Source: Solirubrobacterales bacterium
GTDB lineage: Bacteria > Actinomycetota > Thermoleophilia > Solirubrobacterales > JBBDJG01
Direction: 5' to 3'
Length of the DNA stretch: 64,000 bases
Assembly: GCA_040880005.1 (NCBI GenBank)
Contig: JBBDJG010000028.1
Span: forward strand, 11,395-75,394
Shown: positions 1 through 64,000 of the stretch, one piece after another
Layout: each line of letters opens with the position of its first letter
Position numbering within the stretch: the first letter of the stretch is position 1
The notes under the pieces: model-generated
Seen by the model: the letters and a program-made list of their open reading frames with translations, nothing else
What the model was told of the DNA's origin: nothing
Database searches by the model: none
Translations under genes and position numbers: made by a program

Positions 1-879
1 CTGCGGCTCTCGAACCTCGACAAGGTGCTCTACCCGGCCACCGGGTTTACCAAGGGCGAGGTGATCGACTACTACACGCGCATCGCGCCGACCGTGCTGC
101 CGCACCTGCGTAATCGCCCGTTGACGCTGAAGCGCTATCCGGACGGAGTCGAAGCCGAGCACTTCTACGAAAAGCAGGCGCCTCGCCACGCGCCGGAGTG
201 GGTCGAAACCGCGCGTATTCCCAGCGGACACACGCGCCCGTTCATCGACTTCGTGCTCGCCAACGACCGCGCGACCCTGGTGTGGCTGGCGAACCTGGCC
301 GACCTCGAGCTGCACACCTCGCTGTCAAAGGCCTCCGACGTGGACACGCCGACGATGGTCGCTTTCGACCTCGACCCCGGCGCGCCGGCGGCGCTGCTGG
401 AGTGCGCGCAGGTCGCGCTGTTGCTGCGCGACATGCTCGATGACCTCGGCTTGCGTTGCTTCGCCAAGACGTCGGGGTCGAAGGGCATTCATCTCGCCGT
501 GCCGCTCAACGTGAAGGCCTCTTATGAACGGACCAAGCCGTTTGCCCAGGCGCTCGCGCAACTGCTCGAAAAGCGACATCCCGACCGAGTCGTCTCGAAG
601 ATGACGAAGAAGTTGCGCGAGGGAAAGGTGTTGATCGACTGGAGCCAGAACGACGCCCACAAGACGACCGTGTGCGCTTACTCGCTGCGCGCACGGGAGC
701 GCCCCACGGTCTCGGCGCCGCTTGCTTGGGATGAGGTCGAGGCGGCTTCCGTGGCGGGCGATGCGGGTCGCCTCGTGTTCGAATCGCACGACGTGCTGGA
801 GCGCGTTGAGCGTCACGGCGATCTGTTCGCCCCGGTCGCCGAGGTCGAGCAGAAGCTGCCCAAGCTGCCTACCGCTTGA
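1..879 (+). CDS. Stand-alone LigD-type NHEJ primase-polymerase (PolDom) protein, 5' end cut by the window edge
   Basis: The frame is open back to position 1 (LRLSNLDKVLYP...). The translation (GFTKGEVIDYYTRIAP...LTLKRYPDGV...FYEKQAP...GSKGIHL...IDWSQN) matches the LigD polymerase-domain pattern as I know it. No ligase or nuclease domain follows. Confidence 0.8.
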   Translation: MRLSNLDKVLYPATGFTKGEVIDYYTRIAPTVLPHLRNRPLTLKRYPDGVEAEHFYEKQAPRHAPEWVETARIPSGHTRPFIDFVLANDRATLVWLANLADLELHTSLSKASDVDTPTMVAFDLDPGAPAALLECAQVALLLRDMLDDLGLRCFAKTSGSKGIHLAVPLNVKASYERTKPFAQALAQLLEKRHPDRVVSKMTKKLREGKVLIDWSQNDAHKTTVCAYSLRARERPTVSAPLAWDEVEAASVAGDAGRLVFESHDVLERVERHGDLFAPVAEVEQKLPKLPTA

Positions 880-886
880 GGGTCTT

Positions 887-1651
887 CTAGGAAGCGGCCG
901 GCTCGTTCGCTGGGACGCTCGGGGTCGGCGTCGGCGTCGGCTCGGTTACGCTCGCGCCACGCAGGAACAGCCGCATGAACGCTATGCCGTAGATCAGCCC
1001 CGCGACCGGGGCGAACGTCTCGAGTGCTTCGCCGCCGCCGGCCTTGGCCAGCTCGTGAACACCGCCGTAGAGCAGGTAGGAGGCGAACACGATCACCAGC
1101 AGGCCGGTGACCCTGAAGAACGTGCCGAGGTTGATCCGGATAGCGCCGTGATAGAACAACACGCCGAGCGCCACGGCGACGGCCACTCCCGCGAGCCCGC
1201 CGGCGATGGTCACGCCGGCACCGCTGTCGCCGGTGGCTGCAAACAGGAACAGCGCCGTTTCGAGCCCTTCGCGTGCGACGGCCACGAACGCCACCGCTGC
1301 GATCGCGAACATGCTGCCGGCCTCGATCGCCTCGCCGACTTGGGCACGGAGGTTGCCTCCGATCGTCCTCGCTTGGCGGCGCATCCAAAAGACCATCCAG
1401 GTGACGACGCCTGCCGCCATCAGCATCGCCAGGCCCTCGTAGAGCGCCTCGGCCGTGCCCTCGACCTCGCCGAGCGAAAGGAACAGGGCCGCGCCGATCG
1501 CAACGCTGGCAACGATTGCGCACGCAACTCCCATCCAAACGGCGCGGGCGTAAGTGGCGGCCTGCCCCGTCTTGACGAGGAAGGCGAGCATGATTCCGAT
1601 GATCAGGCTGGCCTCGAAGCCCTCGCGCAAGGTCACGATGAATGCGTCCAA
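887..1651 (-). CDS. FTR1/EfeU-family high-affinity iron permease
   Basis: 254 aa polytopic membrane protein with two REGxE motifs (TLREGFEAS and VAREGLETA), the hallmark of FTR1 permeases. Confidence 0.85.
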   Translation of the reverse strand: MDAFIVTLREGFEASLIIGIMLAFLVKTGQAATYARAVWMGVACAIVASVAIGAALFLSLGEVEGTAEALYEGLAMLMAAGVVTWMVFWMRRQARTIGGNLRAQVGEAIEAGSMFAIAAVAFVAVAREGLETALFLFAATGDSGAGVTIAGGLAGVAVAVALGVLFYHGAIRINLGTFFRVTGLLVIVFASYLLYGGVHELAKAGGGEALETFAPVAGLIYGIAFMRLFLRGASVTEPTPTPTPSVPANEPAAS

Positions 1652-1700
1652 GTTCTCTCCCGGTGGCGGCGGTCTGGCAGCGCCGGGAAGATAGCAGCTA

Positions 1701-1728
1701 TTAGGGTTACCTTATAAGGTTCACCTAA
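1701..1728. promoter_or_regulatory. 28-bp imperfect palindrome resembling a DtxR/IdeR-type iron box, in the divergent region between the FTR1 and hemolysin-III genes
   Basis: The sequence is TTAGGGTTACCTTA|TAAGGTTCACCTAA, with a perfect 12-bp core ACCTTATAAGGT and TTAGG...CCTAA ends. It is AT-rich in a GC-rich genome and lies about 50 bp upstream of an iron permease gene. The IdeR consensus TTAGGTTAGGCTAACCTAA is established knowledge. Confidence 0.45.
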
Positions 1729-1746
1729 AGACTCGGCCTGGTCGGG

Positions 1747-2466
1747 TTGCCCGGCCGCTATCTTGGTAGTGGTTCGGCCCCTGGGCCAGGGCTCACGGAC
1801 TGGAAGGTGTTTGGATTGGCAGAGCAGATAGCACGGGTGAAGCCGAGACTGCGCGGCGTTTCGCACGAGTACGCATTCTTCGTATCGCTGGCGACAGGCG
1901 CGGCGCTGATCCTGATCGCCGACGGGTCGCGAGCCAGGATGGCCGCCGCCGTTTATGCGGCAGCGATGACGGCACTGTTCGGCTGCAGCGCGCTGTATCA
2001 CCGCCCGAACTGGTCGGCCCCGGTGCGTCGCTGGATGCGCCGGCTCGATCACTCTTCGATCTTCCTGCTGATCGCGGGCACCTTCACGCCGTTTGCGCTG
2101 CTGGCGCTGAAGGGCACGCTCGCGACCGCGATTTTGATTGTCGTATGGGCCGCTGCGTTGAGCGGGATAGTGTTGAAGATGGCGTGGATCGACGCGCCAC
2201 GCTGGTTGACCGCGACCGTGTTCGTCGCGCTCGGCTGGGTCGGTGTGTTCGCCATGCCGCAGCTTTGGGACGCGCTCGGTCCCGCCGCGGTCCTGCTGCT
2301 GGCCACCGGCGGCGTGCTCTACACGGTGGGGGCGGTCATCTACGCGCGCAAGCGCCCCGACCCCAAGCCGGCCGTGTTCGGCTACCACGAGATATTTCAC
2401 CTGCTCGTGATCGGCGCGGCCGCGCTCCACTACTCGGTGATCGCGCTGTTCGTGCTGCCGGCTTAG
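1747..2466 (+). CDS. Hemolysin III / PAQR-family membrane protein (start uncertain; GTG at 1837 is plausible)
   Basis: Seven predicted TM segments plus the family motifs RLRGVSHEYAF, YHRPNW, LDHSSIF and HEIFHLLV. Confidence 0.85.
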   Translation: MPGRYLGSGSAPGPGLTDWKVFGLAEQIARVKPRLRGVSHEYAFFVSLATGAALILIADGSRARMAAAVYAAAMTALFGCSALYHRPNWSAPVRRWMRRLDHSSIFLLIAGTFTPFALLALKGTLATAILIVVWAAALSGIVLKMAWIDAPRWLTATVFVALGWVGVFAMPQLWDALGPAAVLLLATGGVLYTVGAVIYARKRPDPKPAVFGYHEIFHLLVIGAAALHYSVIALFVLPA

Positions 2467-2539
2467 GCGTAGTTCTCAGACCGGCCGCCCGGCGAGCCGA
2501 ATAGCATTGACTCCGGTTTCCGAGATCGCGGGAGGTTCA

Positions 2540-2809
2540 ATGGCAACACAAGTGAAGCTGGCCGGCGGCGAACTGTTCTCGATCGCGAGCCCGCTCAGCG
2601 AGGTCGTATCGGCGCTCAGCTCAGACGCGCGCCTGGTGGCGCTGCAAAGCGCGTACGGCGGAACCGTCTACATAAACCCCGCTCAAGTGCTGGCCGTGGA
2701 CGAGCCGCCGGGCCTGGGGATGGGCAAGCCGGAATTGGAGCAGGAGGAGCCTGCTCCTGCTGCCGCACCGAGCGACGCTTCGCCAAGCCAGCCGCCGCCG
2801 GGCCTGTAG
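2540..2809 (+). CDS. Small hypothetical protein with a Pro/Glu-rich tail
   Basis: ATG at 2540 follows GGGAGG by 4 nt. I recognise no family. The stop codon abuts the duplicated tRNA-Arg 3' segment. Confidence 0.4.
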   Translation: MATQVKLAGGELFSIASPLSEVVSALSSDARLVALQSAYGGTVYINPAQVLAVDEPPGLGMGKPELEQEEPAPAAAPSDASPSQPPPGL

Positions 2810-2865
2810 CGCCGGACGCGCGCAGCAGGATTCGAACCCAGCGAGGCCGGAGGCCAAGCGATGTC
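2809..2865 (-). repeat. Degenerate partial copy of tRNA-Arg(CCG), from the anticodon loop to the 3' end plus 8 nt of flank
   Basis: Positions 2809-2838 are identical over 30 bp to 2890-2919 (GCGCCGGACGCGCGCAGCAGGATTCGAACC). Similarity then decays but keeps CCGGAGG, the anticodon-loop region. An inverted T-arm piece GGGTCGAATCC lies at 2870-2880. Confidence 0.7.
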
Positions 2866-2897
2866 GCAGGGTCGAATCCATGGGTGCTGGCGCCGGA

Positions 2898-2970
<73 letters not shown>

Positions 2971-2979
2971 TCGGTGCGG

Positions 2980-3006
2980 ATTGTAGGGCGAAGCGGTTAA
3001 CTTCAA
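2980..3006 (-). promoter_or_regulatory. Candidate promoter of tRNA-Arg
   Basis: On the minus strand: TTGAAG (3001-3006), a 15-16 nt spacer, TACAAT (2980-2985), then 9 nt to the mature tRNA 5' end. Confidence 0.5.
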
Positions 3007-3114
3007 GCAGCAAGCAGGCGAAGCGGGCTCTGGTCGAGCGAGCGCCGAACCGCCGCAACGATCGCGGCCCGTATACAGCAAGCCTCCGGCGTGTGAGCGC
3101 CCGCAACGCCGTGG

Positions 3115-3648
3115 TCAGCTCACGGGTGCCGGGGCGCCAGAGCGCGAGCTGACGCGCTTCGTCTTGCTGCTCTCGGGCGCTCGCCGATAGGCCACGTACA
3201 GCAACATCATGCCGACCGGTACGACGATGTCCAAGTACAAGGGCAGCCCCGCGTTGCCGGGCTCGTGGTTGTTGTTGGCGACGATCTGGTGGATGTGTCC
3301 ATAGGCGTCGCCGAGCAGGAACACTGACGCCGCGACGATCGTCGCGAGCCAGAACTCGTCGCGGAAGCGCAGACACATCAGGCCTAGTACACCGATCGCC
3401 AGGTCCGCCATCGCGACCTCGAACTGGAACGGATTACCAGCGGGAAAGCCGATCTCCTTGGCGGTCTGGTCCGCCATGAAGGTGTGCGCGACCGCCGCCA
3501 TGACCCCGGTCAGGCCGACCAGGACTCCGAACGTCCACAGCAGGCATATTTGGAGCACACGCTTGCGCGTTCGACCCTCTTTGGTGCGGTGCAGATGGAT
3601 CGCGGCGCCCGCGATCGCGAGCGCGAAATAGAAGATGTAGATCCCCAT
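3115..3648 (-). CDS. Hypothetical integral membrane protein (about 5 TM)
   Basis: Starts MGIYIFYFALAIAG. The start was chosen at the internal ATG because the upstream part of the 195-aa ORF is non-membrane and overlaps the rnz leader. Confidence 0.6.
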   Translation of the reverse strand: MGIYIFYFALAIAGAAIHLHRTKEGRTRKRVLQICLLWTFGVLVGLTGVMAAVAHTFMADQTAKEIGFPAGNPFQFEVAMADLAIGVLGLMCLRFRDEFWLATIVAASVFLLGDAYGHIHQIVANNNHEPGNAGLPLYLDIVVPVGMMLLYVAYRRAPESSKTKRVSSRSGAPAPVS

Positions 3649-3776
3649 CGAGCCTGGCTCCTTCCGTCCCTCGCTTGGTCTGCAAGTCGCATCGGGTGCC
3701 ACGGATCCACCCTTTAGCCACCATGCCGGCGCTGGACGCCCCGGTTCGCGCCCGCGTCCGCGAAGATACGCGGACG

Positions 3777-4757
3777 ATGGACCTCTCCGTGCTCTTCCTG
3801 GGAACGGCAGGCTCGATGCCGACCGTGCAACGAGCCCCTGCCAGCCTGCTGATAAGGCGTGGTGGCGACCGCATCCTGATCGACTGCGGTGAGGGCGCCC
3901 AGCGCCAGTTGCTGCGCTCCGTCGGGCTGCCGGAGCTGGAGCACATATTCATCACGCACTACCACGCGGATCATTTCCTGGGACTGCCCGGCATGCTGAA
4001 GACGTTTGCGCTTCGGGGGCGCGAACTTCCACTGACCGTGTACGGGCCGCGCGGGCTCGAGGGCCTGATGGCGGACCTGCGGCGAATCTACGGCAGGCTC
4101 AGCTACCAGCTCGAGGTGCGCGAGCTGTCGGCGGGCGAGGCGGTCGAGTTCGACGCCTACAGGATCGGAGCGTTCGCGGTGGAGCACAGCACCGAGGCGC
4201 TTGGCTACGCGCTGGTCGAGGACGCGCGCCCGGGACGCTTCGACGTCGATCGCGCGCGAGGACTAGGCGTACCCGGTGGCCCGCTGTTCGGGGCGCTGCA
4301 ACGTGGGGAGTCGATCGAGCTGAATGGCGCAACGATCGAGCCCGCCGAGGTGATGGGCGACGCGCGACCCGGTCGCACGCTCGTGTTCAGCGGCGACACG
4401 CGTCCGTGTGAGTCCACGGCGCTGATTGCGCGTGGCGCCGACCTGCTCGTGCACGAAGGAACCTTTGCCGAGCAGGAGGCCGACCGCGCCCGTCAGACCG
4501 CGCACTCGACGGCACGCGAGGCCGCGGAGCTGGCACTCGGCGCGGGCGTTGCGATGCTCGCCATCGTTCACCTCTCGCCGCGTTACTTAGCTCCGGAGAT
4601 CGAAAAGGAGGCACGCGCCGTGTTCGCGAACACGGTCGTGCCACGCGACTTCGACCTGGTCGAGATTCCGTTCAGTGAGAAGGGTGTGCCCGAGCTGATT
4701 CGATGGAAGGACTACCGCGAACGGGTGGCCGCTGAGCTCGCCGGGAAGTCCAGTTGA
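3777..4757 (+). CDS. rnz: Ribonuclease Z (tRNA 3' endonuclease)
   Basis: MDLSVLFLGTAGSMPT...LLIRRGGDRILIDCGEGAQRQL...ITHYHADHFLGLPGML carries the metallo-beta-lactamase HxHxDH motif in an RNase Z context. Confidence 0.85.
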   Translation: MDLSVLFLGTAGSMPTVQRAPASLLIRRGGDRILIDCGEGAQRQLLRSVGLPELEHIFITHYHADHFLGLPGMLKTFALRGRELPLTVYGPRGLEGLMADLRRIYGRLSYQLEVRELSAGEAVEFDAYRIGAFAVEHSTEALGYALVEDARPGRFDVDRARGLGVPGGPLFGALQRGESIELNGATIEPAEVMGDARPGRTLVFSGDTRPCESTALIARGADLLVHEGTFAEQEADRARQTAHSTAREAAELALGAGVAMLAIVHLSPRYLAPEIEKEARAVFANTVVPRDFDLVEIPFSEKGVPELIRWKDYRERVAAELAGKSS

Positions 4758-4822
4758 CCGTGGTCGGCCGTGCCGGTCGCTGTCGGAGGACGCTGCTACA
4801 CTCGCCATGTCGGTTCCTTTAA

Positions 4823-4850
4823 CCCGGTCCCGAGAGGCCAGGAAGGTTCC
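4823..4850 (+). promoter_or_regulatory. PyrR-binding RNA loop overlapping the pyrR Shine-Dalgarno sequence
   Basis: GGTCCCGAGAGGCCAGGAAGG closely matches the known PyrR binding-loop core GUCCAGAGAGGCUGAGAAGG. GGAAGG (4841-4846) is the only SD for the TTG start at 4855. A TACACT -10-like hexamer lies at 4797-4802. Confidence 0.7.
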
Positions 4851-4854
4851 AGGT

Positions 4855-5415
4855 TTGACCCAAGGCAACAAGCTCGTCCTCGATCGTGACGACGTGCGCC
4901 GCACGCTGGTGCGGATCGCTCACGAGATCGTGGAACAGAATGGCAACGAGGGCGGGATCGCCATCGTCGGCATCCACTCTCGCGGCGCCCACATGGCCAA
5001 GCGCCTGCATACGCTGGTCGAAGAGCTGGTGGAAGGGCCGGTGCCCTTGGGGGAGATCGACATCAGCTTCTACCGCGACGACGTCGGTGCGCGCCCGATC
5101 GCGGACCAGCCGGTTGTGCACTCGTCTCGAATCGACTTTCCGCTCGACGACAAGACGGTCGTGCTCGTCGATGACGTGCTCTTCACCGGTCGCACCGTGC
5201 GCGCCGGGATCGAGGCGTTGTTCGACTACGGGCGTCCCGCGCGAGTTCAACTCGCGGTGCTGGTCGATCGCGGGCACCGCGAGCTTCCGATCAGGCCCGA
5301 CTACATCGGCAAGAATCTGCCGACATCGCGTGGAGAGCGCGTCAACGTGAAACTCGAAGAGCAGGACGGCGTCGACGAGGTGGAAATCGTCGTTGTGGAG
5401 GAGGTTGAGGCATGA
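4855..5415 (+). CDS. pyrR: Bifunctional pyrimidine operon regulator / uracil phosphoribosyltransferase PyrR (TTG start preferred; ATG at 4807 is the alternative)
   Basis: LDRDDVRRTLVRIAHEIVEQN...IVGIHSRGAHMAKRL...VVLVDDVLFTGRTVRA carries the PRTase motif and is the first gene of the pyr operon. Confidence 0.9.
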   Translation: MTQGNKLVLDRDDVRRTLVRIAHEIVEQNGNEGGIAIVGIHSRGAHMAKRLHTLVEELVEGPVPLGEIDISFYRDDVGARPIADQPVVHSSRIDFPLDDKTVVLVDDVLFTGRTVRAGIEALFDYGRPARVQLAVLVDRGHRELPIRPDYIGKNLPTSRGERVNVKLEEQDGVDEVEIVVVEEVEA

Positions 5416-6359
5416 AGCATCTCCTGTCGGTCTCTGATCTCGAGCGGGAGGACATCGAGCGCATCCTCGCACTTGCGGATAGCTTCGCGGAGATCGCCGA
5501 GCGCGACGTGAAGAAGGTGCCGACGCTGCGCGGTCGCACGATCGTGAATCTGTTCTACGAGTCGAGCACTCGCACCAGCTCGTCTTTCGAGCTGGCCGCC
5601 AAACGACTGTCGGCGGACTTGATCAACATCAAGACGGCAGGGTCGGCGGTTGACAAAGGCGAGTCGTTACGCGACACGATCGCGACCCTTTCCGCATACG
5701 ATCCGGCCGCGATCGTGATTCGCTCGCCGTGGGCGGGGGCGGCGCAGATCGTCGCCGGTCACACGCAGTCCGCCGTGATCAATGCCGGCGACGGCAAGCA
5801 CGAACATCCCAGCCAGGCGCTGCTCGACGTCTTCGTGCTCAAGCGCCACCTCGGCTCGCTCGAGGGCGTCGAAATATGGATTGTCGGGGACGTCGCCCAT
5901 AGTCGTGTCGCGCGCTCCGGAGTGCAGGCGTTCACGCGCATGGGCGCTCGCGTGACCGTCTGCGGACCGCCGACCCTGATTCCGCGCGACGTGGAGAGCC
6001 TCGGCTGCAAGGTTTCCTACAACCTCGACCGTTTGCGCGAGGCCGACGTGGTGTACGCGCTGCGCATGCAGAACGAGCGCATGGATGAAGCCTTGGTGCC
6101 GAGCCTGCGCGAGTACGCGAGCTGCTTCCAGATCGACGGCAGGCGAATCGAGCCACGCCAGCTCGTCATGCACCCCGGTCCGGTAAACCGCGGCGTCGAG
6201 CTGTCGGCGGACGTGATCGACTCGGCCCAGGCGCTGATCACGGAGCAGGTCGCGGCTGGCCTGGTCGTGCGGATGGCGATTCTCTACGACCTGCTGTCGG
6301 GTGGGGGCGAGGGCTCGGGTGCGGGCGCGCCGGTGCCCCCGGTGGAGCAACCGGCATGA
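5412..6359 (+). CDS. pyrB: Aspartate carbamoyltransferase catalytic subunit
   Basis: The motifs FYESSTRTSSSFE and HPSQALLD are present. An ATGA overlap links it to pyrR. Confidence 0.95.
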   Translation: MKHLLSVSDLEREDIERILALADSFAEIAERDVKKVPTLRGRTIVNLFYESSTRTSSSFELAAKRLSADLINIKTAGSAVDKGESLRDTIATLSAYDPAAIVIRSPWAGAAQIVAGHTQSAVINAGDGKHEHPSQALLDVFVLKRHLGSLEGVEIWIVGDVAHSRVARSGVQAFTRMGARVTVCGPPTLIPRDVESLGCKVSYNLDRLREADVVYALRMQNERMDEALVPSLREYASCFQIDGRRIEPRQLVMHPGPVNRGVELSADVIDSAQALITEQVAAGLVVRMAILYDLLSGGGEGSGAGAPVPPVEQPA

Positions 6360-7747
6360 GTGTCGCAGACGGCCCGACGCGTTTTCCGCGGCTGAAGCTC
6401 TTCTCGCGCGCTACCCACGACGCGAATGTGGTTTTGAGCGGCGCACACTTGATCGATCCGCGCGCAGATATCGAAGGCACGTTCGACCTCGTCGTCCGGG
6501 ACGGGGAGATCGCCGAGCTGTGCACACCGGGCGCAGTGGCCCCGACCTCTGACACCGAGCTGGTCGATGCGCGCGGCCTTACGGTGCTGCCGGGGTTCGT
6601 GGACCCGCACGTCCACCTTCGCACGCCGGGGCGCGAGGACGAGGAGGACCTGGAGTCCGGTACCCGTGCCGCAGCGGCAGGCGGGTTCTGCGCCGTGCTG
6701 GCGATGCCCAACACCGATCCGGTGACCGACAACGCCGCCGTGCTGTGTTCGCTCCAGGAACGAGCATCCGAGCAGGCCAACGTGCCGGTCGGGTTCTTCT
6801 GCTCGATCACGCGGGAGATGGCGGGCACCGACCTGAGCGAGATGGCGGAGCTTGCGCTCGAGGGCGCCGCGGGCTTCACCGACGACGGCGTGCCCGTGCG
6901 CGAGGCGCGCGTGATGCGGCGCGCGTTGCAGTACCAGCGTCTGAGCGGAGCTGTGCTCGCCCTGCACGAAGAGGACCCGTCGCTGTCGGGCAAAGGAGTC
7001 ATGCACGAGGGCGCCGTATCGACCCAGCTCGGCCTGGCGGGCATCCCATCGGTGTCCGAGAGCACGATGATCGATCGCGATGCGGAGCTAGCCCGCTACG
7101 AGGACGGACGCATCCACGTCTTGCATCTCTCGGCCGCGGAGTCGGTCGAGGCGGTCGCGCATGCCAAGCAGCGCGGCACGCGGGTGACCGCGGAGGTCAC
7201 TCCCCATCACCTCACGCTCACCGACGATCGGGTGCGCTCGCTCGACTCCAACCTCAAGATGAATCCGCCGCTGCGCTCGGAGTCCGACCGCCAAGCCTTG
7301 ATCGACGGGCTGCGCTCCGGCGTGATCGACTGCGTTGCGACCGATCACGCGCCGCACTCGCGCGAGGAGAAGGAGATGCCCTTCGAGCAGGCGCCGATGG
7401 GGGTCACGGGGCTCGAGACAGCCTTCGCGGCTCTCTACACGGACCTCGTGGCACCGGGCGTGATCTCGCTGGAGCTGCTACTGGAACGCATGACGTCGGC
7501 CGGCAAGCTGTTCGGGCTGGCGGCGCCGACCCTGGCGCAGGGCGCGCCCGCCAACCTCTGCTTGATCGATCTGGAATCGAGTTGGACCGTGGGCGAGTCG
7601 GGTTACGAGAGCAGGTCGTCCAACTCCTGTTTTGCGGGACGTTCGCTGCAGGGCAAAGTCTTGATGACGCTGGCGTCTGGGTCGGTTGCGTTCCGCGAGC
7701 GTTCGTTCTCGATCAGGCTTGCCTCCGCGACGGAGGGCGGCAGATGA
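6356..7747 (+). CDS. pyrC: Dihydroorotase
   Basis: GFVDPHVHLRTPG, MPNTDP and DCVATDHAPH give the amidohydrolase metal ligands. An ATGA overlap links it to pyrB. Confidence 0.9.
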   Translation: MSVADGPTRFPRLKLFSRATHDANVVLSGAHLIDPRADIEGTFDLVVRDGEIAELCTPGAVAPTSDTELVDARGLTVLPGFVDPHVHLRTPGREDEEDLESGTRAAAAGGFCAVLAMPNTDPVTDNAAVLCSLQERASEQANVPVGFFCSITREMAGTDLSEMAELALEGAAGFTDDGVPVREARVMRRALQYQRLSGAVLALHEEDPSLSGKGVMHEGAVSTQLGLAGIPSVSESTMIDRDAELARYEDGRIHVLHLSAAESVEAVAHAKQRGTRVTAEVTPHHLTLTDDRVRSLDSNLKMNPPLRSESDRQALIDGLRSGVIDCVATDHAPHSREEKEMPFEQAPMGVTGLETAFAALYTDLVAPGVISLELLLERMTSAGKLFGLAAPTLAQGAPANLCLIDLESSWTVGESGYESRSSNSCFAGRSLQGKVLMTLASGSVAFRERSFSIRLASATEGGR

Positions 7748-8286
7748 AACTCGACCGCTCGCGCGCGGCGCTGATCGTGGTGGACGTGCAGGAGGCGTTT
7801 CGGCCGGCGGTTCTCGACTTCGAGCGGATAGCGCTCAACACGGCGGTGCTGGTGCAGGGCGCGCGGATACTGGAGCTGCCGGTGCTGGTGACCGAGCAAT
7901 ACCCGAAGGGCCTCGGGCACACCGTGCCCGAGGTGGCAGAGCACCTCGAAGGCATAGAGCCGATCGAGAAGATGGCGTTCAGCGCTGCGGCTGCGGCGAG
8001 CTTTCCGGGAACGCTGCAAAACAGCGGCCGCGACCAGGTGCTGCTGTGCGGGATCGAGTCGCACGTGTGCGTCAATCAAACGGCCGAGGATCTGCTCGCG
8101 GATGACTTGGAGGTGCACGTCGCGCGCGATGCGGTCACCTCTCGCAGCGAGGAGAACCGGGAGCTGGGCCTGCGCAAGATGGAGCGCTCGGGCGCGATGC
8201 TGACCAGCGTCGAGACGGCGTTGTTCGAGCTGCTCAGAGAGGCCGGGACTCCCGAGTTCAAGCAGATTCAGGCGTTGATCAAATGA
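7744..8286 (+). CDS. Isochorismatase-family hydrolase embedded in the pyr operon
   Basis: ALIVVDVQEAF...LPVLVTEQYPKGLGHTVPEV...LLCGIESHVCVNQTA carries the catalytic Cys of cysteine hydrolases. ATGA overlaps link it to both pyrC and carA. Only the last 180 aa of track ORF 6745..8286 are real. Confidence 0.8.
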   Translation: MKLDRSRAALIVVDVQEAFRPAVLDFERIALNTAVLVQGARILELPVLVTEQYPKGLGHTVPEVAEHLEGIEPIEKMAFSAAAAASFPGTLQNSGRDQVLLCGIESHVCVNQTAEDLLADDLEVHVARDAVTSRSEENRELGLRKMERSGAMLTSVETALFELLREAGTPEFKQIQALIK

Positions 8287-9434
8287 GCGGTGCGTACCTG
8301 CTGCTCGAGGACGGAGTGCGCTTCGACGGCGAGATGGTGGGCGCGCCGAGCAACGCCACCGGAGAGGTCGTCTTCAACACGGCGATGACCGGGTACCAGG
8401 AGGCCGTCACCGATCCCTCCTACCACGCGCAGATCATCACCTTCACGTATCCGATGATCGGCAACTACGGTGTCTCCGAGCAGGCCGTCGAGTCGAATCG
8501 CGTTCACGCTCGCGCGATCGTGATGCGCGAAGCCAGGAATGACATTTCCGCTTTTTCCTTAGGCGGAAAAGGCGGGAGCTCCGAGGGTACGGATGGCGGC
8601 TGGCTGGACTGGTTGCGCGAGCAGGGCATAGCGGCGATCGGTGGCGTCGACACCCGAGCATTGGTACGACACATCCGTGACCGGGGCGCGATGCGCGGAG
8701 GCGTGTTTTCGGCCGAGCTGTCGGAGTCCGACGCCCGCGGGCAGATCGGGGCCGAGCCGTCGATGGATGGCTGCGACCTCGCGCGATTCGTGACACCACA
8801 AGAGCCGATCGTGCTCGACCCGGACGCGTCCGGGCCGGCCGTGGTCGGCATCGACACCGGCATCAAGGGATCGATCGTGCGCGAGCTGCGCGCGCGCGAC
8901 GTACGCCTGACGCTGCTGCCGTGCACGAGCACTCCCGAAGAGGTGCTCTCCCATTCGCCGGACGCGATCTTTCTCGCCAACGGCCCAGGCGACCCGGCCG
9001 CGCTCGACTACGTCGTCGATACGGTGCGCGCGCTGGTCGGCAAGGCACCCGTGTTCGGGATTTGCCTCGGCCACCAGCTGCTGTGCCGCGCGGTCGGCCT
9101 CGAGACGTTCAAGCTGCCGTTCGGCCATCGCGGCGCGAACCACCCGGTCAAAGACCTGGAGACCGGCCGCATCGAGATAACGGCCCAAAATCACGGCTTC
9201 GCGGTTGTTGGGCCGGGTGGGGCCCGCACGCTCGCCGGCGACGGGCCTGTGCGCTGGCAGACGGATTTCGGGACGGCGGAGCTGTCGCACTTGAACCTCT
9301 ACGACCGCACGGTCGAGGGGCTCGTGCTGCGCGACGTGCCCGGTGCAACGGTCCAGTACCACCCCGAAGCGGGGCCCGGGCCGCACGACTCGCTGTACCT
9401 CTTCGACCGCTTCCTCGACATGGCGGCGGTATGA
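8283..9434 (+). CDS. carA: Carbamoyl-phosphate synthase small (glutaminase) subunit
   Basis: GEVVFNTAMTGYQEAVTDPSY and the glutamine amidotransferase triad context (GICLGHQLL, HNHGFAV) are present. It carries an extra ~10-aa Gly/Ser loop at 8536-8582. Confidence 0.95.
   Translation: MSGAYLLLEDGVRFDGEMVGAPSNATGEVVFNTAMTGYQEAVTDPSYHAQIITFTYPMIGNYGVSEQAVESNRVHARAIVMREARNDISAFSLGGKGGSSEGTDGGWLDWLREQGIAAIGGVDTRALVRHIRDRGAMRGGVFSAELSESDARGQIGAEPSMDGCDLARFVTPQEPIVLDPDASGPAVVGIDTGIKGSIVRELRARDVRLTLLPCTSTPEEVLSHSPDAIFLANGPGDPAALDYVVDTVRALVGKAPVFGICLGHQLLCRAVGLETFKLPFGHRGANHPVKDLETGRIEITAQNHGFAVVGPGGARTLAGDGPVRWQTDFGTAELSHLNLYDRTVEGLVLRDVPGATVQYHPEAGPGPHDSLYLFDRFLDMAAV
8536..8582 (-). repeat. Palindromic element copy A, inside carA and in frame (inverted orientation)
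   Basis: The reverse complement GGAGCTCCCGCCTTTTCCGCCTAAGGAAAAAGCGGAAATGTCATTCC aligns with copies B-E. It encodes DISAFSLGGKGGSSEG. Confidence 0.6.
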
Positions 9435-9457
9435 AGTTCGCGTACACCGCATCGCCA

Positions 9458-9520
9458 GAGTTCCCGGTTTTTCCGTCTAAGGAAAAACCGGAATATGTTC
9501 TGCGGCAAAACCGGAATATG
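9458..9520 (+). repeat. Palindromic element copy B, in the carA-carB spacer
   Basis: GAGTTCCCGGTTTTTCC-GTCTAA-GGAAAAACCGGAATATGTTCTGCGG has a perfect 11-bp stem. It is followed by a second half-copy, AAAACCGGAATATG. Confidence 0.75.
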
Positions 9521-9531
9521 GAGCAAACTGA

Positions 9532-12831
<3,300 letters not shown>

Positions 12832-12899
12832 TGACCCTTCCAGAAACATGTAACCGGAAATGGCGGCCCCGGAACACCGCCATGTATCGTCCTCGGTCG

Positions 12900-12923
12900 C
12901 CTGAATATGCGGGCATATTCAGG
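12900..12923. promoter_or_regulatory. Perfect AT-rich hairpin/palindrome in the carB-pyrK spacer
   Basis: CCTGAATATG-CGGG-CATATTCAGG has a 10-bp perfect stem. It is nested in a 190-nt spacer that also has the stems ATGGCGG/CCGCCAT and the distal pair CCCTTCCAG(12837)/CTGGAAGGG(13007). Confidence 0.5.
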
Positions 12924-13024
12924 CTTCAGCGCCGAAGGCGCGTGCGAGCGCGAAGCGCGAGATCCTCGCCTGACGGTGCCCAGGTCTCGCCATTCCCTGG
13001 CCAACGTTCCTGGAAGGGCCACCA

Positions 13025-13921
13025 GTGACGCTGCCGGAGTCAGACGTGGCCGAACTCGAGCCGGGGATCGCCGCCGCCCAGCCGGGCCCTCGGACGCCGG
13101 CGCCGCTGGGCCGGCGGGCCTGCCCCGTAACGCTGTCGGAGCCGGTCGGTCGCTACCGGATGATCGGGCTCGAAGATCGAGGTGGACCCACTCCGCTCCC
13201 CGGGCAGTTCTACATGCTCGCCTGTGCCGATGGCTGGGGCTCGGACCTCGGCGGCGAGCGTCCATATCTTCCGCGCGCGTTCTCCGTGTGCCGTGTGCGG
13301 GGCGCACGACTCGACTTCCTGATCGACGTGGTGGGACCGGGGACCGAGCGACTCGCGTCGATGGCTTTGGGCGAGCGTGCATGGGCGCTCGGGCCGCTGG
13401 GAATCGGTTTCACCGCGCCGGATGGCGTCGAGTCGAGCGCACCCGGTGCGCGCGCGCTACTGGTCGGCGGCGGCATCGGCATCGCACCGCTCGTGATCTG
13501 GAATGAGGCACTGGCCGGGAACGTCTCCAACGTCGCGCTCGGCTTCCGCGACGAGGAATTCGCGGCCGCGGCCTCGCTGTTGGGGGCCAACGTCTCGCTT
13601 GCCACCGACGACGGCTCGGTCGGACACGCGGGACTCGTGACGGACCTGCTGTCCGAGCAACTCGAGCGAAATTCCGACCGAAATTCCGACCGAAATTCCG
13701 CGGTGGTGGTGTATGCGTGCGGTCCACCGGCGATGCTCGATGCGATCAGGCGCATCTGCACCGAGCGAGGCGTACCTGCGCAACTCGCGCTCGAGCAGGC
13801 GATGGCGTGTGGCTACGGCGCGTGTTTCGGATGCGTCGTGCGCACTCGAGACGGCTACCGCCGTCTGTGCGTGGACGGCCCGATCGTCGCAGCTTCGGAC
13901 TTGCACGAGGAGTGGCAGTGA
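13025..13921 (+). CDS. pyrK: Dihydroorotate dehydrogenase electron-transfer subunit (start uncertain)
   Basis: GQFYML, the FAD/NAD-binding fold, YACGPPAM and the C-terminal 2Fe-2S cysteines MACGYGACFGCV are present. Confidence 0.85.
   Translation: MTLPESDVAELEPGIAAAQPGPRTPAPLGRRACPVTLSEPVGRYRMIGLEDRGGPTPLPGQFYMLACADGWGSDLGGERPYLPRAFSVCRVRGARLDFLIDVVGPGTERLASMALGERAWALGPLGIGFTAPDGVESSAPGARALLVGGGIGIAPLVIWNEALAGNVSNVALGFRDEEFAAAASLLGANVSLATDDGSVGHAGLVTDLLSEQLERNSDRNSDRNSAVVVYACGPPAMLDAIRRICTERGVPAQLALEQAMACGYGACFGCVVRTRDGYRRLCVDGPIVAASDLHEEWQ
13667..13702 (+). repeat. 12-bp tandem repeat x3 inside pyrK
   Basis: CGAAATTCCGAC CGAAATTCCGAC CGAAATTCCGCG encodes (RNSD)x3. It is AT-rich compared with its surroundings. 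Confidence 0.9.
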
Positions 13922-14865
13922 CGCTTGCCGCGCAGTCACCCGGTGGAGGGCCGGACCTCTCGCTGCGCCTTGCCGGGCTCACGCTCGGGTTTCCCGTGAT
14001 CAACGGCTCCGGCACGTTCGATGCGATTGCGGCACTTCGCACATTCGGAGACGGCCTGCGAGAAAGCTTCCCGTTTGCTGCATTCGTGTCGAAGACGATC
14101 ACACCGCACCCGCGCGGTGGCAACCGGCCGCCGCGGCTGTGGGAGACGCCGGCCGGGATGATCAACTCGATCGGCTTGCCGAACAAAGGGTTGGAGGGGT
14201 TCCTGGCGCACGACCTACCTGAGCTTGGGACCCTGGCGGTTCCGCTGGTGGTGAGCGTCGCCGCCTTCGACCATGACGGTTTCGCCAGAATGGTCGAGAC
14301 GGTCGGCGCCCGCCCGGAGGTGGCTGCGCTTGAATTGAACGTCTCCTGCCCCAACGTGAAATCCGGCTGCGTGATGGGATCCGACCCGCGTGAAACGGCC
14401 GAACTGCTGGAGCACGTGCGGCCGCGGACCGGAAAGCCCTTGATCGTGAAGCTGACGCCCAACGTGAGCGACATCGCCCCGATCGCGATCGCGGCGGAAC
14501 AGGGCGGCGCCGACGCGGTCTCGTTGATCAACACACTGCGCGCGCTGGCGATCGATCACGTCAGCGGCCGGCCGGCGCTGGGTGCCATCAGGGGAGGCCT
14601 ATCGGGCCCGGCCGTTCGGGCGATCGCGTTGGACATGACCCACTCGGCGAGCTCTAGCGTGAGCGTTCCGGTTATTGGCATGGGCGGCATCCAGTGCGGC
14701 CGCGACGCGCTCGAGTTCTTCGACGCGGGAGCGAATTGTGTTGCGATTGGCACAGAGAACTTTCGCGACCCCGTGGCCGGCCTGAGAGTCCGCGACGAGT
14801 TGGCCGCCGCGCTTGCCGAGCGCGGACACGGTGCTTTGCAACGCGTTGTAGCGCCGGCGCGCTGA
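13918..14865 (+). CDS. pyrD: Dihydroorotate dehydrogenase 1B catalytic subunit
   Basis: The GTG start overlaps the pyrK stop (GTGA). Supporting motifs are FPVINGSGTF, GMINSIGLPNKG, LNVSCPN and IGMGGI. Confidence 0.9.
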   Translation: MTLAAQSPGGGPDLSLRLAGLTLGFPVINGSGTFDAIAALRTFGDGLRESFPFAAFVSKTITPHPRGGNRPPRLWETPAGMINSIGLPNKGLEGFLAHDLPELGTLAVPLVVSVAAFDHDGFARMVETVGARPEVAALELNVSCPNVKSGCVMGSDPRETAELLEHVRPRTGKPLIVKLTPNVSDIAPIAIAAEQGGADAVSLINTLRALAIDHVSGRPALGAIRGGLSGPAVRAIALDMTHSASSSVSVPVIGMGGIQCGRDALEFFDAGANCVAIGTENFRDPVAGLRVRDELAAALAERGHGALQRVVAPAR

Positions 14866-14985
14866 GCCGGGCCAGAGGCGGGGACTTCGGTAGGAGAAAG
14901 TTCGACTTGCCTCGATCCCACTCGACCTGTACCAAAGGTCGAGCATGCTATGCAGGACGCGACAAAAAAGATTTGATGCGACGTG

Positions 14986-15013
14986 TTGCACGGAACGCGC
15001 GCGTGCGTATAAT
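14986..15013 (+). promoter_or_regulatory. Sigma-70/SigA-type promoter of mihF, implying a leaderless or near-leaderless mRNA
   Basis: TTGCAC (14986-14991), a 16-nt spacer, then TATAAT (15008-15013). The ATG at 15022 is 8 nt downstream with no SD. Confidence 0.6.
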
Positions 15014-15021
15014 CGCCGCCC

Positions 15022-15354
15022 ATGCCCGCCGCCACGAAGACCTCAGCGAGCGCCCCCCAGCGGTCCTTAACCCAAAGGATGGAGGCGCTCAAGAGGGCGA
15101 ACCAGATCAGGACCCGGCGAGCGAAGTTGAAACGGGACCTGCGCGCGGGTAACGCGAACATCCAGGCGCTGCTGCTCGACCCGCCCGAGTATCTCCAAAG
15201 CGCCAAGGTCGCCGATATGTTGTTGTCCGTGCCGAAGTACGGTCAGGTGAAGGTGCACAAGATCCTGATGCAGTGTCGGATCTCGCCGAGCAAGACGATC
15301 GGCGGCCTGTCACCGCGGCAGCGCACCGAGCTGGTCGGCTACTTCAAGAAGTAG
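15022..15354 (+). CDS. mihF: Actinobacterial integration host factor mIHF
   Basis: ALKRANQIRTRRAKLKRDL...KVADMLLSVPKYGQVKVHKIL... and its position immediately upstream of gmk-rpoZ match conserved actinobacterial synteny. Confidence 0.85.
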   Translation: MPAATKTSASAPQRSLTQRMEALKRANQIRTRRAKLKRDLRAGNANIQALLLDPPEYLQSAKVADMLLSVPKYGQVKVHKILMQCRISPSKTIGGLSPRQRTELVGYFKK

Positions 15355-15379
15355 GACGTAGGCGCGACGGGCAGCGCTC

Positions 15380-15940
15380 TTGGGCGAGGGAAAGCTGTTC
15401 GTGGTGACAGGCCCCTCGGGCGTGGGCAAGGGCACGCTGATCGGCCGCCTGCTCGGACGGGAGCCGCAGCTCGAGCTGTCGGTCTCCGCAACGACGCGGG
15501 AGCCTCGCCCGGGCGAGACCGCGGGCGTCGACTACCACTTCATGGACGAGTCGGAGTTCCGCACTCACGTTGCCGCCGGCGAGCTGGTCGAGCATGCCCG
15601 CTACTCGGGAAACCTTTACGGGACATTGCGATCGGAGGTCGAGCCGCGCATCGAGCGCGGCGCGGGCGTGGTGCTCGAGATCGAGGTGCAGGGCGCCCGC
15701 CAGGTGCGAGAGAGAATGCCCGAGGCGGTGCAGATCTTCATCGCCCCGCCTTCGCCGGAATCGCTACGCGAACGCCTCGAAGGGCGGGGCACAGACACCG
15801 CTGAGCAGATTGAACAGCGCCTTCGGGTCGCAAGCCAAGAATTGGCGGCACGTGACGAGTTTCGTCACGTGATCGTCAACGACGATCTCGACCGAGCCGC
15901 GTCCGAGCTGCACGATCTCGTGCGCTCCAAGCTGGGCTGA
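15380..15940 (+). CDS. gmk: Guanylate kinase
   Basis: It has the P-loop TGPSGVGKGT, plus SATTREPRPGE and DYHF. Confidence 0.95.
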   Translation: MGEGKLFVVTGPSGVGKGTLIGRLLGREPQLELSVSATTREPRPGETAGVDYHFMDESEFRTHVAAGELVEHARYSGNLYGTLRSEVEPRIERGAGVVLEIEVQGARQVRERMPEAVQIFIAPPSPESLRERLEGRGTDTAEQIEQRLRVASQELAARDEFRHVIVNDDLDRAASELHDLVRSKLG

Positions 15941-16044
15941 GGCAGCGTCTCGGCGGCGGCGTCTCGATTCGCGACCGCTCGACCGGGCTCCGCTAGAATT
16001 AGGACTTCAAAGGCTTCGCCCCATCAATCTCACAGGGAAGGCAC

Positions 16045-16275
16045 ATGATCCAGCCCCGGATAGACACACTGCTCGAGCAAGTGGACTCGCACTACGCGGC
16101 CGTCGTCGTGGCTGCAAAGCGAGCGCGGCAGATCAACAACTACTACCACACGCTCGGAGAGGGAGTCTTTGAGGAGTTCCCGCCTCCGATGGTGGACACG
16201 CCGTCCAAGAACTATCTGACAATCGCGCTCGAGGAAGTGGCACAGGGCAAGATCGCCTTCCACTACCGCGCCTGA
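16045..16275 (+). CDS. rpoZ: DNA-directed RNA polymerase subunit omega
   Basis: The 76-aa product contains SHYAAVVVAAKRARQINNYY. AGGGAAGG serves as SD, and a TAGAAT -10-like hexamer lies at 15994-15999. Confidence 0.9.
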   Translation: MIQPRIDTLLEQVDSHYAAVVVAAKRARQINNYYHTLGEGVFEEFPPPMVDTPSKNYLTIALEEVAQGKIAFHYRA

Positions 16276-16288
16276 GCAGGAGCAATCC

Positions 16289-17551
16289 ATGGCGCGAGTG
16301 CTGCTTGGGGTCTGTGGTGGGATCTCGGCATACAAGTCCGTAGAGCTGGCGCGGCTCGGCACGAAGGCTGGGCACGCGGTCCGCGTCGTACAAACGCGAA
16401 GGAGTCTCGAGTTCGTCGGGCGAGCGACGTTCGAGGCGATCACCGGGGCTCCGGTCTTGGTCGACGAGTTCGAGCGCGATCCGGCGCGCGGCAGCTACCC
16501 GGGTGAGGCATCTCTCGACCATGAGCCGATCAGCCATCTCGAGCTGGTGCGGCGCTGCGACGTTTACTGCATAGCTCCCGCGACCGCGAACACGATCGCG
16601 AAGCTGGCCGGTGGCCACGCCGACAGCCTGATCGCGTCGGCCTATCTCGCGTGTGCCAGCCCGGTGATACTTGCGCCGGCGATGAACAACCGCATGTACG
16701 GACATCCGGCAACGACCGCGAACCTGGAGCTGCTGCGCGAGCGGGGCGTGCATGTGGTGACCCCCGGGACGGGCGCGCTCGCCTCGCGTGGTGAGTGGGG
16801 CATCGGCAGGCTGGCCGAGCCGGCGGAGCTGCTGGCTGCAATCGAGCGCGCGGCGCCGATCGGGGCACCACGATCGCTGGACGGGACGCGAGTGCTCGTA
16901 AGCGCCGGCGGAACCCGCGAGCCCGTTGACGCCGTGCGCTACATCGGCAACCGTTCGAGCGGGCGCATGGGCTTTGCGCTTGCCGAGGAAGCCGCTCGGC
17001 GGGGTGCCCAGGTAACCGTGGTGGCGGCGAACGTCTCGCTCGCAAGGGCCCCCGGCATCGAGTACGTCGATGTCGAGACGGCCGAGCAGCTGCGCGCTGC
17101 GGCGCTGGAGCAATTCGATCGCTGCGACGTGCTGTTGATGGCTGCCGCGGTGGCCGACTTCAGGCCCGCTTCACCTCGGCAGTCGAAGATCTCGAAGCAA
17201 GATCGCGAAGCGCTCACGCTCGAGCTCGAGGCAACCGCCGACGTGCTCGGTGAGGTTTCGCGGGGGCGCAGACCCGATCAGACCGTGATCGGCTTTGCCG
17301 CCGAGCACGGAGAGGAGGGGATCGACCGTGCGCGCGGCAAGCTGGCCCACAAACAGCTCGACGCGATCGTCGTCAACGACATCTCGCGCGCCGAGATCGG
17401 CTTCGACTCCGACGAGAACGAGGTGACGATCATCGGTCCGGCCGGCGACCTCCATCTCGACAAGGCGTCCAAGGCCGAGATCGCGCACGGCCTGGTCGAC
17501 TTCGTGGAGAGTCTGAGAGTCGCCGCGCGGAGTCCGGAGCGCGACGCATGA
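16289..17551 (+). CDS. coaBC: Bifunctional phosphopantothenoylcysteine decarboxylase / phosphopantothenate-cysteine ligase
   Basis: It has an N-terminal flavoprotein domain (LLGVCGGISAYK...PAMNNRM) and a C-terminal CoaB domain (VRYIGNRSSGRMG). Confidence 0.95.
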   Translation: MARVLLGVCGGISAYKSVELARLGTKAGHAVRVVQTRRSLEFVGRATFEAITGAPVLVDEFERDPARGSYPGEASLDHEPISHLELVRRCDVYCIAPATANTIAKLAGGHADSLIASAYLACASPVILAPAMNNRMYGHPATTANLELLRERGVHVVTPGTGALASRGEWGIGRLAEPAELLAAIERAAPIGAPRSLDGTRVLVSAGGTREPVDAVRYIGNRSSGRMGFALAEEAARRGAQVTVVAANVSLARAPGIEYVDVETAEQLRAAALEQFDRCDVLLMAAAVADFRPASPRQSKISKQDREALTLELEATADVLGEVSRGRRPDQTVIGFAAEHGEEGIDRARGKLAHKQLDAIVVNDISRAEIGFDSDENEVTIIGPAGDLHLDKASKAEIAHGLVDFVESLRVAARSPERDA

Positions 17552-17928
17552 GTGGATCCGGCATTGCGTCCGAGCACGACGCCTACACGTTGTTCCAGCA
17601 AGGCGTGGCGCTGATCTCCGGACGTCATTGGGCACAGGCGGTCGTTCCGCTGGAAAAGGCTCGGCGCCTCGAGCCCGACAAGACGTCGATACGTGAGGCG
17701 CTCGGTCGGGCCCACTTTCATAGCGGTCGCTATCGAGACGCCGCACGCGAGTTCGAGGCGATCGTGGAGCTGAGCCCGACCAACGACTACGCACACTTCT
17801 GCCTCGCTCGTTCGTTCGAGAAGCTCGGCAACCGCATGGCGGCGCGCCGCCACTTCTCGCTTGCCTGCGGGTTGCGTCCCGATCGCTCGGACTACCGCTT
17901 GTACCGCGAGCGCGCTCGGGCAGCCTGA
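17548..17928 (+). CDS. Small TPR-repeat protein
   Basis: 126 aa with helical repeats with TPR periodicity (YTLFQQGVALISGRHWAQAV...LGRAHFHSGRYRDAAREFEAIVELSP). An ATGA overlap links it to coaBC. Confidence 0.6.
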   Translation: MSGSGIASEHDAYTLFQQGVALISGRHWAQAVVPLEKARRLEPDKTSIREALGRAHFHSGRYRDAAREFEAIVELSPTNDYAHFCLARSFEKLGNRMAARRHFSLACGLRPDRSDYRLYRERARAA

Positions 17929-17941
17929 CGAAAGACCGTCC

Positions 17942-18379
17942 GTGAAGGCGCTCGTGCAGCGTGTCAGCTCGGCATCGGTCAGCGTCGGCGATGACACCTT
18001 GGCGTCGATCGGAGAGGGACTGGTGGTGCTGGTGGGAGTAGCCGCCAACGACCGCACCGAGCAGGCCGACAAGCTCGCAGCGAAGATTGCGCGCCTGCGC
18101 GTGTTCGACGGCGACGACGGGCGCATGGATCGTTCGCTGCTGGACACCGGCGGCGGCGCCCTGTGCGTGAGTCAGTTCACGCTCTACGCCGACACTCGCA
18201 AGGGCCTGCGGCCGAGCTTCACCGCGGCTGCGGAGCCTGAGCTGGCCGAGCCGGTGTACGAGGAGTTTTGCGATCGGCTGGCGGCGCATGGCGTCGAGGT
18301 CCAGCGTGGCAGGTTCGGCGCTCGCATGAGCGTGGCGCTGGTCAACGAGGGCCCGGTCACGTTGTTGCTCGAAACATAG
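17942..18379 (+). CDS. dtd: D-aminoacyl-tRNA deacylase
   Basis: VKALVQRVSSASVSV...GLVVLVGV...SQFTLYADTRKGLRPSF...VNEGPVT match the family. The GTG start is in frame within track ORF 17861..18379. Confidence 0.9.
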   Translation: MKALVQRVSSASVSVGDDTLASIGEGLVVLVGVAANDRTEQADKLAAKIARLRVFDGDDGRMDRSLLDTGGGALCVSQFTLYADTRKGLRPSFTAAAEPELAEPVYEEFCDRLAAHGVEVQRGRFGARMSVALVNEGPVTLLLET

Positions 18380-18452
18380 GCCGACTCGCGCTACGCCGCC
18401 TGCGGTGGCTTGCGCGGTCGGGAACTCTGAGGGCACGGACACCGAGCCCTGG

Positions 18453-18500
18453 GAGTTCCCGGTTTTCGCGTTTAAGCGAAAACCGGAAATATTCTGCGCC
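18453..18500 (+). repeat. Palindromic element copy C (best-preserved copy), in the dtd-rimP spacer
   Basis: GAGTTCCCGGTTTTCGC-GTTTAA-GCGAAAACCGGAAATATTCTGCGCC has a perfect 11-bp stem (18459-18469 paired with 18476-18486). Confidence 0.8.
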
Positions 18501-18570
18501 ACCCGTCCGAGATGCCGCTGCGCCACCCGCACGCCCCGACGTCGCCTGCAGCGGACCGCCCGTCGACGCT

Positions 18571-18597
18571 TTGAAGCGGGGTTTGTGCCGCTATACT
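18571..18597 (+). promoter_or_regulatory. Candidate promoter of the rimP-nusA-infB leader
   Basis: TTGAAG (18571-18576), a 15-nt spacer, then TATACT (18592-18597). The spacer is short, so confidence is low. Confidence 0.35.
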
Positions 18598-18655
18598 CCT
18601 GCTTCGCAAAGTTTCAAGGAGACCTGCGGTCCGAGTCGGGCCGCAAACACTGGAA

Positions 18656-18678
18656 GTGGGCCTCCGCCCACTTTTTTT
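18656..18678 (+). terminator. Intrinsic terminator in the rimP leader (candidate attenuator)
   Basis: GTGGGC-CTCC-GCCCAC is followed by TTTTTTT. It ends 7 nt before the rimP ATG and is preceded by a second hairpin, GCGGTCC-GAGTC-GGGCCGC, at 18625-18643. Confidence 0.65.
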
Positions 18679-18684
18679 GCGCCA

Positions 18685-19227
18685 ATGACCAAGAGCAGGA
18701 GACGAGTGAAGCCCGAATCGAGCGTAAGCGAGAGCACCCGTACGGCGGTTGCGCCGGACGCGGTGGTGGATGAGATCGAAGCACGCCTCGCGCAACTCGA
18801 GCCGGACCTGGAGCTGCTTGCCGTCGAGGTTGCGCCGACGAGGGGATCGCGCACCGTGCGAATCTTCCTCGACGACCCCGATGGCGTGACCCACGAAACG
18901 TGCGCTCGCGTCACCGGACATCTCGCCGACCTGCTGCGTGAGTACTCGGTCGAGGTTTCCTCACCGGGGCCCCAGCGTCCGCTGAGCAAGCCTGCGCACT
19001 TCCGGCGCTTCATCGGCAGCCGGGCGAGAGTCAGAACTGATGAGGCGATCGATGGTCGCAGTGACTTCAAGGGCGAGCTGATAACCGCAGACGACGAGGG
19101 CGTGACGCTCGCAGGCGAGTGGGGGACGGTCACGATCGACTACGAGCGCGTTCGGCGAGCCAACCTGCTCGCGGGTGGAGATGCGGTGAGCCGTCAGAGC
19201 AAGCGACCTTCTGGAGGGCTGGAGTGA
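18685..19227 (+). CDS. rimP: Ribosome maturation factor RimP (alternative GTG start at 18706 after AGGAGA)
   Basis: LELLAVEV...RIFLDDPDGVTHETCARVTGHLADLL...YSVEVSSPGPQRPL carries the RimP signature. Only the C-terminal part of track ORF 18268..19227 is real. Confidence 0.85.
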   Translation: MTKSRRRVKPESSVSESTRTAVAPDAVVDEIEARLAQLEPDLELLAVEVAPTRGSRTVRIFLDDPDGVTHETCARVTGHLADLLREYSVEVSSPGPQRPLSKPAHFRRFIGSRARVRTDEAIDGRSDFKGELITADDEGVTLAGEWGTVTIDYERVRRANLLAGGDAVSRQSKRPSGGLE

Positions 19228-20789
19228 GCAAAGAGATCGTGGAAGCCGTTCACGCGTTGGAGCGCGAGAAGGGGATTTCGTCTGAGCGGCTCATGCTCGC
19301 GCTGGAGGACGCCCTGCTTTCGGCGTACAAGAAGACCGAGAACTCTGCGCGCTACGCGCGCGTCGACATGGATCGCGACTCGGGCGACTTCCGCGTGTTC
19401 GAGCTGATCCTTCCCGCCGACCTCGAGGAGCAGCTGATCGAAGAGGCGATCGTCGAGAAGGAGAAGGAGGAAGAGGAAGCCGGTGGCCCGGTTGATCCCG
19501 AAACAGGCGAGCGCCGCCAGCCCGAGGAGCTGGAGATCGATCTCACCCAGATTCAGCCGCACATGGACAGGGTCAAGCAACGGGATGTGACGCCCGGCGA
19601 CTTCGGTCGCATAGCAGCGCAGACTGCGAAGCAAGTGATCCTGCAGCGAATCCGCGAAGCCGAGCGCGACATGATGTTCGACGAGTATCAGGACCGCGTT
19701 GGTGAGATGATCACTGGCATCATCCAGCAGTCCGACTCGCGCTACACACTCGTGCAGCTACGCGAGCGTGTCGAGGCGCTGCTGCCCAAGTCCGAGCAGG
19801 TCGACAACGAGCGCTACGACCACGGCATGCGGGTCAAGGCCGTGATCACGGAAGTGTCGGGATCGACCAAGGGCCCGAGCATCATCGTCTCGCGCCGTAG
19901 CCCCGAGCTGATCAAGAAGCTGTTCGAGCTGGAGGTTCCCGAGGTCGCGGACAGCTTGGTGGAGATCGTCAATGTCGCGCGTGAACCGGGTTACCGATCG
20001 AAGATCGCCGTTATCTCCCACACCGATGGAGTGGACCCGGTGGGTGCCTGTGTCGGACCACGTGGATCCCGCGTGCGCATGGTCGTATCCGAGCTACGTG
20101 GCGAGAAGATCGACATCATCCCCTTCAACGACGAGCCTGCGCGGTTCGTTGCCAAGGCTCTGTCGCCCGCTCGTGTGCGCGAGGTGCTGGTTGACGACGA
20201 GAACAAACAGGCGACCGTCGTCGTTCCCGACGATCAGCTCTCACTCGCGATCGGCAAGGAAGGGCAGAACGCGCGGCTCGCCGCTCGCCTGACCGGCTGG
20301 CGGGTCGACATCAAGTCCGAGAGCGAGTTCGCCGAAGTGGAGGCCGACCTGGGCATCGAGTCCGAAGAGGAGGTCTCCGGTCGCTGCGCGGCCGTGCTGG
20401 GCTCCGGCAAGCGCTGCCCGAACGCCGCGCTGCCCAGCTCTCGCTACTGCGGCCTGCCGGCCCACCAGGAGCTGGCCGACCAGGAGGGCGACCGAGTTGG
20501 CGGCGCGGAGGCCCCCGAGCCCGACGAGGACTCCGGCGAGCCCGAGACCGCCGTCGAAGCCAGCGAGGCGGTTGAAGAAGCCGAGGCCGAGGCCGTGGAG
20601 GAAGTCGTCGAGGCGGCTGTTGAAGAAACCGTCGAGGAAGCGCTTGTGGAGGCGGTAATCGAGGAAGTCGTGGAAGAGGCCGTCGAGGAAGCAGCGGAGG
20701 AGGCTGCCGCGGAGGCACCGGAGGCGCCGGCAGCCGACACGGAAGCGCAGCGGCCCGGCGGCGACGGCGAGGCCGAAACGGAGCGCTGA
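19224..20789 (+). CDS. nusA: Transcription termination/antitermination factor NusA with an NTD insertion and a Cys/His + acidic C-terminal extension
   Basis: The GTG start overlaps the rimP stop. EIVEAVHALEREKGIS, the S1 domain and KH domains (FGRIAAQTAKQVILQRIREAER, GACVGPRGSRV, LAIGKEGQNARLAARLTGW) identify NusA. The tail has C-x9-C-x10-C-x4-H followed by an E/A/V-rich repeat. Confidence 0.93.
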   Translation: MSKEIVEAVHALEREKGISSERLMLALEDALLSAYKKTENSARYARVDMDRDSGDFRVFELILPADLEEQLIEEAIVEKEKEEEEAGGPVDPETGERRQPEELEIDLTQIQPHMDRVKQRDVTPGDFGRIAAQTAKQVILQRIREAERDMMFDEYQDRVGEMITGIIQQSDSRYTLVQLRERVEALLPKSEQVDNERYDHGMRVKAVITEVSGSTKGPSIIVSRRSPELIKKLFELEVPEVADSLVEIVNVAREPGYRSKIAVISHTDGVDPVGACVGPRGSRVRMVVSELRGEKIDIIPFNDEPARFVAKALSPARVREVLVDDENKQATVVVPDDQLSLAIGKEGQNARLAARLTGWRVDIKSESEFAEVEADLGIESEEEVSGRCAAVLGSGKRCPNAALPSSRYCGLPAHQELADQEGDRVGGAEAPEPDEDSGEPETAVEASEAVEEAEAEAVEEVVEAAVEETVEEALVEAVIEEVVEEAVEEAAEEAAAEAPEAPAADTEAQRPGGDGEAETER

Positions 20790-20792
20790 TAG

Positions 20793-23198
20793 GTGGCGAA
20801 GAAGCGCGTCTACGAGATCGCCAAGGAGCGCGGGCTCGCAAGCAAGGATCTGCTCGCGAAACTTCGTGAGGCGGGCCTCGACGTGAAAGCGGCTGCGTCA
20901 ACCGTCGACGAAAAGGACGCGCTCGCAGCGCTGAAAGGCACCAAGAAGGCAGCGCAGCCGAAGGCGAAGGCACCGACACGCAAGACCGCCACCAAAGCGC
21001 CCGCCAAGGCCGTGAGAGCAGCCAAGGCAGCCAAGGCAACAAAGGCAGCAACCACGAAGGCCGCCAAGACTGCGAAAACGACGAAGGCCGCCAAAGCAAC
21101 AAAGGCCGCAACAAAGGCCGCAACCAAGGTCGCGAAGCCGGCCGGCAACGCAAAGGCGGAACGCGACGGTCCGGCCGCCGCGCCCGTGCCGCCACCGGCG
21201 ACGGCCCAGCCAAACGGACAGGGCGGCGCGCCACCGCGCCCGAAGCGCACTGTCGCGGCCGAGCGCACCGGGTCGGTGCCGACGCGACGGCGCCGGGTAG
21301 TGATCGACTCGCAGGCTTCACGCCGCCAGCAAGGAGGCGGCCCTCCGCAGCAACAGCAGCAACGCCGACGGCGAAGCCGGGGCCGCGGAGCGCCACCGCC
21401 GGAACCTTCGGAAGCGCCGACGGCGACCGCCGTTGCCGCGCCGGAGGCGGTGCGAGTCCCGTCGGGCTCGACCGTGCGCGAGGTGGCCGAGCACTTGGGG
21501 CTCCAGACGGCCGAAGTGATCAAGAAGTTGATGTCGATGGGCGAGATGGCAACGCTCACCCAGACGCTCTCCGACGAAGCGATCGGCGTGCTTGCCAACG
21601 AGTTCGACAGGGAGGTCGAGGTCGTGAGCATGGCTGCAGAGGATGCCGAGCTTGCGGTTGTCGATGCGGAGAAGGACCTCGTCCCGCGCCCGCCGGTGGT
21701 GACGATCATGGGACACGTCGATCACGGCAAGACGTCGCTCCTGGATGCGATTCGTGAGACGGAAGTTGTGGCCGGAGAGGCGGGAGGCATCACGCAACAC
21801 ATCGGCGCCTACCAGGTCCACCACAGCGACAAGCTCGTGACGTTTCTCGACACTCCCGGCCACGAAGCGTTCACCGCAATGCGAGCTCGCGGAGCCAAGG
21901 TGACCGACATCGCTGTGATCGTCGTCGCGGCGGACGATGGAGTGATGCCGCAGACGACGGAGGCGATCGATCACGCGAAAGCGGCCGGAGTTCCGTCGAT
22001 CATCGCCGTCAACAAGATCGACAAGGAAGGCGCGCAACCCGATCGCGTGCGCAATGAGCTGGCGGCTCAGAGCCTGACGCCCGAAGAGTGGGGCGGCGAG
22101 ACCGTCTATTGCGACGTGTCGGCCAAGACCAAACAGGGCCTCGACCATCTGCTCGACATGATCCTGCTGGTGGCGGAGGTGGAGGAGCTGAAGGCCAACA
22201 AGAACGTCTCGGCTAGTGGCACGGTGATCGAGTCGCAGCTCGACCCCGGGCGCGGCCCGGTGGTCACGGTCCTGGTCCAGCGCGGCACGTTGCGAATGGG
22301 CGACGCGCTCGTGGCGGGCGCGCATGCCGGACGGGTGCGGGCCATGCATAACTTCGTCGGCACGCGGATCGACGAAGCGCTTCCGGGCGAGCCCGCCGAG
22401 GTGCTCGGCTTTGACAGCGGGCCCGATGCCGGCGAGGCGGTGCGAGTCGTCGAATCCGACAAGGAAGCGCGCCAGCTCGCCGAGGAGCGGGGACATCGGT
22501 TGAAGACGGAGGCCCTCGCCCGTCGCCAGCGCGCCGCTGTCAGTCTCGAGGACGTCTTCGAGCGGGTCAAGGAGGGCAAGACCACGGAGTTGAACCTGAT
22601 CGTCAAGGCGGACGTTGCCGGATCGCTCGAAGCGATCCAGGACGAGATCGCCAAGCTCCCCGATCAAGACATCACGATCCACATCATCCATACCGGCATC
22701 GGGGGTATCTCGGAGTCGGACGTAATGTTGGCGGCGGCGTCCGGCGCGGTGATCATCGGGTTCAACGTGCGCCCGCTCGCGGAGGCAAAGACGCTTGCCG
22801 ATCGCGAAGGCGTCGATGTGCGCACCTACACGGTGATCTACCGCGTCACGGAGGAGCTGCGGGCGGCGATGCAGGGAATGCTCGAGCCCGAAGAGGTCGA
22901 GCAGTCGCTGGGGATGGCCGAGGTGCGGAACCTCTTCAAGGCCTCCAAGGTCGGCACGATCGCCGGCTGTCACGTCACGCAGGGCAAGATCGTCAGGTCT
23001 GCGAAGGCACGCCTGGTTCGCGACGGCACAATCGTCAACGAAGGAAGGATCTCCTCCTTGAAGCGCTTCAAGGAGGACGCGAGGGAGGTCGAGGAAGGCT
23101 TCGAGTGCGGCATCACGCTCGAGGACTTCCAGGACGTCAAGGTCGATGACGTGATCGAGGCGTACGAAACCAAGAAGGTCGAGCGCAAGCTCGCATAG
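20793..23198 (+). CDS. infB: Translation initiation factor IF-2
   Basis: The N-terminus is [13 protein letters not shown] Lys/Ala/Thr-rich low-complexity linker precedes the GTPase domain ([26 protein letters not shown]). Confidence 0.97.
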
Positions 23199-23207
23199 CC
23201 GGCGGCG

Positions 23208-23507
23208 GTGCCGTTCCTAGCGGCGATAACGGTTTACCTGCATTTCGACGACAACGGAAGCCTCAAAGGCAAGCGCAAGGAACTCGTATCGCTACGTTCG
23301 GTGCTGAACCGAAGATTTGGCGCGGCGGTCGCCGAGGTCGACCATCACGACCTGTGGCAGCGCTCAACGCTGGTACTGGCGCTGGTGGGGTCGTCGCACA
23401 CCGATCTCGACCACCTCGTCGATGGAGTTGAGCGCTATCTGCTGAGCCGGCATCCCGAATCGGTGCGGATCGAGCGCCGGCTCGTCTCGTTCGAGGACCT
23501 CTCATAG
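23208..23507 (+). CDS. DUF503 (YlxP-like) protein
   Basis: The 99-aa product (LHFDDNGSLKGKRKELVSLRSVLNRRF...AVAEVDHHDLWQRS) sits in the conserved position between infB and rbfA. Confidence 0.8.
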   Translation: MPFLAAITVYLHFDDNGSLKGKRKELVSLRSVLNRRFGAAVAEVDHHDLWQRSTLVLALVGSSHTDLDHLVDGVERYLLSRHPESVRIERRLVSFEDLS

Positions 23508-23589
23508 GCGCGTTGCCGCGCGGGTGCCTCGGGGCTTCGGATATAGTCGAACGGGGTCGCAAGGGGGCTGGCGCGCGAGGCTGATTGCT

Positions 23590-23931
23590 ATGGGCAAAGA
23601 AAGGATGCGAAAGGTCAATGAGGCTATGCGCGAGGTCCTTGGCATGGCGATAGCCACGGAACTGAAGGATCCACGGGTTGGGTTCGTGACCGTTACGTCC
23701 GTGGACACGAGCCCTGATCTACGCCATGCGCATGTCTATGTGAGCGTACTGGGGGATGAGCAGCAGCGCGCGGAGACTCTCGACGGCCTCGGCTCCTCGC
23801 ACGGATACCTACAGTTCAGAGTGGCTTCGGAGCTGCGACTCAAGAACACTCCGCAGCTCGACTTTCGCTATGACGAAAGCGTGGACCGTGGAATGCGCAT
23901 CGGCCGGCTTCTCCAAGGAGACGCCGAGTGA
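23590..23931 (+). CDS. rbfA: Ribosome-binding factor A
   Basis: RMRKVNEAMREVLGMAIATELKDPRVGFVTVTSVDTSPDLRHAHVYVSV matches RbfA. The ATG is in frame within track ORF 23524..23931. Confidence 0.92.
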   Translation: MGKERMRKVNEAMREVLGMAIATELKDPRVGFVTVTSVDTSPDLRHAHVYVSVLGDEQQRAETLDGLGSSHGYLQFRVASELRLKNTPQLDFRYDESVDRGMRIGRLLQGDAE

Positions 23932-24923
23932 GTGTGGATACCGCGACCGAGCGCGCCCGGGTGGTGGCCGAGCTGCGCTCCGCGGACAGACTGCTCGTCA
24001 CCACGCACGAGAATCCCGACGGAGACGCTCTCGGATCACTTGTCGCGATGCACGAGATCTTGAAGCAGCTAGGCAAGGACTCGGTGATGTTCATGTCGGA
24101 GGAGGACTTCCCGCTGCCCTACGAGTATCGCCAGCTGCCCCTGGCAGACGTTGAGCACGATCTTCCCGCCGACGCGGACCAGCGCACGATCGTGTTTCTG
24201 GACTGCGGCAATATCGATCGTATGCCCGTCAACTTCCTCAAGCGGGAGGACGCGCACATCGTCAACATCGATCACCATCACGACAACACACGTTTCGGCA
24301 CGGCCAATCTCGTCATCGGTAGCGCTTCCTGCACGACCGAGATCATCTATGGGCTTACACGCGACCTCGAGATCGAACTGACAGCTTCGATCGCGGAAGC
24401 ACTGTATGTGGGGCTCGTGACCGACACCGGCAAGTTTCAATACGAGAACACGACTGCCGAGTCGCACCGCATGGCTGCGGAGCTGATCGAGTCCGGCGTG
24501 GACGTGCACCGCGTCTTCCGCACGCTGTACGAGGACGTGCCGTTCCCCAAGCTCGCGCTGCTGGCGCGTGTGCTGTCGCGGGTCGAGCGTCACGATGACG
24601 GCCTGCTCGCGATCTCCTACATCGAGCGCTTGGACTACGAGGAGACCGGCGCCGACGAGAGCTTTTCCGAGGGAATCGTCGATCATCTGCGTGCGCTGCA
24701 AGGAACGCAGCTGGCGGCGCTCGCGCGGGCGCAGCTCAAGGAGGGGCGTGAGCGTCTCTGGAAGGTCAGTCTGCGCGCGGGCAGCGATCGCGTCGACGTC
24801 AGCGCGATCGCTCGCGAGCAGGGCGGCGGGGGCCATCAGCAGGCGGCCGGCTTCGCGACCGAGTTGTCGCACGAGGAGCTGGTGCGGTTTCTGCTCGACG
24901 AGGTGAACGCGCAGCTCCGATGA
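23928..24923 (+). CDS. nrnA: DHH-family phosphoesterase, NrnA-like (oligoribonuclease / pAp phosphatase)
   Basis: TTHENPDGDALGS, FLDCG and NIDHHHDN give the DHH motifs, and GGGHQQAAG gives the DHHA1 motif. Confidence 0.85.
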   Translation: MSVDTATERARVVAELRSADRLLVTTHENPDGDALGSLVAMHEILKQLGKDSVMFMSEEDFPLPYEYRQLPLADVEHDLPADADQRTIVFLDCGNIDRMPVNFLKREDAHIVNIDHHHDNTRFGTANLVIGSASCTTEIIYGLTRDLEIELTASIAEALYVGLVTDTGKFQYENTTAESHRMAAELIESGVDVHRVFRTLYEDVPFPKLALLARVLSRVERHDDGLLAISYIERLDYEETGADESFSEGIVDHLRALQGTQLAALARAQLKEGRERLWKVSLRAGSDRVDVSAIAREQGGGGHQQAAGFATELSHEELVRFLLDEVNAQLR

Positions 24924-24982
24924 GAGCCGGCGGCACGGTGAGCGCACCGCAGAGCGCGCGGCCAACTGCTTGACTTCGACTC

Positions 24983-25849
24983 ATGCAAGCGAACGCGAGT
25001 GCGTGTGGTGTGCTGCTGGTGGCAAAGCCCGTCGGCATCAGCTCACACGATGTTGTCGAGCGCATTCGCCGTGCGCCTGTGGCGAGAGGTGCGCGGGTCG
25101 GACACACCGGTACGCTCGATCCATTCGCGAGCGGCCTGCTGCTGATCGTGATCGGAAGGGCCACGCGCTTTCAGCGCTATCTGGTCGGCCTGCCGAAGTC
25201 CTATCGCGCGGTCGCGCGCTTCGGCGTGCGCTCCGACACCGGCGATCCGACCGGTACGCTGACGGCGACCGGGAGCACGACGAACGAGCACGACGTTCGC
25301 GAGGCGCTTGCGCCGCTCACCGGTGAAATCAGCCAGCGGGTGCCGATGGCGTCGGCCGTCAAGGTCGGCGGTGAGCGCTTGTATCGCAAAGCACGGCGCG
25401 GTGAGACGGTCGAGACGCCGGTCCGCACGATCACGATCGAGCGGCTCGACCTGGTCGAATTCGACGAGACCGACCAGCGCGCGACGCTCGAGATCGACTG
25501 CTCGAGCGGCACCTACGTGCGCCGGCTCGTGCAGGATCTCGGCGAGGCATGCGCCACCGGCGCCCACTGCGAAACGCTCGTTCGCACAGCGGTGGGGCCG
25601 TTCTCGCTCGAGGACGCCGACGAGCGCAATCTGATCGACTTGGCGCATGCTCTCTCGTTTTTGCCCGAACGTGCCCTCTCGTCCGAGGAGGCCGAGCGTG
25701 TGCGGCACGGCGTGGCATTGCCGGCGAACGGCGAGATAGACGCTGATGGCGGGCCCGTTCGCCTCACGGGGAACGGCCGGCTCATAGCCGTCGCGGAGCG
25801 CGATGATCGGACGCTCAAGCCGGTGACAGTGATACCCGAGGGCGAATGA
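24983..25849 (+). CDS. truB: tRNA pseudouridine(55) synthase
   Basis: GVLLVAKPVGISSHDVV and GHTGTLDPFASGLLLIVIG contain the catalytic Asp. Confidence 0.93.
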   Translation: MQANASACGVLLVAKPVGISSHDVVERIRRAPVARGARVGHTGTLDPFASGLLLIVIGRATRFQRYLVGLPKSYRAVARFGVRSDTGDPTGTLTATGSTTNEHDVREALAPLTGEISQRVPMASAVKVGGERLYRKARRGETVETPVRTITIERLDLVEFDETDQRATLEIDCSSGTYVRRLVQDLGEACATGAHCETLVRTAVGPFSLEDADERNLIDLAHALSFLPERALSSEEAERVRHGVALPANGEIDADGGPVRLTGNGRLIAVAERDDRTLKPVTVIPEGE

Positions 25850-26799
25850 AGGTCTATCGGGACCTCGACGAGGTGGCGGCCGCCGATCCGGGTCGTGCAA
25901 TAGCGCTCGGCACGTTCGACGGAGTTCACCTCGGCCACCGGCGCGTGATCGGCGCGGCGATCGACCGAGCTGCGCGCTCTCGGCTGCGCTCCTGCGTCGT
26001 CACCTTCGATCCGCATCCTGAGCGCGTGTTGCGTCCCGATCGCCCGCTCAAGCTGTTATCGACGCTCGCCATCAAAGCCGAACGCATCGGTGAGTTGGGA
26101 GCGGACGAACTGGTCGCGATTCCGTTCACGACCGAGTTGTCGCGCATGAGCGCGGAAGAGTTCTGTGCCGGCGTGCTAGCGAAGCGGCTCGGCGCCACGT
26201 ATGTCAGCGTGGGCGCCAACTTTCGCTTTGGCCGCGGCGCCGAGGGAGACGCATCCACGCTCGTGGCGCAGTCTCAATTCGAAACCGAGACGGTTGCGCT
26301 GGTCGAATGGCACGGCGCTCCGATTTCCTCAACGCGAATCAGGGAGCTGGTGCAACGCGGGGACGTGCGCGACGCGGCGGAGCTTTTGGGCGCACCGTTC
26401 GCGCTCGAGGGCGAGGTCGTGAGCGGTGACAAGCGGGGGCGAGAGCTGGGTGTTCCGACCGCCAACATCGCTGCTGCGCAAGATCTCGTGATGCCTGCGG
26501 CCGGCGTTTACGCGGGTATCGTGCGTGCACGCGGGCGAGATGTACCTTCGGCGATCAACATCGGCGTCAGACCGACGTTCGGCTCGGGTGGCGAGCTGGT
26601 CGTGGAAGCGCATTTGATCGACTTCGACGCCGACCTGTACGGCGAGACACTTCGTGTCTCGTTCTTGGAGCGACTTCGTGAGGAGCTGAAGTTCGATTCG
26701 GCGGACGAGCTGGTGGCTCAGATGCGACGCGACGTGGGGGCCTCGCGCGAGATCGCGCGCTCCGCGACCGGAGCGGCAAGGGCCTCGTCAGGTCGCTGA
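25846..26799 (+). CDS. ribF: Bifunctional riboflavin kinase / FMN adenylyltransferase
   Basis: [15 protein letters not shown], the segment [10 protein letters not shown] and the kinase motif [13 protein letters not shown] are present. Confidence 0.93.
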
Positions 26800-26830
26800 C
26801 CGGCGACGGCTTTCTGGTACCTTCTCCCGC

Positions 26831-27100
26831 GTGACACTGACCAAGGACGCAAAGAGCGAGTTGATCCAGAAGTTCGCCAAGCACGAGGGCGACACCGGTT
26901 CCGCAGAGGTCCAGGTGGCGCTGCTGACCGCACGGATCAACGAGCTGACCGAGCATCTGCGCGGGCACCGCAAGGATCATCACTCGCGGCGCGGGCTGCT
27001 GATGCTGGTCGGTCAGCGGCGGCGTCTGCTCGAGTACCTCTCCAGGGAGGACGTCGAGCGCTATCGCGGCCTGGTCCAGGAGCTCGGGCTACGTAAGTAG
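26831..27100 (+). CDS. rpsO: 30S ribosomal protein S15
   Basis: The 89-aa product contains [51 protein letters not shown]. Confidence 0.97.
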
Positions 27101-27115
27101 ATACGTCGCGCCGCA

Positions 27116-27325
27116 GAGCTCCCGATTTTCGCGTCCGAGAACGTGTTTCAAAATCCCCCGCGCCCGTCCGGTGGCGCCGGATCGTTGCGGATGCTTCATC
27201 TTCGGTCGGGGCAATGGCGCTGCCATTGCGCCCTCCCTGCATCCTCGCCCCGCTTGATCCGGCGCCACCAGCCTCACACGCGGGATTCCAAAATACGTTC
27301 TGAGCGAAAATCGGAATATGTTCCG
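27116..27325 (+). repeat. Palindromic element copy D: a split/long version forming a ~210-nt extended hairpin in the rpsO-pnp leader
   Basis: The left arm GAGCTCCCGATTTTCGCGTCCGAGAACGTGTTTCAAAATCCC pairs with the right arm GGGATTCCAAAATACGTTCTGAGCGAAAATCGGAATATG. Inner stems are CCGGTGGCGCCGGATC/GATCCGGCGCCACCAG and the apical GCAATGGC/GCCATTGC. Confidence 0.7.
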
Positions 27326-27441
27326 ATCGGGAGCCCTGAGGGCTCGAGTAGCGGCAGTACCTGCGCTGCTACCATGCGCGGAAATTCCGGACAGAGAACG
27401 AATCGACGCGGCCAACCGGAGGCCGCCGAAAGGAAACACAT

Positions 27442-29697
27442 ATGAGCGCTGTAGGAACGGACCGGGTCTCCGTCGAGATTGCAGGTACCGAGATCAGCTT
27501 AGAAACAGGCGCGCTCGCCAAGCAGGCCGGCGGAGCGGTGGTAATCACCGCCGGCGAGACGATGGTTCTTTGCACGGCCACCGCCGGGAACCTCAGAGAC
27601 ACAGACTTCCTGCCCTTGACGGTCGACGTGGAGGAGCGCATGTACGCGGCCGGCAAGATTCCCGGTGGCTTCTTCAAGCGTGAGGGGAGGCCTTCGGAGA
27701 AGGGCATCCTCACGGCTCGCATGATCGATCGCCCGGTTCGGCCGCTGTTCCCGAAGGGCTGGCGCTACGACACCCAGATCGTCGCGACGCCGATGTGCAT
27801 CGACCACGTTCATCCCTACGACATCCTCGCGATGAACGGCGCCTCAGCGGCGCTGGCTCTGTCCGACGTGCCCGTATCGGTGCAGGTCGGCGCGGTGCGG
27901 GTCGGCAAGGTCGACGGTAAGTTCATCGTGAACCCCGAAGAGGCCGACATCCCGGGGAGCGAGTTGGATCTGATCGTGGCTGGCACCGACGACGCGATCC
28001 TGATGGTCGAGGCCGGCGCCGACGAGGCGACCGAGGCCGAGATCCTCGACGCGCTCGACATCGCGCACGCCGAGATCAAGAAGCTGTGTCAAGCGCAGTG
28101 CGACCTGGCCGCCAAGGCCGGCAAGCCCAAGCGCGAGCACGACGAGCCGCAGATCGACGAACCGCTACTCGAGCAGATCGTCGCATCGCACGGCAGCACC
28201 CTCGAGCAAGCGACGCAAGTCGAGGACAAGCTCGAGCGCCAGGAGGCCACGAAAGCAGTCGAGGAAGCGGTGCTCGCGCAATACGCGTCCGCCGACGGTG
28301 GCGAACCGGCCGACCCCGAGCGTCGCCGGGATGTGCAGCGGGCGATCGACAAGCTCGAGAAGGACGTCATCCGTAGGCGCATCGCGGTGGACAAGAAGCG
28401 GCCCGACGGCCGTGCGGCAGCGGAGATTCGCGACGTGTCGTGCACGGTCAGCATCGCGCCGCGCACACACGGGTCGGCGGTGTTCACGCGCGGCCAGACA
28501 CAGGCGTTCTCGGTCGCGACGCTCGGCACCAGCCGCGAGGAGCAGCGGCTCGACACGCTGGGCCTCGAGACGTCGAAGCGCTACATGCATCACTACAACT
28601 TCCCGCCGTTCTCGGTCGGTGAGGCCGGCTTCATGCGCGGGCCGAAGCGTCGTGATATCGGTCACGGTGCGCTGGCCGAGCGGGCGCTGCTGCCGATGAT
28701 CCCGTCGGTCGAGGAGTTTCCCTACACGATTCGCGTCGTGTCCGACATCCTCGAGTCGAACGGATCCTCGTCGATGGCGTCGGTCTGTGGGTCGACGCTT
28801 TCGCTGATGGACGCGGGCGTCAAGATCCGCAAGCCGGTGGCAGGGATCGCGATGGGCCTGATCAAAGAGGGGGACGACTACATCATCCTCACGGATATCG
28901 CCGGCGTGGAAGATCATCTCGGTGATATGGACTTCAAGATCGCAGGCACGGAGGAGGGCATCACGGCGCTGCAGATGGACATCAAGATCTCCGGAGTCAC
29001 GTTCGAGATTCTCAAGAACGCGCTCGCGCAGGCACGCGACGCGCGCTTGGGGATCCTTGAGACGATGGCCTCCACGATTTCCGAGACGCGTGCCGAACTG
29101 AGCCCGCACGCGCCGCGAATCACGTCGATCCAGATCGACCCCGAGAAGATCGGCGCAGTGATCGGAAAGGGCGGCGAGACGATTCGCGCGCTGTGCGAAC
29201 AGTACGAGGCGCAGATCGACGTGGACGACGACGGCACCGTGCTCGTTTACGCGATCAACGGCGAGCTGGGCGATGCTTGCATCGAGGAGATCCGTCGCAT
29301 GACCAAGGACGTGGAGGTCGGCGACGAGTTCACCGGCAAGGTCGTGAAGACGACGACCTTCGGAGCGTTCGTGGAGTTGACCAAGGGCACCGACGGGCTT
29401 CTGCACATCTCCAACCTCGTCCCCGGCGGACGGGCGGAGTCGGTCGAGGCCGTCGTCAATCGCGGTGACGAGATCGCGGTGCGCGTCGTCGAGGTCGATC
29501 CTTCGCGTGGGCGTATCGGCCTGCGACTTGCCGACGACCCCGAGGTCGAGGGCAAGACGGCCGAGGAGCTAGCCTCGATCGGCACGGGCAACGGCGGACC
29601 GCCCCGTGGCGGGCGAGACCGCGGTCGTGGCGGCGGCGGGCGCGACCGTGGCGGCCGAGACCGTGGTCGTGGCGGCCCGCGTCGCCGCGACGACTGA
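27442..29697 (+). CDS. pnp: Polyribonucleotide nucleotidyltransferase (PNPase) with an Arg/Gly-rich C-terminal tail
   Basis: Two RNase PH domains, a KH domain (GKGGETIRAL) and an S1 domain (GKVVKTTTFGAFVEL) are present. The tail reads GGPPRGGRDRGRGGGGRDRGGRDRGRGGPRRRDD. Confidence 0.97.
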   Translation: MSAVGTDRVSVEIAGTEISLETGALAKQAGGAVVITAGETMVLCTATAGNLRDTDFLPLTVDVEERMYAAGKIPGGFFKREGRPSEKGILTARMIDRPVRPLFPKGWRYDTQIVATPMCIDHVHPYDILAMNGASAALALSDVPVSVQVGAVRVGKVDGKFIVNPEEADIPGSELDLIVAGTDDAILMVEAGADEATEAEILDALDIAHAEIKKLCQAQCDLAAKAGKPKREHDEPQIDEPLLEQIVASHGSTLEQATQVEDKLERQEATKAVEEAVLAQYASADGGEPADPERRRDVQRAIDKLEKDVIRRRIAVDKKRPDGRAAAEIRDVSCTVSIAPRTHGSAVFTRGQTQAFSVATLGTSREEQRLDTLGLETSKRYMHHYNFPPFSVGEAGFMRGPKRRDIGHGALAERALLPMIPSVEEFPYTIRVVSDILESNGSSSMASVCGSTLSLMDAGVKIRKPVAGIAMGLIKEGDDYIILTDIAGVEDHLGDMDFKIAGTEEGITALQMDIKISGVTFEILKNALAQARDARLGILETMASTISETRAELSPHAPRITSIQIDPEKIGAVIGKGGETIRALCEQYEAQIDVDDDGTVLVYAINGELGDACIEEIRRMTKDVEVGDEFTGKVVKTTTFGAFVELTKGTDGLLHISNLVPGGRAESVEAVVNRGDEIAVRVVEVDPSRGRIGLRLADDPEVEGKTAEELASIGTGNGGPPRGGRDRGRGGGGRDRGGRDRGRGGPRRRDD

Positions 29698-29702
29698 GCG
29701 CG

Positions 29703-30980
29703 GTGGCGCAGGAACACCAGCTCACACAGCTCGATTCGGGCATTCGGGTGGTGACCGAGAAGATCACCTCGGTGCGGTCGGTCGCGCTCGGCTTTTGGGT
29801 ACGCGTCGGATCGCGCGACGAGAGCCCGGCTCAGGCGGGTATCTCCCACTTCCTCGAGCACATGCTGTTCAAGGGAACGCCGGAGTTGAGCGCCGCTCAG
29901 ATCGCTGAGACCTTCGACGGCTTCGGCGCGGAGCTGAACGCGGCAACCAGCAAGGAGACGACCGTCGTTTACGCGCACTTCCTCGACGAGCACCTGGAGC
30001 GCGCCTTCGAGGTCATGTCGGACATGCTGCTGCGCTGCACCTACGCCGATCTGGAGTCCGAGCGCGAGGTCGTGCTGGAGGAGATCGCGATGTACGAGGA
30101 CGAACCCCAGGACAAGGTTCACGACGTGCTATCGACGGCTGTCTTCGGCGACCACCCGCTCGGGCGCCCCGTGATCGGCCGCGGCGAGGTCGTGGGGGCG
30201 CTGACGGTGGACGACGTGTCGAGCTACCACCACACGCGCTACGTGCCCGGATCGGTGGTCGTGGCTGCGGCGGGCAACCTCGAGCACGATCGGATCGTCG
30301 AGTTGGCGCAGCGCTGCCTCGCGATCGACGGTGGCGATGCTGCCGGGAGCCTCAACGGGGGAGTGCCCGGCGTGAGCGCGCGCCGGTCCTTCTACGCCAA
30401 GGACACCGAGCAGTACCACATCTGCCTTGGCGGAATGGGAATCAAGCGCGACGACGATCGCCGCTACGCGCTGGCCCTGCTCGACGCGATCCTGGGTGGA
30501 TCGTCGTCCTCGCGGCTGTTCCAGGAGGTGCGCGAGAAGCGCGGCCTCGCGTACTCGGTCTACTCCTGGGCGAGCCAGTACCTGGACTCGGGGCAGATCG
30601 GCATCTACGTGGGGACGCGCGAGGACACGGTCGCCGAGGCGGTCGCGACGATCGCCACCGAGCTCGAGCGGATCCGCGAGCCGGTGCCGGCGCAGGAACT
30701 CGATCGAGCGCGCGAGCAGGTCAAGGGGAGGATGGCGCTATCGATGGAGTCGACCCGCGCGCGCATGACCAGGCTTGGGTCGAACGTGTTGCTCGGGCTC
30801 CCTCTGTTGTCGCTCGACGAGACCTTCGAACGGGTCGACGCCGTGACCGTCGACGACGTGGTGGCGCTGGCGACCGTGTTTTACGACAGCACGAAGATGT
30901 CGGCCGCTGCGGTGGGCCGGGACGAGGATCGCTTCCGATCGGCACTCGAGCCCATCAGCGCATCGCTGGCGGCGGTCTGA
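29703..30980 (+). CDS. M16-family (pitrilysin/PepR-like) zinc peptidase
   Basis: The inverted zinc motif HFLEHMLFKGT is present, and a gene after pnp is conserved in actinobacteria. Confidence 0.85.
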   Translation: MAQEHQLTQLDSGIRVVTEKITSVRSVALGFWVRVGSRDESPAQAGISHFLEHMLFKGTPELSAAQIAETFDGFGAELNAATSKETTVVYAHFLDEHLERAFEVMSDMLLRCTYADLESEREVVLEEIAMYEDEPQDKVHDVLSTAVFGDHPLGRPVIGRGEVVGALTVDDVSSYHHTRYVPGSVVVAAAGNLEHDRIVELAQRCLAIDGGDAAGSLNGGVPGVSARRSFYAKDTEQYHICLGGMGIKRDDDRRYALALLDAILGGSSSSRLFQEVREKRGLAYSVYSWASQYLDSGQIGIYVGTREDTVAEAVATIATELERIREPVPAQELDRAREQVKGRMALSMESTRARMTRLGSNVLLGLPLLSLDETFERVDAVTVDDVVALATVFYDSTKMSAAAVGRDEDRFRSALEPISASLAAV

Positions 30981-31678
30981 TGGCGGCGGGCACGTCGATC
31001 CGGGTCGTGGTCTCCGGAGCGGCCGGAAAGATGGGCGCGACGGTCTGCGCCGCCGTCGAGGGCGCGGACGACGTGGAGCTGGTCGCACGTGCCGACCCGG
31101 CGCTCGATGTCGATCTGGCAACCGCAATCGCGGACGCCAAGCCGGACGTCGTGGTGGACTTCACGACGCCGGACGTGGTGTTCAACAATGCGCACCTTTG
31201 CCTGAGCAGCGGTGTCCACGCCGTCGTCGGCACCACCGGCCTCACCGCCGAGCAGCTCGCCGAGCTGAAGCAGCTTGCCTCGGGCGGGGATGCCAACTGC
31301 TTCATCGCGCCGAACTTCGCGCTGGGCGCGGTGTTGATGATGCAGGCGGCCAAGCTGGCCGCGTCGCACATGGACGGCGTCGAGATCGTCGAGCTTCACC
31401 ACGATCGCAAGCTCGACGCTCCCTCTGGAACTGCGAAGCGCACCGCCGAGCTGATCGGGCAGGCCGGCGGGCAGGCCGATGCGCCGATCCACTCGGTGCG
31501 GCTACCCGGGCTGGTCGCCCACCAGGAGGTCATATTTGGCGGTCAGGGCGAGACGCTGACGATTCGCCACGACTCGATCTCACGCGAGTCGTTCATGCCG
31601 GGAGTGCTGCTGGCCGTGCGCCGCGTTGCGAGCCTCGACGGCCTCGTCGTCGGGCTGGAGAACCTGCTGAACGATTAG
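30980..31678 (+). CDS. dapB: 4-hydroxy-tetrahydrodipicolinate reductase
   Basis: IRVVVSGAAGKMG (NAD-binding), ELHHDRKLDAPSGTA and the C-terminal region match DapB. Confidence 0.9.
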   Translation: MAAGTSIRVVVSGAAGKMGATVCAAVEGADDVELVARADPALDVDLATAIADAKPDVVVDFTTPDVVFNNAHLCLSSGVHAVVGTTGLTAEQLAELKQLASGGDANCFIAPNFALGAVLMMQAAKLAASHMDGVEIVELHHDRKLDAPSGTAKRTAELIGQAGGQADAPIHSVRLPGLVAHQEVIFGGQGETLTIRHDSISRESFMPGVLLAVRRVASLDGLVVGLENLLND

Positions 31679-31719
31679 TGACGGCGCCGGGCTCCGAGTA
31701 GCGACCTCCTGCTCGTAAG

Positions 31720-32157
31720 TTAGGAGACGTCTGCTTCGTTCTCAGCCTCGAGTCGATCCGCGAACTGTCTCGGCGTTAGAACGGGCGGGTCCGAATCTTG
31801 CAGCTCCGTCAGATGCCGGTCACCCGAGACAACGACGTGGGCGCGACCGGCGCGCGCAAGCGCGAACAGGTAGTCATCGCCGGGGTCCTCCGTGACAACT
31901 GGTCGTTCGGAGGGATCCTCGATAAGCACTGAGCCAGCGGCGAGCGCGGCTATGTAGGCGGCGGCCCGGTCCTCGCTGGCTTGCGCGGCGAACTTCGGTC
32001 GAGTTAGGACCGTGGCGAGTTCCGAGATTAGCAACGGCGAGACAAGAAGTTCGAATGCACCGTTGCGCCAAGCGCGAACGATACGATCGGGTGCCGAGCC
32101 GCGAGGAGAGATGAACGCGGAGATGAGGACGCCTGGATCGACGACGGCTCGCGTCAC
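31720..32157 (-). CDS. PIN-domain toxin (putative toxin-antitoxin system toxin component, PIN family)
   Basis: AVVDPGVLISAFISPRG...LLVSPLLISELATVLTRPKF...EDPGDDYLFALARAGRAHVVVSGDRHL matches the PIN family. A 4-nt overlap links it to the upstream RHH gene. Confidence 0.8.
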   Translation of the reverse strand: MTRAVVDPGVLISAFISPRGSAPDRIVRAWRNGAFELLVSPLLISELATVLTRPKFAAQASEDRAAAYIAALAAGSVLIEDPSERPVVTEDPGDDYLFALARAGRAHVVVSGDRHLTELQDSDPPVLTPRQFADRLEAENEADVS

Positions 32158-32384
32158 CGGCGGCGGCGAGCTGAGTGAAGTTCCTCGTAAGCCAGCTCAA
32201 GCGCCTTTTCCTCGCTTAGCGTGCTGTGTCTCTGAGCTTCATCGAGCGCGGCGATCCCGAGGTAGACCCTGAGGGCGTCCTCGACCACCTCTGAGTCTCG
32301 CTTGTCCGAGCGGGCAGCCCGCACCTTCGCGGCCCGAGCCACTTCAGGGTCGAGGTATACGGTCACTTTGCGTTTCGCAGCCAT
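32154..32384 (-). CDS. Ribbon-helix-helix (CopG-like) antitoxin
   Basis: The 76-aa product begins with a beta-strand (KRKVTVYLDPEVARAAKVRAA) and is translationally coupled to the PIN gene. Confidence 0.75.
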   Translation of the reverse strand: MAAKRKVTVYLDPEVARAAKVRAARSDKRDSEVVEDALRVYLGIAALDEAQRHSTLSEEKALELAYEELHSARRRR

Positions 32385-32390
32385 GGCGAG

Positions 32391-32419
32391 ATCGTACCAG
32401 CATGACGCTATGACGTCAA
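32391..32419 (-). promoter_or_regulatory. Promoter of the RHH-PIN operon, implying a leaderless mRNA
   Basis: On the minus strand: TTGACG (32414-32419), a 17-nt spacer, TACGAT (32391-32396), 6 nt, then ATG (32384). There is no SD. Confidence 0.6.
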
Positions 32420-32426
32420 ACGGTCA

Positions 32427-32455
32427 CTGTGCTCTCCCAACTGAGCTATGCGCCC
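32427..32455 (-). pseudogene. tRNA 5'-half relic (acceptor 5' strand + D-arm only; isotype undetermined)
   Basis: The reverse complement GGGCGCA TA GCTC AGTTGGGA GAGC ACAG is a textbook tRNA 5' end. No anticodon arm, T arm or acceptor 3' strand follows, and the sequence continues into the TA promoter. Confidence 0.65.
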
Positions 32456-32500
32456 TGAGTCTGGCCGCGGCTATCCGACATTTCAGCCTAGGATCACACG

Positions 32501-33079
32501 ATGCTGCGGTCGTCCTTGCGACAGCTTCCCCGGTTGAGACTGTTGGAGTGGAAGCTTGCGATCGTGCTGGCCGCAATCGTGGCGCTCCTCCTCTTTTGGC
32601 TGTTGCCGTGGCCTGTCGCACTGCTCGCCGCTCTTCCGGTCTTCGTGGTCGTCACGCTCATCTTTGTAGTCGCGCTGCTCGTCGTCGAACAGGTTCTCCG
32701 CACGCTCCTTAGCTTGCCGAACCGGCCGGTTGCCGACGACCGGGTCAAAGTCAAAGCGATCATCCAGGGCAAGGTCGCAGCCATGTTTGCCGGGCCATGG
32801 GAGGATCTGGACACCTACGGCGATCAGGAGGAAACTGTCGCTCTGCCGTCCGGCCAAGAGCTTCGCGTCGTCTCAGCGGCATTTTGGGATATGGACGAGT
32901 GGGGTTCGGCCATGTGTATCCAGGTATCCGGGATCATCGGACGGGGGCTGCTGGAGTGGTCCTACGAGGTGTGGAATGAAAGAGGAGATCCCGACGATGA
33001 CATTCCACCCCCGCCTCCAGGCCATCCGATATGGAAAGACCCTTCCTTCTGGCGATTGAACGCCGAATCGGATACGTAG
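32501..33079 (+). CDS. Hypothetical membrane-anchored protein (2-3 N-terminal TM + acidic, Trp-rich, Pro-rich C-terminal domain)
   Basis: 192 aa. I recognise no family. Its codon usage looks less GC3-biased than that of its neighbours. Confidence 0.5.
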   Translation: MLRSSLRQLPRLRLLEWKLAIVLAAIVALLLFWLLPWPVALLAALPVFVVVTLIFVVALLVVEQVLRTLLSLPNRPVADDRVKVKAIIQGKVAAMFAGPWEDLDTYGDQEETVALPSGQELRVVSAAFWDMDEWGSAMCIQVSGIIGRGLLEWSYEVWNERGDPDDDIPPPPPGHPIWKDPSFWRLNAESDT

Positions 33080-33084
33080 CGATC

Positions 33085-33109
33085 GGGCAGAAAAGCGTCG
33101 TTTCTGCCC
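33085..33109. terminator. Stem-loop downstream of the orphan ORF, with no U-tract
   Basis: GGGCAGAAA-AGCGTCG-TTTCTGCCC has a perfect 9-bp stem 6 nt after the stop codon. Confidence 0.4.
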
Positions 33110-33232
33110 GAATCCCGTCGCATCCGATGCAATCCGCGCATATCCGCGCCGACACCGAAACGGCGTGACCCCGCTTCCTGCTCGCTACGAGCGGGTTCGG
33201 CGGGCGCACTTGCTCTCGCTTGTCGAGCTGGG

Positions 33233-33280
33233 GCTCTCCCAACTCGAGCCAACCGGCCTGGACGCTCGAACCTATGCGCC
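33233..33280 (-). repeat. Second, interrupted copy of the same tRNA 5'-half sequence
   Basis: The reverse complement is GGCGCATAG[22 nt]GCTCGAGTTGGGAGAGC, compared with GGGCGCATAGCTCAGTTGGGAGAGC at 32431-32455. It overlaps the amidase stop codon. Confidence 0.5.
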
Positions 33281-34708
33281 TGATACGGAGCCGGTACCGA
33301 CGCCCACCGGCTTGACCCAACCGCCGAAGGCCTGCTCGAGCTTGCTGGCGACCGCAAGCACCTCCATCTCGCGGTCGCGGCGGCCGACGACCTGCACGCC
33401 GATCGGCAGGCCCTCGGGCGAGGTCGCGATCGGAACCGCGGCTGCAGGCACGCCGGTCTGGTTGAAGTGGGTCGAAAAGCTCATCAGCTCGATCATCGGC
33501 ACCTCGGTGCCGTTGACGTCCACGTTGTCGGCGCCGAGCGGGAACGCGGGACACGGCGAGATCGGGGCGATCGCGATCGGGTGCTCCGCCTGCCATGCGG
33601 CGAGTTGGCGCTCGATCTCGCCTTCGAACAGCAATCGGCCGACGTAGCCTCCCAGCGATGTGTCGGCGTTGTCGACCAACGTGTCGAACATCACCTGCAT
33701 CTGAGGTGAAAGCTCGTTGCGCCTGTCGCCTACGAGCGGTGCCAGGCCGGCCGTGATCTCGCCGAGCGCGGCTGCCCTGAACAGCTTACGCGCTTCGACC
33801 TGCAGCGGTGGGCGCTGCTCGACCACGTCGTGGCCGGCGTCGGCCAGCGCGCGGCCGGCCGCCTCGACCGCCTCTCGCACGGCCGGCTCGACATCGTTCA
33901 CGCCGTCCTCCCAGTAAACGGCCACGCGCGCGCCGTCAACGTTGGCCGGGGCGAGCTCGTGCACGCCGCAGTCCGGATCGCGCACCTGATCGGGCCGCGC
34001 AAAGATCGGCAACAGAAGCTCGAGGTCCTCGACGTAGCGCGCCATCGGACCGATCACCGACCACTGCTGGACGGTCATCGGCTGCATGGGCGGAAAGTGT
34101 CCCGTCCGCGGGACGACGAAACGACCCGGCTTGATGCCCACGCATCCGCAGAAGCTGGACGGCACGCGGATCGAGCCGCCGTAGTCGGAGCCGACGCCGA
34201 ACGCGCTCATCCCCGCCACCAGCGCCGCTGCCTCGCCGCCCGAGGATCCGCCCGCGGTGCGGGTGAGATCGTGAGGATTGCCGGTCGCGCCATAGACGGC
34301 GTTGTTGGAGTCGTAGTGCAGCGCGAACTCGGGGATGTTGGTCTTGCCGAGCAGGATCGCGCCGGCCTCGCGCAGGCTGCGCACGACGACGGCATCCTCG
34401 GCAGAGACGTTGCCCTCGAAGATCTTCGACCCATCGTTGCAGGGCATCCCCGCGACTTCGATTGCCTCCTTGGCCGTGAAGGGCACCCCGTGCAGCGGAC
34501 CGGTTGCGTCCCCGCGCTGGACGGCCTGCTCGGCGGCGCGGGCCTCCTCGCGCGCCTGCTCGAAGCGCGGCAGCACGACCGCGTTGATGTCCGGGTCGAG
34601 GGCCTCGATGCGCGCCACGTGGGCGTCGACCAGCTCGACCGGGCTGATTTCGCGCTCTCGCACGGCCCGGGCCATCTGCTTCGCTGATATCTCGGTGATC
34701 TCGCTCAG
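33272..34708 (-). CDS. Amidase-signature (GatA-like) amidase; start uncertain (CTG 34708 after GAGGAG, or ATG 34675)
   Basis: GPLHGVPFTAKEAIEVAGMP...GGSSGGEAAALVAGMSAFGVGSDYGGSIRVPSSFCG is the amidase-signature Ser-Ser-Lys region. The N-terminal ~110 aa of track ORF 33272..35041 are not credible. Confidence 0.85.
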   Translation of the reverse strand: MSEITEISAKQMARAVREREISPVELVDAHVARIEALDPDINAVVLPRFEQAREEARAAEQAVQRGDATGPLHGVPFTAKEAIEVAGMPCNDGSKIFEGNVSAEDAVVVRSLREAGAILLGKTNIPEFALHYDSNNAVYGATGNPHDLTRTAGGSSGGEAAALVAGMSAFGVGSDYGGSIRVPSSFCGCVGIKPGRFVVPRTGHFPPMQPMTVQQWSVIGPMARYVEDLELLLPIFARPDQVRDPDCGVHELAPANVDGARVAVYWEDGVNDVEPAVREAVEAAGRALADAGHDVVEQRPPLQVEARKLFRAAALGEITAGLAPLVGDRRNELSPQMQVMFDTLVDNADTSLGGYVGRLLFEGEIERQLAAWQAEHPIAIAPISPCPAFPLGADNVDVNGTEVPMIELMSFSTHFNQTGVPAAAVPIATSPEGLPIGVQVVGRRDREMEVLAVASKLEQAFGGWVKPVGVGTGSVSGA

Positions 34709-34778
34709 GTCGGCTCCTCTTCGGGTGCGGGGGAGAAAGCTAACCGCATTCCGGATGTGATGGGATAATCGAGCAAGC

Positions 34779-35678
34779 ATGACCACCGACAGCGGCCAGA
34801 TAAGCGGCATCCTCACGGCGATGGTCACCCCCTTCGGCCCCGGCGGGGAGGTCAACGAGGGCTCGCTGCGCCGTCTGGCGCGCCATCTGATCGAGCATGG
34901 ATCGGACGGCCTGGTCGTCGCCGGGACGACGGGAGAGGCCTCCACGTTGGCCGACTCGGAGCACCTGCACACGATCGAGGTCGTGGTCGATGAGGTCGGG
35001 GGCGAGACCACGGTGATCGCCGGAACCGGCTCCAATGACACCGCGCATGCGATCCACCTGACCGAGCGGGCGAGCGCTCTCGGCGTCGATGGCGTTCTGG
35101 TCGTGACGCCCTACTACAACAAGCCGTCTCGCCTCGGCCTGGTGGAGCACTTCACCGCCGTCGCTGCCGCGACCACCAAGCCGGTGGTGCTCTACAACAT
35201 TCCCGGGCGCTGCGTGCTCAACCTCGACCCCGACCTGCTGGCCGAGCTGGGTGAGATCGCCAACGTCGTCGGGGTCAAGCAGGCGAACGCCGACATCGAG
35301 CAGGCGCGTCGCATCGTCGAAGACACCAACCTCGCCCTGATCGCAGGCGATGACAGCTTGTTGCGGCCGTTCGCGGAAATCGGTGGGGCCGGCGGAATAA
35401 CCGTGACCTCGCATCTGTTTGGAGAGCAGATGCACGAGCTGTTCGAGGCCGCACGCGACGGCGATCTCGAGCGCGCGCGTGAGATCGACGAGCAGCTCGC
35501 TGACGCCTTCGAGACGCTGTTCATGACCGCCAGCCCGACCCTGACGAAGGCCGCACTCAACCTGCTCGGCTTCGATGTCGGCGGGCTGCGGCTGCCGCTC
35601 GTGGAGGCAACGGACGACGAGCGCGATACGGTTCGTGCGATGCTCGAGCGACACGGCCTCGCCGTTCAAACCGCATAG
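34779..35678 (+). CDS. dapA: 4-hydroxy-tetrahydrodipicolinate synthase
   Basis: AMVTPF...LVVAGTTGEASTL and YNKP are present, and the Schiff-base Lys is in the expected context. Confidence 0.93.
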   Translation: MTTDSGQISGILTAMVTPFGPGGEVNEGSLRRLARHLIEHGSDGLVVAGTTGEASTLADSEHLHTIEVVVDEVGGETTVIAGTGSNDTAHAIHLTERASALGVDGVLVVTPYYNKPSRLGLVEHFTAVAAATTKPVVLYNIPGRCVLNLDPDLLAELGEIANVVGVKQANADIEQARRIVEDTNLALIAGDDSLLRPFAEIGGAGGITVTSHLFGEQMHELFEAARDGDLERAREIDEQLADAFETLFMTASPTLTKAALNLLGFDVGGLRLPLVEATDDERDTVRAMLERHGLAVQTA

Positions 35679-37345
35679 TGACCGGCAAGCTTCGCGTTCT
35701 CCCCCTCGGGGGCCTCGGCGAGATCGGCAAGAACATGACCGTCGTCGAATACGAGGGCTCGCTCGTCGTGGTCGATACGGGACTGATGTTCCCGACCACC
35801 GAAATGCTGGGCATCGACCTCGTGCTGCCCGACTTCGAATATCTGCTGGAGCGCGCCGAGCAGATCGAGGCGATCGTGTTGACGCACGGGCACGAAGACC
35901 ACGTCGGGGCGCTGCCGTTCGTGATGCGCGAGCTGGGTAAGGACATCCGGCCTCCGATCTACGGAGGCCCGCTGACCGTCGCGATGGCTCGCTCGAAGAT
36001 CGAGGAGCACAAGCTCAAGGAGGTCGAGTTCGTCGAGGTCGAGCCCGGCGAGCGCTTCGACGCCGGGCCGTTCGAGATCGAGATGATCCACGTCGCGCAC
36101 TCGATCCCGGATGCCTGCGCGGTCGCTTTGAGCAGCGAGGTGGGCACGGTGATCATCACCGGCGACTACAAGTTCGACCAGACGCCCGTCGATGGGCCGC
36201 CGACCGATGCGTCGCGGCTGGCCGAGTTCGGACGCGAAGGGGTGTTGCTGCTGTGCGGCGACTCGACCAACGCCGATCGAACAGGCACGGCGCCGTCCGA
36301 GGCGACCGTCGGCCCGGTGCTGGAGGAGGTGTTCGCCGCCTGCGAGGGGCGCATCCTGATCACCTCGTTCGCGTCCAACATCCACCGCCTCCAGCAGGTG
36401 GTCGATGCCGCCGAGGCGCTCGACCGCCGCATCGCGGTGGTGGGGCGCTCGATGCGTCGCAACCTCAAGATCGCGCGCCAGCTCGATCACGCCGAGGTGC
36501 CGGAGGGCATGCTCGTCTCGCCCAAGGAGGCCGACAGCTTCCCGGAGGAGCGACTCGTGCTGCTGACCACCGGCAGCCAGGGCGAGCCGCTGTCGGCGCT
36601 GCGGCGCATGGCCCATGGCGAGCATCCGCACGTGAAGCTGCACTCCGGCGACACGGTGATCTTTTCGGCGACTCCGATTCCCGGCAACGAGCGCGCCGTC
36701 AACGAGACCGTCGATCGCCTGTACCAGATCGGTGCGACCGTGATCACGACCCAGGACGCACCGGTGCACGCGTCCGGCCACGGCTGGACCGAAGAGCTGA
36801 AGCTGATGCTGAACCTGACCAATCCCAAGTACGTGATGCCGGTTCACGGCGATCACAAGCGCCTGTACCTGCACGGCAAGCTCGCGGAGTCGGTCGGCAT
36901 CCCGCCCGAGAACGTCTTCCTGGGGCGTAATGGCCTGCCGCTGGAATTGGACGCCAACGGCGCCCGCTTTGGGTCCGAGGAGGATGCCGGCGTCATATAC
37001 GTGGACGGTGTCGAGATCGGCGACATCGAGGACGTGGCGCTGCGCGATCGCAGGGCGCTTTCGGCGGACGGGGTGTTCATCGTCGTGGCGACGGTTTCGG
37101 GTCGTGACGGAAAGGCGCTCGCTGCTCCCGAGGTGATCACGCGCGGCGTTCCATTCGTGGCTGAGGACGACGGCCTGGTCGAAGAGCTGCGTGACGTGGT
37201 TGAGCGATCGCTCTCACAGGCGGCTCGCGACGAGGTGCGCGAGGTGTCGCTGCTTCAGGAACACCTGCGCGAGGACGTGGCCGCGTTCGTATACGAGAAG
37301 ATCCGCCGCCGGCCGATGGTGCTGCCGGTCGTGGTCGAGGTCTAA
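35678..37345 (+). CDS. rnj: Ribonuclease J
   Basis: LGGLGEIGKNMTVVEY, the beta-lactamase motif THGHEDHVGALP and the beta-CASP and C-terminal domains are present. The position after dapA is conserved. Confidence 0.93.
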   Translation: MTGKLRVLPLGGLGEIGKNMTVVEYEGSLVVVDTGLMFPTTEMLGIDLVLPDFEYLLERAEQIEAIVLTHGHEDHVGALPFVMRELGKDIRPPIYGGPLTVAMARSKIEEHKLKEVEFVEVEPGERFDAGPFEIEMIHVAHSIPDACAVALSSEVGTVIITGDYKFDQTPVDGPPTDASRLAEFGREGVLLLCGDSTNADRTGTAPSEATVGPVLEEVFAACEGRILITSFASNIHRLQQVVDAAEALDRRIAVVGRSMRRNLKIARQLDHAEVPEGMLVSPKEADSFPEERLVLLTTGSQGEPLSALRRMAHGEHPHVKLHSGDTVIFSATPIPGNERAVNETVDRLYQIGATVITTQDAPVHASGHGWTEELKLMLNLTNPKYVMPVHGDHKRLYLHGKLAESVGIPPENVFLGRNGLPLELDANGARFGSEEDAGVIYVDGVEIGDIEDVALRDRRALSADGVFIVVATVSGRDGKALAAPEVITRGVPFVAEDDGLVEELRDVVERSLSQAARDEVREVSLLQEHLREDVAAFVYEKIRRRPMVLPVVVEV

Positions 37346-37348
37346 GGC

Positions 37349-38452
37349 TCAGCGCAGCGACTGGCGCAGCTCGAGCACGCGCCGGGCGGAGGCGCGCAGC
37401 TCGTCCTCGGACAGCCGCCCGCCTCGCGCAGCGGCCGTCAGTGACGCGAGCGCCCGCGCGCCGACGCGATAGTGCTGGGCGAACATCAGCAGGTCGCTGC
37501 CGGCGCGAGCGGCACGCAGCCCGAGCCGCGCGGCCGAGCCGTAGCGGCGCATAGCGGGAACCTCGAGGTCGTCGGTGATCGACACGCCGGTGAAGCCGAG
37601 CCGCGTTCGCAGCTCGTCGGTGCTCAGCGTGCGTGACAGAAGGGCGGGAGCGCGGTCGCACGCGGGATACACAGCGGTGCTCGTCATCACCAGCTTTGCG
37701 CCGGCGTCGATCGCCTTCGCGAAGGGCGCCTCGTCGATCGCTCGCAGGCGGGAGCGCGACAGCGCAACGCGCTGCACGACCAGGTCCTCGTCGTTGCGCA
37801 CGACGCCGATGCCGGGAAAGTGCTTGAGCGTGGCGGCTACGTCGCCGCGCTGGAGCCCCAGCGCGAACGCGGAGCCGAGCGATCCGACCAGCTTTGGGTC
37901 CGATCCGTAGGAGCGCCCGGTGCGTCGCTGGAAGCTGCCCCGGCGGCCAACGTCGAGCACGGGCGCGAGGTTGACGTTGACGCCGACCGAGCGCAGGTTG
38001 CGTGCAGTGGCCGAGCCCTCGTGACGCGCGAGCGACGCGCGGCCGATGCTGCCGAGCTGGGCCGGCGAGTGCGAGGGGGCGCCGCCGAGCCTCTTCACCA
38101 GGCCGCCCTCCTGGTCGATCATCACTAGCAGCGGCAGTCGCAGCTCGCTTGATCGCGCGGCGCGCTGGAGCCGGGCCATCGCGGCGCGCAGTTGCGCGCG
38201 CGAGCCGATGTTGCGCGTGAACAGGATCACTCCGGCGGCCTCGCCGCGGCGCACGCGCGTCACGAGGGCGCTCGGCACCCGGGTGCCGGTGTAGGAATAC
38301 ACGATTCGCTGGCCGGCGAGTTGGCGCACGCTCAGGCTGGAGGCCGGGTCCGGCTGCGCACGTTCGTGATCGCGATCGAGCACTATCGGCCCGGCGGCGC
38401 CGACCGCGATGGCCAGGAGAACCGGAGCTGCAAGGAGCGCGTGCTGGTTCAT
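37349..38452 (-). CDS. Secreted glycoside hydrolase family 3 (NagZ-like beta-N-acetylhexosaminidase)
   Basis: It has a signal-like N-terminus plus IDQEGGLVKRL, NLAPVLDV and KHFPGIG. Confidence 0.8.
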   Translation of the reverse strand: MNQHALLAAPVLLAIAVGAAGPIVLDRDHERAQPDPASSLSVRQLAGQRIVYSYTGTRVPSALVTRVRRGEAAGVILFTRNIGSRAQLRAAMARLQRAARSSELRLPLLVMIDQEGGLVKRLGGAPSHSPAQLGSIGRASLARHEGSATARNLRSVGVNVNLAPVLDVGRRGSFQRRTGRSYGSDPKLVGSLGSAFALGLQRGDVAATLKHFPGIGVVRNDEDLVVQRVALSRSRLRAIDEAPFAKAIDAGAKLVMTSTAVYPACDRAPALLSRTLSTDELRTRLGFTGVSITDDLEVPAMRRYGSAARLGLRAARAGSDLLMFAQHYRVGARALASLTAAARGGRLSEDELRASARRVLELRQSLR

Positions 38453-38573
38453 CGAACTGCAGAGTAGGGAAGCGGCCTGCTGTGGTCGGTGGCCGTCCCC
38501 GGTACGGAAAGTGTCTGACCGTCGACCGGGATGTCGACGGAGTCCAATTTTCCAGCCGTCTCAAGGGCGTCCT

Positions 38574-38750
38574 TCAGCCTGGCCCGCGTGATCCCGCAGG
38601 CAGCGGAACGGTGGGGTTGAGCGCGGGCCGCGACCTGACCAGGGACAGTGGAGGTCGTCGCCTCGGTGGCGCCAACGACGGATCGACCACCAGCCGCTGT
38701 CCCGTGCCCTCAACGACGAGAGTGGCGTTGCGCAGCAGCGTGACTAGCAT
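38574..38750 (-). pseudogene. Possible N-terminal remnant (58 codons) of an MBL-fold hydrolase
   Basis: MLVTLLRNATLVVEGTGQRLVVDPSL...NPTVPLP resembles the N-terminus of a metallo-beta-lactamase-fold family (pattern ...TLLRNAT.L.E..G...LVDP.L...NP.VPLP). It ends in a premature stop before any HxHxDH motif. Confidence 0.35.
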
Positions 38751-38975
38751 CTCCTCAACCTATCCGAACCCATGCAGCCGCAGACCCGCGAAAGGGCAGG
38801 TGGTTGATCCAACTCTCGAATAGAGCGACTTCGATCGACCACCTGGTCATGGGCGCTCGAAGCCAGGCACAATCGCGTGACTTCCGTGCCTGTTCTGGTG
38901 TGGCGAGAGGTGGCAGGGGAGCCCGGCGCGGCGTCGAACACGTGACGGGGGCCCCTCCGCGGGGCCTTGATCGTC

Positions 38976-41465
38976 ATGGCCAAACGACGGAAGCGCCGCA
39001 AGACCTCGTCCCGCCGACGCTCGCGTGCGGGTCTCGCAGCACTGCGCCCACGCTTGCCGCGAGTGTCCGAGATGTCGCAGGCCCAGATCGACGCGCTGGG
39101 GCTCGGGCTCGTGGGCGCCGGGGTGTTCTTCGGCTTCGTCTTCTACGGCGGCTGGGACGGCGGCAAGGTGGGCGAGACGCTCGTGACCGCATTCACGTTC
39201 GTGCTTGGGGCGGTTGCCTACACCGTGCCCGTGCTGTTTGCGCTCGCGGGGCTCGCGATGATCGCGCGCCCGCTCGTCGATGCGGTGGCACGCCCGCTGG
39301 CGGGTGTGATCGTGCTGGTCTGCTCGCTGACGCTCGGCTTCGCGGTCTCCACTCTTGGGTTGGGCCCCGGGGAGGCCACGTCGGCGGACCTGTTCAATCC
39401 CGACTCGTCTATGGATCGCGGGGGCCTGATCGGCGCGGGGCTGTTTTGGATCACCGACACGCTGTTCTCGGACGCCGGTGCACACCTCGCGTTCCTGTTT
39501 GGCACGTTGGGCGGGTTGCTGCTGATCACCGGCGCATCGATCTCGGCGACCGCACGCTCGCTTCTCGCCGCCATCTCGCAAACCGCGCGCGTAGTGCGCG
39601 CCTGGATCGCGCAACTTGCGCACGCCTTCGCACACGAGCGGGTGCGTGCACGCCGCGACGCGCGCCAGCGGCGAAGGGTGGAGTACCGCGAACCGGAGGG
39701 CGAGCCGCGCGTGACCGCACTCGGCGGGGAGGCCGCGACCGCTGAGCAGCATTCCGTCGAGCCGGAAGCCTTTGCCGCCGAGGTCGACGCGCTCGAGCCT
39801 GATGAGCACACGCTGCCAGCGATCGCGGAGGCGGAAAACACCAAGGCCGCCAAGGTCGCCAAGGCCCTCGACAGCCACATCGAGCTGACGCCGATGGGCA
39901 ACAAGCGCAGCGAGGTGACCGAGTCCGACGAGATCGACTACGAGCTTCCCGACCCCGCTCTGCTACGCCACTCGGACAAGAGTCAGGGTCCGGATGCCTC
40001 CAACCAGCAGGAGGTTGCCGAGCTGCTGGTGACGACGCTCGGGCACTTTGGCATCGAGGCCGAGGTGATGGGGCGCGTCACGGGACCGCGAATCACACGG
40101 CACGAGCTGCGTCTGGCACCCGGCACCAAGGTGTCCAAGGTCACGCAGCTCAAGGACGACATCGCCTACGCGCTTGCATCGACCGACATTCGCATCCTGG
40201 CGCCGATTCCCGGCAAGCAGGCTGTCGGCGTCGAGGTGCCCAACAAGCGCCACAGGATGGTTTTCCTGGGCGACATCTTCAGACGCGAGATGGGCACCGC
40301 GTCGAAAAAGGGCAGTTCCGGCTCTCGCTTGGCCGCGAGAACCGGGAGCCCTTCGGGCGCCTCGCCGCTGGCCGCATGGCTCGGCAAGGACATCGCCGGA
40401 AACGCGGTTTGGACGGACATCGCACGGATGCCGCATGCGTTGGTTGCGGGCACCACCGGATCGGGCAAGTCGGGCTGCGTCAACACGATCCTGGGCTCGA
40501 TCCTGCTGCGCGCATCGCCGAACGAGGTGCGGATGGTGCTGGTGGACCCCAAGCGCGTTGAGCTGAACCACTACGAAGACATTCCGCATCTGCTGACGCC
40601 GGTCGTGACGGCGCCGCGCAAGGCGGCCAATGTGCTCAACAACCTGATAGCGGAGATGGAGAGCCGCTACGAGTTGATGGGGAGGTCGCGCGCTCGCAAC
40701 ATCGTCGAATGGAACCGTATCCGCCGCGCCGCCGGAGAGCCCTCGCTGCCGTACATCCTCTGTGTGATCGACGAGCTGGCCGACCTGATGATGGTGGCAC
40801 CATCCGAGGTCGAGGACGCGATCATCCGGATCGCCCAGAAGTCGCGCGCCGTCGGGATCCACCTCGTGCTGGCGACGCAGCGCCCGTCGGTCGACATCAT
40901 CACGGGAACGATCAAGGTGAACATCCCGGCGCGGATCGCGTTCGCGGTCTCGTCACAGCACGACTCGCGTGTGATACTCGACCAGGGCGGAGCCGAGGCC
41001 CTGCTCGGACAGGGCGACATGCTCTTCAGGCCGGTCGGCTCGTCGAAGCTGCAGCGCATCCAGGGCGCGTACATAACCGAAGAGGAGATCGCGCGCATCA
41101 CACAGCGCTGGCGCGACCAGGGCGAGCCCGAGTACGAGCAGGAGCTGCTCGAGGGTCGCAGCCCCGGCGATCCGTCGGAGGGCGACCTCGATCCCGACTC
41201 CGACGAGCTGCTCGAGCAGGCTGTGATACTGGTCGCGCAGACCCAAACTGCGTCGGTCTCGATGCTGCAGCGTCGCCTGCGCGTTGGCTATACGCGTGCC
41301 GGGCGGTTGATCGACATGCTCGAGCGACGCGGCGCGATATCGGGCTACGAAGGCTCCAAGCCTCGTCAGGTGCTGATCACCGAAGCGGATATCGAGCGCG
41401 TGCTGCGCATGGGAGACGACAGCCCCGACCCGGTGTCCACGGCAGCCGAAACCGACGAGGCCTGA
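38976..41465 (+). CDS. ftsK: DNA translocase FtsK/SpoIIIE
   Basis: It has N-terminal TM helices, a linker, a motor domain (AGTTGSGKSGCVNT Walker A, VIDELADLMM) and a C-terminal winged-helix gamma domain (SVSMLQRRLRVGYTRAGRLID). It carries ~18 extra aa at 40313-40350. Confidence 0.95.
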   Translation: MAKRRKRRKTSSRRRSRAGLAALRPRLPRVSEMSQAQIDALGLGLVGAGVFFGFVFYGGWDGGKVGETLVTAFTFVLGAVAYTVPVLFALAGLAMIARPLVDAVARPLAGVIVLVCSLTLGFAVSTLGLGPGEATSADLFNPDSSMDRGGLIGAGLFWITDTLFSDAGAHLAFLFGTLGGLLLITGASISATARSLLAAISQTARVVRAWIAQLAHAFAHERVRARRDARQRRRVEYREPEGEPRVTALGGEAATAEQHSVEPEAFAAEVDALEPDEHTLPAIAEAENTKAAKVAKALDSHIELTPMGNKRSEVTESDEIDYELPDPALLRHSDKSQGPDASNQQEVAELLVTTLGHFGIEAEVMGRVTGPRITRHELRLAPGTKVSKVTQLKDDIAYALASTDIRILAPIPGKQAVGVEVPNKRHRMVFLGDIFRREMGTASKKGSSGSRLAARTGSPSGASPLAAWLGKDIAGNAVWTDIARMPHALVAGTTGSGKSGCVNTILGSILLRASPNEVRMVLVDPKRVELNHYEDIPHLLTPVVTAPRKAANVLNNLIAEMESRYELMGRSRARNIVEWNRIRRAAGEPSLPYILCVIDELADLMMVAPSEVEDAIIRIAQKSRAVGIHLVLATQRPSVDIITGTIKVNIPARIAFAVSSQHDSRVILDQGGAEALLGQGDMLFRPVGSSKLQRIQGAYITEEEIARITQRWRDQGEPEYEQELLEGRSPGDPSEGDLDPDSDELLEQAVILVAQTQTASVSMLQRRLRVGYTRAGRLIDMLERRGAISGYEGSKPRQVLITEADIERVLRMGDDSPDPVSTAAETDEA
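40313..40350. repeat. Palindromic element copy F (GC-shifted), inside ftsK and in frame
   Basis: CAGTTCCGGCTCTCGC-TTGGCC-GCGAGAACCGGGAGCC has arms matching copy C at 9/11 and 10/11. It encodes GSSGSRLAARTGSP. Confidence 0.5.
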
Positions 41466-41521
41466 GCGCCAACCGCGCGGCCGAGTCCTCGCGCTCCCTA
41501 TACTGATTCGCGTCCTGCGGT

Positions 41522-42301
41522 ATGACCGCGGCAGCGTCCATGGCTGACATAGGCTCAACCCTGCGCGATACGCGCATACGCAAGAAGATCGATATTGGCG
41601 CGGTCGAGGAGGCCACCAAGATCCGGGCCAAATACCTGCGAGCTCTGGAGAACGAGGAGTGGCAGGTGTTGCCGGGTCCGACCTACGTCAAGAGCTTCGT
41701 GCGAACCTACGCCGAGTTCCTCGGCCTCGATCCATACATCCTGATCGAGGAGTACAACACGCGCTTCGAGGAGCCCGAGGAGCTGGAGCTGCCGGCGTTC
41801 GCGGGCGACGCGCCGCTGCGTCGCCAGGTCGTGCATGTGCCGAGGCCTTCGCGCCTGGTGGTGGCGATCGTCCTCGGCGTGGCGTTCGTGGGGCTGTTGC
41901 TGGTGCTGGGACTGACCAGCGGCGGTGACGACTCCAAGAACAAGTCGGCCGCAACAACGCCGGCCGACAAGACGCCCGTCGTTTCGCCCGCAAGGTCGAA
42001 GAGCCGCGCCAATGCAAACAGCGTGGAAGTCACAGTCGTCCCGAAGCGTGATGTCTGGGTTTGCCTGGTCGATGCGAGCGGGGACGTCAAAGTGGATGGG
42101 CGGGTGGTCTCCGCCAGAGACAACAAGGGCCCGTACCGCTCCAGGCGTTTCCGAGTCACGATCGGAAACGGCGGCGGAGATCTGCGCATCAACGGCAAGC
42201 TGTACAACATTCCGGAGACCGCAAGGCCGCTTGGCTACGCGGTATCGACGTCGGGCGTTAGACGCCTGCCGGCGGCGAAGTCACCGACCTGCGGCCAGTG
42301 A
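41522..42301 (+). CDS. RodZ-like HTH (XRE) domain membrane protein with a DUF4115-like C-terminus
   Basis: IGSTLRDTRIRKKIDIGAVEEATKIRAKYLRALENEEW forms the HTH domain. It is followed by a single TM segment and a C-terminal beta-rich domain (VWVCLVDASGDV...). Confidence 0.75.
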   Translation: MTAAASMADIGSTLRDTRIRKKIDIGAVEEATKIRAKYLRALENEEWQVLPGPTYVKSFVRTYAEFLGLDPYILIEEYNTRFEEPEELELPAFAGDAPLRRQVVHVPRPSRLVVAIVLGVAFVGLLLVLGLTSGGDDSKNKSAATTPADKTPVVSPARSKSRANANSVEVTVVPKRDVWVCLVDASGDVKVDGRVVSARDNKGPYRSRRFRVTIGNGGGDLRINGKLYNIPETARPLGYAVSTSGVRRLPAAKSPTCGQ

Positions 42302-42317
42302 GGATCGACGGAATCCG

Positions 42318-43601
42318 GTGAGCGTTCGCGCGGGCCTCGTGATCACCGGCACCGAGCTGCTGTCGGGCCAGGTGCGTGACCGCAATGGCCCGTGGCTGGC
42401 CGAGCAGCTGGCCGGAATGGGCGTCGAGCTTGCGCACGTCGTCACCTGTGGCGACCGCCCGGACGACCTCGCGGCTGCGCTGCGGTTCATGAGCGAGGCG
42501 GGAGTGGCGCTGGTTGTGACCAGCGGTGGGCTTGGGCCAACCGCAGACGATCTGACGGCCGAGGTGGTCGCGCGGTTTGCCGGGCGGGAGATGGAGCTGG
42601 ACGTCGATCTGGAGCGTCGCATTGGTGAGATCGTTGCGCGCTTCGCCCGGCGCTGGAGGATCGACAACGAGGCGCTGGCGGTCGCGAACCGAAAGCAGGC
42701 GATGGTTCCCCGAGGCGCTGTCGCGCTCGACCCGGTCGGCACGGCTCCGGGGCTGGTCGTGCCGGCGGACGAGCAGACCGTCGTGGTGCTGCCCGGGCCG
42801 CCGCGCGAGTTGCAGGAGAGCTGGGCGCAGGCGGTCGAAACCAAGCCGTTTCGCGCCGTGCTCGCGGGGGCCGTTGCCTACGAGACGCGCATGCTGCGGA
42901 TGTTCGGGCTTCCGGAGTCGGAGATCGCCGCGAGCCTGCGCGAGATCGGCGAGCAGATTGACCTCGAGTCACTGGAGATCACGACCTGCTTGCGCAGGGG
43001 CGAGCTGGAGGTGACGATACGCACCCCGCCGGGAGCTGCCGACGCGGCGGATCGTTTGGTCGCGCTGCTCGCCGGGCGTCACGGCGATGCCCTCTACTCG
43101 ACCGACGGCAGCAGAATCGAGGACCAGGTCGCCCGCCTGATGCGGGGCCGGCGGCTGGCCGTCGGCGAATCGTGCACGGGCGGCATGCTCGCCGCCCGTT
43201 TGACGGATCGACCGGGAGCTTCGGAGTTCTTCGCGGGCGGCGTGGTCGCCTACTCCGATCGCGCCAAGTCCGAGCTGTTGGGCGTACCGGCCGAGGTGAT
43301 CGACGCGCATGGGGCGGTGTCGGAGCAAGTGGCCGATGCGCTCGCCGACGGCGCCATCGAGCGGTTCGACGCGCAGGTCGGGATCGGCGTGACCGGCGTC
43401 GCGGGCCCCGGCGGCGGAACCGAGGACAAGCCCGTCGGTCGTGTGTGCTTCTGTGTCGTCGCACGCAACGGTACCGAGACCGAGCGCGTGACACGCGCAC
43501 TCGACATCCCCGGATCGCGCCCCGAGGTGCGCGATCGCTCCACGACCGTGGCGCTTCATCTATTGCGCCGGCTGCTCGTTGGCGAGGAAGTCCCGGCTTG
43601 A
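42318..43601 (+). CDS. cinA: CinA-family competence/damage-inducible protein (MoCF-binding + PncC nicotinamide-nucleotide amidase domains)
   Basis: AGLVITGTELLSGQVRDRNGPWLA...VVTSGGLGPTADDLT is the N-terminal domain, and ESCTGGMLAARLTDRPGASEFF is the C-terminal domain. The GTG start is in frame within track ORF 41925..43601. Confidence 0.9.
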   Translation: MSVRAGLVITGTELLSGQVRDRNGPWLAEQLAGMGVELAHVVTCGDRPDDLAAALRFMSEAGVALVVTSGGLGPTADDLTAEVVARFAGREMELDVDLERRIGEIVARFARRWRIDNEALAVANRKQAMVPRGAVALDPVGTAPGLVVPADEQTVVVLPGPPRELQESWAQAVETKPFRAVLAGAVAYETRMLRMFGLPESEIAASLREIGEQIDLESLEITTCLRRGELEVTIRTPPGAADAADRLVALLAGRHGDALYSTDGSRIEDQVARLMRGRRLAVGESCTGGMLAARLTDRPGASEFFAGGVVAYSDRAKSELLGVPAEVIDAHGAVSEQVADALADGAIERFDAQVGIGVTGVAGPGGGTEDKPVGRVCFCVVARNGTETERVTRALDIPGSRPEVRDRSTTVALHLLRRLLVGEEVPA

Positions 43602-43651
43602 GCAAAGACCAACGGCCGCAGCGGGCGGGCAAAAACCTGGGAAGGCCGCGC

Positions 43652-44203
43652 ATGCGGCTGTTCGTCGCGCTCGAGCTGCCCGAGTCGTACCTGCTTGCGC
43701 TGTCGGTCTGGCGTGCGTCGATCTACGGTGAGCTGCGCGAGTTTCGCCTGCCCGACCTGCAGAATATGCACGTCACGCTGGTGTTCCTCGGCTACCAGGC
43801 CGAGCGCGACGCCGAACGGATCGCCGAGCTTTGCTTCGACTCGCCGCCAGGCGTGTTCGAGCTACGGCCAACGGGCGTCGGCGGCCTGCCACAGGCTCGG
43901 CCGCGACTGCATGCGCTCGAGCTGGAGGATGCTGCCGGCGTTCTGGGCGCGTGGCAAAGCGAGATGTCGCAGCGGTTCGCCACAGCGAAGCTGTACAAGC
44001 CGGAAAAGCGCCCGTTTCGCCCGCACGTGACGCTCGCGCGGGCTCGACGGGGTCGCGAGTGTGAGGCGGCCGCAGCGCCGTTGCCGGCCCTGCCCGCTCG
44101 CTTGGGCAAGTCGTTTCGGGCCTCGAACGCCGTGCTCTTCAGGTCCACCTTGCTGCGCAGCGGTGCCGTGTACGAGCCGGTTGCGACGCTCGAGCTGAAA
44201 TAG
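43652..44203 (+). CDS. thpR: RNA 2',3'-cyclic phosphodiesterase / 2'-5' RNA ligase (2H family)
   Basis: It has the two HxT motifs, HVTLVFLG and HVTLAR. Confidence 0.8.
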   Translation: MRLFVALELPESYLLALSVWRASIYGELREFRLPDLQNMHVTLVFLGYQAERDAERIAELCFDSPPGVFELRPTGVGGLPQARPRLHALELEDAAGVLGAWQSEMSQRFATAKLYKPEKRPFRPHVTLARARRGRECEAAAAPLPALPARLGKSFRASNAVLFRSTLLRSGAVYEPVATLELK

Positions 44204-44264
44204 TCACTCGCGAGGCTTGTTCCATTACATGGCCCTGCGTAGCCTCGTTGGCTCCTGCGGGGGC

Positions 44265-44280
44265 CCGAACACCAGTTCGG
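44265..44280. promoter_or_regulatory. LexA SOS box upstream of recA
   Basis: CCGAACACCAGTTCGG is a perfect GAAC-N4-GTTC palindrome matching the Gram-positive/actinobacterial consensus TCGAAC-N4-GTTCGA. It lies about 60 nt upstream of the recA start. Confidence 0.65.
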
Positions 44281-44341
44281 TTTTCCATCCGGCGGTGCGC
44301 CTAAGGTGTCCTGCTTGCGAACTGAAACGAATGGAGAAGGC

Positions 44342-45526
44342 GTGGAAAAGGCAAAGAGCGCATCCAAGGCACCGAAAGAAGGAACGAAGAGGGCCGTGAA
44401 AGAGGTCGCCAGCGAGGGGAAGCGCGATTCTGGCAAGGACGGCGCGCTCAAGGCAGCACTCACGCAGATAGAGCGCGAGCACGGCCAGGGGTCGGTGATG
44501 AAGCTCGGCGACGATGCCTTCAAGGTCGCTGTCGCTGCGGTGCCAACCGGCGCGCTGTCGCTCGACCTCGCGCTCGGAGTCGGCGGCGTGCCGCGCGGTC
44601 GTATCGTGGAGATCTTCGGTCCCGAGGCCTCCGGCAAGACGACGCTGGTGTACGAGATCATTGCTCAAGCCCAGAAGCTCGGCGGCGTCTGCGCCTTCAT
44701 CGACGCCGAGCACGCGATCGACCCGATCTACGCGCGCCGCATCGGCGTCGACGTGGACGAGCTGCTGGTCTCGCAGCCCGACTACGGCGAGCAGGCGCTC
44801 GAGATCGCCGACGTGCTGATTCGCTCCGGCGCGATCGACGTCGTCGCGATCGATTCGGTCGCGGCGCTCACGCCGCGCGCCGAGCTGGAAGGCGCCATGG
44901 AAGACCAGACGGTCGGCCTGCAAGCGCGTCTGATGTCCAAGGCGCTGCGCAAGCTGGCCGGCAACCTCAACCGCGCCAACACGGTCTGCCTGTTCACGAA
45001 CCAGATCCGCGAGAAGATCGGGGTCATGTTCGGGTCGAACGAGACCCAGCCCGGTGGCCGGGCGCTCAAGTTCTACTCGTCGCAGCGCATCGACATGCGC
45101 CGTATCGAAACGCTGAAGGAAGGAACCGAAGCCGTTGGCAACCGGGTGCGGGTGAAGGTCGTCAAGAACAAGGTCGCTGCACCGTTCAGGCAGGCGGAGT
45201 TCGACATCGAGTACGGGCTCGGATTCTCCTCGGAAGGATGTCTGATCGACCTCGGCGTGGAGCACGACATCGTGCAGAAGTCCGGGGCGTTCTTCAGCTA
45301 CGACGGCGAGCGTCTGGGACAGGGCCGCAACAACGCCAAGGCGTTCTTGACTGAGCACAGCGACATTGCCCGCCAGATCGAGCAGAAGATCTACCAGGCG
45401 CTCGGGATCGAGCGAATCGCTGCGGGGCCCGCGGTGGACACCGCCGCTCCCAACGGCGCGGCACCCGAGTCGGCCGGGGCGCCCGAGCCGCCCGAGTCGG
45501 CCGGGGCGCAGCGCAAGGCCGCGTAG
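44342..45526 (+). CDS. recA: Recombinase RecA (GTG 44342 after GGAGAAGG preferred; the track start is 44306)
   Basis: [33 protein letters not shown] (Walker A) and FIDAEHA identify RecA. The C-terminal tail is extended and Pro/Ala-rich. Confidence 0.95.
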
Positions 45527-45664
45527 AGGGCAGAGAGCCGGATTCGCTCAGGACATAGTTGGGGCTGCCGAATGATCCTGTGATGGATCGGCGCCCGCGA
45601 CGTAGTACAGGTATGAACGAGACTGCCGCAGCGGCCCTGCCGGCGCTGGAAGCGCCGGAGTTGA

Positions 45665-45952
45665 GCTTCGAGGCTCTGTACCGATCGAGTCGCGACGAGC
45701 GGCGACGGGGTCCAGTCCGGGGCGACGCTCGAGCTTCGTATTCCCTCCGCGCGCGTGCAGGACGCGCTCGCCGATCTTTCCCAACTGGCGCACGTGCGCG
45801 AGCGCAGCCAGAGCACGGCGGACATCACCTCAGACTTCGTGTCGGTGCGGGCCCGGATCGGCCGTGCCCAGCGCGAGCGGGCGCTGGCTCGCAGGAGCAG
45901 GTCGCGTCTCCGGAACGGGACCCGGCCGAACGCTAACCTAGTAGCGCGATGA
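45665..45952 (+). pseudogene. Possible DUF4349-like gene fragment at the position where recX is often found
   Basis: The open frame reads ...ATLELRIPSARVQDALADLSQLAHVRERSQSTADITSDFVSVRARIGRAQRE, which resembles the DUF4349 core (L.LRVP...f..al..L..lG.V.s...s..DVT...vDl.aRl). It lacks an N-terminal signal and a C-terminal TM segment. Confidence 0.35.
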
Positions 45953-47274
45953 AGCGCTACCACGTCACGACCTTCGGCTGCCAGATGAACGAGCACGATT
46001 CCGAGCGCATGAAGGGGATGCTCGAGGCGCTCGGCTACGAGCAGGCGGGCGAGCGTAACGACGCGGATCTGATCCTCTTCAACACCTGCTCGATCCGCGA
46101 GTCGGCCGACAATCGCCTGATCGGCAACCTCGGTGAGGCCAAGCGGCTGAAAGCCGAGCATCCCGATCGATTGGTGGGGGTCGGAGGATGCTGGTCACAG
46201 TCGCTCAAGGACGAGGTGTTCGAACGATTTCCGTTCGTGGACGTGGCTTTCGGCCCGAGCCAGATCGACAAACTCGGCGAGTTCCTCCAGGCCGATGACC
46301 TCTCCGCTCAGGGCTACTTCGAGTTCGAGGGCTTCGCGGGCGACCTGCCGATGAAGCGCGAGCGCCCGTACCAGGCCTGGGTGCAGGTCTCCGTCGGCTG
46401 CAACTGCGTGTGTTCGTACTGCATCGTGCCCTCGACACGCGGGCGCGAGCGCAGTCGCAGCCCCGCCGATCTGGTGGCGGAGGTCGAAAGGCTTGCGGTG
46501 GACGGAGTCAAGGAGATAACGCTGCTCGGCCAGAACGTCAACTCCTACGGCCGCGACCTGTCAAAGGACGAGCGCATCGACTTTGCCGACCTGCTCACCC
46601 TGATCGACGCCGTCGAGGGCATCGAGCGCATCCGTTACACGAGCCCGCACCCGAAGGACGTACGCGAAAAGCTCGTTCGCGCCCATCTGGAGCTTCCCAC
46701 CGTGTGCGAGCACATTCACCTCCCCCTGCAGTCGGGTTCGAGCCGCATCCTCAAGGCAATGCGCCGGACATACGATCGCGGTCGCTACATGCAGCGCGTG
46801 GCAATGATCCGCGAGCAGTTGCCCGACTGCGCGCTGACGACAGACATCATCGTTGGCTTCCCCGGTGAAACCGACGAGGACTTCGAGCAGACGCTGGAGG
46901 TCGTGAGCGAGGTCGGCTACGACTCCGCGTTCACCTTCGTCTTCTCGGCGCGGAGGGAGACCGAGGCGGCCGGTTTGGCGGGTCAGATCGCGCACCCGGT
47001 AAAGCGGGAGCGCATGGAGCGCCTCGTGGAGTTGGTGCAGCGTCGCGCGCTGGAACGGGGCAGGCGGTTCGTCGGAACCCGGCAGGAAGTGCTGGTCGAG
47101 GGAACAAGCCGCACCGACCCGGCGAAACTGCGCGGTCGCACGCGTCACAACAAGACTGTCAACTTCAGCGGCACGGCGATCGCCGGCGAGCTCGCTTTCG
47201 TGGACATCACCGCGGCCACATCGACGACGCTGGCTGGCGAGCAGTCGCTGGTCGCGGCCTCCGCAGCTCCGTGA
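45949..47274 (+). CDS. miaB: tRNA-i6A37 methylthiotransferase
   Basis: TFGCQMNEHDSE is the UPF0004 domain, CNCVCSYCIVP is the radical-SAM CxxxCxxC motif, and a TRAM domain follows. Confidence 0.95.
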   Translation: MKRYHVTTFGCQMNEHDSERMKGMLEALGYEQAGERNDADLILFNTCSIRESADNRLIGNLGEAKRLKAEHPDRLVGVGGCWSQSLKDEVFERFPFVDVAFGPSQIDKLGEFLQADDLSAQGYFEFEGFAGDLPMKRERPYQAWVQVSVGCNCVCSYCIVPSTRGRERSRSPADLVAEVERLAVDGVKEITLLGQNVNSYGRDLSKDERIDFADLLTLIDAVEGIERIRYTSPHPKDVREKLVRAHLELPTVCEHIHLPLQSGSSRILKAMRRTYDRGRYMQRVAMIREQLPDCALTTDIIVGFPGETDEDFEQTLEVVSEVGYDSAFTFVFSARRETEAAGLAGQIAHPVKRERMERLVELVQRRALERGRRFVGTRQEVLVEGTSRTDPAKLRGRTRHNKTVNFSGTAIAGELAFVDITAATSTTLAGEQSLVAASAAP

Positions 47275-48176
47275 TCGCGCTGTTCGGCCCGACGGGTGTG
47301 GGCAAGACGCAGACGGCGATCGAGCTGGCCGCGCTGCTGCGCGAGCGTGGCGAGGACCCGGTCGCGATCTCGGCCGACGCGATCCAGGTCTACCGCGGGC
47401 TCGATCTGCTGTCCGGCAAGCCGTCCGCCGAGCAGCTCGACCAGCTCGAGCACAGGCTGCTTTCGTTCGTGCCGCTGAACGAGGAATACAGCGCCGGACA
47501 GTTCGCGGCCGCCGCCCATGCCGAGATCGACGAGGCGCTCGCGGCCGGTCGCACGCCGATCGTGGTCGGCGGAACCGGGTTGTATCTGCGCGCGGCGTTG
47601 ACCGAGCTGGAACTGAAGCCGCCGCCGCAGGCGGGACTGCGCGAAGACATCGAGCGTGACATGGCGCAAATCGGCGCGCAGCGCATGCATGGGCTGCTTT
47701 CCGAAGACACGGCTGGCTCCGTTCATCCCAATGATCGCAAGCGGATTGTTCGTGCGCTCGAGTTGGAGCGTATGGGAGAGCGCCCCTATACGCGGTCGGA
47801 CCAACTGTGGTCGGACGAGCTGCGCCGGCCCGCATCGCTGTTCGGCATCGTCGCCGAGCGCGATCCGCTCGCCGCGCGGGTGTCGCAGCGTGTGGACGAG
47901 ATGCTGTCGCAGGGAGCGGCTGGAGAGGTGGAGCAGGCGATCGAGCTGGGCATCTCCAGGACGGCGCGCAAGGCGCTCGGCTTCCGCGAGCTGGCCGCGT
48001 ACGCTGCGGGCGACGTCGAGCGCGACGAGGTTGCGGCGGAGATCACGCGCAGGCACCTCGCCTACGCCAAGCGCCAGATGACCTGGATGCGCAAGCTGGC
48101 CGGCGTGGAGATCGTCGATCGCTCGGAGATGACGGATGCCGACGCGGCGCACGTCGTGCTGGCGGCGGTCGCATAA
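47271..48176 (+). CDS. miaA: tRNA dimethylallyltransferase
   Basis: It has the P-loop LFGPTGVGKT plus IVVGGTGLYLRAL. A GTGA overlap links it to miaB. Confidence 0.93.
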   Translation: MIALFGPTGVGKTQTAIELAALLRERGEDPVAISADAIQVYRGLDLLSGKPSAEQLDQLEHRLLSFVPLNEEYSAGQFAAAAHAEIDEALAAGRTPIVVGGTGLYLRAALTELELKPPPQAGLREDIERDMAQIGAQRMHGLLSEDTAGSVHPNDRKRIVRALELERMGERPYTRSDQLWSDELRRPASLFGIVAERDPLAARVSQRVDEMLSQGAAGEVEQAIELGISRTARKALGFRELAAYAAGDVERDEVAAEITRRHLAYAKRQMTWMRKLAGVEIVDRSEMTDADAAHVVLAAVA

Positions 48177-48188
48177 ACTGCGCGCTCC

Positions 48189-49046
48189 TTGACCCTCGCC
48201 TTCGAAAAGTGGCAGGCGCTCGGCAACGACTACATGATCGTGGAGCAGGAATCGCTCCCGTTCGCCCTGACGCCCGCGCGCGTGCGGATGATGTGCGCGC
48301 CTCACTTCGGTTGCGCTTCCGATGGGGTGCTGCTGCTGGCGCGCCCCGACGACGAGCGTCACGTGGCGCGCCTGCGAATCTTCAACCCCGACGGATCGGA
48401 GGCCGAGCTGTCGGGAAACGGCGCCCGCGAGGCGGCTCTGTATCTGCACCGCCGCGGCTGGACCGATGCCGGCAGCTTTTCGATCGTGACCGACGCCGGC
48501 GAGATAACGCCGACGATCACGTCCGAGCGCACCTGCCGGATGGAGATCGGGCGCGCGACGCTGAGGTCCGCGGACTTCCCCTCGGGCGGTGCCGACGGCA
48601 AAGGCACGGTGGTGGCCGACGGCCGCGAGTTTGCCTTTCAGCACGTCCACGTGGGCAACCCTCAGTGCGTGATCGACGTCGGCGAGGAGCTCGGCAGTAT
48701 CGACCTGGCGCGCTTCGGGCCGGGGATCGAGTCGAACGAGCTGTTCCCGAACCGAACCAACGTGTCCTTCGTTCGCACCGCGGGGCCCGGCCAGCTGCGC
48801 GCCCGCATCTTCGAGCGCGGCGTCGGCGAGACGTTGTCGTCGGGCACGGGTGCGTCGGGAGCGGCGGTGGCGAGCGTCGTCGGTGGGCGGGCGAGCACGC
48901 CCGTGACCGTGACGCTGGACGGTGGGCAGTTGGAGGTGGAGGTCTCGGACCAGCTCGACGTGACGCTGAGCGGATGGGCGGAGCACGTCTTCTCGGGCAG
49001 CTTGTCGGAGGACCTCGTGCGAGCGCTGGAGCAGGCAGATGACTAG
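48189..49046 (+). CDS. dapF: Diaminopimelate epimerase
   Basis: WQALGNDYMIV and the two catalytic Cys contexts (NPDGSEAELSGNGAR; ERGVGETLSSGTGA) are present. Confidence 0.9.
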   Translation: MTLAFEKWQALGNDYMIVEQESLPFALTPARVRMMCAPHFGCASDGVLLLARPDDERHVARLRIFNPDGSEAELSGNGAREAALYLHRRGWTDAGSFSIVTDAGEITPTITSERTCRMEIGRATLRSADFPSGGADGKGTVVADGREFAFQHVHVGNPQCVIDVGEELGSIDLARFGPGIESNELFPNRTNVSFVRTAGPGQLRARIFERGVGETLSSGTGASGAAVASVVGGRASTPVTVTLDGGQLEVEVSDQLDVTLSGWAEHVFSGSLSEDLVRALEQADD

Positions 49047-49070
49047 CCCGCTCGGCAGTGAGGAGGCACG

Positions 49071-50234
49071 ATGAAACCGGCCAAGCGCCTCGATCGGATC
49101 GCTCCCTACATGTTCGCCGAGCTGGAGAAGCGCATCGCGGCGAAGCGCGAGCAGGGCACCGACGTGATCTCGCTGGGAATCGGGGATCCGGATCTGCCGA
49201 CCCCACGCCACATCATCGAGGCGATGATCTCTGCGCTGAATGACCCGGGCACGCACCAGTATCCAACCAACCGTGGCCGTGGGGAGTTCCGCGAGGCGGT
49301 GGCCGCGTTCTACCGGTCGCGCTTCGGCGTCACGCTCGACCCGGCGACCCAGGTGATCCCCGCGATCGGCGGCAAGGAGTGCATCTACAACATCAACTTC
49401 GCCTACCTCGACGCGGGCGACGCCGCCCTTGCGAGCGATCCCGGATATCCCGTCTATACCGGTGGTCCCTTGCTGGCCGGCGGTGAGCCGGTGTTGATGC
49501 CGCTCCTGCCGGAGCGATCCTTTGCGCCCGACCTCGGCGCGATTCCCGCGGAGAAGCTGGAGCGCGCGCGGGTGATGTTCCTGAACTATCCGAACAATCC
49601 CACCGGCGCGATCGTGCCCGTCGGGTTGTTCGAGCAGGTCGTCGCCTTCGCGCGCGAGCACGACCTCCTGGTCGTGCACGACAACGCCTACTCCGAGCTG
49701 ACCTACGACGGCTACGTCGCGCCGAGCTTTCTTGCCACCGAAGGCGCGCTCGACGTCGGAGTGGAGGTCTTTTCCCTTTCCAAGTCGTACAACATGACCG
49801 GCTGGCGCTGCGCCGCGATCGCCGGCAACGAGCAGGCGATCGAGACCTACTGGAAGCTCAAGACGAATGTGGACTCGGGCCTGTTCGAGGCGATCCAGCT
49901 CGCCGGTGCCGCGGCGCTGTCGGGGCCGCAGGACTGCGTCGAGCAGATGTGCGCGATCTACGCCCGGCGCCGCGACCTGGTGCTCGGCGCGCTGGCCGAC
50001 ATCGGCATCGACCTGGAGCCACCGAAGGGCACGATCTATATCTGGGCCCCGGTCCCGGAAGGACACAGCTCGGCTTCATTTGCCGAGCAGGTGCTGGAGC
50101 GCTCGGCGGTCGTGGTGTCGCCCGGCTCGACCTACGGGCCTCACGGGGAGGGCTTCTTCCGCATCTCGCTGACCGTTGCCGACGACCGGCTCGCCGAGGC
50201 GGTCGAGCGCATGCGCGACAGCCTCGGTGGTTAG
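49071..50234 (+). CDS. dapL: LL-diaminopimelate aminotransferase-type class I aminotransferase
   Basis: The N-terminus RLDRIAPYMFAELEKRIAAKREQGTDVISLGIGDPDLPTP is typical of DapL. SLSKSYNMTGWR holds the PLP Lys, and the gene is adjacent to dapF. Confidence 0.8.
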   Translation: MKPAKRLDRIAPYMFAELEKRIAAKREQGTDVISLGIGDPDLPTPRHIIEAMISALNDPGTHQYPTNRGRGEFREAVAAFYRSRFGVTLDPATQVIPAIGGKECIYNINFAYLDAGDAALASDPGYPVYTGGPLLAGGEPVLMPLLPERSFAPDLGAIPAEKLERARVMFLNYPNNPTGAIVPVGLFEQVVAFAREHDLLVVHDNAYSELTYDGYVAPSFLATEGALDVGVEVFSLSKSYNMTGWRCAAIAGNEQAIETYWKLKTNVDSGLFEAIQLAGAAALSGPQDCVEQMCAIYARRRDLVLGALADIGIDLEPPKGTIYIWAPVPEGHSSASFAEQVLERSAVVVSPGSTYGPHGEGFFRISLTVADDRLAEAVERMRDSLGG

Positions 50235-50260
50235 CTGCCCGCCGCGTAGAACGAACAACG

Positions 50261-50277
50261 AGGGGGCTTCGCCCCCT
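50261..50277 (+). terminator. GC-rich hairpin after dapL, without a U-tract
   Basis: AGGGGGC-TTC-GCCCCCT lies 27 nt after the stop codon. Confidence 0.35.
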
Positions 50278-50319
50278 TCGATACCCCCTCACGTGCGAGG
50301 GTCGGCCCACGGCCGCCCC

Positions 50320-50325
50320 TAGAAT
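50320..50325 (+). promoter_or_regulatory. -10 hexamer placed for a leaderless hflX mRNA
   Basis: TAGAAT is followed by 6 nt and then the GTG start at 50332. There is no SD and no clear -35. Confidence 0.45.
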
Positions 50326-50331
50326 GAGATT

Positions 50332-51687
50332 GTGGAACGGACCAAGAAGCACGACCGCGCGAGGCAGTCGCGCTACGCGTCCAAGTCGGACGCGGGCATC
50401 GCGAACCCGCGTGCACGCCAGCGGGCGCTTTGCGTGGCGGCCCTGCCGCCGGTGCGGCACGCCGGCGAGGGCATCGACGAGCTGGCGGAGTTGAAGGAGC
50501 TGTTGCGGACTGCCGGCGTCGCTGTGGCCGGCGAGCTGGTCCAGCGCCGCCCGCACCCCGACCCCAACGCGTATCTCGGAGCAGGGAAGCTGACCGAGCT
50601 CAAGCACGCGGCGCAGGCTGTGGACGCCAACCTGATCGCCTGCGACGACGAGCTGCTGCCACGCCAGGAGCGCAACCTCGAGCGGGAGGTCGGGCTGCCC
50701 GTGATCGACCGCACGGCGGTCATCCTCGACATCTTCGCCGACCATGCCGATTCCGCGGAAGGCAAGCTTCAGGTCGAGCTGGCGCAGCTCGAGTACAACC
50801 TTGCGCGCATGGCGGGGCTGTGGACGCATCTCGAGCGACTCGGTGGCGGAATCGGAACGCGCGGCCCGGGGGAGACCCAGATCGAGACCGACCGTCGCCT
50901 GGCGCGCGACCGCATCGCCGCGCTCAAGCGACGCTTGCGCAGGACCGGCGAGACACGCCGGCTGGCCCGTCGCCAGCGCGAGGCCTCGGATCAACCGAGG
51001 GTCGCACTCGCCGGCTATACGAACGCAGGCAAGTCGACCTTGATGAACGCCTTGACCGACGCCGAGGCGTCGGTTGGCGAGCAGCTCTTTCACACGCTCG
51101 ACCCCAAGACTCGCGCTTTCCGCTACGAGGGCCGCACGTATCTCTTGACCGACACGGTGGGGTTCATCCGCAAGCTCCCTCACCAACTCGTCGAGTCCTT
51201 CAAGGCCACGCTCGAAGAGACCATCAACGCCGACCTGATCCTGCACGTTGTGGACGCGGCCGTACCGGAACCCGAGCGCGAGGCGATGATCGCCGCGGTA
51301 CAGGAGGTTCTCGGCGAGATCGGCGCCGAGCCGGTCCCGATGATTCTTGTGCTGAACAAGATCGATCTGCTGCCGGCGCAGGATCGGGAGCTGCTGGCTC
51401 GCCGGCCGTTGTGTTCGAGTCGCGACGCGGTGCTGCTCTCTGCCGCCACGGGCGAGGGTGTGGATGATCTGCGCTGTCGGATCGAGCGGGCATTCCGATC
51501 GCGGCTCGAGCCGGTTGAGCTGCTGGTGCCATTCGAGCAGGGTGGGATCCTCTCCGAGCTGCACGAGGTGGCAGGCGACCTCGAGCGCGAGGACACCATG
51601 GAGGGCGTGCTCGTGCGGGCTCGGGTGCCGGCTACGGTGGCGGAGCGCATGCGCCCGTACGAGTGCAACGGCCGGCGCGGCGCTTGA
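50332..51687 (+). CDS. hflX: GTPase HflX
   Basis: It has the HflX N-domain (ELAELKELLRTAGV...DRTAVILDIFADHA), the linker EYNLARM and the GTPase motifs (GYTNAGKSTLMN, DTVGF, NKID). Confidence 0.93.
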   Translation: MERTKKHDRARQSRYASKSDAGIANPRARQRALCVAALPPVRHAGEGIDELAELKELLRTAGVAVAGELVQRRPHPDPNAYLGAGKLTELKHAAQAVDANLIACDDELLPRQERNLEREVGLPVIDRTAVILDIFADHADSAEGKLQVELAQLEYNLARMAGLWTHLERLGGGIGTRGPGETQIETDRRLARDRIAALKRRLRRTGETRRLARRQREASDQPRVALAGYTNAGKSTLMNALTDAEASVGEQLFHTLDPKTRAFRYEGRTYLLTDTVGFIRKLPHQLVESFKATLEETINADLILHVVDAAVPEPEREAMIAAVQEVLGEIGAEPVPMILVLNKIDLLPAQDRELLARRPLCSSRDAVLLSAATGEGVDDLRCRIERAFRSRLEPVELLVPFEQGGILSELHEVAGDLEREDTMEGVLVRARVPATVAERMRPYECNGRRGA

Positions 51688-52115
51688 TCGTCGAGTTCAC
51701 AGTGCTGAGCGAGCATGGCCGCCAGCCGCGGCGCGCCCACGAGCACGATGCCGGCTATGACCTGCTCGCGGCGCAGGACGCCGTCATCGCCCCGGGCGAG
51801 CGGGCGAGTGTCGGCACCGGAATCGCGGTGGCGATCCCCGAAGGGCATGCCGGTCTCGTGCTGCCCCGTTCGGGGCTCGCGGCTCGCCACGGGATCGCGT
51901 TGGTCAACGCCCCTGGCTTGATCGACTCGGGCTATCGCGGCGAGCTGCGGGTGCTGTTGCTCAACACCGACCGACGCGAGCCGTTCGAGGTGCGAGTGGG
52001 GGAGCGCATAGCGCAGCTGCTGATAACCGCTGTCGAAGCGGTCGAGTTCTCGCAGGCGCGCGAACTGTCGGGCACGGCCCGAGGCGAGGACGGTTTCGGT
52101 TCGACCGGTCGCTAG
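51684..52115 (+). CDS. dut: dUTP diphosphatase
   Basis: AGYDL, PRSGLAARHGI, GLIDSGYRGEL and GFGSTG are present. The TTG start overlaps the hflX stop (TTGA). Confidence 0.9.
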   Translation: MIVEFTVLSEHGRQPRRAHEHDAGYDLLAAQDAVIAPGERASVGTGIAVAIPEGHAGLVLPRSGLAARHGIALVNAPGLIDSGYRGELRVLLLNTDRREPFEVRVGERIAQLLITAVEAVEFSQARELSGTARGEDGFGSTGR

Positions 52116-52870
52116 GGCCGTTCGAGGACGCAGACCACGCTGCCGACGTGGTCCGCGGTCGCGCCGATCTCGCGCCGGACCGCGTTGATCAGGCCTGCGC
52201 GTTCGCACTCGCGCTCGAGCTGATCGGCCGGCACCAGCCGCAGGCTCACCGAGTCTCGATGCTCGAGCACGTCCCCGGCAGACGACACGGCGCTGCGAAG
52301 CCGTTCGAGCACCACGCTGCGGCCACGGTCGCGTGTCCTGATCGCTACAGGGAGGCTGGAGCAGGCCCAGCCGTCGGCCTCGCCCGTGTCGGGCAGCGGC
52401 GCGCGGTAGTCGGAGTCGATCGGCTCGTCGCCCAAGTCCATCAGCGCAGCCGCGAACAGACCGCCCGGCCTGAGATGACGCACGACGCGTTCGAGGAATC
52501 CTTGACGTTGGGCCCCGCCGCCCAAGAGCTGGACGAACTGCATCGGCGCAAGAACCAGGTCGAACTCGACGCCGAGGTCGAGCTCCCGTGCGTCGCCGAC
52601 GACGGTCTTCACTTCGATTCGCGCCTGTGATGCGCGCTGTTCGAGTGCCGCCAGCAGTGCGGGGTCTCGATCGAGGGCGGTCAGAGCATGCCCCCTTCGT
52701 GCGAGATCGAGGCTGACGCGACCTGTGCCGCAGCCGATGTCGAGCACCCCGGCGCTCGAGCCGCTCGGTGCGGAGCGGGTCGCGAGCTTGCGCCAGAGCG
52801 CGAGGTCGGCACGATACGCGCCGCATTCGATGTCGTGCCAGACGAAGCTGCCGGGCCCCGGGTCGCTCAC
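52112..52870 (-). CDS. Class I SAM-dependent methyltransferase
   Basis: VLDIGCGTGRVSLDLARRGHALTALDRD is motif I and the acidic loop. The GTG start overlaps the stop of the upstream lipid-kinase gene (GTGA). Its stop shares the CTAG tetranucleotide with the convergent dut stop. Confidence 0.8.
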   Translation of the reverse strand: MSDPGPGSFVWHDIECGAYRADLALWRKLATRSAPSGSSAGVLDIGCGTGRVSLDLARRGHALTALDRDPALLAALEQRASQARIEVKTVVGDARELDLGVEFDLVLAPMQFVQLLGGGAQRQGFLERVVRHLRPGGLFAAALMDLGDEPIDSDYRAPLPDTGEADGWACSSLPVAIRTRDRGRSVVLERLRSAVSSAGDVLEHRDSVSLRLVPADQLERECERAGLINAVRREIGATADHVGSVVCVLERP

Positions 52871-53751
52871 GGAGCCGGCGCGATCAAACGCAAGCGCTTG
52901 GGCAGCACGGTCACCCGTGCCGGCAGTTGGGTCAAGGGATCGCCGTCCGCGTAGACGTCGAACGGCCTGTCCGCGGCGATCTCTATCACGCGCGCACGGT
53001 GCATGACGATCTCCTCGCTGTGCACGTGCTTGCCCGAGAACACCTTGGGCAGGTTGGCGATGAAGCGACGCTTGGGAACGTCGCGCACGAAGATGACGTC
53101 CAGCAGTCCGTCCGACGGGTCCGCGCTCGGCGCGACCTTCATCCCGCCACCGTAGTAGGCAGAGTTCGCCACCACCACGTTGTAGCCGCGAAAGCTCTGC
53201 TCGGCGCCGTCCAGAGTCACGGTGAACGTGGCCGCTTTCCAGCTCGCCAGCGCGCGGATCGCGGCATACGCGTACACGAGGTTGCCGCGCATGAAACGCG
53301 TTTGGTTGGCGATGCGGTTGGCGACCGAGTCGTAGCCAACCGAGGCGATGCACGCGAACGGACGGCCGTTCGCCTCGCCGAGGTCGAGCGCACGTTCGAC
53401 GCCCGTCGCAAGTACCCGGCACGCCTCGCGCACGTCCCCGGGGATGCCAAGCGCTCGCGCGAAATCGTTACCGCGGCCCGCGGGCAGTACGCCCATCACT
53501 CCCTCGCCTCGCAGCGCGCCGGCGAGCGCGCCAACGAGCCCGTCGCCACCCAGCGCCACCACGACCTCACCTGCCGCCGCCGCTTCGCGCGCCAGCTCGC
53601 CACCGTGCTCGATGTCGCGCGACTCGATCACACGATGGGGAAGGCCGAGCTGAGCCAGTTCGGCCTCGACGTCGCCCAGCACACGCAGAGGCTTTCCACC
53701 AGCGGAGGTCGGGTTCATGATGATCGCGAGGCGCCGGCGATGTTCGCTCAT
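52867..53751 (-). CDS. Diacylglycerol/lipid kinase family protein (YegS/DagK-like)
   Basis: RLAIIMNPTSAGGK, VVALGGDGLVGALAG and GVLPAGRGNDFAR match the family. Only the C-terminal 294 aa of track ORF 52867..54933 are real. Confidence 0.85.
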   Translation of the reverse strand: MSEHRRRLAIIMNPTSAGGKPLRVLGDVEAELAQLGLPHRVIESRDIEHGGELAREAAAAGEVVVALGGDGLVGALAGALRGEGVMGVLPAGRGNDFARALGIPGDVREACRVLATGVERALDLGEANGRPFACIASVGYDSVANRIANQTRFMRGNLVYAYAAIRALASWKAATFTVTLDGAEQSFRGYNVVVANSAYYGGGMKVAPSADPSDGLLDVIFVRDVPKRRFIANLPKVFSGKHVHSEEIVMHRARVIEIAADRPFDVYADGDPLTQLPARVTVLPKRLRLIAPAP

Positions 53752-54386
53752 GCGGGCGGGCGCCTCGCCACGAAGTACGTGCCTTCCGCAACGGAGCTGC
53801 TTGCAACAGCCTCGAGCCCGCGGCGGGCGAATCCGCGGCGCAGCGCTCTGGGGCTGGTGTAGAAGGGCGTACGGGCGCCGCTCGAAGACGCGTGCACCAG
53901 ATGTCCACCCGGCGCGAGCAATTCGCTCAGGGGCTCGAAGAAGGGGGGCATGTTGAGCATTGCTATCAGGTCGAAGCGGCCGGGCTCGTTCAGCCGGGAG
54001 ATGTCGGCGGTCTCGAAGCGCACGCTGGACGACCTCTGCCGGGCCTTGTCGCGGGCGCCGGCGATCATCTCCGCGGACAGATCGATCCCGAGCACGTCGG
54101 CGTGTGCAAAGCGCTCCGCCAGCAGCAGCGCCACCGAGCCGGTTCCGGTGCCGACGTCGAGGATCCTGTCGGGTGGCGAATCGACGTGGGCGAGAGCCGC
54201 GACGATCGTCGCAAGATGGTCGGGAGAGTCGGGCTCTACGCGCTCGTCCCAGACGTCCGCCGCGGCGTCGAAGAAGCGCCTCACGACAGGCCGCGTCAAC
54301 GGCCAGCTCCAGGGCGCGAACGCGATCAGGTTGTTGATCGCACGCCCGGTCAAGCGGACTCTGCGCGAGGGCCCGGAGCGTGTCAT
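53748..54386 (-). CDS. Class I SAM-dependent methyltransferase (second in the operon)
   Basis: It contains ILDVGTGTGSVALLLAERFAHADVLGIDLS. An ATGA overlap links it to the downstream lipid-kinase gene. Confidence 0.8.
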   Translation of the reverse strand: MTRSGPSRRVRLTGRAINNLIAFAPWSWPLTRPVVRRFFDAAADVWDERVEPDSPDHLATIVAALAHVDSPPDRILDVGTGTGSVALLLAERFAHADVLGIDLSAEMIAGARDKARQRSSSVRFETADISRLNEPGRFDLIAMLNMPPFFEPLSELLAPGGHLVHASSSGARTPFYTSPRALRRGFARRGLEAVASSSVAEGTYFVARRPPA

Positions 54387-54429
54387 GGTGTGCGTGCGGT
54401 TGCTGCGGAAATGGCGACTGGACTATGAC

Positions 54430-55011
54430 ATGAGGCGCGCGACGTATGTATTTGGATACGGGTCGCTGGTGACGGTTGGGGGCCGGCGCCCCTCGCGCGA
54501 CCCGGACGGGCAGGACCCCGATCGCTACGTGACCGACCTGCTCGGCATGCGGCGCACCTGGGGCGTCGCGATGGACAACACGTGCACGATCCCCGGCTAC
54601 AAGTACTACGTCGATCGGGCGACCGGGGAGCGGCTGGAGCTGTCGGTTGCGTTTCTCGACCTCGTCGAGCACTCGACGATCGCTGTCAACGGACTGTGCT
54701 TTCGGATCGAGCCCGACGAGCTGAGCGCGCTCGACGAGCGCGAAAGAAACTACGCGCGGATCGATGTGACAGACAGAGTCGCCTTGCCGCTGGGCCGGGT
54801 GTGGACCTACCTGGGCAGCGAGGCTGGACGCCAGCGATTTGACACCGGGAAGAAGAACGGATGGGCGGCGATCGAGCGCGGGTACCGCGACGCGGTGGAG
54901 GAAGGCTTCCGGCGGCTCGGCACCGACGAGCATGCGCGCTACGTGGCTTCGACCGAGCCGGCCGAGCTGCCGGTGCTGGATCTGAAGCGAATCGACCTCA
55001 GCGCACCGTGA
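54430..55011 (+). CDS. Gamma-glutamylcyclotransferase-like (AIG2/ChaC fold) protein
   Basis: It has the N-terminal motif YVFGYGSL and is about 190 aa. The ATG is in frame within track ORF 53950..55011. Confidence 0.55.
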   Translation: MRRATYVFGYGSLVTVGGRRPSRDPDGQDPDRYVTDLLGMRRTWGVAMDNTCTIPGYKYYVDRATGERLELSVAFLDLVEHSTIAVNGLCFRIEPDELSALDERERNYARIDVTDRVALPLGRVWTYLGSEAGRQRFDTGKKNGWAAIERGYRDAVEEGFRRLGTDEHARYVASTEPAELPVLDLKRIDLSAP

Positions 55012-55372
55012 GGGCCCCGTGCATCCCGAGCCGGCGATGCCCGGGCACCGAGCAGATCATCGTGTAGCGGCCGGGCGGCAGGTCCAGCTTCAGCCTGCGT
55101 TTGCTTTTCCCCAGGAACGTGCCGGTGCCGATCAGCTTGCGTGACCGCTCAAGCGTGCCCCGAGGCCTCTCGACGGTGAGATTGTGGGCGATGTCGCCCT
55201 CGTTTAGGACCGTGAGGGTCGCGCCGGATTCGACTGTCAGCGACTCGGGCACGAACTCGTACTCGTCCATCACGATCGTGTCGGTCGCAACGGCGCGATG
55301 CTGACCGCCGCATCCCGCGACGGCAAGGGCCGACGTCAACACGAGAGCTGCCGGCAGTACGCGTGGTGCCAT
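54998..55372 (-). CDS. Cupredoxin (type-1 blue copper) lipoprotein
   Basis: It has the lipobox LAVAGC and the copper ligands H (IAHNL) and C-x2-H-x4-M (CSVPGHRRLGM). The start was set at MAPRVLPAAL. Confidence 0.75.
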   Translation of the reverse strand: MAPRVLPAALVLTSALAVAGCGGQHRAVATDTIVMDEYEFVPESLTVESGATLTVLNEGDIAHNLTVERPRGTLERSRKLIGTGTFLGKSKRRLKLDLPPGRYTMICSVPGHRRLGMHGALTVR

Positions 55373-55428
55373 GGCCGCCACATTAGCGAGCGTCTGCTCG
55401 GAGAGCCGTTGTCTGTAAGCTCGTCGGC

Positions 55429-56088
55429 GTGCGCGGGACTGGAAGGCACCGAACTGTGGCAATCGCGGCCGTGGGCGCGTTGGCACTGGCGGGATGCGGC
55501 GGCGGGGGAGGGGACAAGAAGGCGTCCAAGCCCGAGTGCAAGGACGTGGCACAGCCGGCCGCGAGACAGAGCGCCGACCACAAACGCCCCACGCTGCGCC
55601 TCAATCCTCGCAAGACTTACACCGCGACGGTGGTGACGAGCTGCGGCACCTTCGCAGTCGAGCTGGACGTCAAACGCGCCCCTCGTACGGGCGGGTCGTT
55701 CGTGACGCTCGCTCGCCACGGGTTCTACGACGGTCTGACCTTCCACCGGATTGCTGCGGGCTTCGTGGTTCAGGGAGGCGATCCCAACGGCGACGGCAGC
55801 GGAGGCCCCGGCTACTCGATCACGGAGAAGCCGCCCGGCGACCTCGCCTACTCGCAGGGAACGGTAGCGATGGCGAAGACCGGCAACGAGCCGCCCGGCA
55901 CGTCTGGAAGCCAGTTTTTCGTCGTCACCGCGGACAGCGATCTGCCGCCCGAGTACGCGCTGCTCGGGACGGTCGTCAAGGGCCTCGACGTGGTTCAGGC
56001 GATCGAGGCCGTCGGGACGGGCGCCGGATCCGACGGACCGCCGGCCAAGCCGGTCGTGATCGAGAAGGTCACGATCACGGAAACGTGA
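55429..56088 (+). CDS. Cyclophilin-type peptidyl-prolyl cis-trans isomerase lipoprotein
   Basis: It has the lipobox LALAGC plus FHRIAAGFVVQGGDPNGDGSGGPGY and GSQFFV. Confidence 0.9.
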   Translation: MRGTGRHRTVAIAAVGALALAGCGGGGGDKKASKPECKDVAQPAARQSADHKRPTLRLNPRKTYTATVVTSCGTFAVELDVKRAPRTGGSFVTLARHGFYDGLTFHRIAAGFVVQGGDPNGDGSGGPGYSITEKPPGDLAYSQGTVAMAKTGNEPPGTSGSQFFVVTADSDLPPEYALLGTVVKGLDVVQAIEAVGTGAGSDGPPAKPVVIEKVTITET

Positions 56089-56126
56089 TTCCGATTTCTC
56101 CTTAGACGGCAAAATCGGTAGCTGCG
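56085..56126 (+). repeat. Palindromic element copy E (degenerate), overlapping the PPIase stop codon
   Basis: GTGATTCCGATTTCTCC-TTAGAC-GGCAAAATCGGTAGCTGCG is colinear with copies B and C, with 2 stem mismatches and a shortened 3' part. Confidence 0.55.
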
Positions 56127-56188
56127 AAGGCACGTCTCCCGACCGGTCGTCCAGTTACCCGTTCATTCGGCCATGAGGTCTTCACATA

Positions 56189-56839
56189 GTGCGAGCGAGC
56201 ATCTATGATCGGCGCGTGCCTGCCTTTGAGTGTTTGGTGTGCGGCACGTCCTTCTATTCGCTTGGACAGTCGCGGTCACGCTGCCATACCTGCGGTGGCG
56301 ACCACTTCCATGCGTCTGCACCGGGCCAGTCGGCCCACCGGTTTCCGCGCAGCTTCTACCCCGGCGAGCACGCGTCGCTCATATACAAGAAGGACGAGCG
56401 GTTGCTCGATCTGGCCGTTCCCTACATAAGAGCTGGCCTGGCGTCCGACCAGCGGGTGGTCGTCGTGCTCGACGGCGAGGCTCGCGACTTGATCTGCGCG
56501 CGGCTGCGGGCCGACGAGGCCGGCGCCGTGGACTTCGTGGCGCCCGCAGACATATACGGCGACCCTTTCGACGCCTCGCGCACGCGCGACCTCCACGCGG
56601 CGATGGTTGACGAAGCCGACGAGGTCGTCCGGCTGCTCGGGGGCCTTGACCGCGGCGCCGCACGCTCGATCGACCCCGCCGAGTACGCGCTGCTCGAACA
56701 CCAGTCCGAAGCGCTCTTCGACAAAGGGCTCGTCGCGCTGTGCCTGTTCGACGCCCGCTACTGCTCGGTGGACCTGCTGGACGTAGCCGCCGCCCACCCG
56801 CTGCTGGCGGGGGGCGACGTGGTGCACCTGGCCGCCTGA
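56189..56839 (+). CDS. Zinc-ribbon + MEDS-domain protein (start uncertain)
   Basis: The N-terminus has CLVCG...CHTCGG (CxxC-x17-CxxC). The rest follows the MEDS pattern: GEHASLIYKKDERLLDLAVPYIRAGLASDQRVVVV...ALCLFDARY...AAAHPLL. Confidence 0.6.
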   Translation: MRASIYDRRVPAFECLVCGTSFYSLGQSRSRCHTCGGDHFHASAPGQSAHRFPRSFYPGEHASLIYKKDERLLDLAVPYIRAGLASDQRVVVVLDGEARDLICARLRADEAGAVDFVAPADIYGDPFDASRTRDLHAAMVDEADEVVRLLGGLDRGAARSIDPAEYALLEHQSEALFDKGLVALCLFDARYCSVDLLDVAAAHPLLAGGDVVHLAA

Positions 56840-56939
56840 GCAGGTCGAAAAAAGGGGCCCGCTGCACGGTCGCGCCCGGCGGGGTTTTCCCCTGCAAAAG
56901 CCCGCTGTTACCCTTCGGGGCGTTGGTGAGCGCAGCCCG

Positions 56940-57170
56940 GAGGATTGCGATGGCTCCAGCTTCCAGGCGTTGACCTCGACCAGCCACAACCTGATCGAGA
57001 ACACAGTCGGCTGCACGGTTGCCGGCGACACGACCGGCAACATCGTCGGGTCCGACCCGGCGCTGGGCCCGCTGGATGACAACGGCGGTCCAACCGAGAC
57101 CCACGCCCCGCTCGCGGGCAGCCCGGCGATCGATGCCGGCAGCGGTGACTGCCCGCCGAGCACTAGTTAG
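56940..57170 (+). pseudogene. C-terminal fragment of a choice-of-anchor-Q / parallel beta-helix secreted protein
   Basis: ...SHNLIENTVGCTVAGDTTGNIVGSDPALGPLDDNGGPTETHAPLAGSPAIDAGSGDCP matches the conserved C-terminal motif (dP.LgpLadNGGpT.TH.l..gSPAiDag...C) of very large proteins. Only about 75 codons exist here, with no start or signal peptide, and they end abruptly at CACTAGTTAG. Confidence 0.5.
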
Positions 57171-57420
57171 TCTCGACTCGATTGGGCGGCCCTTTAGTGG
57201 ACCGGGTCAGGCGCAGCCGGCCGTTGCGGACACGAGCGGGTTCACATAACCCTTATTATCGGGCATTGCGCCACGAAGGCTCCGAGAGTGCCGTCCAGGT
57301 CCGGTGCGCCTCTTTTCAGTCCAGCCCGCGGGGTGCCGATCAACCCGGTATCGGCCCGGGACGGCCGGCGTGCGGCCTTATCCCCCGGTACAGCGAACCG
57401 CTCGCGCACAGGGAGGCCGC

Positions 57421-58482
57421 ATGCCTCGAGCCCAGCAGCAACTGATCGCCCGAACGGCATCTGCCCTGTGGGCGGCGATCGCCCTTTCAGCCCTGACCGC
57501 TCGAGCGCGGCCGTTGGAGCTGGCAAGCGAAAACGTGACGGTGCTGGAGACGGCCGCGTTGTTCGCGCTGGCGATGTCGCTGGTGTCACTCGGGTCTGGT
57601 TGGCATCGAGTCGCGCGCCCCTTCTACATTGGCATGGCGACCGCAATGACACTCGACGTCGCGGCGATCTACTACTTCGGAGGCTCCCTGCGTGGCGAGT
57701 TCTCGCTTCTGTTCACGTTTGTCGTGGTCTTCACGGCGTACTTCTTCCCACGGCGAGTCGTTGCGTCCCAGCTCGTCCTCATTGCGGCGCTGATGGCCGG
57801 AAGGGTCTTCGTGATGGGAGTCGAGGATCTTCCGGCGGCCGAGATAGTGCGCATGTGGATGCTCGTGCCGGCCCTCGTGCTGGTTGCGTGGTTGGTGTCG
57901 TTTCTCCGCGCTCGCGTGGAGCAACGGGAGGTCGAGCTGAGAGCACAGAGCAGCCAGGACGTGGTCAGCGGCCTGCTGAGTGCGATCGGGTTCGGCCGCA
58001 AGCTGGAGGAGGAGCTCGCCCGTGCATCGGCTGCCGGGGTTCCGGCGACCGTGGTGGTCGTCGAGCTGGGAGGCAAGGGGATCGAGGGCGATTCGGAGTC
58101 CTCCGCGAGGCTGGAGCGCACGGTCGGCAGAGCGATAGCCGGGCGACTGCGGCCCGATGATCATGCTGCGCGAATCGGGGAACTGCGCTTTGCGATCGTT
58201 GCGCCCGGATGTGACGCACACGCCGGTCGCCAGCAGGCCGCGCAGTTGGCAGAGGCTGTGCGAGAACGGATGATGCAACTAGGCTATACGGGCGAAGGGC
58301 TGGAGATTTCGATCGGGTGCGCGAGCTTTCCTCAGGACGCGTCGCTGCCGGAAGATCTGCTGCCGGCGGCGGTGCGCGCCATGGCTGCGCTGCCCCTGCA
58401 AAGTGGACGCCCCGAGCACTCCGGGCCTCCCGTCCAGTCCGCGCCGGCGAGCACCCGCTCTGCCACGGTGCACCCTCTCTAG
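57421..58482 (+). CDS. Membrane-anchored degenerate GGDEF-domain protein (GGDEF replaced by GELRF)
   Basis: It has about 5 N-terminal TM helices, a coiled linker and a GGDEF-like fold: ...VVVVELGG..., ARIGELRFAIVAPG, ISIGCASFP. Confidence 0.7.
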   Translation: MPRAQQQLIARTASALWAAIALSALTARARPLELASENVTVLETAALFALAMSLVSLGSGWHRVARPFYIGMATAMTLDVAAIYYFGGSLRGEFSLLFTFVVVFTAYFFPRRVVASQLVLIAALMAGRVFVMGVEDLPAAEIVRMWMLVPALVLVAWLVSFLRARVEQREVELRAQSSQDVVSGLLSAIGFGRKLEEELARASAAGVPATVVVVELGGKGIEGDSESSARLERTVGRAIAGRLRPDDHAARIGELRFAIVAPGCDAHAGRQQAAQLAEAVRERMMQLGYTGEGLEISIGCASFPQDASLPEDLLPAAVRAMAALPLQSGRPEHSGPPVQSAPASTRSATVHPL

Positions 58483-58635
58483 CGCGACCCGGACGGGCCT
58501 CAGAGCCATTCTTGCCTTGAGCGGACGGGCCGATCTGCCGACATAGAGGGCACGGTGTGCCACCGAGCCCCCGGTGGCGCAAAAGGCGTCCTCCCCACTT
58601 CGGGCACCCTGAACACGATCGACGACAAGCACCTG

Positions 58636-59682
58636 ATGTCTCGAATCGCGGCGGCGATCTGGGCCGCGATCGCGTTCTTTGCCGCCGTGTCGACCGTTGG
58701 CAGCCTGCAACCCACGGGCGCCGACTTGGAGTTGATGCGCGGGATCGCCGTCAGCGCGTCGGTGCTCGCCGTCGCCACCATGCTGATCGCCTGGGAACGC
58801 CTGCCCAAGGCTGCATTCAACGTGCCGCTCTTGCTGATGACGGCGACGATCGGGGCTCTCGTTTACGCGGAGGGAGCGGTACGGACCGACCTCACCCTGC
58901 TGTTCGCGTTCCTCGTGGTGTTCGCCGCCTATTTCCTGCCATGGCGTAGCAGCGCAGTTCAACTCGCCTTGATTGCGAGCGTGTTGGCTGTACGCCTGGT
59001 TACGCTCGACACGTCGCAGGCCACGGGCGACGAAGCGATCCGGCTCGTTCTGCTGCTCCCGGCGCTGGCGGCACTCGCGGTGCTGGTGGGGATCCTCAGG
59101 CGCAATGCGGCCGCCCGGGAGGCGGTGTTGATTGCGCAAGAGACCTACGACTATCAGACGGGGCTGCTGTCGAGGGAGGAGCTGAGCCGCGTCATGGACG
59201 CCGAGGTGACGCGTGCTTCCCAGCACGCCCGCCCCCTGTCGCTGGTGATGATCGATGTTTCGGGGGAGATGCTGTCTCGCGCCGAGTTCGAGCCCCAGCA
59301 CCGTGCGCGCATCGCGACGATGGTCGCCCGGTCACTGTTGGGAAGGATTCGTGTCGAAGATCACGCTGCGCGCTTCGACGAATTCCGTTTCGCCGTGCTC
59401 GCTCCCGACACTGATGGCGAGGGGGCTGCCGCATTTGGGCGGGGTCTGGTGGACGTGGTGCGCAAGCGCCTGATAACGCTCGGCTACGAAACCGAGAGCT
59501 TCGCCGTTGCTCTGGGGTGGGCGGACTACCCTCACTCGGCCCAGTCGACGAGGGCGCTGATCGACGTCGCGGCAAAGGGCGCAAACTCGCCGGGCAGCGT
59601 CGGCGACCCCTCCCAAGCTCCAAGTGCCGAGCCTCCCGTGGCACCCGCCGAAGGCCTCGGCGCCGCCGCGCCGCACGCGTAG
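58636..59682 (+). CDS. Membrane-anchored degenerate GGDEF-domain protein, tandem paralog (GGDEF replaced by DEFRF)
   Basis: Its architecture and TM layout match the upstream gene: DYQTGLLSREEL, LSLVMIDVSG, ARFDEFRFAVLAPD, VALGWADYP. Confidence 0.7.
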   Translation: MSRIAAAIWAAIAFFAAVSTVGSLQPTGADLELMRGIAVSASVLAVATMLIAWERLPKAAFNVPLLLMTATIGALVYAEGAVRTDLTLLFAFLVVFAAYFLPWRSSAVQLALIASVLAVRLVTLDTSQATGDEAIRLVLLLPALAALAVLVGILRRNAAAREAVLIAQETYDYQTGLLSREELSRVMDAEVTRASQHARPLSLVMIDVSGEMLSRAEFEPQHRARIATMVARSLLGRIRVEDHAARFDEFRFAVLAPDTDGEGAAAFGRGLVDVVRKRLITLGYETESFAVALGWADYPHSAQSTRALIDVAAKGANSPGSVGDPSQAPSAEPPVAPAEGLGAAAPHA

Positions 59683-59730
59683 CGACGCTCGACCCAGCGG
59701 CAATCGCGCAGCGTGCGGTAAATTGACCGC

Positions 59731-61206
59731 ATGCCCACGCGCTCCGACCGGCTAACCGCCCTCGATTCGTCATTCCTTCACCTCGAGGACGGCGTCTCAC
59801 ACATGCACGTCGCGTCGGTGACGATGTTCGAGGGCCCTCCCCCCTCTTACGAGGACCTGCTCGAGCACATCGAGGCGCGCCTGTCGCTGGTGCCGCGCTT
59901 TCGCCAAAGGCTGCGCTTCGTTCCGTTCGGGCAGGGCCGGCCCGTGTGGGTGGACGATCCGCACTTCAACCTCGAGTATCACGTGCGCATCACGGCGCTG
60001 CCGCCACCGGGATCCGAGCAGCAGCTGAAGAACCTCGCCAGCAGGGTCTTCGCCCAGCAACTCGACCGAAGCAAGCCGCTGTGGGAGATCTGGCTGGTCC
60101 ACGGGCTCGATCGGGAGTTGGCTGACGCGGACTCGCCGCCCCGTTTCGCGCTGCTGTCGAAGACCCACCACTGTCTGGTCGATGGCGTTGCGGGGGTCGA
60201 CATCACCGCTGTGCTGTTCGACACGGCACCCGTGCCCGAGACCCCTCCGGCGTCGCTCTCCTGGGAAGCGCATCCCGAGCCGACGTCGATGCAGCTGCTG
60301 GGAGAGGCGCTGATCGAGCGAGCGACCGAGCCGGCGGAGGTGGTGCGTTCAGTCCGTGCTGCGCTACGCTCTCCACGGCGAATCGCGCGCGCCGCGCTCG
60401 ATGCCACCGCGTCTGTTGGCGCGCTGGTGCGAACGGGTATGGCTGCGCCGCGCACGCCGCTCAACGTCGATATTGGCCCGCATCGCCGGTTCGACTGGGT
60501 GCGAACCGATCTCGACCAGCTCAAGGGCGTCAAGAACGAGCTGGGAGGGACCGTAAACGACGTCGTGCTTGCCGCTGTCAGCGGAGGGCTGCGACGCTTT
60601 CTCGAGGAGCGGGGCGAGCCCGTGGGCGATCTCGAGCTGCGTGCCATGGTCCCAGTCAGCGTTCGAGCCCCCGACGAGTACGGGCAGACCGGCAACCACG
60701 TCGCGGCGATGATGGCCCCGCTTCCGATCTTCGAGCCCGACCCGGTGGAGCGCCTCAAGTTCTTGACCTCGGCACTCGATCACCTCAAGCACTCCGGCCA
60801 GGCGGTCGGGGCGCAGGTACTGACCGAGCTGAGCGGTTTCGCGCCGCCGACGGTGCTCGCGCAAGCCGCCCGCCTCCAGTCGCGCCAGCGTTTCTTCAAT
60901 CTCGTGGTCACCAACGTGCCCGGTCCGCAGATGCCGCTCTACGTGCTCGGCAGGCAGCTGCTGGACGTGTTCCCGCTCGCGCCGCTCGCCAAGCGCCAAA
61001 CCGTCTGCATCGCGGTGATGAGCTACAACGGCAAGATGAACTTCGGCCTGCTGGGCGACTTCGACGCGACGCCGGATCTGAACGTGTTGGCCCGGGGAAT
61101 TGCCGATTCACTGGCCGAGCTGCATGCCGCGGCCGGCTTGCCCGAACCCAAGCGGGCCCGCGTGAGCAAAGCTCGACGGTCGGATTCGACGGTCGCGCGA
61201 TCGTAG
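59731..61206 (+). CDS. Wax ester synthase / acyl-CoA:diacylglycerol acyltransferase (WS/DGAT)
   Basis: LDSSFLHLED and the catalytic motif HHCLVDGVAG are present, and the C-terminal region is conserved. Confidence 0.9.
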   Translation: MPTRSDRLTALDSSFLHLEDGVSHMHVASVTMFEGPPPSYEDLLEHIEARLSLVPRFRQRLRFVPFGQGRPVWVDDPHFNLEYHVRITALPPPGSEQQLKNLASRVFAQQLDRSKPLWEIWLVHGLDRELADADSPPRFALLSKTHHCLVDGVAGVDITAVLFDTAPVPETPPASLSWEAHPEPTSMQLLGEALIERATEPAEVVRSVRAALRSPRRIARAALDATASVGALVRTGMAAPRTPLNVDIGPHRRFDWVRTDLDQLKGVKNELGGTVNDVVLAAVSGGLRRFLEERGEPVGDLELRAMVPVSVRAPDEYGQTGNHVAAMMAPLPIFEPDPVERLKFLTSALDHLKHSGQAVGAQVLTELSGFAPPTVLAQAARLQSRQRFFNLVVTNVPGPQMPLYVLGRQLLDVFPLAPLAKRQTVCIAVMSYNGKMNFGLLGDFDATPDLNVLARGIADSLAELHAAAGLPEPKRARVSKARRSDSTVARS

Positions 61207-61236
61207 TCTCCGGCGACGCCTGCGTAGAATCGGTGC

Positions 61237-62852
<1,616 letters not shown>

Positions 62853-62856
<4 letters not shown>

Positions 62857-63587
62857 CCGGTTCGGACTGAGCCAGACGCGGCGAGCCACTGGGCCAGCCC
62901 GACGCCGCCGAACGGGTCGCCGGCGGGCACTCCCTCGTGCTTGGCGAAGGCATAGACGTCGCGCTTCGCGGCCTCGCGCTCGAGCAGTTCGTGCCAATTC
63001 TTGCGCGCCTTGCTGGAATATTTCGGATGGCGCAGGCGCACGTAGGCGATCCGGCCCGGCGGCAGCTCAGGGGGCGCCTCACCCTCCGTGTCGGCGATGC
63101 AGACCGTCCCGCCCGCTTCAGCGATCGCGGCCTCGACCTCGGATGATTGCCAGGACTCGTGGCGGAACTCGCAGGCGAAGCGAAGCTCCGGCGGCAATGC
63201 CGCGAGAACGCTCGCCAGCGCCCGATCGTCGCGTTTGACGAACGGCGGAAACTGGAACAGCACGCAGGCCAGGTGCCGGCCGAGCGGCGTCACCGAGTCG
63301 AGGAAGCGCTGCATGAACTGGGCCGACTCCGGGTCGAGCGCAAAGTCCTTTCGGTGCGTGATGCGCCGGTGGGCCTTGGTAGCGAAGCGGAACGGCTCCG
63401 GGACGGCGGCGCCCCACTTCTCGAAGGTCGAGTCTGACTGGAGGCGATAGAAGGTCGCGTTGACCTCGCAGGCGGTCAAATGCTCGCCGTAGTAGGTGAG
63501 GAAGCGCGACTGCGGCAGGTCGTCGGGGTAGAAGCCTCCCTTCCACTCCTTGTAGGCCCACCCCGACGTGCCGACGTAGAGGCTCAA
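62853..63587 (-). CDS. DUF72 (YecE/UPF0759) family protein
   Basis: YVGTSGWAYKEWKGGFYP...YGEHLTACEVNATFY matches the DUF72 family. Confidence 0.85.
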
Positions 63588-64000
63588 GGCTGCTGCGGAG
63601 GCTTTGCCAGACCGCCTGGGGCAGGGCGAACCGCGATCGTGTTCCTGATCAGCGAGCAGAGCCTGCCTTCGTCATTGGTGATCTCGACCTCCCACACCCA
63701 TGCGCTGCGCCCGCGACGCCGAACCCGGGCGGTCGCGTTGACGTGACCGTCGCTGATCGGACGCATGAAGCTTGCGCTCACCTCCTGGCCCATTGCGAGG
63801 TTGCCGTCCGCCATCACGCCGAGCGCCGTGGCCATCGAAGTGATCGACTCGGCCAGCGCGAGGATCGCGCCGCCGTGGACGATTCCGTAGGGTTGGCGCA
63901 CGCGATCCTCGACCGCGAAGCGGCCCTTGATCGTCTCCTCGTCGCGGCCCAGTATCTCGATCCCGAGCGTGCCGTCGAGAGTGTGTTCGAGCGGCAGCAC
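63584..64000 (-). CDS. PaaI/4HBT-type hotdog-fold thioesterase (N-terminus outside the window)
   Basis: LGIEILGRDEETIKGRFAVEDRVRQPYGIVHGGAILALAESI matches the family. The ORF runs to the window end. Confidence 0.8.
   Translation of the reverse strand: MLPLEHTLDGTLGIEILGRDEETIKGRFAVEDRVRQPYGIVHGGAILALAESITSMATALGVMADGNLAMGQEVSASFMRPISDGHVNATARVRRRGRSAWVWEVEITNDEGRLCSLIRNTIAVRPAPGGLAKPPQQP

Follow-up and report, generated by a model that had tools for sequence, protein, structure and literature searches.

The whole stretch of DNA that we analysed (64,000 nucleotides; hereafter the window) carries on its plus strand, at positions 8283-9434, an intact open reading frame for carA, the gene of the small subunit of the glutamine-hydrolysing carbamoyl-phosphate synthase (383 amino acids; ORF, Pfam and HMMER evidence). 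The predicted protein possesses the features of the CarA class, namely a CPSase_sm_chain N-terminal domain and a GATase domain, with the motifs of the Cys-His-Glu triad. It aligns over its full length with the small chain of the E. coli carbamoyl-phosphate synthase (CPSase; PDB 1cs0_B, E=5e-83), and the presence of the GICLGHQLL and YHPE motifs in this HMMER alignment indicates that the catalytic motifs are intact. It is also 100% identical to P0001, a protein of a Solirubrobacterales MAG that comprises PF00988 and PF00117.

As the initial annotation had claimed, a copy of a palindromic repeat lies inside this reading frame (copy A; positions 8523-8595, minus strand; 71.4 bits and E=1e-14 with the covariance model R1 described below, for which it is a training copy). 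The plus strand at positions 8541-8582 is GACATTTCCGCTTTTTCCTTAGGCGGAAAAGGCGGGAGCTCC, which reads ISAFSLGGKGGSSEG in the carA frame, and its reverse complement is the string quoted in that annotation. The 40 nt quoted there are real but too short, since the element spans about 50-70 nt with its flanks. The conceptual translation of copy A is (N)DISAFSLGGKGGSSEGT(D), corresponding approximately to the CarA residues 86-103, and the intact frame suggests that the segment is translated. In the mRNA sense, RNA folding and a hairpin scan predict a 14-bp stem (G-U pairs included) with arms at 8545-8558 and 8565-8578, and a TTAGGC loop at 8559-8564. The longest inverted repeat returned by the repeat finder joins positions 8546-8592 to positions 9447-9493, in the carA-carB spacer (47 nt, 79% complementary). 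An assembly artefact was rejected as the source of the insert, which was seen in independent NCBI, ENA and JGI assemblies.

The segment had been described as being about 10 residues shorter than its counterparts in other CarA proteins; the difference runs in the opposite direction. The window protein is 10 residues longer at this loop than E. coli CarA, which shows 6+4 gap positions there (HMMER alignment, PDB 1cs0_B/1bxr_B; aligned E. coli residues 86-97), and its loop also exceeds by 10 residues the 13-residue loop of most Solirubrobacterales homologs. Nor is the SNWR motif, which the initial annotation had named for other CarA proteins, native to Solirubrobacterales, whose loop is NxEDAAxAEGG. 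The interval R82-W107 has no invariant column in an alignment of 56 sequences, and residues 89-103 have pLDDT values below 50 in an AlphaFold model, between a strand (78-81) and a helix (107-113); this AF2 model is mediocre (mean pLDDT 71.6), with other low-confidence regions too. The initial annotation had spoken of a surface loop. The insert lies where the alignment varies most; this and the low pLDDT are consistent with a tolerant loop, and they support its exposure only indirectly.

A dispersed family of hairpin repeats

The carA segment belongs to a family of repeats composed of an 11-14-bp stem, a 5-6-nt loop (GYCTAA) and, on either side of the hairpin, about 10-20 nt of conserved flank (GGAGCTCC and AAT.ATTC). 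In the orientation of the carA-carB spacer copy, the consensus is ...GCCCTCGGAGCTC-CCGGTTTTTCC-GYCTAA-GGAAAAACCGG-AAT.ATTC.... Twelve copies from the window and related loci (alignment A2) could be aligned without gaps over 70 columns, with conserved flanks, and RNA folding predicted a hairpin in every copy examined. With as many as 3 mismatches allowed (copy A has 1), the degenerate core CCGNTTTTNCCGNCTAAGGANAAANCGGAA matched 3 times in the window and 0 times in 100 shuffles, showing that the resemblance of the copies is not due to chance. The covariance model R1 was built from the 12 copies and used to scan the window with filters off. It found five short copies in the 64-kb window, four of which (carA, carA-carB, dtd-rimP and cyclophilin) are training sequences, so that their scores are partly circular, and one of which (ftsK) is new. 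With a long composite form, the window contains six copies, four in spacers and two within genes (carA and ftsK). The genes beside the copies were named by Pfam (dtd, rimP, PPIase, ftsK and PNPase) or, for rpsO, by ORF.

Copy B (9444-9513, plus strand; 63.3 bits, E=7.8e-13, training copy) lies in the 97 nt that separate the stop codon of carA from the start of carB, in the inverse orientation to copy A. It is missing in relatives, where the two genes overlap or abut (as seen at the L095 and L098 junctions), and for this reason we rejected the ideas that copies A and B pair over a long range or that an inversion has occurred between them. Copy C (56069-56138, minus strand; 62.4 bits, E=1.2e-12, training copy) abuts the stop codon (56086-56088) of an ORF encoding a cyclophilin-type PPIase (55429-56088). 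Copy D (18439-18508, plus strand; 70.6 bits, E=1.6e-14, training copy), in the dtd-rimP spacer, has the stem CCGGTTTTCGC/GCGAAAACCGG (fold z=-6.0), and its main hairpin is preceded by a second one formed from the left flank; the related locus L096 carries a dtd-rimP copy at the matching place, which differs from that of the window by a compensated C-G to T-A change. The long composite (27110-27345, plus strand; weak match to the model at 27300-27350) occupies the rpsO-pnp spacer. Over about 235 nt, it comprises a left end with a stem arm GAGCTCCCGATTTTCGCG and a right arm with the other end GCGAAAATCGGAATATGTTC, placed around a palindrome of about 180 nt (inverted repeat I3, 27138-27183/27256-27301), and a partial inverted left-flank motif is found 3' of it.

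The fifth short copy, copy E (40297-40365, minus strand; 29.3 bits, E=5.7e-5, not in the training set), is GC-rich and diverged, and it lies in frame within the ftsK ORF (38967-41465, plus strand), where its conceptual reading is ...KKGSSGSRLAARTGSPSGAS... / ...SSGSRLAARTGSPSGAS.... According to Pfam, it lies in the linker between the FtsK alpha domain, which ends at residue 426, and the motor domain, which starts at residue 466. In 112 of 121 FtsK sequences (120 homologs and the window protein) this loop has 17 residues; it reaches 22-26 residues in the eight closest relatives and 37 in the window protein. In L104, a related FtsK gene has no insert, and an element copy stands 12 nt past the stop codon of the RNase J gene instead.

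Beyond the window, the 3' half of the core matched 14 times in a search of 185,579 species, each represented by one genome, and the full hairpin with its flanks occurred in only four of these, all Solirubrobacterales MAGs. Among Solirubrobacterales MAGs and metagenome contigs, element copies were found in L008, L009, L011, L014, L096, L101 and L104, and the copies in other genomes lie 0-12 nt past stop codons. The canonical element was absent from 80 metagenome CarA loci (63-75% identity), and the metagenome loci L017 and L018 have GC-rich hairpins at the carA site. The core pattern had 0 matches in viral contigs; a protein search with a 54-residue concatenate of element-encoded peptides gave no match to further in-frame insertions; and Rfam returned no relevant match, either at gathering thresholds (whole window) or at E<=1 (8400-9600). 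The literature searched contained nothing relevant on a Solirubrobacter repeat, nor any report of such a repeat from Thermoleophilia. Three candidate identities were rejected: a PyrR binding loop, as the flank UCCGAGGG is only vaguely like its consensus and the family is not confined to pyr genes; a DNA uptake sequence, which would give no reason for stem covariation; and CRISPR repeats, as the copies are not arrayed.

Loop states, codon phases and stem covariation at the carA site

We measured the length of the CarA loop, from (V/I)MR(E/D) to WLDWL, in 117 close homologs. A conserved 13-residue loop, typically GKNGEDAATAEGG and of the same length as in E. coli, is present in 69 of them. Insert-bearing loops of 17-25 residues occur in 23 homologs, intermediate ones (14-16 residues) in four and short ones (8-12 residues) in 21. 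In 84 of 100 neighbor-joining bootstraps, computed with the loop masked, the sequences that lack a 13-residue loop group as one clade. Among the 80 metagenome loci, which are more distant, 54 loops could be read, and 48 of these have 13 residues and no element. The segment is thus lineage-specific, as the ortholog alignment proposed in the initial annotation was meant to reveal. Rather than a loop common to the phylum with no nucleotide similarity to intergenic copies, we found copies that are alike both in the window and in other genomes. One 13-residue loop deserves separate mention. P0003 (locus L103), the sister of the window CarA in 80 of 100 bootstraps, has a loop of this length, which in our judgement would be a remnant of the 5' arm of the element (GATTCGTTCTCA; DNA GATTCGTTCTCATGTACGG, encoding DSFS...) and not native sequence.

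The DNA of the carA site was recovered for 11 orthologs. The hairpin is canonical and in the phase of the window (phase 0) in L098, L009 and L101, and L100 has the stem CGAGATTTCC/GGAAATCTCG in the same phase. Three orthologs have perfect stems in phase 1: L096, with the stem CCCGAATTCGC/GCGAATTCGGG and the same TTAGGC loop as the window, and L097 and L017, each with a quite different GC-rich stem. The hairpin has decayed in L095 and L102. The loop is read as TTA-GGC in the window, L009, L098, L100 and L101, and as (C)TT-AGG-C in L096; the third phase, in which the TAG of the loop would be a stop codon, was not seen, the other two being open. The peptides encoded by the inserts of different orthologs are unrelated (FSLAGK versus SLRREF versus PPRADR). 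Since different orthologs use two codon phases for the same DNA, conservation of the loop for its peptide is ruled out. The two phases, together with the turnover of the stem with pairing kept (see below), indicate that conservation operates at the nucleotide level and not at the peptide level.

The near-identical carA orthologs of L098 and L099 differ by exactly 30 nt, i.e. the hairpin, which is missing in L099 with both element flanks kept (AATGATTCC|TCTGAGGGT). The boundary of this indel is ambiguous by 1 nt and there is no duplication; L099 resembles a site that later lost its palindrome more than one that was never occupied. This 30-nt difference, the lineage restriction, the nucleotide likeness to other copies and the two phases support the reading as an in-frame insertion that the initial annotation had put forward. 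The right flank varies, consisting of native CGCAACGAC followed by GAATAT in L096, and of AGGAATGAT in the others. The carA stem of L097 (CCCCGATCCGC) matches a spacer copy of L102, and that of L096 (GAATTCGC) resembles a spacer copy of L101. That carA stem variants recur in the spacers of other genomes is as compatible with repeated insertion, or with conversion, as it is with one event.

For ten hairpins of the carA site, we built an arm-to-arm alignment (A4). Pairing was observed in 93.6% of the cells, versus 66.8% in shuffles, counts that are biased upward because the arms were chosen by the hairpin finder. Both members have changed in nine of the 11 pairs. Covariation scored 0.727, versus 0.236 in shuffles, with 0 of 500 shuffles reaching 0.727, and pairing fell to 54% or less in the controls in which partners were slid by 1-3 columns. 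In the alignment A2 of all 12 copies, pairing holds in 90.9% of the stem cells, and both members have changed in 7 of 11 pairs. Judging from these alignments, the stem at the carA site has turned over almost completely with its pairing retained. The long persistence of perfect 11-bp stems of wholly different sequence, as in L096, L097 and L017, speaks against the neutral decay of an insertion, and selection on structure could explain it.

Origin and fate of the carA insert

We propose, with a probability of about 0.8, that the carA segment is a copy of a selfish palindromic repeat of the REP/MITE type, which entered carA in an ancestor of a Solirubrobacterales clade and has been tolerated in a variable loop. 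The repeat would have landed in the poorly conserved loop that links a beta-strand (IVMR) to a helix (WLDWL) in the N-terminal domain of CarA. Its length, which keeps the frame, and the absence of stop codons in two of its three phases would have led to 10-15 extra residues that CarA tolerates, and the insert is probably neutral for the enzyme. Purifying selection on carA would then hold the insert in frame, while it otherwise evolves largely as DNA. From there, the carA lineages would have diverged in four ways: by keeping a perfect hairpin with a changed stem sequence; by flanking indels that move the hairpin to another codon phase; by decay of the hairpin; and by its deletion, leaving short remnants. 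The same family would also have entered ftsK in frame, and it is present in spacers too, often at 0-12 nt from stop codons. From the dispersed and lineage-variable distribution of the copies we infer mobility by transposition. The analysis revealed no target-site duplication and no empty site whose native sequence is untouched, and no transposase gene is among those identified in the window.

A single insertion event in carA is probable. Alternatively, the site could be a hotspot that was hit independently, or overwritten by conversion, in several lineages, which we regard as possible though doubtful. The two codon phases and the different right flanks (L096 versus the others) would agree with repeated hits, as would the matches of the L097 and L096 carA stems to spacer copies in L102 and L101, and the position of P0003, which nests beside the window CarA with its 13-residue loop. 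However, the insert-bearing, decayed and short-remnant loops all fall in the one clade supported by 84 of 100 bootstraps, and the insertion point is identical in every case. In addition, the flanks, of about 10-15 nt, are short for homologous conversion, and the loop DNA of P0003 resembles a remnant of the element.

Three processes could have preserved the pairing: selection for a structure in RNA or DNA, template switching within quasi-palindromes, and conversion or re-insertion from other copies. Template switching within quasi-palindromes is an established mutational mechanism. Conversion or re-insertion has some support from the occurrence of the L097 stem in an L102 spacer and of an L096-like stem in an L101 spacer. 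A DNA-level process (template switching or gene conversion between copies), rather than selection, may keep the pairing.

That the carA hairpin is instead a selected cis-acting structure, with the extra peptide as a by-product, seems unlikely to us. Such a hairpin may serve as a signal for mRNA stability or processing, as a translational pause site in the pyr operon, or as a DNA-level binding site for a protein. This explanation draws on the strong covariation at an orthologous site (9 of 11 pairs compensated, 93.6% paired); on the persistence of perfect stems in lineages whose CarA proteins are just 75-85% identical; on the loop and flank sequences that the AT-rich copies share; and on the many copies located 0-12 nt past stop codons in one orientation, like functional REPs (PMC3733652). 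Four points speak against it. First, the copies face either way with respect to transcription, and their contexts (ftsK, dtd-rimP, rpsO-pnp and the 3' end of the PPIase gene) are unrelated. Second, the carA hairpin has decayed (L095 and L102) or been deleted (L099 and the 21 short-loop homologs) in many lineages, and most Solirubrobacterales never had it. Third, covariation can arise without selection, through template switching or conversion between copies. Fourth, the hairpin matches no Rfam family. Should the hairpin, and perhaps the whole family, prove against our expectation to be a selected structure, a selfish repeat would have been domesticated within the gene of an essential enzyme; it may then control how the pyr operon mRNA decays, is processed or is translated, or it may be recognised at the DNA level.

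An ordinary lineage-specific expansion of the loop under protein-level selection, with a coincidental likeness to intergenic DNA, would accord with the generally variable length of the CarA loop, but it is very improbable given the score of the carA segment (E=1e-14 with the covariance model, as a training copy), its flanks that match untranslated copies, the two phases that yield the unrelated peptides FSLAGK, SLRREF and PPRADR, and a perfect palindromy that has no protein-level rationale.

Relation to known mobile palindromes

Rickettsia palindromic elements (RPEs) are palindromes dispersed between genes and in frame within housekeeping genes, where they are translated at a tolerated site (PMC10969869; background in PMC3733652), and an RPE can be retained at the same site in related species (PMC10969869). 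The Solirubrobacterales element shares with them its dispersal, its in-frame location and its retention at the same site. It differs in size, RPEs having about 100-150 bp and adding about 30-50 residues, whereas the present element has about 50-70 nt, with a hairpin of 28-30 nt, and adds 10-15 residues to CarA. It differs also in its host, a free-living high-GC soil actinobacterium instead of an AT-rich obligate intracellular alphaproteobacterium, and in its number of in-frame cases, just two here (carA and ftsK). The RPE precedent invoked in the initial annotation therefore holds as an analogy, and an assignment to the RPE family fails on the length of about 50-70 nt and the Solirubrobacterales host. 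Given its very different size and its unrelated host, we expect the sequence of the element to be unrelated to that of RPEs.

REPs are imperfect palindromes of 20-40 nt, present in multiple copies, mostly just downstream of coding regions, with GTAG or CGTC at one end, and stem covariation occurs among their copies (PMC3733652); they are associated with RAYT (Y1/HUH) transposase genes; in several species they are also found within genes (PMC10969869, PMC3733652). All copies of the Solirubrobacterales element are likewise short imperfect palindromes, with an 11-14-bp stem and a 5-6-nt loop. In contrast, neither tetranucleotide stands at an end of the consensus GGAGCTCCCGGTTTTTCCGYCTAAGGAAAAACCGGAAT.ATTC, and CGTC is confined to the loops of two copies. 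Intragenic MITEs (ERIC, Correia and Nezha) are small non-autonomous repeats that can make in-frame fusions with host ORFs (PMC10969869). MITEs usually have 70-300+ bp, terminal inverted repeats and target-site duplications, whereas the unit here is about one hairpin. Its arms are inverted repeats, its short form is below 70 nt, its long form reaches about 235 nt, and the L098/L099 indel comes without a duplication. As it has no GTAG/CGTC tag, is far shorter than RPEs and resides in an unrelated host, the element is outside the RPE family and the two REP super-families, and it works like both.

In-frame translated palindromes are best known from Rickettsia, and the prior expectation was that they are largely confined to reduced intracellular genomes. 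Here, the same phenomenon appears in a free-living, high-GC, soil-dwelling order of actinobacteria, in two essential genes, with 10-20 additional residues predicted in variable loops. The novelty lies in the group of bacteria that hosts the repeat, in the essential genes that carry it (carA and ftsK), in the well-sampled states of the orthologs and in the nearly complete turnover of a stem with its pairing kept across two phases. There are enough orthologs to trace the fate of the insert through retention, phase change, decay and deletion, and the compensatory turnover of the stem at one coding site is a natural test of selection against DNA-level self-correction of palindromes. For annotation, such inserts inflate the apparent loop diversity of conserved enzymes. 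Compared by eye, the peptide of the ftsK insert is like that encoded at the carA site of L095, where the insert has decayed (SDSRLAARSRSTEGA), and the DNA of copy E is like the carA copy of L102.

Element copies in ftsK and at stop codons

Besides the copy in carA, the window carries a second in-frame copy of the palindromic element (40297-40365), which lies inside ftsK (38967-41465), in the linker joining the FtsK alpha domain to the motor domain. With this insert, the linker loop of the window protein reaches 37 amino acids; among 121 sequences (the window protein and 120 homologs), 112 have a loop of 17 amino acids.

The intergenic copies tend to stand 0-12 nt past a stop codon, as seen in the window (stop codon at 56086-56088) and in the related loci L008, L011, L014 and L104. 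In the window copy concerned (56069-56138, minus strand), at the 3' end of a cyclophilin-type PPIase gene, the stop codon TGA is immediately 5' of the TTCCG of the hairpin. As this TGA is the counterpart of the TCA in the terminal sequence CGGAATCA of the element, we propose that stop codons may be furnished by the element or adjoin it.

A long palindrome in the rpsO-pnp spacer

In the rpsO-pnp spacer (27110-27345), the two ends of the element and its stem arms bound a long palindrome, which measures about 180 nt and has its arms at 27138-27183 and 27256-27301. This composite may represent the element in a long or parental form, or one insertion nested in another; alternatively, a leader hairpin of pnp may have recruited the ends of the element.

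The carA region in related genomes

An isochorismatase-family gene (7735-8286) lies between pyrC and carA and overlaps both of them. It occupies the same position in every related locus examined, and it is an unusual component for a pyrimidine operon. Upstream of carA in the related locus L102, a GC-rich hairpin occurs twice in tandem (GCCCGATCCGC-TT-GCGGATCGGGC; L102 9905-9990), and its stem is identical to that of the hairpin within the carA gene of L097. In the CarA homolog P0002 (493 amino acids, from a Solirubrobacterales MAG), part of the N-terminal domain, about 110 residues including the loop region, is duplicated internally; this duplication is either genuine or an assembly artefact.

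The rimP-nusA region

The region 5' of rimP-nusA (18590-18680) comprises a TATACT -10-like box, GGAGACCTGCGG, a hairpin and a strong intrinsic terminator (GTGGGCCTCCGCCCACTTTTTTT). This unit, which is kept in all related loci (L095, L096, L101 and L102) and gave no match in Rfam, is a candidate leader/attenuator or small RNA. Separately, a repeat finder showed that the coding sequence at 20574-21161 is dense in short tandem and direct repeats, first Glu/Ala/Val-rich with a 12-nt periodicity and then Ala/Lys-rich, which presumably correspond to low-complexity regions of NusA/IF-2.

Follow-up and report, generated by a model that had tools for sequence, protein, structure and literature searches.

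Short interspersed palindromic repeats in a Solirubrobacterales lineage, probably non-autonomous elements of the REP/MITE kind

What is the AT-rich palindrome that lies between the genes for D-Tyr-tRNA deacylase (dtd) and RimP in a Solirubrobacterales metagenome-assembled genome (MAG), and why does it recur in other gene spacers and inside genes of the same DNA? We analyzed the window, the whole stretch of 64,000 nt in which this spacer lies (67% GC). A first-pass annotation had listed six sites of a ~45-bp palindromic family in the window and had considered three roles for it, a selfish REP/MITE/RPE-like element, an RNA hairpin, or a binding site for a nucleoid or regulatory protein. The genes near the copies were identified by Pfam or by synteny with annotated relatives; those around the window copies are carA, carB, dtd, the RimP gene, rpsO (S15), pnp (PNPase), ftsK and a cyclophilin gene.

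The repeat family is real, in the window and beyond. All six sites exist at or near the positions first given (here named A to F), and they align colinearly as had been proposed, although D, E and F lie opposite in orientation to A, B and C and have to be reverse-complemented. The actual unit is ~52 nt long, not ~45 nt, and tandem arrays have a period of 45 nt. The degenerate pattern CCGNNTTTNNCGNNTAAGNNRAAANCGGAA, which spans the stem, the loop and the GGAA end, matched copies A, B, D and E exactly. It had no match in 100 dinucleotide shuffles, even when 3 mismatches were allowed, which speaks against chance similarity, the possibility that the first-pass annotation had named as fatal to the family. 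A repeat finder run on the window reported E/A and A/D as inverted repeats (79-83%). A covariance model had been suggested as a check; the one used here (model R2) was built from metagenomic copies alone and is independent of the window. It recognized the five full window copies at 48-64 bits, with E-values of 6e-15 to 8e-11 (Table 1).

Table 1. Copies of the repeat and their decayed partners in the window (position 1 is the first letter of the window)
Copy	Position	Strand	Context	Parts and state	R2 score (bits)
A	9449..9521	+	carA-carB spacer	5' extension 9449-9463; hairpin CCGGTTTTTCC-GTCTAA-GGAAAAACCGG 9464-9491; tail AATATGTTC 9492-9500	63.9
B'	18396..18434 (approx.)	-	head-to-head with B, right after the dtd stop codon	tentative copy; GC-shifted, decayed	
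B	18444..18495	+	dtd-rimP spacer (the site to which the first-pass annotation was attached)	GAGCCCTGGGAGTTC, hairpin 18459-18486, then AAATATTCT	62.2
C	27107..27323	+	rpsO-pnp spacer	composite, ~215-nt hairpin; hairpin base formed by 27107-27132 (5' extension, left arm) and 27304-27323 (right arm, tail)	
C'	27314..27345	-	tail-to-tail partner of C	hairpin interior lost	
D	56082..56133	-	directly after the cyclophilin (PPIase) gene	hairpin 56091-56118	48.0
E	8539..8590	-	inside carA, in frame	hairpin 8548-8575	59.1
F	40309..40360	-	inside ftsK, in frame	hairpin 40318-40345; GC-shifted (71% GC)	49.5

Two decayed partners, B' and C', had been overlooked. A solo 5'-extension motif (CCCTCAGAGTTC) and a weak R2 match on the minus strand (18366-18447, 14.8 bits, E 0.04) tentatively suggest that B' is a degenerate copy of the family. 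C' retains GAGCCCTCAGGGCTC, the stem base CCGA/TCGG and the tail AACATATTC, and scored on the minus strand at 27308-27356 with 22.8 bits under model R1 and 25.6 bits (E 6e-5) under R2. Copy C had been described as having arms split by ~165 nt; the arms are indeed split, and the copy is a composite that encloses a unique 170-nt hairpin. This inner part was without a second copy in the collected loci, and the left 20 nt of C are 100% identical to family members at other loci. The predicted fold of the whole rpsO-pnp spacer has a z of -5.2, that of copy B an energy of -23.7 kcal/mol (z -3.1). The right half of copy A is duplicated (AAAACCGGAATATGG at 9507-9521), and the tail of copy D contains the TGA stop codon (56086-56088) of the cyclophilin gene, to which Pfam assigned Pro_isomerase (55456-56088). 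Note that none of the related short motifs proposed at three further places belongs to the family: CGGAAATTCCGG at 27369 belongs to the pnp leader and is conserved in relatives without the element, the sequence in pyrK is a 12-nt repeat that is coding and in frame, and with R2 the site at 12853 reached no more than 8 bits.

We scanned 185,579 representative genomes with the strict pattern and obtained seven sites in total. Six lie in three other Solirubrobacterales MAGs and have the flanks common to the family; the seventh, in a Clostridia MAG, does not share these flanks and was rejected. Only 3 of the 185,579 genomes thus have true copies. A complete related chromosome (OY970293.1, 3.88 Mb) holds only 4 strict-pattern copies. 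A slightly looser pattern yielded 60 metagenomic stretches; 51 of them, from soil metagenomes, were recognized, at up to 75 bits and with a median GC content of 67%, by an earlier covariance model trained on the first 11 copies. The remaining 9 lie in DNA of 25-55% GC without the flanks and were discarded as chance matches, as was a single match in a viral contig (27% GC DNA). In total, 57 loci outside the window (51 metagenomic and 6 from the Solirubrobacterales MAGs; labeled by L-numbers where named below) have hairpin and flanks in common. The window holds 6-8 copies per 64 kb, compared with one decayed copy in ~59 kb of syntenic DNA of relatives. The 4 strict-pattern copies of OY970293.1 and the 3 positive genomes give no evidence for a high copy number genome-wide.

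The first-pass annotation could not match the family to a named one, and this agrees with Rfam and the searchable literature. At gathering score, tRNA alone matched in the whole window and no Rfam family covered the element; with E-values of up to 10 admitted, copies B and C gave sub-threshold matches to miRNA-like hairpins, which we ascribe to chance. A full-text literature search returned nothing relevant on palindromic repeats in Solirubrobacterales or on RAYTs in Actinobacteria.

The unit consists of a 15-nt 5' extension, a 28-nt hairpin and a 9-nt tail, in the order GAGCCCTCGGAGCTC, 11-bp stem, 6-nt loop (GYCTAA), return stem and tail AATTGTTCT. In the consensus of 59 anchored copies the 5' extension reads cGaGCCCTCGGAGCTC, followed by CCGGTTTT(C/T)(G/C)C, the loop G(C/G/T)CTAA, the complementary arm and the tail. 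Watson-Crick pairs account for 634 of 649 stem pairs (98%), the others being 5 GT, 4 AC and 6 of other types. G.U pairs are preferred on neither strand, so that nothing favors pairing at the RNA level over pairing at the DNA level. The stems covary: in the metagenomic alignment 66 cells had changed on both sides, compared with 18.4 ± 5.6 after shuffling, and none of 500 shuffles reached this number. The pair types at one stem position include CG (27), UA (24) and GC (9). Two or three inner stem positions vary, always with compensation, which gives rise to subfamilies (TTTTCGC/GCGAAAA, TTTTTGC/GCAAAAA, TTTTTCC/GGAAAAA, TTTTGCC/GGCAAAA and TTTTCCC/GGGAAAA). Across these the loop and both unpaired flanks are constant. 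Loop and flanks are asymmetric yet conserved, and the outer CCGG and TTTT/AAAA parts of the stem are conserved as well. The consensus is predicted to fold with -26 kcal/mol (z about -4.5) in either orientation. The dominant stem subfamily differs by assembly, contributing 6 of 10, 6 of 7 and 4 of 5 copies, and the five full window copies have five different stems, giving no sign of a recent burst in the source genome.

Hallmarks of known mobile repeats were looked for in the same 59 copies. No GTAG or CGTC tag stands beside the stem in their consensus; the stem borders on ...GGAGCTC and AATTGTTCT. Terminal inverted repeats beyond the stem were not found, the two conserved ends not being inverted copies of each other. 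A search for target-site duplications and empty sites had been recommended: no target-site duplication was seen in the flanks of the 59 copies, whereas empty sites do exist in relatives (see below). At site A the sole duplication-like trace is a possible TGA...TGA repeat. A second small hairpin in the 5' extension was rejected, because on inspection its outer bases vary without compensation although it folds.

Genes in the collected loci were called with a codon-usage log-odds finder that was calibrated on the window and recovers the known window genes. The copies are overwhelmingly extragenic (71 of 74, with 3 intragenic). Among 60 strong copies, 43 have the stop codon of a converging gene adjoining the tail. 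The distance from stem to stop codon peaks at 2 nt and at 7-9 nt, indicating that the stop codon is often inside the element. By context, 16 strong copies lie between convergent genes, 15 between co-directional genes with the element reversed, 6 between co-directional genes in canonical orientation, 2 between divergent genes and 3 within genes. The canonical orientation is thus the rarer one between co-directional genes (p 0.08), as expected if it is polar. When convergent pairs are left out, 27 genes read into the tail end and 10 into the opposite end (p 0.008). Since all three stop codons are found beside copies, a SECIS element or readthrough signal was rejected.

Some copies also follow one another head to tail, in arrays of 2-3 units that repeat at exactly 45 nt, and duplications of the right half are seen as well. 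At least 9 head-to-tail arrays or partial duplications compare with 4-5 inverted dimers (L058, L012, L030 and, in the window, B'/B and C/C'). The neighbors identified by Pfam, P-II/GlnA, MeaB, LtrA and an ABC ATPase, are all ordinary genes. Translated C-termini revealed IF-1, ClpP and a LuxR-type regulator, and one locus resembles rplL-rpoB-rpoC in size and order. Integron attC sites were excluded, as the ends of the element do not fit the RYYYAAC/GTTRRRY consensus and the neighbors are syntenic housekeeping genes.

Copies E and F are read in the same frame of the element and insert 10-18 residues at positions that are loops. The N-terminal domain of CarA contains the peptide of E, ISAFSLGGKGGSSEG, at a position where the solved E. 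coli CarA has a 10-residue gap. F encodes GSSGSRLAARTGSPSGA, in an insert that measures 13-20 residues in comparison with homologs and lies between the FtsK_alpha domain and the motor domain (Pfam). The element is present in the carA ortholog of OY970293.1 too. Among 120 CarA homologs, one clade has a hypervariable segment at the position of E, with the element in a subset. The peptides of this clade include element-encoded (SAFSLAGKIGSSEG, GFRLGAKSGSSEG) and decayed forms (DSRLAARSRSTEG, CPDPPRADRGFGEG); one homolog uses the other open frame of the element (NSLRREFGELRGS), and others retain short remnants. In the sister clade, EGKNGEDAATAEGG is fixed. Residue changes in CarA are paired as the hairpin demands (S/G, R/A, and A/G/D with S/T/I).

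We compared six orthologous carA genes of 70-79% identity. Their third codon positions are on average 53% identical, which means that synonymous sites are saturated. Within the element this identity rises to 78%, with 8 of 14 third positions invariant, compared with 57 of 358 elsewhere (p 5e-4). The GC3 of the element is 0.50-0.64, that of the gene 0.85, and the rare codons TTT, TTA and AAA are kept. The stem is complete in four of the six orthologs and has one mismatch in a fifth. Such a pattern would arise either if the nucleic acid is under selection or if it has been repeatedly homogenized against other copies. For a copy conserved across so deep a divergence, host function or concerted evolution fits at least as well as pure selfishness. 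The L005 and L077 genes have the same flanks around hairpins of different subfamilies, which hints at hairpin replacement.

As read from alignments of orthologous sites, copies have been gained and lost, and some are decaying. At site A, carA and carB overlap as TGATG, with no spacer, in three relatives; the window has a 97-nt spacer that carries A plus a new GGAG upstream of the GTG start, and a fourth relative has an unrelated AT-rich palindrome between these genes. Site B is empty in L069 and L074, and site C in L074 and L075. The relatives keep the downstream leaders at B and C, including that of pnp, and lack ~200-nt blocks with B'/B and C/C'. The insert encoded by F is missing from all 120 closest FtsK homologs. 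Between two carA genes of 98.2% identity, an exact 30-nt indel removes the hairpin and leaves both flanks in place (empty allele L071). C' is a second hairpin-deleted remnant, with end-points unlike those of the carA deletion, and this difference has the look of palindrome slippage, not of precise or enzyme-catalyzed excision. Over all collected loci, the 5'-extension motif is followed by the hairpin in 30 of 32 occurrences, indicating that the flanks are part of the element and not a common target. Decay is seen in the carA copy of L069 and in the GC-shifted window copy F.

The family, its anatomy, its positions and its record of gain, loss and decay are thus established. We consider that these elements are probably short interspersed palindromic repeats of the REP/MITE kind in a Solirubrobacterales lineage. 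Conserved unpaired segments next to covarying stems, the record of insertion and deletion, the arrays and the subfamily structure together argue for a REP-like non-autonomous repeat. Of the three roles initially considered, the selfish REP/MITE/RPE-like one is best supported, by gain and loss at orthologous sites, tandem arrays, assembly-specific subfamilies, decay and in-frame copies. On this reading, the element is a hairpin repeat, non-autonomous and similar to REPs and MITEs, that is new for Actinomycetota.

Could the elements instead be RNA stem-loops that serve the host behind stop codons, through 3' protection, weak or bidirectional termination, or processing, and that have multiplied because they are useful? 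Their tight placement at stop codons, the share between convergent genes and the bias toward genes reading into the tail end would suit such a role. In E. coli, Liang, Rudd and Deutscher (2015) reportedly described that REPs within ~15 nt of a stop codon can influence the termination of translation. In canonical orientation the hairpin with the following AAUAUGUUCU would count as a terminator under a lenient rule (at least 5 T in 8), and copy A is the sole plus-strand site in 8001-28000 to do so. In the commoner orientation, however, the hairpin is followed by GAGCUCCGAGGG and has no U-tract, and the lineage possesses classical terminators with a U7-tract, one of them upstream of rimP. The long hairpin of the rpsO-pnp spacer has copy C at its base, and in other bacteria hairpins cleaved by RNase III at this position regulate pnp; yet relatives do without the element at C, as they do at A, B and F. 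The invariant third positions and low GC3 of the carA element would also suit a functional RNA, but termination inside carA and ftsK would be harmful. In addition, there is no G.U excess on the transcribed strand, and the family is limited to a few genomes. As an account of the family, usefulness of this kind seems unlikely to us. Individual copies may plausibly act as 3' hairpins or weak terminators.

Another reading holds that the mobile unit is the 28-30-nt hairpin alone, and that the 5' extension and tail form a landing pad that can be refilled. The empty allele L071, which keeps the flanks and lacks exactly 30 nt, the two flanks of C' and the exchange of hairpin subfamilies between the carA flanks of L005 and L077 are what such a pad would leave. 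It is nevertheless very improbable: free pads are rare, given that a hairpin follows 30 of 32 motifs; it is implausible that a 24-nt target should recur behind dozens of unrelated genes; the end-points of the two hairpin deletions differ; and relatives with overlapping carA and carB are without flanks and hairpin alike. Still harder to credit is that the palindromes are bound as duplexes by a dimeric regulator or a nucleoid protein, the third role of the first-pass annotation. The near-perfect 11+6+11 palindrome and the conserved outer CCGG and TTTT/AAAA would accord with it. But compensated changes in the arms are not needed by a protein that reads two identical half-sites, and here the arms covary without a fixed half-site; the loop and flanks are conserved in spite of their asymmetry; copies are found behind stop codons, in arrays and within genes rather than at promoters upstream of them; and most relatives are without the family. 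Covariation of the arms also led us to reject parS, Noc or dif-like sites, which the element presumably does not resemble in sequence.

How might such a REP/MITE-like repeat spread and persist? Insertion and local head-to-tail duplication would add copies. These would persist mainly just behind stop codons, at a distance of a few bases, and in rare cases as in-frame inserts in protein surface loops, and would be lost by deletion of the palindrome. Because the unpaired parts are conserved and the stems covary freely, a trans-acting factor probably recognizes the element in folded, single-stranded form. This factor could be a hairpin-binding, transposase-like enzyme of the REP-handling kind. A tblastn search of 416 kb for a Y1 transposase, a weak test because the queries for IS200 TnpA and the E. 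coli RAYT were approximate, had no match below E 1. Likewise, no transposase was recognized by Pfam among the genes bracketed by copies, which are LtrA, P-II, GlnA and similar. Once transcribed, the hairpin would probably act as an mRNA 3' stem-loop, and in canonical orientation, with its U-rich tail, it may be a weak terminator. More tentatively, we entertain a long-lived partnership in Thermoleophilia between the hairpin repeat and a hairpin-recognizing protein, either REPIN-RAYT-like or an RNA-hairpin system, of a type undescribed in Actinomycetota. In such a partnership the repeat might be under constraint at the nucleotide level even where it lies in frame in essential genes.

Much is known about small palindromic repeats of Proteobacteria and Cyanobacteria, whereas those of Actinomycetota are almost undescribed. 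Our literature search found none for Solirubrobacterales, an abundant but little-studied order of soil bacteria. For annotation, the family accounts for AT-rich islands, for extra peptide loops in CarA and FtsK, and for variable spacers in core operons (carA-carB, dtd-rimP and rpsO-pnp; elsewhere infA, clpP, rpoC and glnB-glnA). The 45-nt arrays behave like VNTR loci and lend themselves to strain typing. The parts most worth pursuing are the copy embedded in carA and the missing enzyme. The former provides a test case from nature for whether selection or concerted evolution can keep a nucleic-acid hairpin in an essential coding sequence. Discovery of a cognate enzyme would bring a further phylum into the range of REP-type systems, with a variant that lacks GTAG or CGTC tags.

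How does the family compare with known systems? It resembles MIRUs, which were defined in Mycobacterium as units of ~45-100 bp forming direct tandem arrays in operon spacers and touching stop and start codons, in having an actinobacterial host and tandem units in spacers. In contrast, its sequence is unrelated, and MIRUs are not hairpins. With intrinsic terminators it shares a stable stem-loop close behind a gene and, in canonical orientation, a partly U-rich tail. It differs from them in that one sequence recurs at many genes, that some copies are intragenic and that the commoner orientation is without a U-tract. Like bacterial MITEs (Correia/NEMIS, ERIC, RUP, Chunjie), which can affect neighboring transcripts, these are structured, non-coding, non-autonomous and gene-adjacent repeats whose presence varies among relatives. 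However, MITEs measure 70-300 bp and have terminal inverted repeats of 15-30 bp, target-site duplications and a parent insertion sequence. Neither such repeats nor such duplications were found here, and no transposase gene was seen in the collected loci. Rickettsia palindromic elements (RPEs) lie in frame in housekeeping genes, where they add a peptide without destroying the protein (PMC10969869), and in-frame insertion in conserved genes, here carA and ftsK, is the common feature. RPEs are ~100-150 bp long, unrelated in sequence and confined to an alphaproteobacterial genus, whereas the present unit has 52 nt; a large share of RPEs is intragenic, compared with 3 of 74 copies here. The family is a member of neither the RPEs nor the MIRUs, the resemblance being in behavior only.

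The comparison with REPs and the REPIN-RAYT system goes further. A survey of REPs distinguished GTAG- and CGTC-tagged super-families (Di Nocera 2013, PMC3733652). According to this survey, REPs are found downstream of ORFs and between convergent or co-directional genes, their termini supply stop codons, in-frame intragenic copies are occasional, and clusters and species-specific subfamilies occur. The present family differs from them in having neither tag beside the stem, in its long conserved unpaired parts on both sides (15 nt and 9 nt), in the prevalence of head-to-tail arrays over the inverted dimers of REPINs, and in its host phylum, Actinomycetota, which is not among the phyla of the survey (PMC3733652). 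In addition, no RAYT, the single-copy Y1 HUH transposase gene that REPs flank, was found in the 416 kb searched with approximate queries, again a weak test, and the genome counts above give no evidence of the tens to hundreds of copies per genome that are typical of REPs. In common with REPs, it has a short imperfect palindrome (here the 28-nt hairpin, in REPs 20-40 bp) with a conserved unpaired end part, a mostly extragenic location, a stop codon supplied by the end of the element, rare in-frame copies, clusters, subfamilies and long persistence.

The carA site at which the window carries an in-frame family copy, copy E, was also occupied in a CarA homolog (P0028) encoded on a 228-kb JGI contig. 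P0028 carries NSLRREFGELRGS at this position, corresponding to the element translated in its other open reverse frame. The use of a different frame suggests either an independent insertion at the CarA site or compensated frameshifts. Immediately downstream of carB, a further site bore a loose resemblance, in reverse orientation, to the tail of the family and the base of its stem (Table). The site may be an old remnant of the repeat family, although it scored just 8 bits with R2, the covariance model built from metagenomic family copies only.

The palindrome CGGAAATTCCGG, which the first-pass annotation had considered kin of the family, proved instead to be part of the pnp leader conserved in two relatives (L074 and L075). 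The leader sequence shared with these relatives reads GGTAGCATCCCCGGAAATTTCCGGA ... GCCAACCGGAGGCNGCCGAAAGGA, followed by the ATG. Note that in L074 the GC-rich tandem hairpin repeat fills the spot held in the window by copy C, the family copy between rpsO and pnp.

Table. Positions of sequence features in the window and in loci of relatives (L numbers).
Feature	Window	Relatives	Location
pnp 5' leader	27355-27440	L074 10455-10540; L075 10290-10375	5' of pnp
~60-nt GC-rich hairpin repeat CAGCATGAGGGGGGATCGAAGGGGGCGTAGCCCCCTCGTTATCCG, two tandem copies		L074 10275-10420	rpsO|pnp spacer
Conserved module	18590-18690	L069 19680-19790; L074 1595-1690	just 5' of rimP
Tandem repeat of 12 nt, in frame: CGACCGAAATTC, 3.2 copies	13663-13700		inside pyrK-like gene
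Long coding repeats of low complexity (GAGGAAGC and AAGGCCGC types; periods of 9-60)	20574-21161		NusA C-terminus and IF-2 N-terminus
AT-rich palindrome of AGAAATTAG / CTAATTTCT repeats		L005 (OY970293.1) 1850-2020	carA|carB spacer
Isochorismatase-family gene	7744-8286		between pyrC and carA, pyrimidine operon
AGAAACATGTAACCGGAAAT, then ATGGCGG...CCGCCAT hairpin	12838-12880		immediately 3' of carB stop

The module upstream of rimP contains a promoter-like GCCGCTATACT, followed by two hairpins that end in a classical terminator (GTGGGCCTCCGCCCAC, then T7). No match to the module was found in Rfam. The module has the appearance of a leader, an attenuator or a small RNA belonging to the rimP-nusA-infB operon. 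The tandem repeat in the pyrK-like gene, which contains a DHODB Fe-S-binding domain, encodes RNSD-RNSD-RNSA.

In the pyrimidine operon, the position of the isochorismatase-family gene is kept in four relatives (L069, L071, L072 and L076). The palindrome of L005 lies in the same spacer as copy A of the window and is unrelated to the repeat family, and thus the lineage may carry other families of hairpin repeats.
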